Shown: positions 1 to 32,000 of the stretch, in pieces
How the letters are laid out: the number at the start of each line of letters is the position of its first letter
How positions within the stretch are numbered: the first letter of the stretch is position 1
Assembly: GCA_041494705.1 (NCBI GenBank)
Contig: JBGQBI010000004.1
Coordinates: 150,001-182,000, forward strand
Origin: Candidatus Methanoperedens sp.
GTDB lineage: Archaea > Halobacteriota > Methanosarcinia > Methanosarcinales > Methanoperedenaceae
DNA length: 32,000 nt
Reading direction: 5' to 3'
Program-made: the position numbers and the translations under genes
The notes under the pieces: generated by a model
The model's input: only the letters and a program-made list of their open reading frames with translations
Told to the model about the DNA's origin: nothing
Database searches by the model: none

Positions 1-180
1 TTAAAAGGGCTAAAAGAAAAGCTCAGTAAAATCAATGCACTTCTTGATAAACTGGATGAGATGCTTGCGCAGGGTGAGATAACCGAAACTAAATATAAGG
101 AGTTGGCTGGAAAATACAGAGCCGAGGCTGATAGTCTTAAGAACCGGATAGCAGAAAAAGAGCTTCTGGATGAGGAGTGA
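1..180 (+). CDS. 3' end of a CDS entering from upstream; C-terminal SHOCT-like helical module
   Basis: Frame 1 is open from the window edge to TGA at 178-180. It translates to LKGLKEKLSKINALLDKLDEMLAQGEITETKYKELAGKYRAEADSLKNRIAEKELLDEE. This is a clear paralogue of the N-terminus of the next gene. Confidence 0.6.
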   Translation, partial: LKGLKEKLSKINALLDKLDEMLAQGEITETKYKELAGKYRAEADSLKNRIAEKELLDEE

Positions 181-208
181 AGGAAGCAATAGCCGCACAA
201 AAGAGTAA

Positions 209-880
209 GTGACAAAACCAAAAACCAGGCGAGACTCCATGAACGAACTAAAAGAACTTAAGGAGAGGTGCAGTAAAATCAACTCGCTCCTTGACAAACT
301 GGATGAAAGGCTTGCGCAGGGCGAGCTTAGCGAGGCTAAATATAAAGAGTTAGCTGGAAAATACAGAGCAGAGGCGGATAGTCTTAAGAATCAGATAGCT
401 GAGAAAGAGCTTTTGCAGGATGTCGGACTTAAAACCGAGGAGAGGGAAGAACCAATAGCCGAATATCCGGAAAAAGAGCCTGAAAAGCCGGTTTTTAAAG
501 AGGGCGCAAAATATTGTTCTAATTGCGGAGCTTTGATAGATGAAAGGGCAGAGATTTGTCCTAAATGCGGTGTAAGAGTTTCAGAGCCTCCCATCAGCAG
601 AATTTCAATAATACCAGAGAAAAAAAATGTTGCTCTTGCAGTCGTGCTGAGCTTTTTTATTCCGGGATTGGGGCAAATGTATTGTGGTAAAGCGGCAAGA
701 GGTGTGGGAATTTTAGTGCTTAGCATTCTGATGTTTTTGATTTTCGGATTTGCCGCAAGTTCGGCAGGCGCAGCATCTTCAGCACCAGCCTTTCCCTTTT
801 TATTGTGGATTCTGGTTTACATATGGAACATTTATGATGCATATAAACTCGCTGGAAAAATAAATCGTGGAGAAGCTTAA
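209..880 (+). CDS. Membrane protein: SHOCT-like helix, zinc ribbon and TM2 domain
   Basis: Contains CSNCGALIDERAEICPKCG (a 4-Cys zinc ribbon) followed by KNVALAVVLSFFIPGLGQMYCGKAARGVGILVLSILMFLIF, which is TM2-domain-like. The GTG at 209 is the longest start; the in-frame ATG at 239 (MNELKELKER) is the more likely start. Confidence 0.75.
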   Translation: MTKPKTRRDSMNELKELKERCSKINSLLDKLDERLAQGELSEAKYKELAGKYRAEADSLKNQIAEKELLQDVGLKTEEREEPIAEYPEKEPEKPVFKEGAKYCSNCGALIDERAEICPKCGVRVSEPPISRISIIPEKKNVALAVVLSFFIPGLGQMYCGKAARGVGILVLSILMFLIFGFAASSAGAASSAPAFPFLLWILVYIWNIYDAYKLAGKINRGEA

Positions 881-931
881 TCAGGGCTTATTTGCAGCGT
901 TGTGAATCCTGAACAAAATCCGTACCGTGAA

Positions 932-2839
932 CTATACGAACTTCGGCCTTGCCGACAATTTCACAGAAAGCGGATGCCTCTTGAACGGGAATCCGAAGAC
1001 CTCATCCGATATCCTGTCATTCAGTTCCCCAACCGTCATTTTAATATTCGCAGGCTTATTCGGCGATGATTCGCTCCTCACTGTAACTGTAAGATTATCT
1101 CCTGCAACCTCTTCGTCCCCCACAACTGCAACATACGGTACCCATTCCTTCCCTGCATCGCGTATCTTCTTGCCCACAGTCTCCTCGCGGTCATCGATGT
1201 CCACTCTCCAGTTCAAGCCGCCGGCAACTTTTTCCGCATATTCCAGGTGCTTTTCCGCAACGGGAATTATGCGCACCTGCGTGGGTGAGAGCCACACCGG
1301 GAACATGGGAACGATGCCCTTCTCCGAGTTCATGTGCGCTTTTTCAAGCAGGGCGTATATGCACCTCTCGATGGCGCCGCTGGGCGAGCAGTGGAGAATG
1401 GTGGGTCTTTTTTCAGCGCCTGTTGAATCGATATACTTTATGCCGTATCGCTCCGCATTCTCAACATCTATCTGCACAGTGGATAAAGCGCTGGCTTTGT
1501 CCATGGCGTCAACATAATTGAACTCGAACTTCAACACAAAATAGAAAAACCTCTGGTCCCAGAGCTCTATCAGTACAGGCTTATTGACTGTCTTGACAAG
1601 CCCAACTATGAAATCCTTATTCTCCTCATAGAAATCACGCGTGAAGCGGATTGCAACTTCGTAATCGGTCAAATCAATGCCGATTTTTGACAGCACGTTA
1701 ATGCACATGTTATACTGGTCGTTAAACTGCGCCACTGCCTCGTCCATGTCCCTGCACAGCGAATGCATATCCGGCATCGTGAACGCGCGAAGCCGCCGCA
1801 GCCCGACAAGCTCGCCGCTTTGCTCTTTCCTGAAGCTGTAACGTGTGAGTTCCACCATCCGAAGCGGCAGGTTCCTGTATGATATGGTCATGTCGTGGTT
1901 CATGAGGAACTGCCCGAAGCATGCCGCAAACCGCAAAAAAAGCTGCTTCTTGTCAGCTTCTATGGAATATTGCCGCGCCGGGAAGCGGTCAAGATATTTC
2001 TTCAGCGTGGGGTGGTTCATGTCATACATTATCGGAGTCTCGACTTCCATGGCTCCCATCTTTGCGGTTTCATCCAGCACATAGGTCTCAATAAGGCTTT
2101 TCATAAGCCGCCCCTTGGGGTAAAAACGCATATTCCCTGAGTCGGAACCGGGTTCGTAATCAGCAAGCTCAAGCCTCCTCATGAGCTCGACATGTGGAGG
2201 TATTTTATCCACTGCGCGGCTCTTGTGAATCTCGTAATTCACGAATTTTTTAAGATTATCATGCCCTGTAAAATCAAAATCCTCAGGTTTCAGGAGTTCG
2301 CCTTCGGGTGTTAATATGTGCCAGTAAGATACGGCTTTTGCCTCGGATTTTAATGCCTCGGAGACAACTTCCTCTTTTTCCTTTTCCTTTATGACCGTAA
2401 CGCATTTTTCCACGCCTCCTGCCCTTATCGTTCTTGAAAGCTCTGAAAGCGGATGCCCTTTGCACTTTATGGTAAAGGATTTATACCAGCCAAAAGGCGC
2501 GCGCTTAACTTCGAATGAAGCCTCTTTTAGCAATTCTTCAAGTTTTTTCAGTATTTCAATCGCAGTCTTGGGGGATGAGAGGCTTGAGCTTAGATGGGCG
2601 TAAGGGTACAGCATCACGCGGTTTGTCTTTACCTGCTCTGTGACTTTTCTTATTTCCTCTGCGGTCTGCCTGGAGGCATATTCGATATTGTCTTCATCAT
2701 TTTTCTCAACAGCCACAAAAACCGTAAGGGCTTCTTCCATCCTCCCCTTTTTGAGATTGTCGTCTATTTTTTCAGCGACAGGCGTGCTTCGTTTGGTCTC
2801 GTATTCTATGAAATCGGAATGAATGAGTAGTATCTGCAT
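932..2839 (-). CDS. thrS: Threonyl-tRNA synthetase, archaeal type with N-terminal editing domain
   Basis: 635-641 aa [26 protein letters not shown] is the archaeal ThrRS editing-domain start, followed by a class II catalytic core and an anticodon-binding C-terminus. ATG 2839 is preferred over 2857. Confidence 0.93.
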
Positions 2840-3000
2840 GGTATCACTTTCTCGCATCTACACCGCAATTAAGCTTAAAGTTTTGTCGGTTTTAAAAAAC
2901 AGTTTTGATTGGTGTTGGCAAGTTGGAACGAACTTAAAAAATGAATGTTACAAAAATTATATGCAGATTTATTCAAAAGTTGTAAAAATCAAAATCTTCG

Positions 3001-3918
3001 CTACATTAGTTTAAGTATTTCGCTAATTATAAGATAGGTGTGTATTGCTATCATATCTGCATCAAATTTTTCCAAAGTTCTATCATGTTCACCTTTTTGC
3101 GTAAGTTCGACTACCTGATGCAAATAATTCTCCAAATATTTAGTTTCAACTATGAAGAATTTTCTTTGGTCTCCGCCAAGCTTCTTATCTGCAAATGCAC
3201 ATAAACGATTAATAAATTGTGGTTCTCCAACACTTAATAGTGAACCATTTTTCATTTTATATTCTTTATCACTAGCTGGAAAAACTTTATCAGCCACAAA
3301 CTTTAGAATTCGTCTACATGAATGAGCTACTTTTGTCCAGTCTGCTGGGTTGGTGCTAGATAGATTTGTATAAAGAGAATCTACTTCTTTTGAAGTATTT
3401 TCGTCCAGTTTAGCCAATTTTTCATCTACGTTATTCCTAATTTCTTCCATCAAATATTCTACAATACCACCATATTGCAATTCTCTAATTATATTATTAA
3501 GAAAGAAAAGGCAATTATCTTCTATTCCGGAAATGAGCAAGTTAATCAAAGGGGGGGTCAAAATCGCAATTGTATTATCGCCCACCATTGTTGTTGCTTC
3601 CGCATCTTCACGTACTGCCTCTAACATGCTTATTGGTATTGTTATATCCCAGAATCTAGGATTTCTTTGTAATACCCCATTATGTTTATAATGACAGTTC
3701 ACAATTCTATGCTCAGGGACTTTGGAATCCCAACTTCCATTTAGTTCGGACTTTAACCATTTTTCATCTGCGCTTTTATTTAGATTACTGGCAACTGCCA
3801 AGCATGCTCTTATCAGAGAAATTACATTCATCTTGGCATCTAATAGATTCTTTCTTGTCGTATAGGCTATATCTAAAGCTTCTTCCCTGGGCGATGAGAA
3901 TTTTCTACTTTCTACCAT
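3001..3918 (-). CDS. AbiTii-like abortive-infection domain protein (305 aa), C-terminal half unknown
   Basis: The N-terminal segment NVISLIRACLAVASNLNKSADEKWLKSELNGSWDSKVPEHR matches the AbiTii N-domain pattern I recognise (helix, then W..ELNGY....PEYR). The gene is AT-rich: line 3241-3300 counts 17/60 GC. Confidence 0.6.
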   Translation of the reverse strand: MVESRKFSSPREEALDIAYTTRKNLLDAKMNVISLIRACLAVASNLNKSADEKWLKSELNGSWDSKVPEHRIVNCHYKHNGVLQRNPRFWDITIPISMLEAVREDAEATTMVGDNTIAILTPPLINLLISGIEDNCLFFLNNIIRELQYGGIVEYLMEEIRNNVDEKLAKLDENTSKEVDSLYTNLSSTNPADWTKVAHSCRRILKFVADKVFPASDKEYKMKNGSLLSVGEPQFINRLCAFADKKLGGDQRKFFIVETKYLENYLHQVVELTQKGEHDRTLEKFDADMIAIHTYLIISEILKLM

Positions 3919-4080
3919 AAATTTTAGTATATTCTTTGAGATGATAAATGTTTAATATTTGTCACAACTCTGTTCAGAGATTGCCACAATCGCGGAGGCA
4001 GTCGCAAAGAATTTTTAATTATACAACCCTCACTTTTAATGCCAAATTACATATTCTCATAGTTACAACTCTAAATTATT

Positions 4081-4377
4081 ATGCTAACCGGAAGAGTCCT
4101 GCACGAACTGGAATTATTAAAAAGGCACATAATCGTACTCAAAAAAGTGATAGATGTAGGGCCTATCGGAATCATGAAACTCTCCCTGGAAACAGGCATT
4201 CCTGAACATCTTGTGAGGTATTCTCTTCGCGTTCTTGAGCAGCAGGGATTAATTACTCCCTCAACGCAGGGCGCCGTAGCTGCAAAATCGGCAGAAGAAG
4301 CATATTTGCAGTTCAAATCCGAGCTTGAAAAAATCGGGGAAATGACACAAGAAATCAAACGGATCGGTTTTGGATAA
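4081..4377 (+). CDS. Small winged-helix DNA-binding protein
   Basis: 98 aa. GIMKLSLETGIPEHLVRYSLRVLEQQGLITPS looks like an HTH plus wing. Its stop lies 2 nt before the archease start. Confidence 0.6.
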   Translation: MLTGRVLHELELLKRHIIVLKKVIDVGPIGIMKLSLETGIPEHLVRYSLRVLEQQGLITPSTQGAVAAKSAEEAYLQFKSELEKIGEMTQEIKRIGFG

Positions 4378-4379
4378 CA

Positions 4380-4829
4380 ATGCAAGGGGAAAAGGATACG
4401 AAAAAATACGAGTATCTTTACCATATAGCCGATGCCAAATTCAGGGCATACGGCGCCACGATGGAAGAAGCATTTGAGAACGCGGCGCTTGCGATGTTCA
4501 ATGTGATGGTTGATACCTCGAAAGTTGAAGCAAAAGAACTGAGGAAAATCGAAATAACATCGCCGGATATTAAAATGCTGCTCGCCGAGTGGCTTTCCGA
4601 ATTATTGTACCTGTTTGAAGTGGATGGCATAGTATTTTGTGAATTCAAGATGGACAGGATTGAAAAGACAGATGAGGGCTTTTCTTTAACCGGAAAGGCA
4701 TGGGGTGAACCCATCGACCTTTCCCGCCACAGGTTCGATGCCCAGGTCAAAGCCGTGACGCTTCATGAGCTTGAGGTCGAGCAGGATGACAGGGGGGCGT
4801 TCTGGGTTCAGGTGGTTGTGGATACATAA
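4380..4829 (+). CDS. Archease (RtcB activator)
   Basis: The N-terminal signature YHIADAKFRAYGATMEEAFENAALAMFNVM is typical of archease. The size (149 aa) fits, and it sits directly upstream of rtcB. Confidence 0.88.
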   Translation: MQGEKDTKKYEYLYHIADAKFRAYGATMEEAFENAALAMFNVMVDTSKVEAKELRKIEITSPDIKMLLAEWLSELLYLFEVDGIVFCEFKMDRIEKTDEGFSLTGKAWGEPIDLSRHRFDAQVKAVTLHELEVEQDDRGAFWVQVVVDT

Positions 4830-4894
4830 GCAGAAAGCACCATGCTTAATAGCTTTGCGAGTATAATATTATAACAAGAATAAGGGAGATTACC

Positions 4895-6358
4895 ATGCCT
4901 GAAGAAAGAAAAGATGCTGCAAGCATTGTCACTAAAGTGAATGATTATACATGGGACATACCCATGACTTACAAACCCGGCATGAGAGTGCCCGGGCGCT
5001 TATTCGTCTCCCAGAAATTACTTACGAACCTTGAGCATGACACGCTTGAGCAGACAGCCAATGTCGCAACCCTCCCCGGCATCCAGAAATATTCCATGGC
5101 AATGCCTGACGCCCATTCAGGCTATGGATTTCCTATTGGCGGAGTGGCGGCTTTTGACAGGAACACAGGCATAATCAGCCCCGGAGGCGTGGGATACGAT
5201 ATAAACTGCGGCGTGCGTATAATCAGGACGAATCTGACTGCGGATGAAGTCCGCCCAAGGATGAAAGAACTTATCGAGCTTCTTTTCCATGAAATCCCCT
5301 CAGGCGTGGGCTCAAAAAGCAAGATTCGTGCCTCGGATAGTGAGCTGACAGATGCCTTCCTGCACGGCGCAAAATGGGCTGTAGAAAGCGGATATGGCGT
5401 TCCTGAAGATATCGAGCACTGCGAAGAGAACGGTTTTATGAAGATTGCCGACCCTTCCAAAGTGAGTGAAAAAGCGCGAAACCGTGGCAAACCGCAGTTA
5501 GGGACCCTTGGCAGCGGAAATCATTTCCTTGAGGTGCAGTACGTGGATGAAGTGTACGATGAAGACGTTGCGAAGGTCTTTGGTCTTCACAAAGGACAGG
5601 TCACGGTCATGGTACATTGCGGTTCGCGCGGCGCGGGTCACCAGATTTGCGATGATTACCTGAAGATTCTTGATAAAGCCACACGTAAATACGGCATTGT
5701 CCTTCCTGACAGGCAGCTTGCATGCGCGCCTGCGGAATCGCCTGAAGGCCAGAACTATTTTAAAGCCATGGCTGCGGGAGCAAATTATGCCTGGGCGAAC
5801 AGGCAGGTCATTACCCACTGGGTCAGGGAGGCGTTTACACGCTTTTTCAGGCGCGATATGGACGACCTGGGAATGAACCTCATCTATGATGTGGCGCATA
5901 ACGTCGCCAAGCTTGAAGAGCATGTTATTGACGGAGAGAAAAAGATGGTGTATGTGCACCGAAAAGGTGCAACGCGGGCTTTCCCGCCCGGGCATCCCGA
6001 TGTGCCAGCGGTATACAGGAAAGTGGGCCAGCCTGTTCTCATCCCGGGCAGCATGGGCACGCCCTCATTTGTGCTGCACGGCACGCAGAAAGCGATGGAA
6101 CTCACTTTCGGAAGCGCATGCCACGGCTCTGGCAGGGTATCAAGCCGTGCGGCTGCAAAGCGGGAATTTTATGGAGAGACTATTCAAAAAGAATTGGCTG
6201 CTAAAGGTATCACAGTGAGAGCAACGCACCCGTCTATAATAGCTGAAGAAGCTCCGGGAGTCTATAAATCGAGCGATGAAGTAGTGGACGTGGTGCACCA
6301 GCTTGGCATTGCCCGGAAAGTCGTGAAGCTTATGCCGATGGGAGTGGCGAAGGGATAG
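4895..6358 (+). CDS. rtcB: RNA-splicing ligase RtcB
   Basis: 487 aa with [37 protein letters not shown] and a terminal MPMGVAKG. There is no intein-sized insertion. Confidence 0.95.
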
Positions 6359-6419
6359 TAAACAGTTATTATAAGGAATGACACAATATAACATAAAAAT
6401 ACAAACCCATGTGAAATTT

Positions 6420-6725
6420 ATGACTGAAAGTCTTGTTCGTGAAAGTATTGATATTCTTGCAACTTCAAGATACTTCGGCAGCAAACGAAAATTGCTTGAT
6501 GAAGCGGTCAGGACGTTACTGGAAGTGAAGCCCGCTCTGAAAACAGAAATAGCAGTAGAACTTTACAAGAAAAGTACTGTTTCAATGAGCAGGGCATGCG
6601 AGATAGCTGGTGTGTCAACTGAGGGATTTAAAGAAATACTTGCAAGCAGGGGCATTGTAAGGATTGTCAAAGCTCCACCCAGGGAAAAAATCAAAAAAGA
6701 AGTTAAATTGATATTACAAAAATAA
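6420..6725 (+). CDS. UPF0175-family antitoxin
   Basis: EIAVELYKKSTVSMSRACEIAGVSTEGFKEILASRGI matches the UPF0175 HTH pattern. Its stop is 2 nt before the PIN gene. ATG 6420 is preferred; the longest ORF starts at 6378. Confidence 0.7.
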   Translation: MTESLVRESIDILATSRYFGSKRKLLDEAVRTLLEVKPALKTEIAVELYKKSTVSMSRACEIAGVSTEGFKEILASRGIVRIVKAPPREKIKKEVKLILQK

Positions 6726-6727
6726 AG

Positions 6728-7216
6728 ATGGCATTTATTTTCGATACAGACATCCTCAGTGCATTCGCAAAAACAGACAGTTTGCCATTGTTAAAGAAAC
6801 TTTTCTCAAAACATGATGTTTATATAACCCCTGAAATTTATGAAGAACTGGAAATTCCAATAGATTATGGTTATAATTTTCCCTTGAAAATCTTTGAAGA
6901 ATTCGCGATTTTAACACCGAACGAGAAAGAACAAGAAATATACAGGTTATTCCTGAAAGCCAATCGCTGTATTGGAAGAGGTGAACTGGAAGCAATATCT
7001 ATTTGCATCAACAGAAAATACTATTTCTCATCAATGGACGAAGCTGCTATGTCGTTTGCAGAAACCAACGATGTAACCACAATAAGTCTGCATTCAATTT
7101 TGAGATCATTATGGGAGTCAGCGATTCTAACCAAAAAAGAAGTCCATGAACTTATTTTACGAATCGAACAGAAAGACAATACAAGAATAAAGGATATTCA
7201 TAAGATTCTACAGTGA
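6728..7216 (+). CDS. PIN-domain toxin (DUF3368-like partner of UPF0175)
   Basis: Acidic PIN residues occur in FDTDIL, GELEAI and SMDEAA. It is 162 aa and tightly coupled to the upstream antitoxin. Confidence 0.7.
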   Translation: MAFIFDTDILSAFAKTDSLPLLKKLFSKHDVYITPEIYEELEIPIDYGYNFPLKIFEEFAILTPNEKEQEIYRLFLKANRCIGRGELEAISICINRKYYFSSMDEAAMSFAETNDVTTISLHSILRSLWESAILTKKEVHELILRIEQKDNTRIKDIHKILQ

Positions 7217-7238
7217 AACGATAATATTAGACTTATTT

Positions 7239-7889
7239 ATGCCCTACGCAGCAAAAGACCGACAGGAATTCATCAAACGCTCAAACCTTGAGCTTGGCGC
7301 GCGAGTCCTCGATTTCGGAGGAATGCTTGGAGAGGAACTCCCATCTGCGGTTTTCGGGATTACTACAAAAAGACCGATGACAGGCGCCGTTCTCATAAAA
7401 CCCACACTATTGCCATTTAAAAATTCAGTATTCAAATCGGTTGTTTCATATCATTACTTTGACCTTATCCCATCCGACATTCTGAAGTTTGCTTTTGATG
7501 AGGCGGCGAGGGTATTGGACAAGGATTCAAGCTTTTCTTTCATGATAACCCAGTGGGCGGCGCAGAACGATGCGCAGCGCTCAAGCCTTTTTTTCAATGA
7601 ACTCCTGAAAAGCACAGGCGCTCTTTTCCAGCATGATTTCGAAGAAGTAAGCAGACTGCTCTCGGAATCAGGTTTCAGTGAAATAACAGCAGAAAGCGTA
7701 AAACGCGAAATAGTGATACCCGGGGATTTTGCAAGGTCGCACCTGTTGATGCTTGGAAATCTTGTGAAAAAAGAAAAAGAGCAGGGCGGGGAATTAATAA
7801 AAACTCTTGCAAGGCAGTATTTTAACAATGTAAAAGTCCACGGCGAAGCCATGCTGCCTGCAATTCACTTTACGGCCCGGAAACTATGA
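7239..7889 (+). CDS. Class I methyltransferase-like protein with a degenerate SAM loop
   Basis: VLDFGGMLGE stands in place of motif I. LPFKNSVFKSVVSYHYF and EAARVLDKDSSFSFM resemble Methyltransf_11 motifs. An ATGA overlap joins it to the next gene. Confidence 0.45.
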   Translation: MPYAAKDRQEFIKRSNLELGARVLDFGGMLGEELPSAVFGITTKRPMTGAVLIKPTLLPFKNSVFKSVVSYHYFDLIPSDILKFAFDEAARVLDKDSSFSFMITQWAAQNDAQRSSLFFNELLKSTGALFQHDFEEVSRLLSESGFSEITAESVKREIVIPGDFARSHLLMLGNLVKKEKEQGGELIKTLARQYFNNVKVHGEAMLPAIHFTARKL

Positions 7890-8485
7890 GAAAGAAACAT
7901 CTTGAGATACTGCTGGAGCAGGTCGAAGGCTTTCGGACCCCAAAACCATCAAAGGAACAGTACTCAACGCCAGCGACAGTAGCTTCGGAGCTGCTGCATT
8001 TTGCATTCATGAGGGGCGACCTCACGGATACGGTTTATGACCTCGGGTGCGGCGGGGGAATACTCGCAATCGGGGCAAAACTCCTGGGAGCAGAAAAGGT
8101 TATAGGTTTTGATGATGATAAAGAAGTTCTTGAGATTGCACGGGCAAATGCGAAGAGACTTGGCGCAGATGTCGAGTTCGTATGCAGCCGCATCGAAAAT
8201 ATTGACGGGAAAGCGCATACAGTTGTGATGAACCCGCCGTTTGGCGCACAGGTTAAAGGAAGCGACCGCCCCTTTTTGAGGAAAGCCCTCGAAGTAAGCA
8301 GCGTGGTTTATTCCATACATAATGCCGGAAGTCTGGAATTCATAAAAAAATTCATTAGCCCATCGGTCATAACAGAGTATCAGTTAATCGATTTTCCTAT
8401 TAAGAGGACATTCAGGTTTCATACGAAGGAGATAAAGGTCATAAAAGTCGAGATATACAGGATTGAGAAACGAATAGAGGGATAG
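7886..8485 (+). CDS. METTL5-like N6-adenine RNA methyltransferase (COG2263 type)
   Basis: VYDLGCGGGILAIGA is motif I and VVMNPPFG is the NPPF catalytic motif. 199 aa. Confidence 0.8.
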   Translation: MRKKHLEILLEQVEGFRTPKPSKEQYSTPATVASELLHFAFMRGDLTDTVYDLGCGGGILAIGAKLLGAEKVIGFDDDKEVLEIARANAKRLGADVEFVCSRIENIDGKAHTVVMNPPFGAQVKGSDRPFLRKALEVSSVVYSIHNAGSLEFIKKFISPSVITEYQLIDFPIKRTFRFHTKEIKVIKVEIYRIEKRIEG

Positions 8486-8508
8486 TTATTAGAATTAAAA
8501 GAAAGAAA

Positions 8509-9261
8509 ATGACAAGCAGGAGAAAGCTTGGGAAAAGCGATGCCAAGGAAGCCACAGATATAAAGGAAAGCGAGCTTGAACTGGAGGAAGAAATAGAAGA
8601 AATCGAGGAAGGTGGCGAAGAGACAGAACAGCCAGAACAGATGGAACAACCAGAGCAGCCTGAGCAACCTTCAGAAGAGACCGTCAGGGAAGAACCGGAG
8701 GAGAAAACAAGAGCCGTTTTACCCGGAGACCTTATCGGGACTTCAGAAGAATATTCGCCGAAAAACGGGACATATGTGGATAAAGGGAATATTTACGCTA
8801 CAGCCAGCGGAATTGTTAAGGTAAACACGAAGGACAGGTCCATTTCAGTTATTCCCGTTACCAAAACACCACCTCATATCCAGGTGGGCGATATCGTAAT
8901 TGGCCAGGTTACCGATGTAAAAGATTCAGTTGCACTGGTTGAGATTGCGGGGATAAAAGGAAAGGGAGAGCGGGAGATTGTCAATGCAGACCAGGCAGCC
9001 ATCCATGTTTCAAACGTAAAGGATGCGTACGTGAAAGAATTATATTATGAATTTGCCCCGTTTGACATCGTTAAAGCCCGGGTCATTGACCTTCGGAATA
9101 TGCGTCTCACCACGGTAGATAATGAACTCGGGGTCATGAAAGCCTATTGCGGCAATTGCAGGGCAGTGCTGAAAAAAGACAACGGTAAACTTAAATGTCC
9201 TAAATGTGAAAGAACAGAGACAAGAAAAATGTCTGTGGATTACGGGACAGGAATTGTTTAG
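8509..9261 (+). CDS. csl4: Exosome subunit Csl4 with an acidic N-terminal extension
   Basis: The LPGDLIGTSEEY N-domain is followed by an S1-like GDIVIGQVTDVKDSVALVEI and a C-terminal Zn ribbon (CGNC...CPKC). The first ~65 aa are an E/Q/P-rich extension. An alternative start is ATG 8641. Confidence 0.85.
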   Translation: MTSRRKLGKSDAKEATDIKESELELEEEIEEIEEGGEETEQPEQMEQPEQPEQPSEETVREEPEEKTRAVLPGDLIGTSEEYSPKNGTYVDKGNIYATASGIVKVNTKDRSISVIPVTKTPPHIQVGDIVIGQVTDVKDSVALVEIAGIKGKGEREIVNADQAAIHVSNVKDAYVKELYYEFAPFDIVKARVIDLRNMRLTTVDNELGVMKAYCGNCRAVLKKDNGKLKCPKCERTETRKMSVDYGTGIV

Positions 9262-9269
9262 GTGATATT

Positions 9270-9548
9270 ATGGAACTTACAATCCTCAATAAGACGGAAA
9301 ATGAAATAAATATCAAAGTGACAGGGGAAACGCATACCATGCTCAGTATCTTAAAGACTGCTTTACTGGATAACAAGCATGTCGAGATTGCAACATACGA
9401 TATAAAGCACCCGACAATCAGCGAACCTGTGCTTTTCGTGAGAACAGATGGCGCAGACCCTATTGATGTAATTAAAAAAGCATCAAAGGATATTGTCAAG
9501 GAATGCGACGAATTTATTAAATTATTTACTAAGAAGACGAAGGGTTAA
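9270..9548 (+). CDS. rpoL: DNA-directed RNA polymerase subunit L (Rpo11)
   Basis: 92 aa. ENEINIKVTGETHTMLSILKTALLDNKHVEIATYDIKHPTISEPVLFVRT matches the RpoL/Rpb11 fold pattern. It follows csl4, as in the archaeal exosome superoperon. Confidence 0.88.
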   Translation: MELTILNKTENEINIKVTGETHTMLSILKTALLDNKHVEIATYDIKHPTISEPVLFVRTDGADPIDVIKKASKDIVKECDEFIKLFTKKTKG

Positions 9549-10011
9549 TTAAAACTCCATACTCCTCATCGATAAGATCATCCACCATTATTCCGTGCTC
9601 AAGCGCAACGAGAATGGCGCTGACCTCTATCAGCACCTGTTTTCCGAGTTCTTCCTGTTTTTTATTTATTAACGCTATTACTTTGCGCTTCTCTATTCCG
9701 GTTTTGAGTATGATGCGGTCGATAATCCTGTCAAATATGGTTTTTTTCTCAAAAATCCCGGGTTCGGGCCTGAATCCGGAAGGGATTTCAACCCCGGATA
9801 TATCAAAAGAAGGGCGGACCAGTTCCCCTTCTCTTTTTAAAAGACCTGATTTTTCTGCATCCTTCAAGACATTTTTCGCCTGTTCCGGATTGAACCACTT
9901 CAAATCAATAGAAAGGGCAAGCACGAATTCGCTATCTTTCAACGCGTCTTTTCCCTTTCTTAAAAAAGGCATTGAAACCGTATAGGTAAGGTCAGATGAA
10001 CCCACTGCCAA
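9529..10011 (-). CDS. Conserved archaeal protein (DUF2240-like)
   Basis: 160-aa ORF with backbone GC, convergent with rpoL with a 20-nt tail overlap. The family assignment is from memory only. Confidence 0.5.
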   Translation of the reverse strand: MAVGSSDLTYTVSMPFLRKGKDALKDSEFVLALSIDLKWFNPEQAKNVLKDAEKSGLLKREGELVRPSFDISGVEIPSGFRPEPGIFEKKTIFDRIIDRIILKTGIEKRKVIALINKKQEELGKQVLIEVSAILVALEHGIMVDDLIDEEYGVLINPSSS

Positions 10012-10032
10012 TCACTCCTTTAGACGGCGTCA

Positions 10033-10539
10033 TCACACATTTGGCGCATTTTTTACTATTTCTTCAACAATTGTATCTGCTATCCTTTCACTTTCGGTCC
10101 TGCCGAGACCATCGATATTGTGAACCTTCAGGGTCAGTACGTTATTTTCAAGGTCTGTCCTGACAAGATACGAATCACCCTTGAAGGGGATGCGGTCGAA
10201 CTTATCATCGAGAAAAGAATACTGGAGGGTCACTTTGAAATCAATTATCCCTTCAGTTTTTACATCTTTAAGCACGGAATCAACTGTGCTGTTGTTGAGA
10301 GGATGGAAATCAACGCTCTTATCCGTGATTTCGATGTTTATACTCCTTTTTGCTTTTATTGGGCGGCCTTTCCGGTCCGGGCTGTCAGTTATGAATTGCC
10401 CGGATTGTCCGTCCATTCCTGCAATTGTTTTGACAATATAGGGCAGGTTTTCCTTGAAATTATATTTTCTTACAAATTCAGGGTCTGTTGGGAACTGGTG
10501 ATATGTGCGTCTCATATTTATCTTGTAATCGTCAGGCAT
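10033..10539 (-). CDS. Hypothetical protein (168 aa)
   Basis: The longest ORF (to 10722) overlaps the upstream nuclease gene by 148 nt. The ATG at 10539 (MPDDYKINMRR) removes that overlap. I recognise no motif. Confidence 0.5.
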   Translation of the reverse strand: MPDDYKINMRRTYHQFPTDPEFVRKYNFKENLPYIVKTIAGMDGQSGQFITDSPDRKGRPIKAKRSINIEITDKSVDFHPLNNSTVDSVLKDVKTEGIIDFKVTLQYSFLDDKFDRIPFKGDSYLVRTDLENNVLTLKVHNIDGLGRTESERIADTIVEEIVKNAPNV

Positions 10540-10574
10540 TCTTAAAAGCTTATTGCTAGAATTATGGAACTTCC

Positions 10575-11777
10575 CTATTCCCGTTCCTTTAAATTCGAAA
10601 TATAAATCCGGCAGGACTCTTCCATTCTCTGGAACTCCCGGATTTTTCCAATAAGTTCGGGGCTCCATCCGATTAAAGCCTTTGAAAGAGCATGGATATT
10701 CAGGTCTGAGACCTCTTCCCATTTCCCTGCTTCTTTGATAATTGCATCAAGCTGCTCTCTTTCTTTTTCCTCTTTTGCAGGAAAATGTGGTTTCTCCTCA
10801 ATCTTTACACGCAATTTCTTATCATTACCTCGGATGATTTCCACTCCTTCCCGTTTTGCATAGGCGACAATCGCTTCCTTCAGCAATTCAAGCTCTGCAT
10901 CTATATTATCAACCAGCTTTTTTTTCTCCATTGATTTCTCAACATACCGGTTCACAAGCAAAACTCCCGGGTCTTCCAGGTATTTATTAAGAGGCATCTG
11001 GCCGGTTTTGACGAGATGCATTCGCTTCGGGCACAGGGACTGGTAATCGCACCAGTCGCAGAGGCCGCTAACTTGCGCCTCGAAATCATTTTCCTCTTCA
11101 GCCCGTTCGATAGTCTCTATCAGCTTTACAATCCCCGACTTGAGTTCTAAAAGATCATGCGGCTGCCGTTTTGATTTTATCTCCCTGTCAAATACAAGAT
11201 AATGCCATACAAGATCGACTTCGTTTACATCCCCGAACATTTCCTGGACGCCAATCTGGTAAAGCGCAAGCTGCCTGTCCGAGTCAAAATGCGACTGCTG
11301 CGGCAGGTACTGTGAGGTCTTGTAGTCATGAATTTCATAAACCCCGTCGCGGCTGGATGAGAGCCTGTCGATAAATCCCCTGAGTTTATATCCTTCGATG
11401 TCGATTGCTATCATCTGCTCAAGTCCAAGGGTCTTCCCGTCATTGAAAGGCTGGTATCGTGCGTAATACTCACGGATGCATCTGGCGCCTGTGTCTTTAT
11501 AATTCCGTGGAGTGTAGCCTTCTTTTATAATCCTGATACCCTCGGAATAGTTCTTGAGCCACACGTCATCATAAAAAGAAAGAAGCTCTTCCGGCGTATC
11601 TGATTTTGAGAGGCGAAGGTCTTTATAGAGTTTCTCAAGCGTTTCATGGACTCTCGAACCCATGAAGGCTTCAATTGTTTCACTCTCATCGATTTTTATT
11701 TTATCCACATATCTCAGGCGGTATTGGAGAGGACATGTCTCGAACGCGGATAAACGGGAATGGGAGTAGATTGTCAT
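10575..11777 (-). CDS. PD-(D/E)XK nuclease with a Cas4/AddB-type Fe-S cysteine cluster and a C-terminal helical extension
   Basis: HSRLSAFETCPLQYRLRY carries the N-terminal Cys. IHDYKTS is the D/ExK motif and QLALYQ the QxxxY motif. CDWCDYQSLCP supplies the three C-terminal Cys. A ~150-aa charged tail follows. Confidence 0.8.
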   Translation of the reverse strand: MTIYSHSRLSAFETCPLQYRLRYVDKIKIDESETIEAFMGSRVHETLEKLYKDLRLSKSDTPEELLSFYDDVWLKNYSEGIRIIKEGYTPRNYKDTGARCIREYYARYQPFNDGKTLGLEQMIAIDIEGYKLRGFIDRLSSSRDGVYEIHDYKTSQYLPQQSHFDSDRQLALYQIGVQEMFGDVNEVDLVWHYLVFDREIKSKRQPHDLLELKSGIVKLIETIERAEEENDFEAQVSGLCDWCDYQSLCPKRMHLVKTGQMPLNKYLEDPGVLLVNRYVEKSMEKKKLVDNIDAELELLKEAIVAYAKREGVEIIRGNDKKLRVKIEEKPHFPAKEEKEREQLDAIIKEAGKWEEVSDLNIHALSKALIGWSPELIGKIREFQRMEESCRIYISNLKERE

Positions 11778-11819
11778 TGGCTATGGATTAGATTTGCCGG
11801 GTATAAAGGTTTTTGAAAA

Positions 11820-12959
11820 TTACAGCAACCCTATGTTGCTCTTCCTGACCACTTCGTCATAATTCCTGATCCCCAATATTTTCTCTATCATATCAGAATG
11901 CTTCCCCTTGATTTTATTGAGCTCGGATGAAGAATAATCCGTAATGCCTTTTGCAAATACCATGCCTTCGCTCTCTATCTCGATGATATCCCCCCTGTCG
12001 AATACGCCGTCAACTCCGATAATCCCTGAAGGCAAAAGCCCTTTTTTTTTCCTGACAGCCTCCTGCGCACCTTTATCCACGATGAGCTTGCCGCTTGTCT
12101 TTGAAAGTATTATCCAGCGCGTCCTGTTCTTGTATTTCCCGTCCCGGGCAAGGAACAGTGTCCCGATGTCCTCGCCGTCCATGATTTTAATAACCACATC
12201 CTGAATGGCGCTGTTTGCTATAACCATGTGGCAGCCTGCAATGGATGTTATCTTGGCAGCCTCAATTTTTGTCCTCATGCCGCCCACGCCTTTCATGCTT
12301 GTCGGGCTTCCCCCGTAGCTTTCTATTTCAGGCGTGATTTTTTCTATGGTGCTTATGAGCTTTGCATCCTCATTTTTCTTGGGATTCTTGTCATAAAGCC
12401 CGTCAATATCGGATAAAAGGATGAGGAGTTCTGCCTCAACCTTGCTTGCCACCATTGCGGAGAGCTTGTCGTTGTCCCCGAAGGTCGCCTCTATTTCATG
12501 CACGCATATAGGGTCGTTTTCATTGATTATGGGAACGACACCCGCATCCAATAGCGCCGAAATGCTGTTTCGAAGGTTAAGATACGTCATCCTGTTCGAG
12601 AAGGCTTCGTAGGTCAGCAATATCTGAGCCACCTTCAGGTCATGCTTACTGAACGCCGCCATCCATTCCTGCATCAGGATATTCTGTCCCACGGCTGCTG
12701 CTGCCTGCCGAAGCGGGATTTCCCTGGGGCGCTCCTTCATTTTCAGTTCTTCGCACCCTATCCCGATTGCGCCTGAGCTTACTATTATCACGGTTTTCCC
12801 GGCATCCCTCAGTCTTGCAACCTGCGCTGCCAGATCCTCTGTCAACCGCCTGTTAAAACTCCCATCCTCGTTGGAAAGGGATGATGTTCCTATTTTCAGG
12901 ACTATCTTTTTGACATCCTTAAAAAGCTCTCTCCTGTCAATGGTTTTAGTGGATTCCAT
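11820..12959 (-). CDS. proB: Glutamate 5-kinase with a C-terminal PUA domain
   Basis: Contains VLKIGTSSL, VIIVSSGAIGIG and a PUA-like C-terminus (LPSGIIGVDGVFDRGDII). ATG 12959 sits just downstream of the proA stop codon. The longest ORF starts at 12995. Confidence 0.92.
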   Translation of the reverse strand: MESTKTIDRRELFKDVKKIVLKIGTSSLSNEDGSFNRRLTEDLAAQVARLRDAGKTVIIVSSGAIGIGCEELKMKERPREIPLRQAAAAVGQNILMQEWMAAFSKHDLKVAQILLTYEAFSNRMTYLNLRNSISALLDAGVVPIINENDPICVHEIEATFGDNDKLSAMVASKVEAELLILLSDIDGLYDKNPKKNEDAKLISTIEKITPEIESYGGSPTSMKGVGGMRTKIEAAKITSIAGCHMVIANSAIQDVVIKIMDGEDIGTLFLARDGKYKNRTRWIILSKTSGKLIVDKGAQEAVRKKKGLLPSGIIGVDGVFDRGDIIEIESEGMVFAKGITDYSSSELNKIKGKHSDMIEKILGIRNYDEVVRKSNIGLL

Positions 12960-12960
12960 C

Positions 12961-14316
12961 TCATCCCTTACCCATTTTGTCAGCAAGGCTTGCATTTAGC
13001 TTTTTATGCGTATATTTCCTTGCGTTCTTTCCTACATAATCAGCCACTTTATGCCCTTTTCCCATAAGCACATATTTGTAAATCAAAAGCCCTTCCATCC
13101 CGACCGGGCCGCGGGCATGGATTTTATTAGTGCTGATGCCCACTTCTGCGCCTTTACCGTATCGGAACCCGTCTGCAAAGCGCGTGGATGCATTCCACAT
13201 CACGCTGGATGAGTCCACAAGGTCGATGAACCTGCCGGCATTGCTTTTATCTTCGGTAACAATGGCATCAGTATGATGTGAGCCGTATTTGTTGACATGG
13301 TCAATAGCCTCATCCAGCGAATCTACTATTTTTATGGAAAGGATAAGGTCATTGTACTCTGTTCTCCAGTCTTCTTCTGTGGCATGAAGGAGGGCTTTCA
13401 AGAATCCCATTTTTTTTAATAACCTGAATGAACGCTCATCGCACCGAAGTTCCACGCCCGCCTCGTTGTATCTCTTTCCCATCTCAGGCAGGAATTTTTC
13501 CGCAATATCCCTGTGCACAAGCAGGGTTTCCATGGCATTGCAGACTGCGGGGTACTGGACTTTTGCATCATAGCATACATCGAGCGCCGTATTCATATCA
13601 GCCTCGCTGTCAACATACACATGACAGATGCCTGCAGAATGACCAAGCACAGGAATCCGCGTATTGTCCTGGATGTATTTCACGAACTCGTTTGAGCCTC
13701 TCGGGATTATGAGGTTTATGTAATCATCAAGCTTCAGCATCTCGTTTACTTCTTCCCGTGTCTCCATGAGCGCGAATGCGCCCGCCGGCATCCCTTCCGT
13801 GCCCTCGATGGCGTTCACGAGCACATCGAAGATTGTCCTGTTTGAGTGCGCAGCCTCGCTTCCACCTTTGAAGATGGTAGCATTGCCGCTTTTCAGGCAG
13901 AGCGACATAATCTGCGGCACAACGTCGGGACGGGATTCAAAAATGACGCCGATTAATCCGATGGGACAGCTTACCTGAAAAAGTTCAAGACCGCTGTCAA
14001 GTTCAAGTGCGGAAAGTGTCTTTCCTACCGGGTCTTCGAATTTGATGACGTCTTTGATGCCTGCTATCATCTCGTCTATCTTGATTTCGTCCACTTTCAG
14101 CCTTTTGATAATGGCTTTTGGAAGCTTGCCTGCTTCTACGAGTTTCTCTGCCGCTGCAATGTCTTTTTTGTTGGCTGAGATGATTATCTCCCTGTTTGAG
14201 TCAAGAGCCTGTGCCATCGAAGCGAGGACTCTGTTCTTTACGGCGCCGGGCACGCTTGCTAATGGGATGGAGGCGCTTTTTGCGAGGGTGACTTTGGTGA
14301 TTATATCATTGGACAT
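12961..14316 (-). CDS. proA: Gamma-glutamyl phosphate reductase
   Basis: 451 aa, aldehyde-dehydrogenase-like, with IFESRPDV, CNAMETLLVH (catalytic Cys) and ASTRFADGFRYG. Confidence 0.93.
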   Translation of the reverse strand: MSNDIITKVTLAKSASIPLASVPGAVKNRVLASMAQALDSNREIIISANKKDIAAAEKLVEAGKLPKAIIKRLKVDEIKIDEMIAGIKDVIKFEDPVGKTLSALELDSGLELFQVSCPIGLIGVIFESRPDVVPQIMSLCLKSGNATIFKGGSEAAHSNRTIFDVLVNAIEGTEGMPAGAFALMETREEVNEMLKLDDYINLIIPRGSNEFVKYIQDNTRIPVLGHSAGICHVYVDSEADMNTALDVCYDAKVQYPAVCNAMETLLVHRDIAEKFLPEMGKRYNEAGVELRCDERSFRLLKKMGFLKALLHATEEDWRTEYNDLILSIKIVDSLDEAIDHVNKYGSHHTDAIVTEDKSNAGRFIDLVDSSSVMWNASTRFADGFRYGKGAEVGISTNKIHARGPVGMEGLLIYKYVLMGKGHKVADYVGKNARKYTHKKLNASLADKMGKG

Positions 14317-14384
14317 GATCGATGAAGACTTAAATTTTAATTCTTTTACATCATTTTAGTTTTTATAGATATGGTTTTTCTAAT

Positions 14385-15824
14385 TCAAGCTTCTTTTTTT
14401 ATTATATATCTAGCTAATGAAAGCACCTTCTCAGCATCTTCTTTCGTGGCTCTGATTGTTCCATGAAGGATTTCATTTCTCTTTTGTTTCATTTTCATAA
14501 GAATCTCATAGTCGGCATTTAACAATATCTCTTGAAGATTGATTGATTTGATAATTTTGTCAATGTTCCACTTACTTATTTCTTTTTTGAATCCACCAGA
14601 AATGCCTTTCTCTTTTAAAAAATCTTCCCACTTTCCAGTAAGGTACTTTTCAATTATTACCCAGCTCATAAAAAATGATTGAGTATATTCCGATTCAGAG
14701 AAGTGTGTATAAGATTCGAGGAAGAATGGAATATAAAAACGAAGCTTAGGGTTATTCCAATATAGTTCGGCGTCTTTGAGCGTTTCACCTAATTCCTTAT
14801 GGGTGAGTTTTGTTCTCCTTCTAAAAAATGGCTCCGCTGACTTTTGTTCATACTGAATTGAGAATCTTGGAAGCATAGGTATAGACGAACCTCCAAATTT
14901 TTTTGAGTTAATGTCGTATTGGAAGTGTCCGAGTTCATGTTCTCGTATCACATACGACAAAGTTCCCCTTAGAAAAAAGGTGGCAACCAAGACATTGAGG
15001 ATTTCCAGAGCTACTTTGTTTTCTATTTCTTCTACTCCTACAAATCCATCATAGGTTGCGATAACATTTTGGCCATTAAATTTACCTTCAAAGACAACCG
15101 TACCGAATTTAATTATGTGTATTTCCTCGAATAATTCCTCTGAAAAGGGGACTTTTGGCGCCTTTCCAATATACACAGGTGGAAATAGAAATGTTCCATG
15201 CCACTTATATATGGGTTCGGAATGTTCTTGAATTTTCTGTGGTTCAGTCTTAGCTAATATTTCGACTGTCTTTTGAGCTTGCTCGTTTTGACAAGCATTT
15301 TTAGCATTATGAATTATCGAGACGACCATACTTGCTGGGTCAGCCTTAGTAATGTCTCCATAACAAGACCATATAGCAGAATTTTTCAAAAAATATTGTT
15401 TGTGAGTAGGGATGTCTAAAAAGATGGGATTGAATACATTTCTTTGAATTTCTCTAAGAATGCTTCTTAGATCCCTATCGAGTAAAGTTCTAACAATTGG
15501 TTCGCCTTCGAGAAAAAAAAGAACATATTGTTCATCTGTATCTATTGGAATATCCCAAACAGGGTCAGAAATGATTTTTTCAAATAGCTCGAAGGCTTCG
15601 TATGGCTTGATAGGTCCATACGCCCACACTTTTTCATCCTTTATATGGGGAAGATGGAGAATAAAAGTCTTGGTCAGCGGAGGATATTCAAATGTAATAG
15701 ACAGTATTTGGCACGGTTCCGTCAAATCATCTAAGTTGATGTTTTTCCTTTCGCCTTCAGATAGTTCTTTATATTTCTCACGGAACTCTTGAATGAGATT
15801 CTTAAACCAGTCTTCACGGTTCAT
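14385..15824 (-). CDS. 479-aa protein with a C-terminal HEPN (Rx4H) domain; N-terminal two-thirds unknown; internal HELGH
   Basis: KQKRNEILHG (R449...H454, nt 14463-14480) lies within a helical C-terminal ~140 aa (FFMSWVIIEKYL ... AEKVLSLARYIIK). HELGH is at aa 296-300 (nt 14925-14939). The gene is AT-rich: line 14581-14640 counts 20/60 GC. Confidence 0.7.
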   Translation of the reverse strand: MNREDWFKNLIQEFREKYKELSEGERKNINLDDLTEPCQILSITFEYPPLTKTFILHLPHIKDEKVWAYGPIKPYEAFELFEKIISDPVWDIPIDTDEQYVLFFLEGEPIVRTLLDRDLRSILREIQRNVFNPIFLDIPTHKQYFLKNSAIWSCYGDITKADPASMVVSIIHNAKNACQNEQAQKTVEILAKTEPQKIQEHSEPIYKWHGTFLFPPVYIGKAPKVPFSEELFEEIHIIKFGTVVFEGKFNGQNVIATYDGFVGVEEIENKVALEILNVLVATFFLRGTLSYVIREHELGHFQYDINSKKFGGSSIPMLPRFSIQYEQKSAEPFFRRRTKLTHKELGETLKDAELYWNNPKLRFYIPFFLESYTHFSESEYTQSFFMSWVIIEKYLTGKWEDFLKEKGISGGFKKEISKWNIDKIIKSINLQEILLNADYEILMKMKQKRNEILHGTIRATKEDAEKVLSLARYIIKKEA

Positions 15825-15998
15825 AATTTCTTCTTAGTTTTACTGTCTTATAGGCAAGTGAACTACGTTGTAGCGTTATATATAGCTCGCTAATTTCTTA
15901 GAAGTGTCACGGTGAGAACAAGAAACGCCTGCCAAACCTGCTCTCCAGCCCCGTTTGCGGTATGTTCTGGATAAAAAATAACGCTACCAAAAAATTAC

Positions 15999-16163
15999 TT
16001 ATTTATAGTCCGAACTCTGGCCTTTAGACTTCTTTGGAGGATAGTGAACAGACCTCAGATGCGCCTCGATAGGCCCTTCCCAGCCTTTTAATTTATCAGG
16101 GTCCGCATCAATAAGCCTGAGAAGCTCGTCCTCATCTTTTGCTTCATATCTCTTGGATTTCAT
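15999..16163 (-). CDS. Possible small protein (54 aa), divergent from carA
   Basis: An ATG-to-TAA ORF translating to MKSKRYEAKDEDELLRLIDADPDKLKGWEGPIEAHLRSVHYPPKKSKGQSSDYK. It has backbone-like GC and is below the 60-aa track cutoff. There is no homology evidence. Confidence 0.3.
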   Translation of the reverse strand: MKSKRYEAKDEDELLRLIDADPDKLKGWEGPIEAHLRSVHYPPKKSKGQSSDYK

Positions 16164-16336
16164 AATAATCACTTCGCTTTGTTATAATATAATTATTCGT
16201 ACCAAACTAGAAATGATACTCCAAAAACATTTGCAATTGGCACGAAAATATGTAGATCTACAGGAAAGAGAGTATAGAACTTACACACATTTCCCAAGTC
16301 GTAATCTATTTACCATGCCTTTACAGTTTAGCAACC

Positions 16337-17434
16337 ATGAAAGCGGTACTCGGGCTTGAGGACGGAACATTTGTAAAAGGAGAAGGTCTGGGAGTGGAAG
16401 GTATTGTCCGGGGCGAGCTTGTTTTTACAACGCAGTACACAGGTTACGAGGAAGCCCTGACAGACCCATCGTATAAGGGACAGATACTGATGTTCACGTA
16501 TCCGCTCATCGGCAACTACGGCATAAGCGGCGAAACCTTCCAATCCGATAGGATGCAGGCAGAAGGACTGGTTGTAAGGGAAGCCTGCGACCATCCATCC
16601 CATCACAAATCAAAGCGCTCAATTTTTGAGTTCCTGAAGGATGAGGGCAAATCAGGCATCATGGGAATTGATACCCGTATGCTCACGATAAAAACAAGAG
16701 AGCACGGCACCATGAAAGCCGCTATAATAGTCGGGGACGATAACGGCGAGGAAGCTGTTAGGCTTGCAAGGGAGCAGCCCGATATAGGAGGTCTTGACCT
16801 GATTAGCAGGGTCACATGCAAAGAGCCATACCGGGTAAAAGGGCAGGAAGACGGGGGCAACATCGTGCTCATGGATTTCGGTGCAAAGAGAAACATCGTT
16901 AAAAGCCTGAACAACCGGGGAATCAATGTCACTGTTGTTCCTGCAACAACGAAGTTAAAAGATATCATGAATTACGAGCCGGATGCCCTGCTTCTCTCCA
17001 ATGGCCCTGGAGACCCGCAGCAGGCAATAAACGGCATCTCGGTCGTGAAAGAGCTTGCTGGACAATTGCCCATTTTCGGCATCTGTCTCGGGCACCAGAT
17101 TATCTCGCTGGCGCTCGGGGGAGAGACTTACAAGATGAAGTTCGGACACCGCGGAGCCAACCAGCCTGTGAAGGACAAAAAGAGGGGTATCGTGTACATC
17201 ACATCGCAGAACCACGGTTATGCGGTGGATGATAGCAGCATGGATGAAAAAGAGGTATCTATCACTCAATTAAACGCCAATGACGGCACTGTTGAAGGGC
17301 TTGAGCATAAAAAGCTTGAGATAATATCGGTGCAGTACCATCCTGAAGCGCACCCGGGACCTCTTGATACCGAGAAGATTTTCTTTGACAGGGTTGCTGA
17401 AACGGTGAGAAGGATGAAAGTGCTGGTTAAATAA
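16337..17434 (+). CDS. carA: Carbamoyl-phosphate synthase small (glutaminase) subunit
   Basis: Starts MKAVLGLEDGTFVKGEG. The GATase triad context is present: PIFGICLGHQ (Cys nucleophile) and VQYHPEA. Confidence 0.93.
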   Translation: MKAVLGLEDGTFVKGEGLGVEGIVRGELVFTTQYTGYEEALTDPSYKGQILMFTYPLIGNYGISGETFQSDRMQAEGLVVREACDHPSHHKSKRSIFEFLKDEGKSGIMGIDTRMLTIKTREHGTMKAAIIVGDDNGEEAVRLAREQPDIGGLDLISRVTCKEPYRVKGQEDGGNIVLMDFGAKRNIVKSLNNRGINVTVVPATTKLKDIMNYEPDALLLSNGPGDPQQAINGISVVKELAGQLPIFGICLGHQIISLALGGETYKMKFGHRGANQPVKDKKRGIVYITSQNHGYAVDDSSMDEKEVSITQLNANDGTVEGLEHKKLEIISVQYHPEAHPGPLDTEKIFFDRVAETVRRMKVLVK

Positions 17435-17658
17435 AGCCTGTTTCTACTGCTTTGAGTTGTTCAGGTCGGTCAGGGATGGGAAGTGATTTGAAAAATACAT
17501 TTTCACGCAGAATTGCTCGTCTAGTGAGAAAACATTATAAAGGCAAAAACGCTAACAAGTCCGGGTGTAGTTAAGTACGGGGTTAGGGTAAATTGCAATT
17601 AAACCCTGCGCATTGGCAGGGTGCTGACTTCGTTTCCTTAAAACAGATGAATTATTGG

Positions 17659-18639
17659 TCATTTCAAAGGTTCTTTATATCTCGTTCTGAAAAATTCTTC
17701 TTCATCCACTAGGTCCTTGAGGATATTTTTCTCGCATACGTCAAGAAAATCTTTAAAACAATCTTTGTCGCTAATTACAATTTTATTATTTTTAACTTCA
17801 AACTTTAGATAAGGAACCATTTTTTTTATTTTCGATATTCTATTGATATCAATCTTATCAAAACCACCCTGGAGTGAAAGGCGAGCTATTCTCTTTAAGA
17901 ATGCAGGTTTATCAAGTATTTGATCACGGAGATCTTCTTGTATTTCAAAATTTTTAAATGATGTAAGCTTTTCAAATACCTTCTTAGATTCATTTATATA
18001 AAGATCTAATAAAGAGAAAATCGATTCGAAGCCGTTCCTATTCAAAATATACATAATTTCATGAATATTATCTAATTTGTAATAAACGCAATCAATAAAA
18101 TCATCAAATTTACATACATCACCATATACACGATTGAATATGCCGTCCTTAAAACTAAATAAAGTATTTTCTGAAGAGATGACACTCCCCTTGGTGTATT
18201 TACGGAAATATATGACTTTATTATTTATACTTTTGAATTCAACAGCATAACTATGAAATCCTTCTATTGATCCTCCTTCGAAGGTTTTAATTTGATCTAG
18301 GTTTGTATGTTGTTCCATCCGCATGTCAATATATCTAAATGTTGGAATTAGAAGAAGATTTTCAATAACAGCTATGTGTTCGTGTTCGGGCAACAAGTCA
18401 CTCGCAAAGAAATCTTTAAACTTCAAATCTTGAATTTTAATAGTATTTAGCTGTGATACTATAGTTTTGGTAAATTTGATCTTTACATCGCCTGCAATGC
18501 TAACAGAAAATACCCTATTCATTTTTTCTGGCATACGGCTATTGCTTTTTTTGATAAAGTACATCTCTATCTGAACATCTTTTTCTTGAATATGTGCCAA
18601 CATCAGGTCAATTATAGATTTTGCATCAATCATCTTCAT
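17659..18639 (-). CDS. 326-aa soluble protein, KwaB/DUF4868-like by architecture
   Basis: Its start overlaps the upstream membrane-protein gene by 14 nt. I found no catalytic motif. The central segment FRKYTKGSVISS...CKFDDFIDCVYYKLDNIHEIMYILNRNGFESIF resembles my recollection of DUF4868. Line 18001-18060 counts 17/60 GC. Confidence 0.5.
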   Translation of the reverse strand: MKMIDAKSIIDLMLAHIQEKDVQIEMYFIKKSNSRMPEKMNRVFSVSIAGDVKIKFTKTIVSQLNTIKIQDLKFKDFFASDLLPEHEHIAVIENLLLIPTFRYIDMRMEQHTNLDQIKTFEGGSIEGFHSYAVEFKSINNKVIYFRKYTKGSVISSENTLFSFKDGIFNRVYGDVCKFDDFIDCVYYKLDNIHEIMYILNRNGFESIFSLLDLYINESKKVFEKLTSFKNFEIQEDLRDQILDKPAFLKRIARLSLQGGFDKIDINRISKIKKMVPYLKFEVKNNKIVISDKDCFKDFLDVCEKNILKDLVDEEEFFRTRYKEPLK

Positions 18640-19183
18640 TACACTCCATTATAATATTTTCATGTATAGAGACCGCTTTAATTGAAACCTCAAGTAATAG
18701 TTTATTTTGTTTTGTAAGAAGCATGTATTCGTTTTGAAATGGATCTTCTATTTTGAAGAGATTGTAACCGAATAAATTTATCATCGGGTTCACATATATT
18801 AAATTTGATTTAAGATACATAAAACAGACTACCATAAGTAATAGAACCAATAAAAATATATCTTTTATATTAGAATAATTAATGTTTAAAAATGGAATAA
18901 TGTATGTGACCAAATATTCTAAATAAATATGATTTAAATTTTCCTTGTGTTTAATCGTTATGTGTTTGTAGCCGTCATCTTTCTTAGATTCTCGCAATAA
19001 ATAGTATAAAATAAAATTTGAAAATATTATCACAATAAAAATTAATGAAATTCCAAAAGAAAACGGATTCCATTCGGTTATGACTTCATAATTATCTAAT
19101 AAAATTCTCAAACCTAATAGTGCAAATAACGGGGAATATGCACTTAAAAAGAGAGTGAACCTAACCCATTTCTTTAATGCCAT
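18626..19183 (-). CDS. 185-aa four-TM membrane protein, KwaA-like by architecture
   Basis: The hydrophobic segments are FTLFLSAYSPLFALLGLRILL, FGISLIFIVIIFSNFILYYLL, IYLEYLVTYIIPFL and IFLLVLLLMVVCFMYL. A ~60-aa soluble tail follows. Confidence 0.5.
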   Translation of the reverse strand: MALKKWVRFTLFLSAYSPLFALLGLRILLDNYEVITEWNPFSFGISLIFIVIIFSNFILYYLLRESKKDDGYKHITIKHKENLNHIYLEYLVTYIIPFLNINYSNIKDIFLLVLLLMVVCFMYLKSNLIYVNPMINLFGYNLFKIEDPFQNEYMLLTKQNKLLLEVSIKAVSIHENIIMECNEDD

Positions 19184-19214
19184 ATTATCAACTTATAAAC
19201 TGCATGGATATTTT

Positions 19215-19712
19215 TCACATCTTCCACCTGTCATCCACAGGAAAACACTCTTTAATCCACATAAGCACCTTATTCTCATAGATTATCCTGTATTCCCTTG
19301 AAAGCACGGGAACGTTCCCAAAAAAATCCTGCCGCACAATTTCCATTTTCAGTATATTCCGCCTTGTCTCAAGCTTATGCTCCCGCAGAATCCTTCCTAT
19401 CGGGATATCCGCCCGCATGAGGTCGTCCCTCACTGCCTGCGGCATTCTTTTTACGGGCGCCAGGGATTTTGCCAGAACGTAAATAGTCCCTCCGGCATCC
19501 AATGTAACAAGACGGCTGTTGACCTCGTCCCCGACCTCGATATCAAGAAGCTTTGCGATATCAGGCGTTGCTTTTATCACGCTTTGTTCAAGCGTTTTGA
19601 CTACTACCGTTTTCCCTGTGAGCACCTCAAGAAGCTGCGTGACCGAGCCGTCAGTGCCTGCGCAAATGCGGAGGCATGCGGGAACATCAGGTCTTTTAAG
19701 CGCATCCCACAA
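19215..19712 (-). CDS. Chorismate pyruvate-lyase-like (DUF98/UbiC-fold) protein
   Basis: LRICAGTDGSVTQLLEVLTGKTVVVKTLEQ ... IPIGRILREHKLETRR fits the DUF98/chorismate-lyase pattern. Confidence 0.7.
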   Translation of the reverse strand: MWDALKRPDVPACLRICAGTDGSVTQLLEVLTGKTVVVKTLEQSVIKATPDIAKLLDIEVGDEVNSRLVTLDAGGTIYVLAKSLAPVKRMPQAVRDDLMRADIPIGRILREHKLETRRNILKMEIVRQDFFGNVPVLSREYRIIYENKVLMWIKECFPVDDRWKM

Positions 19713-19714
19713 AT

Positions 19715-20047
19715 TCAGGCTCCCTGCACTTCTTTCTTGGCTTTTGCAAGCCGTTCCTTGGCATTATAACCGGTGGCATCTTCAAGGAAGACCCTGTAGC
19801 GCTTGTTGGTATCGAGAATAACATCGTCTTTAACGTCTTTGTTATATTCGGTTTCCACGCACAGCTTTTTATTATCAACCCGGACAGTTAACGTTTTGAA
19901 AGCACCGTAATTTATTGTGCATTTCCCGTTCTCTTCCTTTATCTGCGCTGGAAAATTCTTCTCAAGCTCTGCCCTGATTCGCCCTGCATCCTGCGAAAAA
20001 CCTCGTTTAAATGAATACTCCTGAATAATATCACCTTCATACCACAA
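19715..20047 (-). CDS. Conserved small hypothetical protein (110 aa)
   Basis: Backbone GC. Its stop lies 2 nt upstream of the DUF98 gene start, so the two are probably co-transcribed. Confidence 0.5.
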   Translation of the reverse strand: MWYEGDIIQEYSFKRGFSQDAGRIRAELEKNFPAQIKEENGKCTINYGAFKTLTVRVDNKKLCVETEYNKDVKDDVILDTNKRYRVFLEDATGYNAKERLAKAKKEVQGA

Positions 20048-20278
20048 GTGTCTGCTTAAGATTAAAAGATTACTAATGAAAATTTAATGATGAGGCGTTT
20101 AGCTGATTCCTTTAAACTTGAACTTACGCAGATTTCAACATTTATCTCTTTTTCAACCACCTCCCGGACTGCAGGATTCACCATTATTGGCAGAAGGCGC
20201 TGTTAACAGAATCCTTTTTGCTATCAAAAACATTAAGTGCTATAATATAAATATTGAATCCAGAATGAAGGAGAAATT

Positions 20279-20812
20279 ATGGCACTACTATCAACATTAG
20301 ATATAATCATGCTGGTTGCAAATATTGTTTTTATTATAATCGCAGTTTTCCTGTTTATACGATTAAGAAAAATCGAGAAAAAACCGGAGCCTGAAATAAA
20401 CCAGCAAACCGAACTTTCAGGAATTACAGACATAACGCCCGTGGAATTTAATCGAGAAAGATTCGGGATAGAGGACAAGGAAATACCGAAGCCCGAAAAA
20501 ACGAGCGAAGCAGGCGAAGAGGAGAAAATAGAGGCAAGTACAATTGCTGAACTTAAGCTTGAAGATGAACTCCCTGAAGTTGAGGAGAAGGAAGCTCCCA
20601 TGAAAAAACGGGCTGCTAAAAAGCCGGAAAAGATTGAATTTAAATTTGAAGAAAAAGAACCTGAAAAAGAAGAAGAGAAGACTGAAAAGAAGCCGGAAAA
20701 AAAGGAGAGTAAAAAGAAGAAACCCGTTAAAAAAGAACCCGCAGCTAAAAAGGAAACCAAACCGGCGCCCGGGAAAAAAGCAGGTAAAAAGAAAAAAGAG
20801 TCCAGCCGCTGA
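20279..20812 (+). CDS. N-terminally membrane-anchored protein with a K/E/P-rich low-complexity tail
   Basis: A single TM (IIMLVANIVFIIIAVFLFI) is followed by ~140 aa of EKKPE/KKE-type charged repeats. The Ser-rich antisense ORF 20233-20760 is its shadow. Confidence 0.55.
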   Translation: MALLSTLDIIMLVANIVFIIIAVFLFIRLRKIEKKPEPEINQQTELSGITDITPVEFNRERFGIEDKEIPKPEKTSEAGEEEKIEASTIAELKLEDELPEVEEKEAPMKKRAAKKPEKIEFKFEEKEPEKEEEKTEKKPEKKESKKKKPVKKEPAAKKETKPAPGKKAGKKKKESSR

Positions 20813-20823
20813 GAATATTTGAC

Positions 20824-22113
20824 CTATTTAGGTCGATAATATTCCCATTTAAGAAGCGCCTGCTGTAATTCCTTGTTTTTCCTGGCATAATCCGAAAGTT
20901 CAATCCCTTCCATTGTTGCTTCGATTGCCTGCATCACAGCTTTTGCCCCTGCGCGTGTTCCTTCCGGGTGCCCGTGTATGCCGCCGCTTACGAGAATCGT
21001 GCAATCATTTCCGAGAATTCCCATTACAGACGGTATTAAACCAGGATGGAGACCGCCTGAAGAAACAGGCAGCGCCGGTTTTATCTTACCCCAATCCTGT
21101 GAAAGGAAAGGCCCTTTTATGTGAGAATCCCGGAGAACATTCGCAATCCCTACTATCTCCTTTTTTGTCCCCACCAGTTTTCCGATTGCAGTCCCTGAAT
21201 GAATTTCATCAACACCGATTAACCGCATAAGTTTTGCAAGGAAATACATCGTCAGCCCATGTTTTGGATTCCGGTCAAATGCAGCGTGCATGGCCCGGTG
21301 GGCATGTATAGCTAGACCCAAATCGCCGCATTCCTCGCGCATGGTCTGGACCGAGGCTGTCCCGCACGTGACCACATCAATCATTGCAAATCTCCATCCG
21401 GAATCGTGAAGCAATTTCGCCTTGCGAATCATTTCTTTTGTTTCACCTGTGATATTAAGGAGGGCATCTTTCTGCTCGCCCGTTTCCTTTTCGGCTTTGT
21501 CCCGCAATTTTGTCATTCGGGAAAGTCTGTCTTCAAAACGGTTAAAAGAAGTCGAGGTCAAATTTTCATCGTCTTTTACAAGGTCAAACCCGCCCATCCA
21601 TGTTTCATACGCTACTTTTGCATGTTCAGCCGCACTGAAGCCGATTTTGGGTTTCGGAACTGCGCCTGTTATGGGTCTTTCTTTTACTTTCAAAAGATTC
21701 CTGATTCCTGAAATACCGTGATGCGGTCCTTTGAAGGAGCTGATATACTTTGCAGGAAGGGAGGCATCTATTAGTCTTAAGTTGCGCAACGCCTTCATGC
21801 CAAAGATGTTACCTGCTATGCCGCTTAAGAGCTGGGGCGCATTTCCCGGTTCCCAGAGGTCAAGCGGATATGCCACTTTTACATATTTCCCATCCTGTTC
21901 AAAAGCCCGTGCTTTAATCTTTTCAACTCTTGCCGGCAAATCGTGGAGGGTTGTCCATGTCCCGGCTGAACTTTCAGAGGCAATTCTCCCGATTGCTTCT
22001 TTTGCGCTTATCCCTTTTGCGGGTTCAAAATAATATAAACATACAAGGTCATTTCTTGAAGGCTTATAGTTAAAATCCACGAATGTATCGTACCAATCGA
22101 TTTTCTCAGTCAT
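20824..22113 (-). CDS. rbcL: Ribulose-1,5-bisphosphate carboxylase, form III large subunit
   Basis: Contains GAVPKPKIG, DLVKDDE (carbamylated Lys), HAHRAMH, HSGT, SSGGLHPG and GGIHGHPEG. ATG 22113 (MTEKIDWYDTF) aligns better with form III N-termini than the TTG at 22143. Confidence 0.92.
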   Translation of the reverse strand: MTEKIDWYDTFVDFNYKPSRNDLVCLYYFEPAKGISAKEAIGRIASESSAGTWTTLHDLPARVEKIKARAFEQDGKYVKVAYPLDLWEPGNAPQLLSGIAGNIFGMKALRNLRLIDASLPAKYISSFKGPHHGISGIRNLLKVKERPITGAVPKPKIGFSAAEHAKVAYETWMGGFDLVKDDENLTSTSFNRFEDRLSRMTKLRDKAEKETGEQKDALLNITGETKEMIRKAKLLHDSGWRFAMIDVVTCGTASVQTMREECGDLGLAIHAHRAMHAAFDRNPKHGLTMYFLAKLMRLIGVDEIHSGTAIGKLVGTKKEIVGIANVLRDSHIKGPFLSQDWGKIKPALPVSSGGLHPGLIPSVMGILGNDCTILVSGGIHGHPEGTRAGAKAVMQAIEATMEGIELSDYARKNKELQQALLKWEYYRPK

Positions 22114-22316
22114 TTGAACATCATCCGGACTGACATATACCAAAACTAACTATTTATAGTTCATGATTTTTAAACATATAATACCAAACTTTCGGCTTTG
22201 AAATCACTGTGAGGCTCGGCGGCGCCGTCTGCGAGCGTGTGGCTGTGCCAGCGTGAGTTTGCAGAGGGGGGCGGCGCGAGACAAAATTTCAAAAAAAATT
22301 ATCCAATTTACTTAAG

Positions 22317-22763
22317 TTATAATACGTCAACCGGAGACACTATATCCACATAATTATTTAACCCACGGCTGGTGAGCATCCTATCGTCTGTGGTAACCAG
22401 CGGAATTTTGAGTATTTTAGCACAAATCACATGCATCAGGTCGCTTTCGGATATTCTATCGTCGGCTTTCCTGAGTTCTGAATAAACCATCATATCATTA
22501 TTTGATGGTACAAAATTCTCAAGCTTCGTAGAAATGAGCATATCCACAACAGCATGGAGGATTTCCGGTTTTATCATTTGCCTTATATTATCAGCATATA
22601 GAATCGAATTGATCATTTCTCCACTTACAAACGGTGAAATATATCCAATAAATACCTCGTTGTGGATACGACTGATAAAACTCTTACATGCCCTTGTATT
22701 TTCGTCCTTAATAACTGCTCCGAGAAAAATACAGCTATCGATAAAAAATCTATTTTTTGGCAT
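22317..22763 (-). CDS. vapC: PIN-domain ribonuclease toxin (VapC-like)
   Basis: Acidic PIN residues occur in FFIDSCIF, SGEMINS and VTTDDRML. 148 aa. Its start overlaps the stop of a small upstream ORF. Confidence 0.75.
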   Translation of the reverse strand: MPKNRFFIDSCIFLGAVIKDENTRACKSFISRIHNEVFIGYISPFVSGEMINSILYADNIRQMIKPEILHAVVDMLISTKLENFVPSNNDMMVYSELRKADDRISESDLMHVICAKILKIPLVTTDDRMLTSRGLNNYVDIVSPVDVL

Positions 22764-22893
22764 GTTTTGCAGGTCTTCTGTGCAGTATATCTAAAGCCGT
22801 CTGCCCGGGAAAAGCCTCTTCAAAAAGTTTCTGGTATCTTTTAAGCCTTTCAGGGTCTTCCCAGAGTCCGCCATACTTATGTTCTTCGCACAT
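22750..22893 (-). CDS. Putative cognate antitoxin (47 aa)
   Basis: An ATG-to-TAG ORF translating to MCEEHKYGGLWEDPERLKRYQKLFEEAFPGQTALDILHRRPAKHAKK. It overlaps the vapC start by 14 nt and is below the track cutoff. Confidence 0.45.
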   Translation of the reverse strand: MCEEHKYGGLWEDPERLKRYQKLFEEAFPGQTALDILHRRPAKHAKK

Positions 22894-22976
22894 GCTTATT
22901 TTACCTGCTATTTGTTATTATTCCCCTTGAATTACTTAATCATTTGTATTCGAATTGGATGCACTGCCAACCATTT

Positions 22977-24446
22977 CTACTCCAGTATCCTCAACAAAAC
23001 CTCCCTCGCCGCCCTCGCATCTGCCCTTCCCTTCGTCTTCTTCATCACAGCTCCCACAAGCGAGTTGAGCGCCTTCTCCTTCCCGGCTTTGAAATCTGCT
23101 ACAGCCTGCGGATTTTCCTTAATGGCTTCTTCCGCCGCTGTTGAAACGATATCCCCTTCAACTTTAAGCAGCCCCTTCTCCGCAACTATTTCATCAGGCG
23201 ACCCACCTTTATCAAGAATAGTCCTGATGATATCCACGGCGCCGTCCTCAGTGATTTTCTTGCTCGCGAGAAGCTCAAGTATCGAAAGCATATTATCTTT
23301 CTTGAAGGAATCGATAGTGAGGTCGCGGTAATTCAATTCACCTTTCAGCACATCAGATATCCAGACCGCCGCCATCCTAGAATCAGCCTTCTTCGCCACA
23401 TCTTCATAGAATATCGCAAGCTTCAACTCCGATGTCAGCGCCTTGGCATGGTCATCCGTAATCCCGTACTGCTCTACAAACCTCATTCGTCGTGCATCAG
23501 GCAATTCAGGCAATGTCTCCTTTATCGCAGGCGCCCAGCCCGAAATCTTCAAAGGCACAAGGTCAGGCTCAGGGAAATAGCGGTAATCGTGCGCCTCTTC
23601 CTTAGAACGCATGGAAAGCGTAATCTCCCTCGCCTCATCAAAATGGCGCGTCTCCAGCACCACAATGCCGCCGCGGCGCAGCACGTTCTTCTGCCGCACA
23701 ATTTCATAGAGCAGCGCGCGCTCAGCGCCTTTGTGCGATGAGATGTTCTTAATCTCGGCGCGCTGGCCTCCCATTATCGAAATATTGGCGTCCACTCTCA
23801 ACGCGCCTTCGAGGTTTCCGTCGAATACATCAAGGTATTCAAGGATGTTGCGCAGCTTGTCAAGATACCTCCGCGCCTCTTTCGGGCTTCGCATATCGGG
23901 GTCGCTCACAACTTCAAGCAGCGCCATGCCCGAGCGGTTGTAATCGATGAGCGTGTATTTCGATTTGTCGATTGTCCCCTCATGCACGAGCCTGCCCGGG
24001 TCTTCTTCCATATGGGCGCGCGTGATACCCACCCTGTGTTCGCCGTCCTCCCCTTCTATCACGATATAGCCCCCGCTTGAAATCGGGAAGTCGTACTGCG
24101 TTATCTGGAAGCCTTTCGGAAGGTCTGGGTAATAATAATTCTTCCTGTAAAATTGAGTGTGTTCCTCTATTTTGCAGTTAAGCGCCAGCCCGACTTTAAT
24201 GGCGGCTTCCACCGCTTTCTTATTAATGACTGGAAGAGCGCCGGGGAGCCCAAGACACACGGGGCATACATGTGAGTTCGGAGGGTCGTTATGATAATCC
24301 GTGGTGCATCCGCAGAATACCTTGGTCTTGAGTTTGTTTAACTGGACGTGGACTTCAAGCCCTATCATTACGCCATCAGGATTCTCGTACTTTGATGAAC
24401 CCTTCGAAAAAGACGGGTTGTTCTTGTTGGGTTCATCAAACATCAC
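22977..24446 (-). CDS. gatB: Asp/Glu-tRNA amidotransferase subunit B
   Basis: [20 protein letters not shown] and a C-terminal YqeY-like tail are present. A 4-nt overlap joins it to gatA. Confidence 0.93.
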
Positions 24447-25861
24447 AATCCCTCCGGCTCTTGTGTATGGAAATCCGTATTCTCTTCAAACGTGTAAGCT
24501 GTGCGCAGGATTGTAGCTTCGTCAAAGTGCTTCCCTATGACCTGCATCCCGATGGGCAGCCCATGTGAAAAACCGCAAGGTACTGAAATGGACGGGACGC
24601 CCGCAAGGTTTATGGGAACTGTATCCACATCTGCAAGATACAGGGACAGCGGGTCGTCTATTTTTTCACCCAGTTTGAATGCGGGATACGGCATCGTGGG
24701 CGCTATCAGTACATCCGCATCCTTAAATGCCAGTTCAAAATCCCGCTTGATAAGTGTCCGTACCTTCAGCGCCTTTAAGTAATACTTATCGTGATACCCT
24801 GCTGAGAGGGCGTAAGTGCCAAGGAGAATCCTCCTTTTAACCTCATCGCCAAAACCTGCTGCCCTCACCTGCGAGAATGTTGTGTGCCAGTCGCTGTCTT
24901 CGGTGCGTAAACCGTATCTCATGCCGTCAAACCGCGCAAGGTTGGATGAAGCCTCGCTCATGGCGATTATATAATAAGCGGACAGGGCATATTTTGTATG
25001 GGGCATCTTTACCTCGGTTCTGGTCGCGCCCATGTCCTCAAGTTTATGTATTGCATTCCAGACCGCCTTTTCCACATTTTCATCAGTCCCGTCCCCGAAG
25101 TATTCTTCAGGCACGCCGATTTTTAATCCTCTGACATCGTTTTTAAGCGCAGATGAATAATTTACTTCTTTATCAACAGATGTGGAATCGCGGGCATCGT
25201 ATCCTGCAATTACATCAAAAAGCATAGCAACATCGCGAACTGTGGTTGCAAACGGCCCTATCTGCTCAAGCGAGTTGGCATACGATATAAGCCCGTAACG
25301 GGATATGACGCCATACGTTGGTTTTAGCCCCACCACGCCGCAGAACGAGGCTGGGCAGCGCACCGAACCGCCTGTGTCAGAACCAAGAGCAAGAGGGACT
25401 TCACCGCCTGCCACTGCGGCTGCGCTCCCGCCAGACGAACCGCCCGGAACCCTGTCCAAATCCCAGGGATTTCTCGTAGGGCCGTAGAAACTCGTCTCAG
25501 TCGAGGTGCCCATGGCGAACTCATCCATGTTGGTCTTGCCGATAATAATGGCGCCCGCCTCTTTTAGCCTCTCAATCACATGGGCATCGTACGGCGGGAC
25601 GTATCCGCTAAGAATTTTCGAGGCGCATGTTGTCAGGACGCCTTTTGTGGAAATATTGTCCTTGATTGCAACCGGTATGCCTGCAAGAGGACCATCATGC
25701 CCTTCTGAATCGATTTCTTTTGCGCGCGCAAGGGCACTTTCCTTTGCGACGGTGATAAAAGCATTAAGCTTACTGCTGCCAATCCTTTCAAGATATTCCG
25801 CAACAATTTCTTCCGATGACCCTGCATGAATCCGCTCTTTCAATTCATTGATTGTTGCCAT
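24443..25861 (-). CDS. gatA: Glu-tRNA(Gln) amidotransferase subunit A
   Basis: Carries the amidase signature [12 protein letters not shown] and [16 protein letters not shown]. 472 aa. Confidence 0.94.
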
Positions 25862-26152
25862 TCACATCATCCTTGGCGCCTTAAAGAACCCGTCCTGCTT
25901 CTTCGGGGCATTTGATAGCGCTTCTTCCTGGGTGAGGGGCTTTGCAGGTGTGTTTATTTCATCCTCCCTGAACACATTGTTCATTGGAAGAATATGATAT
26001 GTGGGCTCAACGCCTTCCGTATCGACCTCGTCGACTTCCCCGAAATAATCAAGAACCGAATTGAGCTTGGGCGTATATTTTTCCTTATCTTCCTCGCTCA
26101 GTTCAAGGCGGGATAACCACGCTATGTGCTCAAGGTCTTTTTTTGCAATCAT
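25862..26152 (-). CDS. gatC: Asp/Glu-tRNA amidotransferase subunit C
   Basis: 96 aa. HIAWLSRLELSEEDKEKYTPKLNSVLDYF is the GatC pattern. It directly abuts gatA. Confidence 0.88.
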   Translation of the reverse strand: MIAKKDLEHIAWLSRLELSEEDKEKYTPKLNSVLDYFGEVDEVDTEGVEPTYHILPMNNVFREDEINTPAKPLTQEEALSNAPKKQDGFFKAPRMM

Positions 26153-26265
26153 AATGTTCTCTGCAATCTGAATTAAATGTATTAAGCCTATCGGCTATAA
26201 ATTAGAGATTTTTTAATTTCTTCTGGGTAAATGAAATCAAGTAAGGATAATCGACCACAGAGCAC

Positions 26266-26317
26266 ACAGAGAGCACAGAGAGTTGTCCCTTTTCTCAGTG
26301 TCCTCTGTGCTCTCTGT
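26266..26317. repeat. Perfect 15-bp inverted repeat (hairpin) built from CACAGAG-type units
   Basis: ACAGAGAGCACAGAG (26266-26280) and CTCTGTGCTCTCTGT (26303-26317) flank a 22-nt loop. A T5 run follows on the + strand (26320-26324). Extra CACAGAG copies lie just 5' of it, at 26255-26270. Confidence 0.7.
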
Positions 26318-26381
26318 GGTTTTTCAAACCAGAAAATAATAAAAAGTCTTATAAATTAACTACTTATGCTGCTTTTTAATC

Positions 26382-27359
26382 CTATGGAACAACCACAACC
26401 TTCAGCGAGTCCTTCGCTTCCCCCGCTATCCTGAAACCCTTCTGGATGTCCACCAATTTTACCATGTGAGTAATCATATCCTTAACATTTACCTTCCCAT
26501 CTTTGATTAACTCAAGAGCCTCCTCCAGGTCAACAGGAGCCGCGCCGTAACTTGATACAAGCGTCAGTTCATTCCTCCAGAAAATCTCATTGGGAATCGA
26601 AATATTCTTATTCGGGATGGCGAAAAGCATAATTATCCCTTTCCTGTCTATGTACCTGAATGCAGCTTCAAAAGCAGGCATCGCCCCGGTACACATTACA
26701 ATCCTGTCCGCTTTTATATCCAGCTCTTCATTTGCATTGAATACTTCATCCGCTCCGCATTCCTCTGCCATCTTTAATCTATACTCGTTAATATCTGTCG
26801 CAATGACTTTTGCTTTTCTTAATTTAGCTATACGTATATTCAAAAGACCGGAAATCCCCGAGCCCATAACCAATACAGTCTGCCCTTCGCCAACCCCGAT
26901 TATCCTCTGCGCCCTCACGACACATGCCAGCGGCTCTATCATTGTCCCTTCTTCGTAAGAAACTTTATCAGGCAGTATGTAAGTACCTTCCTCAACGTTT
27001 ATTTCCGGAACCCTGACGAACTCGCTGAAGCCGCCTGGGTCGTAATTGCCCTTATGCAGCGTCTCACATGCGGTATGATTTCCCGAAAGGCAATATTTGC
27101 ATTCGTTGCACGGGACATGATGGCTTACGAAAACCCGCTGTCCTATTTTGAATTTATCAGATTTTGATTCGACTATCTCACCGGCCATTTCATGACCAAG
27201 CACACGGGGCGCTTTCTTTATCCTGTACCATTCCATAAGGTCTGTCCCGCAGATGCCTGATGCTTTGACTTTGACCAGAATCTCCCCGTTTTTTATTTCA
27301 GGTTTCGGCCTGTCCTCTATCCTGATATCGTTATTGTTATAATATACGGCGGTTTTCAT
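26382..27359 (-). CDS. Zn-dependent medium-chain dehydrogenase (threonine/sorbitol dehydrogenase-like)
   Basis: GICGTDL and GHEMAG are catalytic Zn ligands. CNECKYCLSGNHTAC is the structural Zn loop and VMGSGISG the Rossmann motif. ATG 27359 (MKTAVYY) lies 8 nt after the aldolase stop. Confidence 0.85.
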   Translation of the reverse strand: MKTAVYYNNNDIRIEDRPKPEIKNGEILVKVKASGICGTDLMEWYRIKKAPRVLGHEMAGEIVESKSDKFKIGQRVFVSHHVPCNECKYCLSGNHTACETLHKGNYDPGGFSEFVRVPEINVEEGTYILPDKVSYEEGTMIEPLACVVRAQRIIGVGEGQTVLVMGSGISGLLNIRIAKLRKAKVIATDINEYRLKMAEECGADEVFNANEELDIKADRIVMCTGAMPAFEAAFRYIDRKGIIMLFAIPNKNISIPNEIFWRNELTLVSSYGAAPVDLEEALELIKDGKVNVKDMITHMVKLVDIQKGFRIAGEAKDSLKVVVVP

Positions 27360-27367
27360 TGTTCGCT

Positions 27368-28147
27368 CTATTTGGATTGTTCGTATATCCCGCAAGCCTC
27401 ATCCACAGACTTACCTTCATGAACGATCGCCCTTACAGCCTGTATCATACCCACAGGACTATCGCTCTGGAAAATATTCCTGCCCATATCCACCCCGACG
27501 GCGCCATCTGAGATTGCATTATAAGCCATTTGCAGGGCTTCCATCTCAGGCAGCTTTTTGCCGCCTGCAATGACAACAGGAACATTACCGCACGCTTCGA
27601 CCACTTTCCCGAAATCTTCGGTATAATATGTTTTTATCATGTGCGCGCCCATTTCCACGCAAATCCTTGAGGCAAGGCCGAGATACCGGGCATCACGCGC
27701 CATTTCCTTTCCGACCGCGGTCACTGCCAGGACCGGGATTCCGTATTTTTCCCCTTCGTCCACGAGTTTTGATAAATTATCTATTGTTTCCTTTTCATAT
27801 TCCCCGCCGACATATACCGAGCAAGTGATAGCGGAGGCGTTAATCCGTATTGCATCATCTATATTGGTGGTTATGATTTCATTGGATAATTCTTTCAGGA
27901 TACTCTGCCCGCCCGAGACACGCAAAATTATCGGTATATCCACAGCAGGGTCTATCCAGTTCCTGATTGCGCCCCTGGTTATCATTAACGCATCTGCGTA
28001 CGGCAGCAGCGGCTCAACTGTTTTGCCAAGGTTCGCAAGGCCCGTGGTCGGTCCCTGGAAGTAACCATGGTCAACCGCCAGCATGACGCAGCGCCCTGTT
28101 TTTGGCTTTATTATCCGTGAAATCCTGTTCTTCATTCCCCAGTTCAT
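27368..28147 (-). CDS. DhnA/LsrF-family class I aldolase (LsrF-like)
   Basis: NWGMKNRISRIIKPKTGRCVMLAVDHGYFQGPTTGL, MIKTYY (Schiff-base Lys) and VDMGRNIFQS closely track E. coli LsrF as I recall it. The start ATG at 28147 is preceded by a GGAGG. Confidence 0.82.
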   Translation of the reverse strand: MNWGMKNRISRIIKPKTGRCVMLAVDHGYFQGPTTGLANLGKTVEPLLPYADALMITRGAIRNWIDPAVDIPIILRVSGGQSILKELSNEIITTNIDDAIRINASAITCSVYVGGEYEKETIDNLSKLVDEGEKYGIPVLAVTAVGKEMARDARYLGLASRICVEMGAHMIKTYYTEDFGKVVEACGNVPVVIAGGKKLPEMEALQMAYNAISDGAVGVDMGRNIFQSDSPVGMIQAVRAIVHEGKSVDEACGIYEQSK

Positions 28148-28169
28148 AATTAATATCCTCCTATAGTTT

Positions 28170-28379
28170 TTATTCAGGCCTGACCAGCAGGTAACCTTTT
28201 TCGATGAGCCAGTGATGGAATTCATAAGTGGTATGCAGGCAATTTTTCATGCATATTTCCCGCAGGTCATTATAATCTGATGATTCCTGTGTCTTTTTAT
28301 TCATCATCACCTGTATGGGACACTCAATATCGTTGCAGTATTCTCTTCTTTTGTACTCTACAAATCCCTCGATTGGCAT
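28170..28379 (-). CDS. Small four-Cys protein (69 aa), first gene of the aldolase operon
   Basis: Contains CNDIEC...CMKNC (a CX4C and a CX3C pair). Its stop is 22 nt upstream of the aldolase start. Confidence 0.45.
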   Translation of the reverse strand: MPIEGFVEYKRREYCNDIECPIQVMMNKKTQESSDYNDLREICMKNCLHTTYEFHHWLIEKGYLLVRPE

Positions 28380-28430
28380 AATCTCAAAGCTGATTCTGAG
28401 GATTTAAAATTTGCGGAAGGGTTCGGGAGT

Positions 28431-28476
28431 GGAAAAAGTTCAACCAAAAATTTAATAGCAAAGGTTACCTTTCAAT
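28431..28476 (+). repeat. 46-bp direct repeat, copy 1
   Basis: GGAAAAAGTTCAACCAAAAATTTAATAGCAAAGGTTACCTTTCAAT has 43/46 identity to copy 2. It overlaps the last 8 codons and the stop of the hicB-like gene at 28452-28676. Confidence 0.85.
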
Positions 28477-28676
28477 TCGCCGTGCCGTATTTTGACTATG
28501 AGCCAGCCTTCAAGGACTGATTCAAGTTCTTTCTGGCACTCAAAAAGCGTCTTCCCAAAAGCGATAACACCCGGACATTGCGGTATAATGCCGGAAAAGC
28601 TGCCATCTTCAAGCTTATCGTATTGCGCTTTGCTTAACGCTTTGTTAATATAATCTATAAGCATCAGGATCACCAA
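28452..28676 (-). CDS. HicB-family antitoxin-like protein, C-terminus apparently replaced
   Basis: KAQYDKLEDGSFSGIIPQCPGVIAFGKTLFECQKELESVLEGWLIVKIRHG matches the HicB-like pattern. The final ELKGNLCY is encoded by repeat copy 1. Confidence 0.6.
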   Translation of the reverse strand: MVILMLIDYINKALSKAQYDKLEDGSFSGIIPQCPGVIAFGKTLFECQKELESVLEGWLIVKIRHGELKGNLCY

Positions 28677-28941
28677 TTTTGCATTCTGTATTATAACTTA
28701 TTATCTTGATATACTTTTTTATACATATCGGTCTCCTTAAGCTGAAAGAGAGTAAAAATCATGTTAGGAAAGCGCATGTTGTTGATTATGATGCGCTGCA
28801 TATTACGGTTCCGCTGATAGCGTAGGGCACAGACTGTCGTGAATCGGCGGGGGCATCCCGGCGCAGGTGCTCGAAGGTTTAGCTTTTCTATCGGTTTTCT
28901 GTGATTCTATTTTTCTTTTCAGACGCATGTATTTAAAAACA

Positions 28942-28987
28942 GGAAAAAGTTTAACCAAAAATTTAATAGCAAGGGTTACCCTTCAAT
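28942..28987 (+). repeat. 46-bp direct repeat, copy 2
   Basis: GGAAAAAGTTTAACCAAAAATTTAATAGCAAGGGTTACCCTTCAAT ends 4 nt before the ATG of the second hicB (28992). Both copies are preceded by ATTTAAAA. Confidence 0.85.
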
Positions 28988-28991
28988 AAGT

Positions 28992-29237
28992 ATGAAAAGT
29001 ATGGAAAAATTCAATGTTACAGCTATAATCTGGCAGGAAGATGATGTTTATGTTTCAAAATGCCCTGAACTTGACGTTGCAAGTGCAGGCGACACGCCTG
29101 AGGAAGCTCTTCTTAACCTGAAAGAGGCGGTTGAATTATATATAGAGAATGCAAAAGCCCTGGGAATTTTAAATGATTTTGCTGCATCCATACATTCCCC
29201 AAATAAATTCACGTCAACTATTGGTGTGGCCGTGTGA
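28992..29237 (+). CDS. hicB: HicB/UPF0150-family antitoxin
   Basis: FNVTAIIWQEDDVYVSKCPELDVASAGDTPEEALLNLKEAVELYIEN is the classic HicB N-domain pattern. Confidence 0.75.
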   Translation: MKSMEKFNVTAIIWQEDDVYVSKCPELDVASAGDTPEEALLNLKEAVELYIENAKALGILNDFAASIHSPNKFTSTIGVAV

Positions 29238-29272
29238 GTAAACTTCCTTCTGTTTCATCTGAAAAAATATAG
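29234..29272 (+). pseudogene. hicA: Truncated hicA toxin remnant (12 codons)
   Basis: The GTG overlaps the hicB stop in a GTGA junction. It encodes (M)SKLPSVSSEKI and then TAG. This matches the HicA N-terminus (M.KLP.vSgkEvik...), but the dsRBD-like body is absent and AT-rich island sequence follows. Confidence 0.55.
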
Positions 29273-29314
29273 AAATCATTAGATTTTAGAATTGTACCAT
29301 TCTTATTAATGAAA

Positions 29315-30190
29315 TTATAATTCTTCAAAGATAATGTCTCGTAGCTGAATTTTTATTTTAATCCTATTTACCTTATTATTTGACCGAATGAGAGAAAAAT
29401 AACCCTTATCAATATTATTCAACGTATCAATCAATTTTTGTTTTTGATCCATATCGAATATTTTATTATCAAAGATTTTCCTCAACAAAAATAAAGCTCT
29501 ATCTTTATTAATAGAACCATCTTCTTTTAATATATCAACATAAATCCCATGTGTCTTCCCAGATGCAACTTTGAATATATTACCGGTTTTTTTCGGAATT
29601 TCGTCTAATCTTCTTAAATTTGAGAGAATTGAATCTTCACCAACAACTTTTGAATCCCATATTTTATCCAAATCACTGACATCTTTGGGATAATGCTTTT
29701 TTAATAGTTCAACAGCGAAATCTGCAGAATGAGCAAACTCGGATTTATTTGATTCATCGACATAAAGTGATAAATCTGGTGAAAATGCATATAATCCAAG
29801 GACTGTGAATAGAATCACTTTATCTTTTGGCCTCAATGATTCATATTTTGTTTTCAAATTTTTTTCAAATAAAAGTGAATTGAGATCATTGAGATAACTA
29901 TCAAACTGATCAGAGAATTCAAGATTATATTCTAAAATAACGAGACCTTTGTATGTTAAGAGATAATATCCCTCTTCTTCGATCAAATCTAAAATTCCTT
30001 TATTTACAAGATGATCTAATTCAGACAACGAATATGACCATTCATCCCTTTTAAAACTGGTTGAGGAGAAAAATTCCTGGAGATTTTTTACAGGCTTTTT
30101 GATTAAATCAACAGAATATTTTCCTTTAGACTTAGAAATTTTTGTAATTAGAAACTCTTTGTATTCTGGTTTTAAGTAATATTGGGGCAA
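29315..30190 (-). CDS. 291-aa protein of unknown function, possible N-terminal winged helix; partner of the upstream ATPase
   Basis: SELDHLVNKGILDLIEEEGYYLLTYKGLVILE is wHTH-like and the rest is unrecognised. It starts 12 nt after the ATPase stop and is very AT-rich. Confidence 0.55.
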   Translation of the reverse strand: MPQYYLKPEYKEFLITKISKSKGKYSVDLIKKPVKNLQEFFSSTSFKRDEWSYSLSELDHLVNKGILDLIEEEGYYLLTYKGLVILEYNLEFSDQFDSYLNDLNSLLFEKNLKTKYESLRPKDKVILFTVLGLYAFSPDLSLYVDESNKSEFAHSADFAVELLKKHYPKDVSDLDKIWDSKVVGEDSILSNLRRLDEIPKKTGNIFKVASGKTHGIYVDILKEDGSINKDRALFLLRKIFDNKIFDMDQKQKLIDTLNNIDKGYFSLIRSNNKVNRIKIKIQLRDIIFEEL

Positions 30191-30202
30191 ATCATCACCT
30201 AC

Positions 30203-32000
30203 TTACACAGGGACAGGGTCCCAGGTAATCTCTGACACTTTGCTGTCTGCTATGGTAATTAGTGCAAATATCGTTTCACCTTTTTTAATCTGGCTCTTTA
30301 TCTCATCAACCAATATTCCAATGTTTTTTTCATCCATATGCCCGATTTCATCTACCAATATGATCTTCTTTTTCCCACCAAAATTCTGCTTTATACGGGA
30401 TAAAATTGAATTTAGGGCGGTATGACCAGTTCCCATCTGAACAAATTTGATCGGTTTTCTATTTTTTACAATATATTGTCTGTTTACAAGATCGACTTTT
30501 TCGACTACCCAAGATTTTTTCTCAAAGTATACATTTTGTAGAATTTCAGCAAAATATTCGGATAAAGCATCAAACAATTCTTTTGCATGCTTATAATCAA
30601 TCCCCATATCTGTCTTTCTGAAATCAACCGGTTCGAGAGCCTTTTTCCATTTGTTTACTTTTGATATCAAATCAAAACATTTAGCAGATTCTTCCTCTAG
30701 CCAATCTTCATCAAATGCAGGTAGGGTCTCTAATTCACCTAATTGTTCAATAAGAGCAACCAATGTCTTTTCTTTCTGTCCCAAGCTTGCAATCTCTATT
30801 TCTAAATCTTCAAATTCTTTTTTTGTCCTTTTATATTGTTCACGTTGTCCGGGATTATCTAGAATTTCATCGATCTCATTTTCGGACAATGATTCAACAA
30901 TCTCCTCATGTTTCGAAGATTCCTTCTCCAAAAGGTCTAATTTGCTTTCCAATTTCTTAATTTCCTTTTCAATCTGATCATATTCATACATTTGTTCTTC
31001 ATCGACATCAGGAATTTTATCACGCTTTACTTTGAGATCAGAAAGATATACTGAAAGTTTATTTAATTCGCTGCTAACTTCAGCCAAATCTCGTTTTTTC
31101 AAGATTTTAGGTTCTAATTGTTTGTTAAATTCATCTAACTCTTTATAAAATGAAAAAATATTTTTTTCATCGGTCCCGGGAACATTCATTTCAAGACTTA
31201 AATATCCCCTTAAAACTTCCATAATTTTATTGATTAATTCAGATTGTTTCTCTTCTTGTTTGAATTTCTCATTAAGAGGGTCATTTTTAAGATCCAAAAT
31301 GATTTTTTTTACATCATCAGTCCATTCTTCAATATTTTTTATTGCTATTTCTTTAGGACTATATAATTCATTAAGTTTTTTTTCAATTTTTTTAATAAAT
31401 GTGAGGTTTTCTTCTGATAAAATTTCACGATATTTTTTTATTAAAGATAGAGATTTTTTAGTGTTACTATTAACTATATTAAATTCAGTGACTTGTTGTT
31501 TGAACTTGGGGGTTCCACCGCCTAAACCTTTCTGCTTTAAATTTGTTCTTTTTTCCTTTAGACTAACTAATTCATTTTCATTTTGTTCATATAAATCCTC
31601 TATTTCGTAATATGAAATTACTTTATCAGCTATCTCTAATTTTGAGACTTCCGCTTCCACTCTATTTTTCAATTCTTTTTTATTTTCTAGTTCTCTCTTA
31701 GTTTCTTCCAATATACCCTTATTTTTTTGAATCTTTTTATCTTTCTCCTTAAAATCTATTATTTGAGTCCTTTTGTTACCCAAATCTTGGTCATATCTTG
31801 TGAGATATCTTTCATAATCTATGAGATTCTCTCTAATGAGACGAACCGATGATTGGAGTTTGACCAATGGATCATCCGGAACATCATAAAGTACTTGAAT
31901 ATTCTCATTAAAATATTCAGAACCTACGGGTTCACCATTTAATTTTGTATTCAGTGAACCTTTATCATATTGAGAATAGATTTCCATGAGACCATCCTTG
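30203..32000 (-). CDS. Coiled-coil ABC/SMC-Rad50-like ATPase (C-terminal head half visible); possibly continues beyond the window
   Basis: About 450 aa of heptad-rich K/E/L sequence precede FVQMGTGHTALNSIL (a degenerate signature-like motif) and KKIILVDEIGHMD (Walker B plus D-loop, nt 30332-30364). There is no Walker A in the window. The first ATG is at 31987, but the frame stays open (KDGL-M) to position 32000. Confidence 0.65.
   Translation of the reverse strand, partial: KDGLMEIYSQYDKGSLNTKLNGEPVGSEYFNENIQVLYDVPDDPLVKLQSSVRLIRENLIDYERYLTRYDQDLGNKRTQIIDFKEKDKKIQKNKGILEETKRELENKKELKNRVEAEVSKLEIADKVISYYEIEDLYEQNENELVSLKEKRTNLKQKGLGGGTPKFKQQVTEFNIVNSNTKKSLSLIKKYREILSEENLTFIKKIEKKLNELYSPKEIAIKNIEEWTDDVKKIILDLKNDPLNEKFKQEEKQSELINKIMEVLRGYLSLEMNVPGTDEKNIFSFYKELDEFNKQLEPKILKKRDLAEVSSELNKLSVYLSDLKVKRDKIPDVDEEQMYEYDQIEKEIKKLESKLDLLEKESSKHEEIVESLSENEIDEILDNPGQREQYKRTKKEFEDLEIEIASLGQKEKTLVALIEQLGELETLPAFDEDWLEEESAKCFDLISKVNKWKKALEPVDFRKTDMGIDYKHAKELFDALSEYFAEILQNVYFEKKSWVVEKVDLVNRQYIVKNRKPIKFVQMGTGHTALNSILSRIKQNFGGKKKIILVDEIGHMDEKNIGILVDEIKSQIKKGETIFALITIADSKVSEITWDPVPV

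Follow-up and report, generated by a model that had tools for sequence, protein, structure and literature searches.

A candidate single-protein HEPN RNase with an unrecognized N-terminal region in a Methanoperedens-like archaeon

The gene and its surroundings

The stretch of DNA analyzed here, termed the window, comprises 32,000 nucleotides of contig JBGQBI010000004.1 from Candidatus Methanoperedens sp. Between proA and carA it carries a gene whose product ends in a predicted HEPN domain (Table 1). The N terminus of this product, MNREDWF, is in register with the starts of its homologues in an alignment. An identical protein, named "hypothetical protein," is on record from a metagenome contig of 2.07 Mb.

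An earlier note on this DNA had described the ORF as lying alone in an AT-rich islet. This description holds, including the line at 14581-14640 inside the gene, in which 20 of 60 nucleotides are G or C. The gene as a whole has a GC content of 0.358 and a GC3 of 0.325, versus 0.48-0.50 and 0.55-0.59 for proA, proB, and carA, and is compositionally foreign relative to these flanking genes. A search for repeats flanking the islet produced no more than short matches in two copies, of a quality expected by chance, and neither a tRNA nor an Rfam element was found within the window.

A TATA-box-like element, TATATATAA, is present on the coding strand upstream of the gene, as the earlier note had stated, although it lies 60 nt before the ATG and not ~50 nt. 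The sequence GCGA[GA][CT]ATATATAA is kept 5' of both the window gene and the gene of an 80%-identical relative (L098), in which it is found ~50 nt upstream. This conservation fits an archaeal promoter, and TATATATAA is probably the promoter of the HEPN gene. Comparison of the same two genes gives a dN/dS of 0.31, which indicates that the window gene is under purifying but fairly relaxed selection.

Beyond carA, 1.8 kb from the HEPN gene, resides a complete Kiwa system, whose genes form a second AT-rich islet (GC 0.25-0.30). The HEPN protein has no detectable relationship to the neighboring KwaB (hhalign probability 0.5%). Elsewhere in the family, one member has a weak PADLOC match to KwaB. The window contains no conserved partner gene for the HEPN ORF. 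At seven other loci with proA genes whose products are 82-90% identical, the HEPN gene is absent nearby. Because the genes upstream of proA are quite different among these loci, they do not provide a clean empty-site comparison.

Table 1. Features of the HEPN gene, its predicted product and the surrounding genes (positions in the window)
Feature	Position	Strand	Basis or remark
proB	11820-12995		Flanking gene
proA	12961-14316		Flanking gene; NCBIfam 2.8e-167
HEPN protein gene, stand-alone, complete CDS	14385..15824	-	479 aa plus stop, ATG start; ORF list
C-terminal HEPN domain, DUF4145 type, aa 342-479 (predicted)	14388..14801	-	All helical; AF2 model, family profile matches
R449-N450-E-I-L-H454 (Rx4H), predicted catalytic motif, residues 449-454	14463..14480	-	Conservation and position in AF2 model
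W388 to E392 (WVIIE), HEPN helix 2	14649..14663	-	E392 is the conserved acidic residue accompanying Rx4H
N-terminal region, aa 1-341, presumed sensor or regulatory part	14802..15824	-	Two alpha/beta modules (AF2), unrecognized fold
R320	14865-14867	-	Family-conserved polar residue
HELGH, aa 296-300, chance HExxH	14925..14939	-	Poor conservation, coil/strand context
N277	14994-14996	-	Family-conserved polar residue
D63	15636-15638	-	Family-conserved polar residue
Q39	15708-15710	-	Family-conserved polar residue
R15	15780-15782	-	Family-conserved polar residue
TATA-box-like element	15884..15876	- (coding strand)	Putative archaeal promoter
57-aa ORF	15999-16172	- (same as HEPN gene)	174 nt upstream of HEPN gene; no family match
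carA	16337-17434		Flanking gene; NCBIfam 4.3e-141
KwaB	17659-18639		Pfam 4.7e-12, PADLOC 1.2e-20
KwaA	18626-19183		PADLOC 7e-26

The two parts of the predicted protein

In an AF2 model built from 115 sequences (pLDDT 90.5, pTM 0.78), residues 342-478 are entirely helical. The helices span residues 342-357, 359-376, 380-405, 436-453, and 461-478, with insert helices at 412-416 and 421-430 between 380-405 and 436-453. Helix 380-405 bears W388 and E392, and helix 461-478 closes the domain. R449 and N450 are located at the end of helix 436-453, which is helix 3 of the domain, and H454 is in the loop toward 461-478. The earlier note had claimed a helical C terminus of this kind, and the helices that it described are found in the model at 380-405, 436-453, and 461-478.

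HEPN active sites have been described as Rx4-6H with N, D, or H as a polar residue directly after the arginine; the motif lies at a helix end and loop start, the same place as R449-H454, and is accompanied by an acidic residue that is conserved in helix 2 (PMC3710099). The window protein carries the motif of the HEPN superfamily (Pfam clan CL0291), an Rx4H with the polar N450 after R449, and the AF2 helix layout also agrees with that of the superfamily, as judged by secondary-structure order only. The Rx4H string by itself is no evidence for this assignment, because 37% of shuffles of the window protein have one. The evidence is instead its conservation: among 115-137 homologues with 20-80% identity, H454 is found in 100%, R449 in 98-99%, and N450 in 92-93%. 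In helix 2, W388 is conserved in 100% and E392 in 98-99% of 115-137 homologues.

Profile searches point to the same superfamily. When 100 family members were scanned singly against Pfam, 25 of them matched DUF4145 (E<=0.01), 16 matched HEPN_RiboL-PSP, and five matched HEPN_Swt1; no other Pfam family was matched by more than one of the 100. The gathering threshold of DUF4145 (PF13643), 23.1 bits, is exceeded by two full-length homologues, P0246 (26.1 bits) and P0250 (27.4 bits), and the window protein scores below it (14.8 bits, E 0.03). Thus, by its profile matches, the family is tied to DUF4145 transitively, as a divergent branch. PADLOC matches of the window protein and its family to CARF_HEPN, Csx1, Csm6, and AbiV are restricted to the HEPN part. 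The Foldseek comparison that had been proposed with the HEPN claim gave no significant structural neighbor, HEPN or other, for the full-length pLDDT-90 model in PDB or BFVD. The HEPN fold is therefore assigned from profile matches, conservation of the motif, and the order of the helices rather than from three-dimensional superposition. On this basis, the C-terminal HEPN domain with an Rx4H motif that the earlier note had proposed is well borne out as a prediction.

The N-terminal region has a different character. Its two modules each have a beta-beta-beta-alpha-beta-beta-alpha core in the AF2 model, and the 13 beta strands of the region form antiparallel beta meanders. No internal duplication was detected when the two modules were compared with each other (hhalign probability 0.8%). 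Foldseek searches against PDB and BFVD produced no match to the region with E<0.04. Matches to Hsp70, actin, and Hsp90, obtained with a shallow model of pLDDT 76 and with the deep model, were non-significant (TM ~0.1) and are not read as an ASKHA relationship. Pfam, NCBIfam, PADLOC, and PHROG yielded no recurrent match to the region among the family members scanned, and searches of PDB sequences with whole-protein phmmer and with a profile yielded no match. The lack of a Walker A motif in the region excludes an ATPase like that of PrrC, and its cysteines, of which there are only three in no zinc-ribbon pattern, exclude a zinc ribbon like that of RAZR.

Near-invariant residues of the N-terminal region are F14, R15, P37, Q39, D63, W152, G156, P215, G260, N277, R294, and R320. 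The polar residues R15, Q39, D63, N277, and R320 are conserved in 92-100% of 115-137 homologues, and this set suggests a binding or regulatory site. We infer that the region acts as a sensor.

Also located in this region is HELGH, which the earlier note had read, at the correct position, as a zincin metallopeptidase consensus. If H296-E297-x-x-H300 were a zincin zinc site, the protein would be a fusion of a protease and an RNase, and this unusual combination was the basis of the high interest that the note had assigned. A literal HExxH is indeed present, and arises in only 2.7% of shuffles of the window protein. However, H296 is kept in just 20% of 137 homologues, and relatives with as much as 52-80% identity already have G, D, K, N, E, or S in place of H300. 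The commonest residue at position 300 among the 137 homologues is E (34%), and in the vicinity only R294, E295, and E297 are moderately conserved. Moreover, H296, E297, and H300 do not share a helix in the AF2 model, contrary to what a zincin reading anticipates; the segment is a coil that enters strand 299-304. No peptidase family was matched by 100 members in Pfam, NCBIfam, or PADLOC, and Foldseek found no PDB peptidase. Conservation thus refutes a metallopeptidase-HEPN fusion, and HELGH, being unconserved, is a chance match.

Relatives and their genomic neighborhoods

A word-indexed search with the window protein produced only 12 relatives, and a repeat with a 100-sequence profile returned the same 12 proteins. 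Among these are proteins of metagenome-assembled genomes from Ca. Methanoperedens (61% identity), Spirochaetes, and Omnitrophica. When no word index was used, a profile search detected at least 1,250 representatives of 50%-identity clusters at E<=1e-3, and 326 representatives at E<=1e-30. Nearly all of the proteins detected are 470-520 aa long and matched end to end. A further search seeded with the family centroid gave 130 proteins, including ones from Bathyarchaeota and Methanobacterium sp. SMA-27. All 130 are named "hypothetical protein" except for one that bears the JGI label "YutE (DUF86 family)," and DUF86 is itself a HEPN family. The family is therefore large, uncharacterized, and common to archaea and bacteria. 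No PHROG match recurs across it and no NCBIfam model matches it, and tblastn searches with two of its members against phage and plasmid collections gave zero matches.

Ten genomic contexts, including the window, were compared. Genes for defense occur within 8 kb of the family member in six of the ten (a raw count). In addition to the window with its Kiwa system, one gene (L004) is located amid two prok_STING genes, two ThsB_TIR genes, AlbA_2, and a PIN gene. Another (L012) is embedded in a type I restriction-modification (R-M) operon in the order hsdM, a 368-aa ORF, the family member, a 106-aa ORF, hsdS, a 322-aa ORF, and hsdR. A third (L013) lies near GmrSD and near a pair formed by an SNF2 helicase and a DUF1156 methylase. 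The other two reside immediately after a SIR2-like gene (L014) or near genes for a SIR2 protein and the PADLOC candidate helicase PDC-S28 (L015). Weaker pointers to defense or mobility come from a gene that immediately follows an AlbA_2/HATPase_c_4/wHTH gene (L016) and from one that adjoins a large serine recombinase, a sign of mobility (L003). Two of the ten contexts have housekeeping or unrelated genes only: the L001 gene, in Methanoperedens, stands alone with a ribosomal-protein operon on one side and ftsZ on the other, and the L017 gene lies amid amino-acid biosynthesis genes.

The flanking genes of the 10 members show no similarity to one another, so no partner gene is conserved. The context pattern is that of a mobile, stand-alone defense-type gene. 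The earlier note had proposed a stand-alone protein with sensor-plus-RNase organization of a defense type, and the lack of a conserved partner together with the defense neighborhoods lends support to this proposal, insofar as sequence, predicted secondary structure, and context can show.

The same contexts bear on the possibility that the protein is the toxin of a toxin-antitoxin pair, neutralized by a small neighbor such as the product of the 57-aa ORF or by a minimal nucleotidyltransferase (MNT). HEPN toxins are often paired with MNTs or small antitoxins (PMC3710099), and small upstream ORFs are found at several homologues as well as in the window. However, the mutually dissimilar neighbors of the 10 members do not include an adjacent MNT in any case, and the sole Polbeta-type gene is 6 kb away, in L012. 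The 57-aa ORF matches no family, and a 479-aa protein with a conserved 340-aa N-terminal part is unlike minimal HEPN toxins. We consider such a pair improbable, and the family is not assigned to the HEPN-MNT toxin-antitoxin systems.

The L012 operon suggests another possibility, that the protein is an R-M accessory or guard in the manner of PrrC, a latent anticodon nuclease that is silenced by a type I R-M complex and freed when a virus inhibits restriction. DUF4145 proteins have been recorded in R-M operons (PMC3710099), and the L012 member sits within just such a gene order. An R-M operon is present in only one of the 10 contexts, however, with none beside the window gene, and the window protein has neither a PrrC-like ABC-ATPase nor a Walker A motif. 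PrrC and RloC resemble it in having a C-terminal HEPN RNase domain, and prrC in its R-M location, but their ABC-ATPase N-terminal domain sets them apart. A guard function is unlikely.

A role outside defense, either as an enzyme of housekeeping or regulatory RNA processing or as a non-catalytic, nucleotide-binding HEPN protein, might be suspected from the core metabolic or ribosomal neighbors of the gene in four genomes, that of the window and three others. Against this role, the family is distributed sporadically, with neighbors that are never alike, and close relatives of the locus have no such gene near proA. The foreign composition of the window gene also argues against it, and its dN/dS is high for a core enzyme. 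A non-catalytic HEPN protein would not be expected to keep R-N-x3-H intact and near-invariant. We assign this role only a small chance.

Comparison with known systems and proposed function

By domain family, the closest known system is RAZR, a DUF4145-type HEPN protein that functions in abortive infection, requires its R and H residues, and forms HEPN dimers; it stays harmless unless its N-terminal zinc-finger domain is bound by a phage ring protein (PMC13017515). The window protein shares with RAZR the DUF4145-type C-terminal HEPN domain and the single-protein format, in which N-terminal trigger recognition (presumed here) would be combined with a C-terminal RNase (predicted here). The two differ in their N-terminal parts, a Cys4 zinc ribbon of ~65 aa in RAZR versus a 340-aa alpha/beta region with three cysteines in the window protein. 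They also differ in the spacing from R to H, which is seven residues in RAZR (R146, H154) and four in the window protein, and in the position of the latter under the DUF4145 threshold.

ApeA is reportedly a single-gene HEPN defense, a description attributed to Gao et al. It is mainly helical and consists of an N domain resembling catenin, a Mid domain resembling PafA, and a HEPN_ApeA domain that is split; deoxydinucleotides activate it, and it cleaves tRNA anticodon loops (bioRxiv 10.64898/2026.01.26.701840). ApeA and the window protein both stand alone, are of similar size (roughly 500-600 aa), and end in a HEPN domain (predicted in the window protein) that is preceded by non-catalytic domains, which in the window protein would sense a signal as they do in ApeA. 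The earlier note had drawn this analogy, but it does not extend to membership: 100 members gave no match to the ApeA models (HEPN_Apea, ApeA_NTD) in Pfam or PADLOC, and the N and Mid domains of ApeA are helical, whereas the corresponding part of the window protein is rich in beta strands. In DARNA, activation is by ssDNA presented by SSB, and tRNA is cleaved (preprint). Both ApeA and DARNA exemplify the same sensor-RNase logic with other sensor domains. The window protein is a member of none of RAZR, ApeA, and DARNA, and we infer that it works like them.

Csm6 and Csx1, the best PADLOC matches of the family, likewise combine an alpha/beta part at the N terminus, which senses a ligand, with a HEPN domain at the C terminus. 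The match spans only the HEPN portion, however (profile positions 341-435 of 482), and the antiparallel beta meanders of the window protein are not a Rossmann-like CARF domain. CRISPR-cas genes are absent from the window ORFs scanned and from the 10 contexts. The family is therefore not assigned to the CARF-HEPN proteins.

The gene product is rather likely to be a single-protein, trigger-activated HEPN RNase of the abortive-infection type with a new sensor region. This reading is based on the HEPN helix layout, the strict R-N-x3-H motif, the glutamate of helix 2, the foreign composition, a TATA box of its own, and the lack of a partner gene. It is also based on the relatives, which are scattered over archaea and bacteria and often reside amid defense genes.

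If the protein is an RNase of this type, two HEPN domains would dimerize to form a composite, metal-independent active site, as extrapolated from HEPN proteins in general, RAZR, ApeA, and DARNA (PMC3710099, PMC13017515, and the ApeA and DARNA preprints). The 340-residue N-terminal alpha/beta region would silence the enzyme until a trigger binds, perhaps at a site lined by the invariant R15, Q39, D63, N277, and R320. Candidate triggers are a viral protein, a nucleic acid, or a small molecule. The activated enzyme might then cut RNA of the cell or of the virus (tRNA anticodon loops are the commonest target of the class), and translation and virus production would stop.

As a candidate HEPN RNase the gene is well supported and is no surprise. 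It belongs to a kind already known, the single-protein HEPN RNases; its N-terminal part is without recognizable relatives. A more tentative proposal is that this part has an undescribed fold and could be what senses infection in a large, unnamed family of single-protein HEPN immune RNases in archaea and bacteria. Were this true, the family would be a new defense family with a new module for trigger recognition, found here in a Methanoperedens-like archaeon.

Experiments have sampled defense in archaea poorly, especially in the lineages of methanogens and methanotrophs. ApeA, RAZR, and DARNA are now yielding mechanisms of infection recognition, in which the non-catalytic domain defines what is sensed. 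The present family is large, lacks a curated model, occurs in archaea and bacteria, and combines a predicted structure of high confidence with a sensor-sized region that has no structural neighbor. Its confirmation would contribute an archaeal example as well as a new module for sensing.

The window protein and its closest relative deviate from the family in the HEPN insert, in which R412 is replaced by F and E426 by K, at positions that are elsewhere 92-95% conserved. These replacements might alter regulation or activity.

A Kiwa system beside carA

A complete two-gene Kiwa defence system, supported by PADLOC and Pfam matches, lies just downstream of carA (see table). Its kwaA and kwaB genes overlap by 14 nt, and they occupy a very AT-rich islet with a GC content of 0.25-0.30. 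The gene that follows carA is not carB; instead, the opposite-strand Kiwa genes are found there. Because the HEPN gene resides in an islet of its own on the other side of carA, the position of the Kiwa islet means that carA has a foreign defence-type islet on either side.

Features of the window, with supporting matches or position
Feature	Position	Strand	Match or position
Kiwa system, two genes, complete	17659-19183	-	PADLOC, Pfam
KwaA	18626-19183	-	PADLOC 7e-26
KwaB	17659-18639	-	PADLOC 1.2e-20; Pfam 4.7e-12
carA	16337-17434	+
Chorismate pyruvate-lyase-like gene	19215-19712		after Kiwa
DUF5611 gene	19715-20047		after chorismate pyruvate-lyase-like gene
PD-(D/E)XK nuclease superfamily gene	10575-11777	-	Pfam 1.9e-33; directly downstream of proB
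PIN-domain protein gene	22317-22763	-	Pfam 2.9e-08
305-aa ORF	3001-3918	-	AT-rich stretch
291-aa ORF	29315-30190	-	AT-rich stretch
594-aa ORF	30203-31987	-	AT-rich stretch
57-aa ORF (54 aa as called in the source record)	15999-16172	-
Promoter-like element GCGA[GA][CT]ATATATAA	15876-15890 (in L098, 80-100)	-

Other candidate islets and nuclease genes

The PD-(D/E)XK nuclease gene is found in the same place in L018, the corresponding locus of a relative whose proA is 90% identical. Because its position is conserved, this gene is part of the local core synteny rather than an islet. The PIN-domain gene is flanked by a form III RuBisCO gene (20824-22143) and gatB/gatA, and its product could be a toxin of the VapC type. 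At 2500-4000 and 29000-32000, further AT-rich stretches (GC 0.25-0.39) carry large minus-strand ORFs and may represent additional foreign islets. A PDB sequence search with the 305-, 291- and 594-aa ORFs gave a meaningful match for none of the three.

Surroundings of the HEPN gene

The promoter-like element is retained upstream of both the HEPN gene and its 80%-identical relative in L098. Two imperfect copies of a 23-nt direct repeat, at 15824-15846 and 15891-15913 (74% identity), bracket the TATA box together with the ATG and may have arisen by chance. The 57-aa ORF, which shares the strand of the HEPN gene, is situated 174 nt upstream. Searches of Pfam and PADLOC gave no match to it, no counterpart adjoins the homologues of the HEPN gene, and the ORF is probably not a partner of that gene.

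Variation and contexts among HEPN homologues

The window protein and P0002, its 80%-identical relative, carry F412, E415, K426 and V278, whereas 87-95% of the family have R, K, E and E, respectively. Positions 412, 415 and 426 fall within the HEPN domain (window 14388-14801), and residue 278 lies outside it. A 4-residue deletion is also present in the insert between HEPN helices 2 and 3. R412 and E426 may form a conserved pair that has been lost in these two proteins.

One family member, P0217, is encoded inside a type I restriction-modification operon (L012, 4982-15050), in which three further unannotated genes (368, 106 and 322 aa) are situated between hsdM, hsdS and hsdR. This arrangement, with P0217 embedded among the hsd genes, resembles that of PrrC. 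Two members, P0073 (740 aa) and P0013 (741 aa), have ~260 additional C-terminal residues, which may be either true fusions or the result of gene-calling read-through. The P0073 extension matches methyladenine glycosylase (PF03352, 1.4e-05).

Follow-up and report, generated by a model that had tools for sequence, protein, structure and literature searches.

In the 32,000-nt stretch of Candidatus Methanoperedens DNA analysed here (the window), two overlapping genes lie on the minus strand between carA and a gene of the PF01947 family (Table 1). The gene kwaA comes first and kwaB next, on the same strand and with overlapping stop and start, which is the operon arrangement of Kiwa, and both ORFs are intact and have the full length of their families. 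The ORF coordinates bear out an earlier note on this DNA in its description of two overlapping minus-strand ORFs of 185 and 326 aa and of a 31-nt gap (19184-19214) that separates kwaA from the PF01947 gene directly upstream on the same strand. The overlap of 14 nt given there holds for the longest ORFs, but the conserved kwaB start probably leaves 8 nt: the equivalent of KwaB Met3 is the start residue in all relatives and is invariant in their alignment (A1), so that the true start of kwaB probably lies at 18633 and its product has 324 aa. The same 8-nt overlap is found in the related contigs L004, L006, L008 and L089.

Table 1 Features of the kwaAB locus and its flanks (window coordinates).
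Feature	Position	Strand	Description	Evidence
carA	16337..17434	+	Borders the hotspot on the left, convergent; shares 98% identity with a Ca. Methanoperedens MAG	Pfam CPSase_sm_chain, GATase
Whole insertion relative to empty sites	17435..19196	.	1,762 nt	
Mobile Kiwa cassette	17586..19196	-	1.6 kb	blastn boundaries, junction alignments
kwaB	17659..18639	-	326-aa soluble protein; N-terminal Rossmann-like domain, then C-terminal DUF4868 domain (putative DNA-binding)	PADLOC, Pfam, profile, AF2 and Foldseek
kwaA/kwaB overlap, longest ORF	18626..18639	-	14 nt, within ...AATGAAGATGATTGA	
kwaA/kwaB overlap, conserved start	18626-18633	-	8 nt, ATGATTGA	
kwaA	18626..19183	-	185-aa integral membrane protein, four predicted TM helices; cytoplasmic loop ~63-88, C-terminal tail ~135-185	PADLOC, phmmer, Pfam, hydropathy
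Conserved 13-nt leader	19184..19196	-	ATAAGTTGATAAT in the window, ATAGGTGGATACT in L004	Junction alignments
PF01947 gene (Rv2949c-like, former DUF98)	19215..19712	-	Right flank	Pfam PF01947, 1.6e-25

Fifteen PADLOC KwaA models match the 185-aa protein, and the best of them (PDLC00213, 7e-26) aligns its residues 3-179 with profile positions 1-190 of 197; this was the search with KwaA HMMs that the earlier note had proposed. The precomputed Pfam annotation of the kwaA product is PF28043 (KwaA), and phmmer finds the solved E. coli KwaA structures (9mrg, 9mrr, 9mrx and 9o0i) at 6.4e-9 over residues 48-146. Judged by its profile score, the KwaA of the window is a divergent member of the family, because its 81.6 bits for NCBIfam NF041622 stay below the strict equivalog cut-off of 100. 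The PADLOC candidate model PDC-M39A was also considered for the membrane protein and was rejected, its match (1.2e-5) being ~20 orders of magnitude weaker than those of the KwaA models. A Kyte-Doolittle scan of KwaA revealed three strongly hydrophobic helices (~11-29, 45-63 and 106-124), while a fourth segment at ~86-104 has moderate hydrophobicity only (KD ~0.9, calculated by hand). In the alignment with solved E. coli KwaA (9mrg) this segment falls on TM3, so the count of four TM helices rests on homology and not on hydropathy alone; the four hydrophobic helices noticed earlier are thus three that are strong by hydropathy and one that is backed by its homology. The loop at 63-88 is rich in K and R, which fits a cytoplasmic ICL1. 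Hydropathy and homology together support a predicted topology of four TM helices with a cytoplasmic loop and C-terminal domain.

KwaB matches Pfam PF16162 (KwaB/DUF4868) over residues 127-308 with 46.7 bits against a gathering cut-off of 26.3, and four PADLOC KwaB models match it as well, the best (PDLC00223, 1.2e-20) over its full length; both profile checks suggested beforehand were therefore positive. An 84-sequence KwaB profile aligns residues 42-322 with residues 30-313 of solved KwaB (9mrx_K, 9mtn, 9nyu and 9o0i_H) at 4e-22. The deep alignment (A2) was built by exhaustive HMMER search, and a word-index search rerun with the profile gave no extra homologues. An AF2 model of KwaB made from A1 was unusable (pLDDT 53); the AF2 model compared here has a pLDDT of 93.3 and a pTM of 0.89. 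Its six best Foldseek matches in the PDB are all KwaB (E 3e-12 to 3e-10, TM 0.60-0.68), with 9nyu_A at 3e-12 (probability 1.00), 9mrx_D at 2e-11 and the 9mtn chains at ~2e-10, and no non-KwaB fold in the PDB appeared below E 0.1. The structural comparison that had been proposed thus finds KwaA, by sequence, and KwaB, by sequence and fold, to resemble the solved Kiwa proteins. Hydropathy shows no hydrophobic segment in KwaB (KD19 peaks at 1.01), and profile searches gave no catalytic-domain match, in agreement with its first description as a soluble protein lacking a visible catalytic motif.

The 1525-nt kwaAB span has a GC content of 0.282, the lowest among segments of the same size in the 32 kb (median 0.435). 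The GC content is 0.25 in kwaA and 0.30 in kwaB and 0.50 in both carA and the PF01947 gene, and GC3 is 0.26-0.28 in kwaAB versus 0.55-0.57 in the flanking genes. A recount agrees with the 17 G+C per 60 nt reported earlier for line 18001-18060, while the background of ~57% taken there from a proA line was too high: the background is ~48-50%, and the proA lines have a mean of 48% and a maximum of 62%. By blastn, the cassette DNA is 85-87% identical to that of L004, L006 and L008 and 78% identical to that of L089, and the DNA common to these relatives extends only 13 nt 5' of the kwaA ATG and ~25-75 nt 3' of the kwaB stop. The 13-nt leader is probably the ribosome-binding region, and the common cassette DNA appears to lack a promoter.

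The insertion is limited by the carA stop on one side and by the conserved 18 nt past the stop of the PF01947 gene on the other. Host homology stops at ~17435-17450 and resumes at exactly 19197 (L009, L010 and L012) or 19198 (L061). Twelve related genomes keep carA beside the PF01947 gene; their junction is empty in four (6-89 nt; L014, L020, L016 and L022), as the earlier note had suggested looking for, and holds other cargo in eight, and none of the 12 carries Kiwa there. The other cargo found at this junction in Methanoperedens includes a Cdc6-TIR fusion, PDC-S01 and PIN/RHH toxin-antitoxin pairs. Situated between convergent 3' ends, the carA/PF01947 junction is a hotspot at which accessory and defence genes collect in the chromosome, and it offers a ready marker for locating such genes in Methanoperedens genomes. 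No tRNA gene was found within the 32-kb window, no direct or inverted repeats beyond chance-level short matches bracket the islet, and no integrase or transposase adjoins it. Horizontal acquisition of kwaAB is demonstrated, on compositional and comparative grounds, by the low GC and GC3 relative to the flanks together with the empty sites in 4 of the 12 genomes.

The pair recurs in further contigs, of which at least L004 is archaeal (it belongs to a Methanoperedens genome), and this answers the earlier question of co-occurrence. Both genes are present in every contig long enough to hold them (L004, L006, L008, L089 and L093-L095), and the truncated contigs L005 and L007 encode the C-terminus of KwaA immediately 5' of KwaB. 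L003 represents the window's own cassette in a different assembly. In L004/L006, L008 and L089, a 185-aa KwaA is paired with KwaB, and the proteins are 78-92% (KwaA) and 61-74% (KwaB) identical to those of the window. Both genes are under purifying selection, with dN/dS against three independent relatives of 0.19-0.29 for kwaA and 0.19-0.47 for kwaB. The neighbourhoods of the relatives lie in or beside Type I R-M, HEPN/MNT pairs, AbiEii and TIR genes. The cassettes of L004-L007, L008 and L089 resemble that of the window: they encode a 185-aa KwaA and a KwaB of 323-327 aa, are 78-87% identical to it in nucleotide sequence, carry the same 13-nt leader and have a similarly low GC. They are inserted at other places. 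In L004-L007 the cassette separates hsdM from hsdS within a Type I R-M operon, and its kwaB stop overlaps the start of hsdS; the neighbours are Type I R-M and AbiEii genes in L008 and an AAA_15/21 ATPase in L089. An assignment of Kiwa to a Type I R-M locus was rejected for the window, which contains no hsd genes; the pair stands alone here and is thus independent of R-M. A scan of genome contigs with KwaB peptide patterns found no relative, the viral contig collection contained no relatives of the clade, the phage collection gave no match, and the sole match in the plasmid collection was a Vibrio KwaB-like gene, 24% identical. These near-empty viral, phage and plasmid searches give no evidence of a known virus or plasmid carrying this clade.

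From these results we conclude, with a probability of roughly 90%, that the locus is a complete Kiwa system on a horizontally acquired, very AT-rich 1.6-kb cassette in an accessory and defence hotspot of Candidatus Methanoperedens (ANME-2d). The grounds are sequence homology of both proteins, the fold of KwaB, operon architecture, co-conservation, purifying selection and horizontal acquisition, and the reading of the pair as an archaeal Kiwa in the earlier note agrees with all of the PADLOC, Pfam, solved-structure, co-occurrence and empty-site results. A mechanism can be proposed by analogy with E. coli Kiwa (PMC11785009). The four TM helices of KwaA would assemble it into tetramers in the cytoplasmic membrane, and a small beta-barrel made of its cytoplasmic loop and C-terminal tail would serve as the docking site for KwaB dimers, thereby tethering KwaB to the membrane. 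KwaA may then sense membrane perturbation by an attaching or DNA-injecting virus or another incoming element, upon which the DUF4868 domain of KwaB would bind the entering DNA non-enzymatically and stop it from replicating and from expressing late genes. By this analogy we infer antiviral activity, complex formation, the trigger and DNA binding in the archaeal cell. Since the leader brought along by the cassette is just 13 nt long, kwaAB is probably transcribed by read-through from the upstream DUF5611/PF01947 genes.

The earlier note had offered as a fallback that the two genes form an undescribed membrane-tethered two-gene system, Kiwa-like in architecture alone. The analysis left nothing in favour of such a system. 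KwaB used as a lone phmmer query against the PDB matched no solved structure, and nor did the shallow profile (A1) of 8 sequences; the Kiwa matches by profile, Pfam, PADLOC and structure are all significant, and we give this explanation no weight. The pair might instead be homologous to Kiwa but respond to another trigger (Borgs/ECEs, S-layer or pilus events, envelope stress) or work with other partners. The low identity of KwaB to its E. coli counterpart, interface residues and two of six DNA-contact residues that are not conserved, a different envelope and the absence of RecBCD all point this way, and the nesting of the cassette between hsdM and hsdS in several relatives could hint at functional coupling. 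In addition, E. coli Kiwa also lowers conjugation (PMC11785009). Against this stand the full-length profile and fold matches to Kiwa components, the retention of the most conserved family positions and the solitary position of the pair in the window, with no R-M genes nearby, and we consider a different function improbable.

We regard it as more improbable still that the cassette is a silent or decaying passenger, promoterless in a tolerant intergenic site and not expressed or non-functional. Just 13 nt 5' of kwaA belong to the cassette, no archaeal promoter was identified, a GC3 of 0.26-0.28 sets its codon usage well apart from the host's (~0.55), and this genome is the only one to carry it at the carA/PF01947 site among the 12 syntenic relatives. 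Yet both ORFs are intact, with lengths complete for their families, dN/dS against three independent relatives is well below 1, the same leader serves inside R-M operons elsewhere, and read-through transcription is plausible from the DUF5611/PF01947 genes, which end 31 nt before the pair on the strand they share with it. Beyond the reading of a complete, acquired Kiwa system, we put forward as a speculative and rather unlikely proposal that the window represents a Methanosarcinales-specific Kiwa lineage, whose promoterless 1.6-kb cassette moves between Methanoperedens genomes, plugs into host operons (Type I R-M operons, the carA/PF01947 hotspot) and senses the entry of archaeal viruses or Borg/jumbo ECEs at an S-layer and ether-lipid envelope. 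If this were true, either KwaA would sense membrane perturbation whatever the type of envelope, or its trigger would be unlike the bacterial one.

The pair is a further archaeal instance of the known Kiwa system and not a new system type, and existing knowledge of Kiwa itself is unchanged by it. The novelty of an archaeal Kiwa implied in the earlier note was overstated: a 2024 survey detected Kiwa computationally in archaea, where it is commoner than in bacteria (bioRxiv 10.1101/2024.10.26.620412), and NCBI-named KwaB-like proteins exist in cultured Methanosarcina (WP_048158951.1 of Methanosarcina sp. WWM596 and WP_148705143.1 of M. siciliae). Our literature search found no experimental study of archaeal Kiwa, consistent with the statement that the system has been characterised experimentally only in bacteria. 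What the window adds is a well-documented archaeal Kiwa that is backed in full by profiles and fold, whose cassette boundaries are defined and whose site has been compared with empty ones, in a host that is an environmentally important anaerobic methane oxidiser carrying unusual extrachromosomal elements. If it works, sensing of the E. coli type must operate without peptidoglycan or an outer membrane and with ether lipids, which would constrain models of KwaA sensing.

The nearest named relatives of the window's KwaB are the Methanosarcina KwaB-like proteins, whose cluster (that of P0013) matches the profile at E 1e-63 with ~32% identity; L093-L095 are environmental relatives of these. At these Methanosarcina-type loci, kwaA also lies directly 5' of kwaB, with a stop/start overlap of 1 nt, and the context is again one of defence (a TIR gene and an SbcCD-like pair), but KwaA (223 aa) and KwaB (347 aa) are larger, and the loci belong to another subclade and another genomic location.

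For comparison with E. coli Kiwa, we used the O55:H7 RM12579 / ECOR systems and the structures 9mrg, 9mrr and 9mrx (KwaA, KwaAB complex), 9mtn and 9nyu (KwaB) and 9o0i. In both systems kwaA precedes kwaB. KwaA measures ~190 aa and has four TM helices and a C-terminal domain in the cytoplasm, and KwaB (~315-325 aa) combines a Rossmann-like domain with DUF4868 but has no enzymatic motif. Both systems are horizontally mobile and reside in defence islands. In contrast to the E. coli system, that of the window is known from sequence, and its cassette is extremely AT-rich. Its archaeal host has an envelope of S-layer and ether lipids without peptidoglycan, unlike that of E. coli, for which membrane disturbance was defined as the trigger. 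RecBCD cooperates with Kiwa in E. coli; archaea, to our knowledge, lack it. KwaA identity is roughly 25-30% over the aligned core, and the residues of the E. coli KwaA-KwaB interface are not conserved (R35 to S, N42 to I, P100 to T, Q103 to L and Y157 to I), a divergence that is expected if KwaA and KwaB co-evolve. KwaB is only ~15% identical in aligned columns, and the mapping of the E. coli DNA-contact positions is therefore approximate. With that reading, four of the six positions are identical or basic in the window (D169 to D179, R167 to K177, R233 to K249 and N134 to K147) and two are not kept (R142 to S155 and K187 to N202, the latter adjacent to R201). A lysine occupies position 147 in 71 of 84 family members, and the KwaB of the window keeps the most conserved positions of the family, F145, D183, E205, K147 and D179.

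The sequence profiles of both proteins, and for KwaB also the predicted fold, support the pair as an archaeal Kiwa, a possibility raised in the earlier note. KwaA (the 185-aa membrane protein) matched 15 KwaA models of PADLOC over nearly its full length, the best at 7e-26, and KwaB (the 326-aa soluble protein) matched PADLOC KwaB at 1.2e-20 over its full length and passed Pfam PF16162 (KwaB/DUF4868) with 46.7 bits (gathering score 26.3). A direct sequence comparison likewise paired KwaA with chains of solved E. coli KwaA (9mrg, 9mrr, 9mrx and 9o0i; 6.4e-9), and the precomputed Pfam label of the kwaA product is PF28043 KwaA. The NCBIfam KwaA model scored 81.6 bits against a strict equivalog cut-off of 100; therefore, KwaA is a divergent family member. 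By simple hydropathy, three of its four proposed hydrophobic helices are strong, while the fourth is moderate (KD ~0.9, calculated by hand) and aligns with TM3 of solved KwaA.

An exhaustive HMMER search with KwaB returned 528 cluster representatives. Neither the single KwaB sequence nor its 8-sequence profile reached any solved structure. A deeper profile of 84 sequences, centred on this KwaB, matched the solved KwaB entries 9mrx_K, 9mtn, 9nyu and 9o0i_H at 4e-22, aligning residues 42-322 with residues 30-313 of the solved protein. The AlphaFold2 model built from the same 84-sequence alignment has a pLDDT of 93.3 and a pTM of 0.89; when it was compared with the PDB by Foldseek, the best six matches were all KwaB (E 3e-12 to 3e-10, probability 1.00, TM 0.60-0.68), and the first match after them came at E 0.1. 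The other reading entertained earlier, an undescribed membrane-tethered two-gene system, was rejected because both proteins match Kiwa profiles and KwaB also matches Kiwa by fold.

Features of the window and of compared loci (window positions unless a locus is named)
Feature	Position	Strand	Description
AbiTii-family gene	3001-3918	-	305 aa; Pfam PF18864, 32.3 bits (cut-off 27.6); PADLOC AbiTii 6e-10
Nuclease gene	10575-11777	-	400 aa; PD-(D/E)XK (PF12705); Cas4-like PADLOC matches (1e-13)
479-aa ORF	14385-15824	-	between proA and carA; GC 0.36, GC3 0.33
carA	16337-17434	+	
carA/PF01947 junction	17435-19214		also in L009-L012, L014-L016, L020-L022, L041, L061
Hairpin	17604-17621	-	38 nt past the kwaB stop
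kwaB	17659-18639	-	326 aa, ORF call
kwaA	18626-19183	-	185 aa, ORF call
PF01947 gene	19215-19712	-	Rv2949c-like, formerly DUF98; Pfam E 1.6e-25
PIN-domain gene	22317-22763	-	PF01850, 2.9e-8
Two adjoining ORFs	29315-31987	-	291 aa and 594 aa; GC 0.25-0.33
47-aa ORF	L001 5747-5890		upstream of the PIN-domain gene, overlapping it
Cdc6-TIR fusion gene	L009 5577-7346	-	589 aa
hsdM-kwaAB-hsdS nesting	L004 9451-10972		

The previously reported layout, two minus-strand ORFs overlapping by 14 nt (within AATGAAGATGATTGA) and lying 31 nt past the stop of the PF01947 gene, is exact for the longest ORFs. The true kwaB start is probably at 18633, because all relatives start KwaB at the equivalent of Met3, which is invariant in the 8-sequence alignment, and overlap kwaA by 8 nt. 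The GC content is 25% in kwaA and 30% in kwaB (GC3 0.26-0.28 in both), compared with 50% in the flanking carA and PF01947 genes (GC3 0.55-0.57), and no other segment of the same size in the 32 kb has a GC content as low as that of the 1525-nt kwaAB span (0.282; median 0.435). A recount of 18001-18060 gave the same 17/60 G+C as before, while the background, earlier put at ~57% from a proA line, is actually ~48-50%.

The window is part of a 2.07-Mb contig (JGI 3300053059), and its carA is 98% identical to that of Candidatus Methanoperedens MAGs; the next 38 best carA loci were Methanoperedens or Methanoperedenaceae-type. When the window genes were mapped onto 80 carA loci, carA adjoined the PF01947 gene in 12. 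Four of these junctions are empty, as had been sought after carA in related genomes, with gaps of 6, 9, 36 and 89 nt (L014, L020, L016 and L022, respectively), and the other eight hold 433-3244 nt of other DNA; Kiwa was found in none of the 12. Host homology ends just past the carA stop (17435-17450), where a short conserved stub (AGCCTGCTTCYACTGC) directly follows, and restarts at exactly 19197 (L009, L010, L012) or at 19198 (L061). The last position aligning with other Kiwa cassettes is 19196. Searches of the window found no tRNA, integrase or repeats bracketing the islet. Insertions recur at this convergent junction, a hotspot in Methanoperedens genomes. Its cargo includes the PADLOC candidate PDC-S01 (AAA_14-DUF4143, 8e-72) in L021, RHH/PIN-type toxin-antitoxin pairs in L011, L015 and L041, a metabolic trio in L012, and some unknowns. 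In L009, from a sister Methanoperedens genome, a DJ-1/PfpI protein accompanies a Cdc6-type AAA+ protein in which an Orc1/Cdc6 module, complete with AAA+, lid and winged helix, is followed at the C-terminus by a ThsB-like TIR domain (1e-14); this fusion is a candidate defence protein of unusual architecture.

The two genes also occur together elsewhere, as a linked system predicts. Close relatives lie in four other contexts (KwaA 78-92% and KwaB 61-74% identical; DNA 78-87% identical over 17586/17633-19196), all with a 185-aa KwaA, the 8-nt overlap and a cassette GC of 0.26-0.28 in contigs of GC 0.34-0.41. In L004-L007, a Type I R-M operon encloses the cassette between its hsdM and hsdS genes, and the operon holds a Schlafen/AlbA_2 ATPase as well as HEPN/MNT (HepT-like/NTP_transf_2) pairs; in L008 the cassette adjoins Type I R-M and AbiEii genes, and in L089 an AAA_15/21 ATPase. 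hsdS also follows in the more distant L090 and probably L092, and in the nested arrangements the kwaB stop overlaps the hsdS start. L004 itself belongs to a Methanoperedens genome: at 90% identity, the DUF2193, aquaporin and flavin-reductase proteins flanking its cassette group into clusters that bear the name Ca. Methanoperedens or ANME-2.

Since the different contexts share just 13 nt ahead of the kwaA ATG, the cassette seems to lack its own promoter and to rely on the operon in which it lands; in the window, kwaAB expression would depend on the same-strand DUF5611/PF01947 genes. Past kwaB, a hairpin (CCCTGC-CAATGC-GCAGGG, then TTTAATT) lies within a 3' segment of ~75 nt that the window shares with L008 and L089; it may be a terminator, and relatives conserve its second arm poorly. 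The dN/dS values (kwaA 0.19-0.29, kwaB 0.19-0.47) show purifying selection on both genes. The nearest kwaA is that of L008 (dS 0.18, against 0.30 to L004) and the nearest kwaB that of L004 (dS 0.27, against 0.60 to L008), which suggests recombination between the genes; in bacteria, too, the KwaA and KwaB trees are reported to be partly incongruent (PMC11785009).

The window holds other low-GC and defence-type genes. In the 479-aa ORF, absent from the proA-carA interval of L009 and L012 (gap there ~930 nt), no Pfam domain scores above threshold; weak matches to HEPN-type families (DUF4145, RiboL-PSP-HEPN, Csx1/CARF-HEPN) fall at its C-terminus, which carries an RNEILH (Rx4H) motif. Just ~12 homologues exist, scattered over MAGs of Methanoperedens, Spirochaetes and Omnitrophica. 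The ORF may encode a HEPN protein, not yet characterised, that serves in defence or as a toxin, and would then make up a second islet across carA. The AbiTii-family gene, in a low-GC patch (0.31; GC3 0.26) adjoining thrS, is a further abortive-infection-type defence gene. The PIN-domain gene and its 47-aa partner, inserted in a low-GC patch between gatB and a form-III RuBisCO gene, form a VapBC-like toxin-antitoxin pair. The two ORFs at the window's most AT-rich end had no Pfam or PADLOC match and may be another horizontally acquired islet. No CRISPR-Cas neighbours of the PD-(D/E)XK nuclease are visible within the window.

Archaeal Kiwa is already known in silico, so the novelty of the pair is modest. 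In a 2024 survey (bioRxiv 10.1101/2024.10.26.620412), Kiwa is one of the systems whose frequency per Mbp is higher in archaea than in bacteria. Among named proteins, the closest to this KwaB come from Methanosarcina sp. WWM596 and M. siciliae, both annotated by NCBI as 'Kiwa anti-phage protein KwaB-like domain-containing protein'; in their environmental relatives, kwaA and kwaB are both present, next to a TIR gene and an SbcCD-like pair. Our literature search found no paper linking Kiwa with Methanoperedens and no experiments on Kiwa from archaea. The contribution of the window lies in the evidence from empty sites, the mapped ends of the cassette and the hotspot.

In E. coli, each protomer of the KwaA tetramer has four TM helices, and the intracellular loop and C-terminus of KwaA build a beta-barrel on which KwaB dimers dock, giving a fence-like supercomplex at the membrane (PMC11785009). 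Phage attachment or DNA ejection, and also conjugation, disturbs the membrane, upon which KwaB uses DUF4868 to bind, but not cut, the DNA that comes in, so that replication forks and hence late transcription stall, and the DNA mimic Gam inhibits KwaB (PMC11785009). By analogy, the archaeal KwaA would form tetramers of four-helix protomers whose loop and C-terminal beta-barrel dock KwaB dimers at the membrane, attachment, DNA ejection or conjugation would act as the trigger through membrane disturbance, and KwaB would bind entering DNA through DUF4868 without cutting, stalling replication forks and then late transcription. A more novel reading, in which the trigger or target is adapted to archaea (e.g. 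Borgs, jumbo ECEs) and which takes in the cassette's nesting in host operons, seems to us unlikely. Against a simple transfer of the E. coli model, this KwaB is just ~15% identical to its E. coli counterpart, the E. coli interface residues are not conserved in the pair, the host envelope has an S-layer and ether lipids, and RecBCD is absent in the host. Two observations speak for the E. coli scheme proposed here: KwaB retains the most conserved family positions (F145, D183 and E205, plus K147 and D179) and, in an approximate residue mapping, has an identical or basic residue at 4/6 of the positions with which E. coli KwaB contacts DNA.

Follow-up and report, generated by a model that had tools for sequence, protein, structure and literature searches.

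The AT-rich end of the window (the whole 32,000-nucleotide stretch of Candidatus Methanoperedens sp. DNA analysed here) is the 3′ third of a six-gene operon. We lean, by a modest degree, towards the view that this operon is a methylation-linked, restriction-like immune system; its defence function, its mechanism and the blocking of restriction by methylation are all inferred, with no experimental evidence. The original prediction, made from the window alone, saw an ATPase and a 291-aa partner as an undescribed ATPase-centred conflict system with further genes beyond position 32,000. Extension of the contig recovered both the N-terminal head of the ATPase and, upstream of it in the same operon, genes for a D12 methylase, a NurA-like nuclease, a HerA-like translocase and a 41-aa ORF. 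The two-gene picture thus gives way to a five-gene cassette plus a methylase. The idea of an undescribed conflict system gains from these extra genes and from the absence of any PADLOC, Pfam or NCBIfam identification of the ATPase or the partner, its defence role remaining an inference.

An AT-rich island that continues past the window

A public contig (L001) is identical to window positions 26320–32000 across 5681 bp and contains the whole island, which spans 6.6 kb (759–7401 of L001), about 4.6 kb of it past the window end. The base composition of the window part is given in Table 1; the extreme AT-richness claimed for it is real, with exactly 12 G+C in the line 31321–31380. Over its full length the island has a GC content of 0.323 (~32%) compared to 0.43–0.46 in the flanks, and each of the six genes, which are tightly spaced or overlapping, falls between 0.28 and 0.38. 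The same offset is seen elsewhere, with a cassette GC of ~0.32 and flanks of 0.42–0.52 (L003, L005, L010). The chromosomal contexts of the cassette differ, its neighbours being HicAB-type toxin-antitoxin genes or insertion-sequence fragments. Horizontal acquisition of the six-gene operon as a mobile island best explains these data. The window also contains other defence genes, KwaB-like and AbiTii-like.

Table 1 Features of the AT-rich end of the window (coordinates are window positions).
Feature	Coordinates	Strand	Remarks
AT-rich island, window part	29273..32000	.	GC 0.299 versus 0.436 in the rest of the window (1–29272)
Partner, 291 aa	29315..30190	-	fold unknown; always 3′ of the ATPase
Best-conserved partner motif RRLDEIPKKTGNIF (aa 193–206)	29573..29614	-	R194, K201 and T202 invariant
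Possible winged-helix element of partner (aa 53–87)	29930..30034	-	helix then three strands in AlphaFold2; low confidence
Spacer GTAGGTGATGAT, 12 nt	30191..30202	-	GGTGAT Shine-Dalgarno-like; precedes the partner's TTG
ABC ATPase, C-terminal 598 residues (aa 92–689 of 689)	30203..32000	-	cut by window end; full-length P0001 100% identical
H-loop position LITIADS	30242..30262	-	usual His replaced; A675-D676 invariant in archaeal clade
Walker B IILVDE (30347–30364) and D-loop Asp647 (30332–30334)	30332..30364	-	sequence
ABC signature-like QMGTGHTALN (aa 612–621)	30410..30439	-	Q612, G614, G616 and H617 invariant
Coiled-coil insertion, ~410 residues (aa 135–546)	30635..31870	-	between head halves; AlphaFold2 secondary structure
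Apex motif VPGT (aa 364–367)	31172..31183	-	position of Rad50's CxxC zinc hook; cysteine absent
Candidate Q-loop Gln Q126	31895..31897	-	invariant in alignment A1; end of N-terminal head strands

The ABC ATPase and its 291-aa partner

The ATPase ORF (30203–31999, minus strand) stays open up to the window end, which had left it undecided whether the gene was cut by the window or genuinely split from its N-terminal head. It is cut, at residue 92 of 689. A split ATPase can be rejected, the gene being merely truncated with its Walker A just past position 32,000: as had been noted, no Walker A is present in the window, and GTNDQGKTT is found at aa 34–42 of the full-length protein on L001, with G39 and K40 invariant among 68 distant members. 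The ATG at 31987, taken as a possible start preceded by an AGGA, proved to be the internal Met96 (...KDGLMEIY...); the AGGA, 7 nt upstream, codes for part of Lys-Asp-Gly and was rejected as a ribosome-binding site. The signature-like motif, Walker B and D-loop announced for the end of the ORF could all be located (Table 1). D641 of Walker B is invariant across the 68 distant members, with 90% conservation or more at E642, and these members have a near-canonical signature, MGTGQSQ, together with LFDE and MMD at Walker B and D-loop. Q126 is inferred to be the Q-loop glutamine. The usual H-loop histidine is missing from the archaeal clade and present in a relative from a MAG deposited as 'Proteobacteria bacterium' (L007; LLTHADG). 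Since one family member additionally has DD in place of DE at Walker B, ATP turnover may, judging from these residues, be slow or regulatory.

In the AlphaFold2 model of the ATPase (pLDDT 78.6), helices run nearly continuously over residues 135–546, in line with the coiled coil proposed earlier, with breaks at aa 247–255 and 418–425 that contain the conserved G249, G251–253, T254 and P421. There is no CxxC zinc hook: a conserved cysteine pair is absent from both the close family and the 68-member alignment, where the apex carries an invariant PGT (the close family keeps P365, G366 and T367 without exception, and the distant consensus reads 'IPG'). Nor does the model contain a globular hinge domain at the apex. 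The top Foldseek match is Rad50 (7zr1; 2.4e-10, probability 1.00), followed by MukB, Smc5/6, the Pyrococcus SMC head and JetC, and Pfam assigns AAA_23 to 36/68 distant members, with AAA_21 and SMC_N also matched. Walker A, signature, Walker B, D-loop, coiled coil and head fold together place the protein in the coiled-coil (Rad50/SMC-like) ABC assemblage. The ATPase, its partner and the tiny protein all go unidentified by the Pfam, NCBIfam and PADLOC models. In PADLOC, LmuB reached only E 0.047–0.098 for the window part of the ATPase, and DndD and PbeC gave nothing at E 0.1 or better against the full-length protein; among the 68 distant members there are weak matches to LmuB (39), DndD (13) and PbeC (4), and also to AriA, PtuA and JetC.

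The partner ORF does begin 12 nt after the ATPase stop codon, with TTG as its start, and similar spacings of 10–12 nt occur in L003, L004, L005 and L010. Its linkage to the ATPase, on which the original prediction depended, holds in 13/13 loci that reach its position, including two that were retrieved using the partner as query. Partners measure 277–317 aa across the family; the 291-aa protein has no match in Pfam, PADLOC or NCBIfam, Metallophos included. The AlphaFold2 model is poor (pLDDT 61.8) and finds no Foldseek PDB match with E below 0.2. Invariance of the motif residues in Table 1 was judged across partners that are only 21–32% identical; an invariant Asp, Glu or His that would hint at a nuclease is lacking in the same alignment. 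For the suggested winged helix-turn-helix there is weak support only, namely HTH_45 at E 0.1–0.3 in 3/8 members and Foldseek matches to RTP, LmrR and H1 at E of at least 1, on a model of pLDDT 62. No PADLOC JetA or LmuC match was obtained. It remains conjecture, resting on a low-confidence model with a possible N-terminal winged helix, that the partner could be a DNA binder or a kleisin-like bridge.

Conservation of the cassette and its linked methylases

The five-gene order from NurA to the partner is kept in all 11 loci long enough to be judged, down to 22–25% ATPase identity, with intergenic gaps mostly between −23 and +12 nt; the distant members with this order are 22–26% identical in the ATPase. 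In 11 loci a tiny ORF of 34–51 aa overlaps or abuts the ATPase start. The five proteins co-diverge, NurA and HerA being 34–49% identical in distant loci and the ABC ATPase, partner and tiny protein 15–29%. The ATPase family comprises 355 representatives (50% clustering, E 1e-3 or better), nearly all of 640–725 aa and matching end to end. It is rare and patchily distributed, and the close clade amounts to only 22 clusters at 90% identity among 5.8 billion proteins. The L007 relative, on a 3-kb contig, is the single one that carries a bacterial label.

The NurA-like protein scores 25.0 bits on the Pfam NurA model (gathering threshold 21), and its motifs YDES, IDGP, NSDxH and RxExH are invariant in eight diverse members, as are D89, E90, D179, D231, H233, E276 and H278. 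Orthologues in L020, L021 and L022 have stronger precomputed NurA matches, and the family profile has no sequence-level match to solved NurA structures. The protein is thus putatively a divergent NurA member, an assignment that for L001 leans on a weak Pfam match. HerA is recognised by Pfam (HerA_C 3.6e-8, DUF87 4.6e-6) and PADLOC (HerA 3.2e-19), and its best PDB sequence match is Sulfolobus HerA (4d2i, 4.9e-6). A PADLOC mad8 match is weak (9.6e-15), the generic HerA model being the stronger (3e-19).

A DNA methylase lies within 3 kb of the cassette in 10/10 loci with adequate flank, at varying positions and belonging to two unrelated classes; recruitment of both suggests selection for the activity as opposed to hitch-hiking. 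The L001 enzyme is of the D12 class (Pfam 2e-37; PADLOC MTase_II 4e-115) and has a GC content of 0.308. Six loci have a solitary methylase 14–320 bp from the cassette, without a recognisable restriction-enzyme partner and on the same strand in four of them: D12 in L001, L003 and L005, and N6_N4 in L014, L015 and L021. D12 methylases are also found within 3 kb in L004, L008, L017/L018 and L022. In four locus types unrelated ORFs separate cassette and methylase, and the L004 neighbourhood includes a small HTH protein typical of restriction-modification controllers, so that such methylases may belong to neighbouring conventional restriction-modification systems. Downstream of the cassette, L010–L013 lack a methylase; upstream, these contigs break off at an insertion-sequence-like end. 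The class of methylase does not track cassette phylogeny: the L014 cassette is 61–83% identical to that of L001, yet is accompanied by N6_N4 and not D12. That the L014 and L001 partners are 68% identical while the methylase classes differ speaks against recognition of a single specific methylated motif by the partner.

Known systems, rival readings and proposed mechanism

By likeness of architecture, the nearest parallel would be the CxC-type ABC ATPase-centred systems, PbeABCD (Xiong et al. 2019, PMC6459918; re-annotated in PMC10853773), here with NurA–HerA as the putative effector. Both are found in archaea, spread horizontally and are coupled to a DNA-modification module, sometimes methylases. 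Also reminiscent of DndD/CxC are the coiled coil of ~400 residues and a fast-evolving small protein whose gene immediately precedes that of the ATPase, which is an architectural resemblance and not proof of homology. In contrast to PbeA, which joins an HKD nuclease and an SF2 helicase in one protein, the cassette encodes NurA (RNase-H fold) and HerA (FtsK/HerA class) separately, and its ATPase has (V/I)PGT at the apex instead of the CxC zinc hook. DndE has two RHH domains in ~150 aa, whereas the partner is far from that in size and possible winged helix; PADLOC DndE and PbeD models miss it, and its low-confidence model is not RHH-like. PADLOC Pbe and Dnd models match no window protein, and no Dnd genes lie near the cassette. 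With Lamassu, Wadjet and MksBEFG the cassette shares an SMC/Rad50-like central DNA-engaging ATPase, small accessory subunits and a separate nuclease effector, but it has no hinge, KITE, detectable kleisin or Toprim/Cap4 effector, its coiled coil is half as long, and a methylase is absent from those systems; PADLOC detected neither LmuA nor LmuC. SMC/MukB/JetC proteins are defined by an apex hinge and a coiled coil of ~800–1000 residues (PMC10853773), compared with ~410 here. BREX, DISARM and MADS likewise couple a methylase to several ATPases and nucleases in one island, with modification-based self/non-self discrimination presumed; however, their signature proteins PglZ, BrxC, DrmA/B and mad1–7 were not detected in the cassette, and mad models do not match the NurA-like protein, tiny protein, ATPase or partner. 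SIR2-HerA, DUF4297-HerA and 'HerA/FtsK capture' operons resemble it in pairing a HerA-class translocase with a nuclease and fast-evolving DNA-binding proteins against invaders. Here the effector would be NurA itself, with an ABC ATPase-partner-tiny-protein module added, and none of the described capture systems (PMC10853773, PMC12839542) has this composition.

HerA and NurA are partners of archaeal Rad50–Mre11, and the possibility of a canonical Rad50–Mre11 locus, which would have refuted the original prediction, therefore had to be checked. The cassette is not such a locus: no Mre11 phosphoesterase is encoded at any locus, the zinc hook is absent, the island is patchy and methylases are linked. 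A rival reading is a paralogous DNA-repair module for non-canonical end resection, in which Mre11–Rad50 gives way to the short Rad50-like ATPase with a non-nuclease partner, both resecting host breaks with HerA–NurA, the methylases being incidental or marking strand or age. The operon does resemble the archaeal herA-mre11-rad50-nurA operon in the kinds of protein encoded (a hexameric translocase, a nuclease and a Rad50-like ATPase), Rad50 is the top structural match, and the presence of the island at the same chromosomal site in two Methanoperedens-type genomes suggests some vertical retention. We nevertheless regard this explanation as improbable. Typical Rad50 proteins have ~880–1300 aa, and the cassette ATPase is shorter; besides lacking Mre11 and hook, the cassette carries extra genes for a tiny protein, a methylase and a partner of unknown nature. 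It is a patchily distributed island and not a conserved housekeeping locus: the family is rare, the cassette is richer in AT than all host flanks examined and lies in unrelated genomic contexts, and the ATPase is only 79% identical between L001 and L005 when flanking housekeeping proteins are 93–98% identical. The consistent linkage of two unrelated methylase classes also counts against this reading.

That linkage also bears on a defence system independent of methylation, where a complex of ABC ATPase, partner and tiny protein would detect a phage protein, DNA ends or DNA structure and unleash HerA–NurA, possibly on host DNA (abortive infection), next to merely co-resident methylases. Coiled-coil ABC ATPases are such sensors in Lamassu, Wadjet and PARIS, and the weak LmuB, AriA, PtuA and JetC matches of distant members, the uncoupling of methylase class from cassette phylogeny, the variable intervening ORFs in four locus types and the KwaB-like and AbiTii-like genes in the same window all fit. 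Against this stand the six closely placed solitary methylases, four on the cassette strand, the recruitment of both classes and the low GC that the L001 methylase shares with the cassette, and we consider the idea unlikely without dismissing it. Very little credence is given to a cargo or maintenance module that would serve DNA processing, segregation or packaging of an integrated plasmid or virus, or anti-defence or addiction, and not host immunity. Archaeal viruses and plasmids commonly encode HerA/FtsK-type ATPases and D12 methylases, and the island is AT-rich; yet integrase, capsid, replication and conjugation genes are absent beside the cassette in L001, L003, L005, L010, L021 and L014 (the first five bounded directly by housekeeping or toxin-antitoxin genes, L014 by uncharacterised ORFs), a search for flanking att-like direct repeats found none, and tblastn gave 0 matches against 50,697 records of phages, 72,556 of plasmids and the IMG/VR viral contigs.

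Under the methylation-linked reading that we prefer, the methylase would mark host DNA as self. A dimer of the ABC ATPase would clamp or scan DNA jointly with the small protein and with a partner that is non-catalytic and probably binds DNA, in an arrangement akin to Rad50–Mre11, SMC–kleisin or DndD/CxC–DndE complexes. On meeting unmarked or otherwise foreign DNA, or its ends, this sensor might load or license the HerA–NurA machine, which would translocate along and degrade the DNA processively, as happens when archaeal double-strand breaks are resected. The sensor-regulator half would then consist of the fast-evolving ATPase, partner and tiny protein, and the effector half of the slowly evolving HerA and NurA. 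Tentatively, and with somewhat less than even confidence, we go further and propose an unrecognised class of modification-linked immunity, in which a hook-less Rad50-like sensor with its partner and micro-protein licenses HerA–NurA against unmethylated invader DNA: an immune 'twin' of the archaeal Mre11–Rad50/HerA–NurA repair machinery, widespread in methanogen/ANME-type archaea and possibly present in bacteria.

HerA–NurA is known as a repair machine; HerA has a separate known role in scaffolding SIR2 or DUF4297 effectors. If the proposal is true, a NurA–HerA effector governed by a methylase and a Rad50-like sensor would tie restriction directly to the resection of double-strand breaks, and would provide an evolutionary bridge between Mre11–Rad50-type repair complexes and ABC-centred immunity (Lamassu, Wadjet, CxC/Pbe). 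Neither Pfam nor NCBIfam nor PADLOC detects the ATPase, partner or micro-protein families, so that the whole cassette escapes current defence-finders. Again if the proposal is true, the cassette would add a defence system to the little-explored antiviral repertoire of methanogenic and methane-oxidising archaea.

Extension of the AT-rich island

The extreme AT-richness reported for the end of the window is borne out by a GC content of 29.9% in positions 29273–32000 vs. 43.6% elsewhere in the window, with 12 G+C among the 60 nucleotides of 31321–31380. Exact-sequence look-up with the 291-aa protein encoded after the ATPase (the partner) retrieved a public contig, L001, whose reverse complement is identical to window positions 26320–32000 over 5681 bp and which provides ~4.7 kb of further sequence. 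The remaining genes do lie beyond position 32000, as anticipated: four more are present upstream on the same strand. The resulting six-gene island consists of a DNA methylase and a cassette of NurA, HerA, tiny ORF, ABC ATPase and partner. GC is 0.28–0.38 in all six genes and 0.43–0.46 in the flanking genes. The flank on one side encodes Aldolase_II, that on the opposite side HicB-like proteins, an alcohol dehydrogenase and a DeoC-type aldolase. The island occupies the same site in the Candidatus Methanoperedens MAG L005, where flanking proteins are 93–98% identical; by inference, the window is therefore probably of Methanoperedens-type origin. A metagenome DNA-pattern scan added only two fragments.

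Small antitoxin-like genes cluster at the edge of the island (28170–29237). A HicA toxin was not detected in the window; in L003, another locus, a HicA/HicB pair flanks the orthologous cassette. A second AT-rich islet on the minus strand (17659–19183; GC 0.28 in 18001–19000) may represent an archaeal Kiwa-like system, in which the 185-aa ORF could be the KwaA counterpart. The AbiTii-matching ORF sits in a low-GC stretch (0.34) and adjoins the threonyl-tRNA synthetase gene.

Features of the window, of L001 and of other loci carrying cassette relatives
Feature	Size	Location	Strand	Remarks
Threonyl-tRNA synthetase gene		window 932–2857		
AbiTii-matching ORF	305 aa	window 3001–3918	minus	Pfam AbiTii (abortive-infection family) 1.4e-7
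KwaB-like ORF	326 aa	window 17659–18639	minus	Pfam KwaB (Kiwa defence system) 4.7e-12
ORF	185 aa	window 18626–19183	minus	overlaps KwaB-like ORF, upstream of it; no Pfam match
Cys-rich ORF	69 aa	window 28170–28379	minus	no match
UPF0150/HicB-like ORF	74 aa	window 28452–28676	minus	3.7e-26
DUF7387/HicB-like ORF	81 aa	window 28992–29237	plus	
Partner ORF	291 aa	window 29315–30190	minus	TTG start
ATPase reading frame		window 30203–31999	minus	open at window edge; ends 12 nt upstream of 291-aa ORF
Tiny ORF	41 aa	L001, upstream	ATPase strand	overlaps both neighbours (ATGA-type overlaps)
HerA-like ATPase	515 aa	L001	ATPase strand	Pfam HerA_C + DUF87; PADLOC HerA 3e-19
NurA-like protein	350 aa	L001	ATPase strand	Pfam NurA 25 bits, cut-off 21
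D12-class DNA adenine methyltransferase	276–280 aa	L001	ATPase strand	Pfam 2e-37; PADLOC MTase_II 4e-115
D12 methylase		L001, L003, L005	same	directly upstream of cassette
N6_N4 methylase		L021	same	directly upstream
N6_N4 methylase		L014, L015	opposite	directly downstream
D12 methylase		L004, L008, L017/L018, L022		within about 1.2–3 kb
ATPase + partner		L007 32–2856		
Paralogous ORFs		L017 774–1856, 7558–8616, 10603–11481	minus, plus, plus	same genes in L018
ORF	388 aa	L022 7174–8340	plus	between partner and D12 methylase
Schlafen/AlbA_2 + HATPase_c_4 protein; RhuM-family gene		L004 13372–14736 and 16015–17046		after cassette

The ATPase and its companion proteins

Walker A is indeed missing from the ATPase frame within the window, which had left the possibilities of a gene cut by the window or one genuinely split. 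The former is correct, with the cut at residue 92; a split is ruled out, since L001 encodes an intact 689-aa protein (P0001) whose residues 34–42 (GTNDQGKTT) are the Walker A motif. The ATG at 31987, considered a possible start on account of a preceding AGGA, is an internal methionine, and the AGGA falls within Lys-Asp-Gly codons. The signature-like motif, Walker B and D-loop noted at first are all found at the end of the ORF (QMGTGHTALN, IILVDE and the D-loop Asp). The protein is not recognised by Pfam, NCBIfam or PADLOC models, and its sequence profile returned only coiled-coil noise from the PDB. An AlphaFold2 model built with 20 homologues as input (pLDDT 78.6) has ~410 residues of helices (135–546) between an N-terminal, beta-rich half of the head and its C-terminal half; the Foldseek matches are Rad50 (2.4e-10), MukB, Smc5/6, JetC and the head of an archaeal SMC. 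Exhaustive HMM searching yielded a family of 355 representatives at 50% clustering (266 with E ≤1e-10), nearly all 640–725 aa long and aligning end to end. The description as 'ABC/SMC/Rad50-like' is right, because distant members carry textbook ABC motifs (GPNSSGKSTLL, MGTGQSQ, LFDE..MMD) and match Pfam AAA_23, AAA_21 and SMC_N. PADLOC matches of distant members, thinly scattered over LmuB, PtuA, AriA, DndD, JetC and PbeC, look like generic P-loop similarity. No CxxC or CxC zinc hook is present in the family, the apex being an invariant (V/I)PGT; the ATPase also has no hinge, and in the clade of the window protein another residue stands in for the H-loop histidine. The features that mark the named clades are thus lacking. 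A 3-kb contig from a MAG labelled Proteobacteria (L007) encodes an ATPase (36% identity) and a partner; its H-loop retains the histidine (LLTHADG) that is absent from the archaeal clade. Inter-domain transfer and a binning error are both possible explanations of this pair.

The partner starts 12 nt past the ATPase, as first described. Domain searches gave no match, and its AlphaFold2 model is poor (pLDDT 62) and without a structural neighbour in Foldseek; for the possible wHTH there are only weak hints (residues 53–87). Partners of 21–32% identity share invariant T79, L119, R194, K201, T202 and F240 and the motif RRxDxxPKKTxN; as no invariant residue is acidic or His, a nuclease role for the partner is improbable on sequence grounds. 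The best PDB sequence match of the HerA-like ATPase is Sulfolobus HerA (4d2i). YDES, IDGP, NSDxH and RxExH are invariant across eight diverse NurA-like members, a pattern compatible with a putative active RNase-H-fold nuclease; a NurA-family profile found nothing in the PDB. The tiny ORF (34–51 aa) is in the same place in every locus examined, with a loosely conserved amphipathic pattern.

Conservation of the cassette and linkage to DNA methylases

We compared the contexts of close homologues, distant ATPase homologues and independently found partner homologues. The order NurA, HerA, tiny ORF, ABC ATPase, partner is held in all retrieved contexts, with gaps mostly of −23 to +12 nt. The five proteins diverge together at differing rates: in distant loci, NurA and HerA are 34–49% identical to the window versions vs. 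15–29% for the ATPase, partner and tiny protein, and the two syntenic Methanoperedens-type genomes share 79% identity in the ATPase vs. 93–98% in flanking housekeeping proteins.

A DNA methyltransferase is close by in every locus with usable flanks; L010–L013 break off at an insertion-sequence-like fragment immediately upstream of NurA and are uninformative in this respect. Methylase class is decoupled from the cassette tree, L014 being 61–83% identical to the window cassette and yet carrying an N6_N4 enzyme, and methylase activity looks to have been recruited repeatedly. In the four cases with a methylase within 3 kb, unrelated, mutually non-homologous ORFs intervene, and the methylase of L004 adjoins a small HTH of a kind typical for R-M controllers; it is therefore possible that some of these enzymes are part of adjacent ordinary R-M systems. 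The intervening ORFs (L017, L022, L004, L008) were rejected as a seventh conserved component since they are mutually unrelated.

Several neighbours are of separate note. In one clade (L017/L018), three paralogous ORFs surround the cassette and methylase and share a Pfam HNH_repeat (about 8e-4), the 'homing-endonuclease-associated repeat', at their N termini. The 388-aa ORF of L022 has a weak Swt1-like HEPN match (3.5e-3) and could serve its clade as an accessory RNase effector. The Schlafen/AlbA_2 and RhuM-family neighbours in L004 are consistent with a defence-island setting.

Relation to known systems and possible function

The original prediction of an undescribed ATPase-centred conflict system would have failed had the extended sequence proved to be a canonical Rad50-Mre11 or SMC-ScpAB housekeeping locus. 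This is rejected, as Mre11, zinc hook, hinge and ScpA/B are all lacking; the locus content supports and extends the proposal, with function still inferred. None of the ATPase, partner, NurA-like protein and tiny protein had a significant PADLOC match. Failed membership tests rule out MADS, Lamassu, Pbe/Dnd, Septu and PARIS, and Wadjet, BREX, DISARM and the described HerA 'capture' systems were likewise rejected. Full-text searches yielded no description of such a gene set, and a prior listing of the ABC clade in the ABC-ATPase classification of Krishnan et al. 2020 is not excluded. The nearest described architecture is that of the CxC-ABC systems (PbeABCD), whose logic the cassette shares, but its components all differ or show no detectable relationship: NurA and HerA stand in place of the Pbe HKD-SF2 fusion, the ATPase lacks the CxC hook, the partner is a protein other than DndE and the loci have no Dnd genes.

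We lean, by a narrow preference, towards a methylation-linked restriction-like system, with function and mechanism inferred from gene content, conservation and linkage. A defence system independent of methylation is an unlikely alternative. Somewhat less probable again is a repair paralogue. The housekeeping HerA-Mre11-Rad50-NurA operon was rejected as the identity of the cassette. A mobile-element function, which the low GC of the island might bring to mind, has only a slim chance: no att-like repeats were found flanking the island, and a search for a viral or plasmid origin recovered no relatives from IMG/VR, PLSDB plasmids or INPHARED phages. The window holds neither a tRNA gene nor an Rfam element.

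HerA acts as a hexamer that moves along double-stranded DNA and passes it to a NurA dimer, which degrades it processively; in archaeal repair, this machinery works downstream of Mre11-Rad50. By analogy, in a restriction-like system, the hook-less Rad50-like ATPase, the partner and the micro-protein would form a DNA-engaging sensor that loads or licenses HerA-NurA on DNA without the island's methylation mark, while the methylase would shield the host genome. The faster evolution of the proposed sensor half relative to the effector half is in keeping with an arms-race sensor. Different methylase classes occur beside near-identical partners, which speaks against a role of the partner as a motif-specific methylation reader. 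The island is thus put forward as a candidate new variant among modification-linked, ABC-ATPase-centred restriction systems, one in which NurA-HerA would be the effector.
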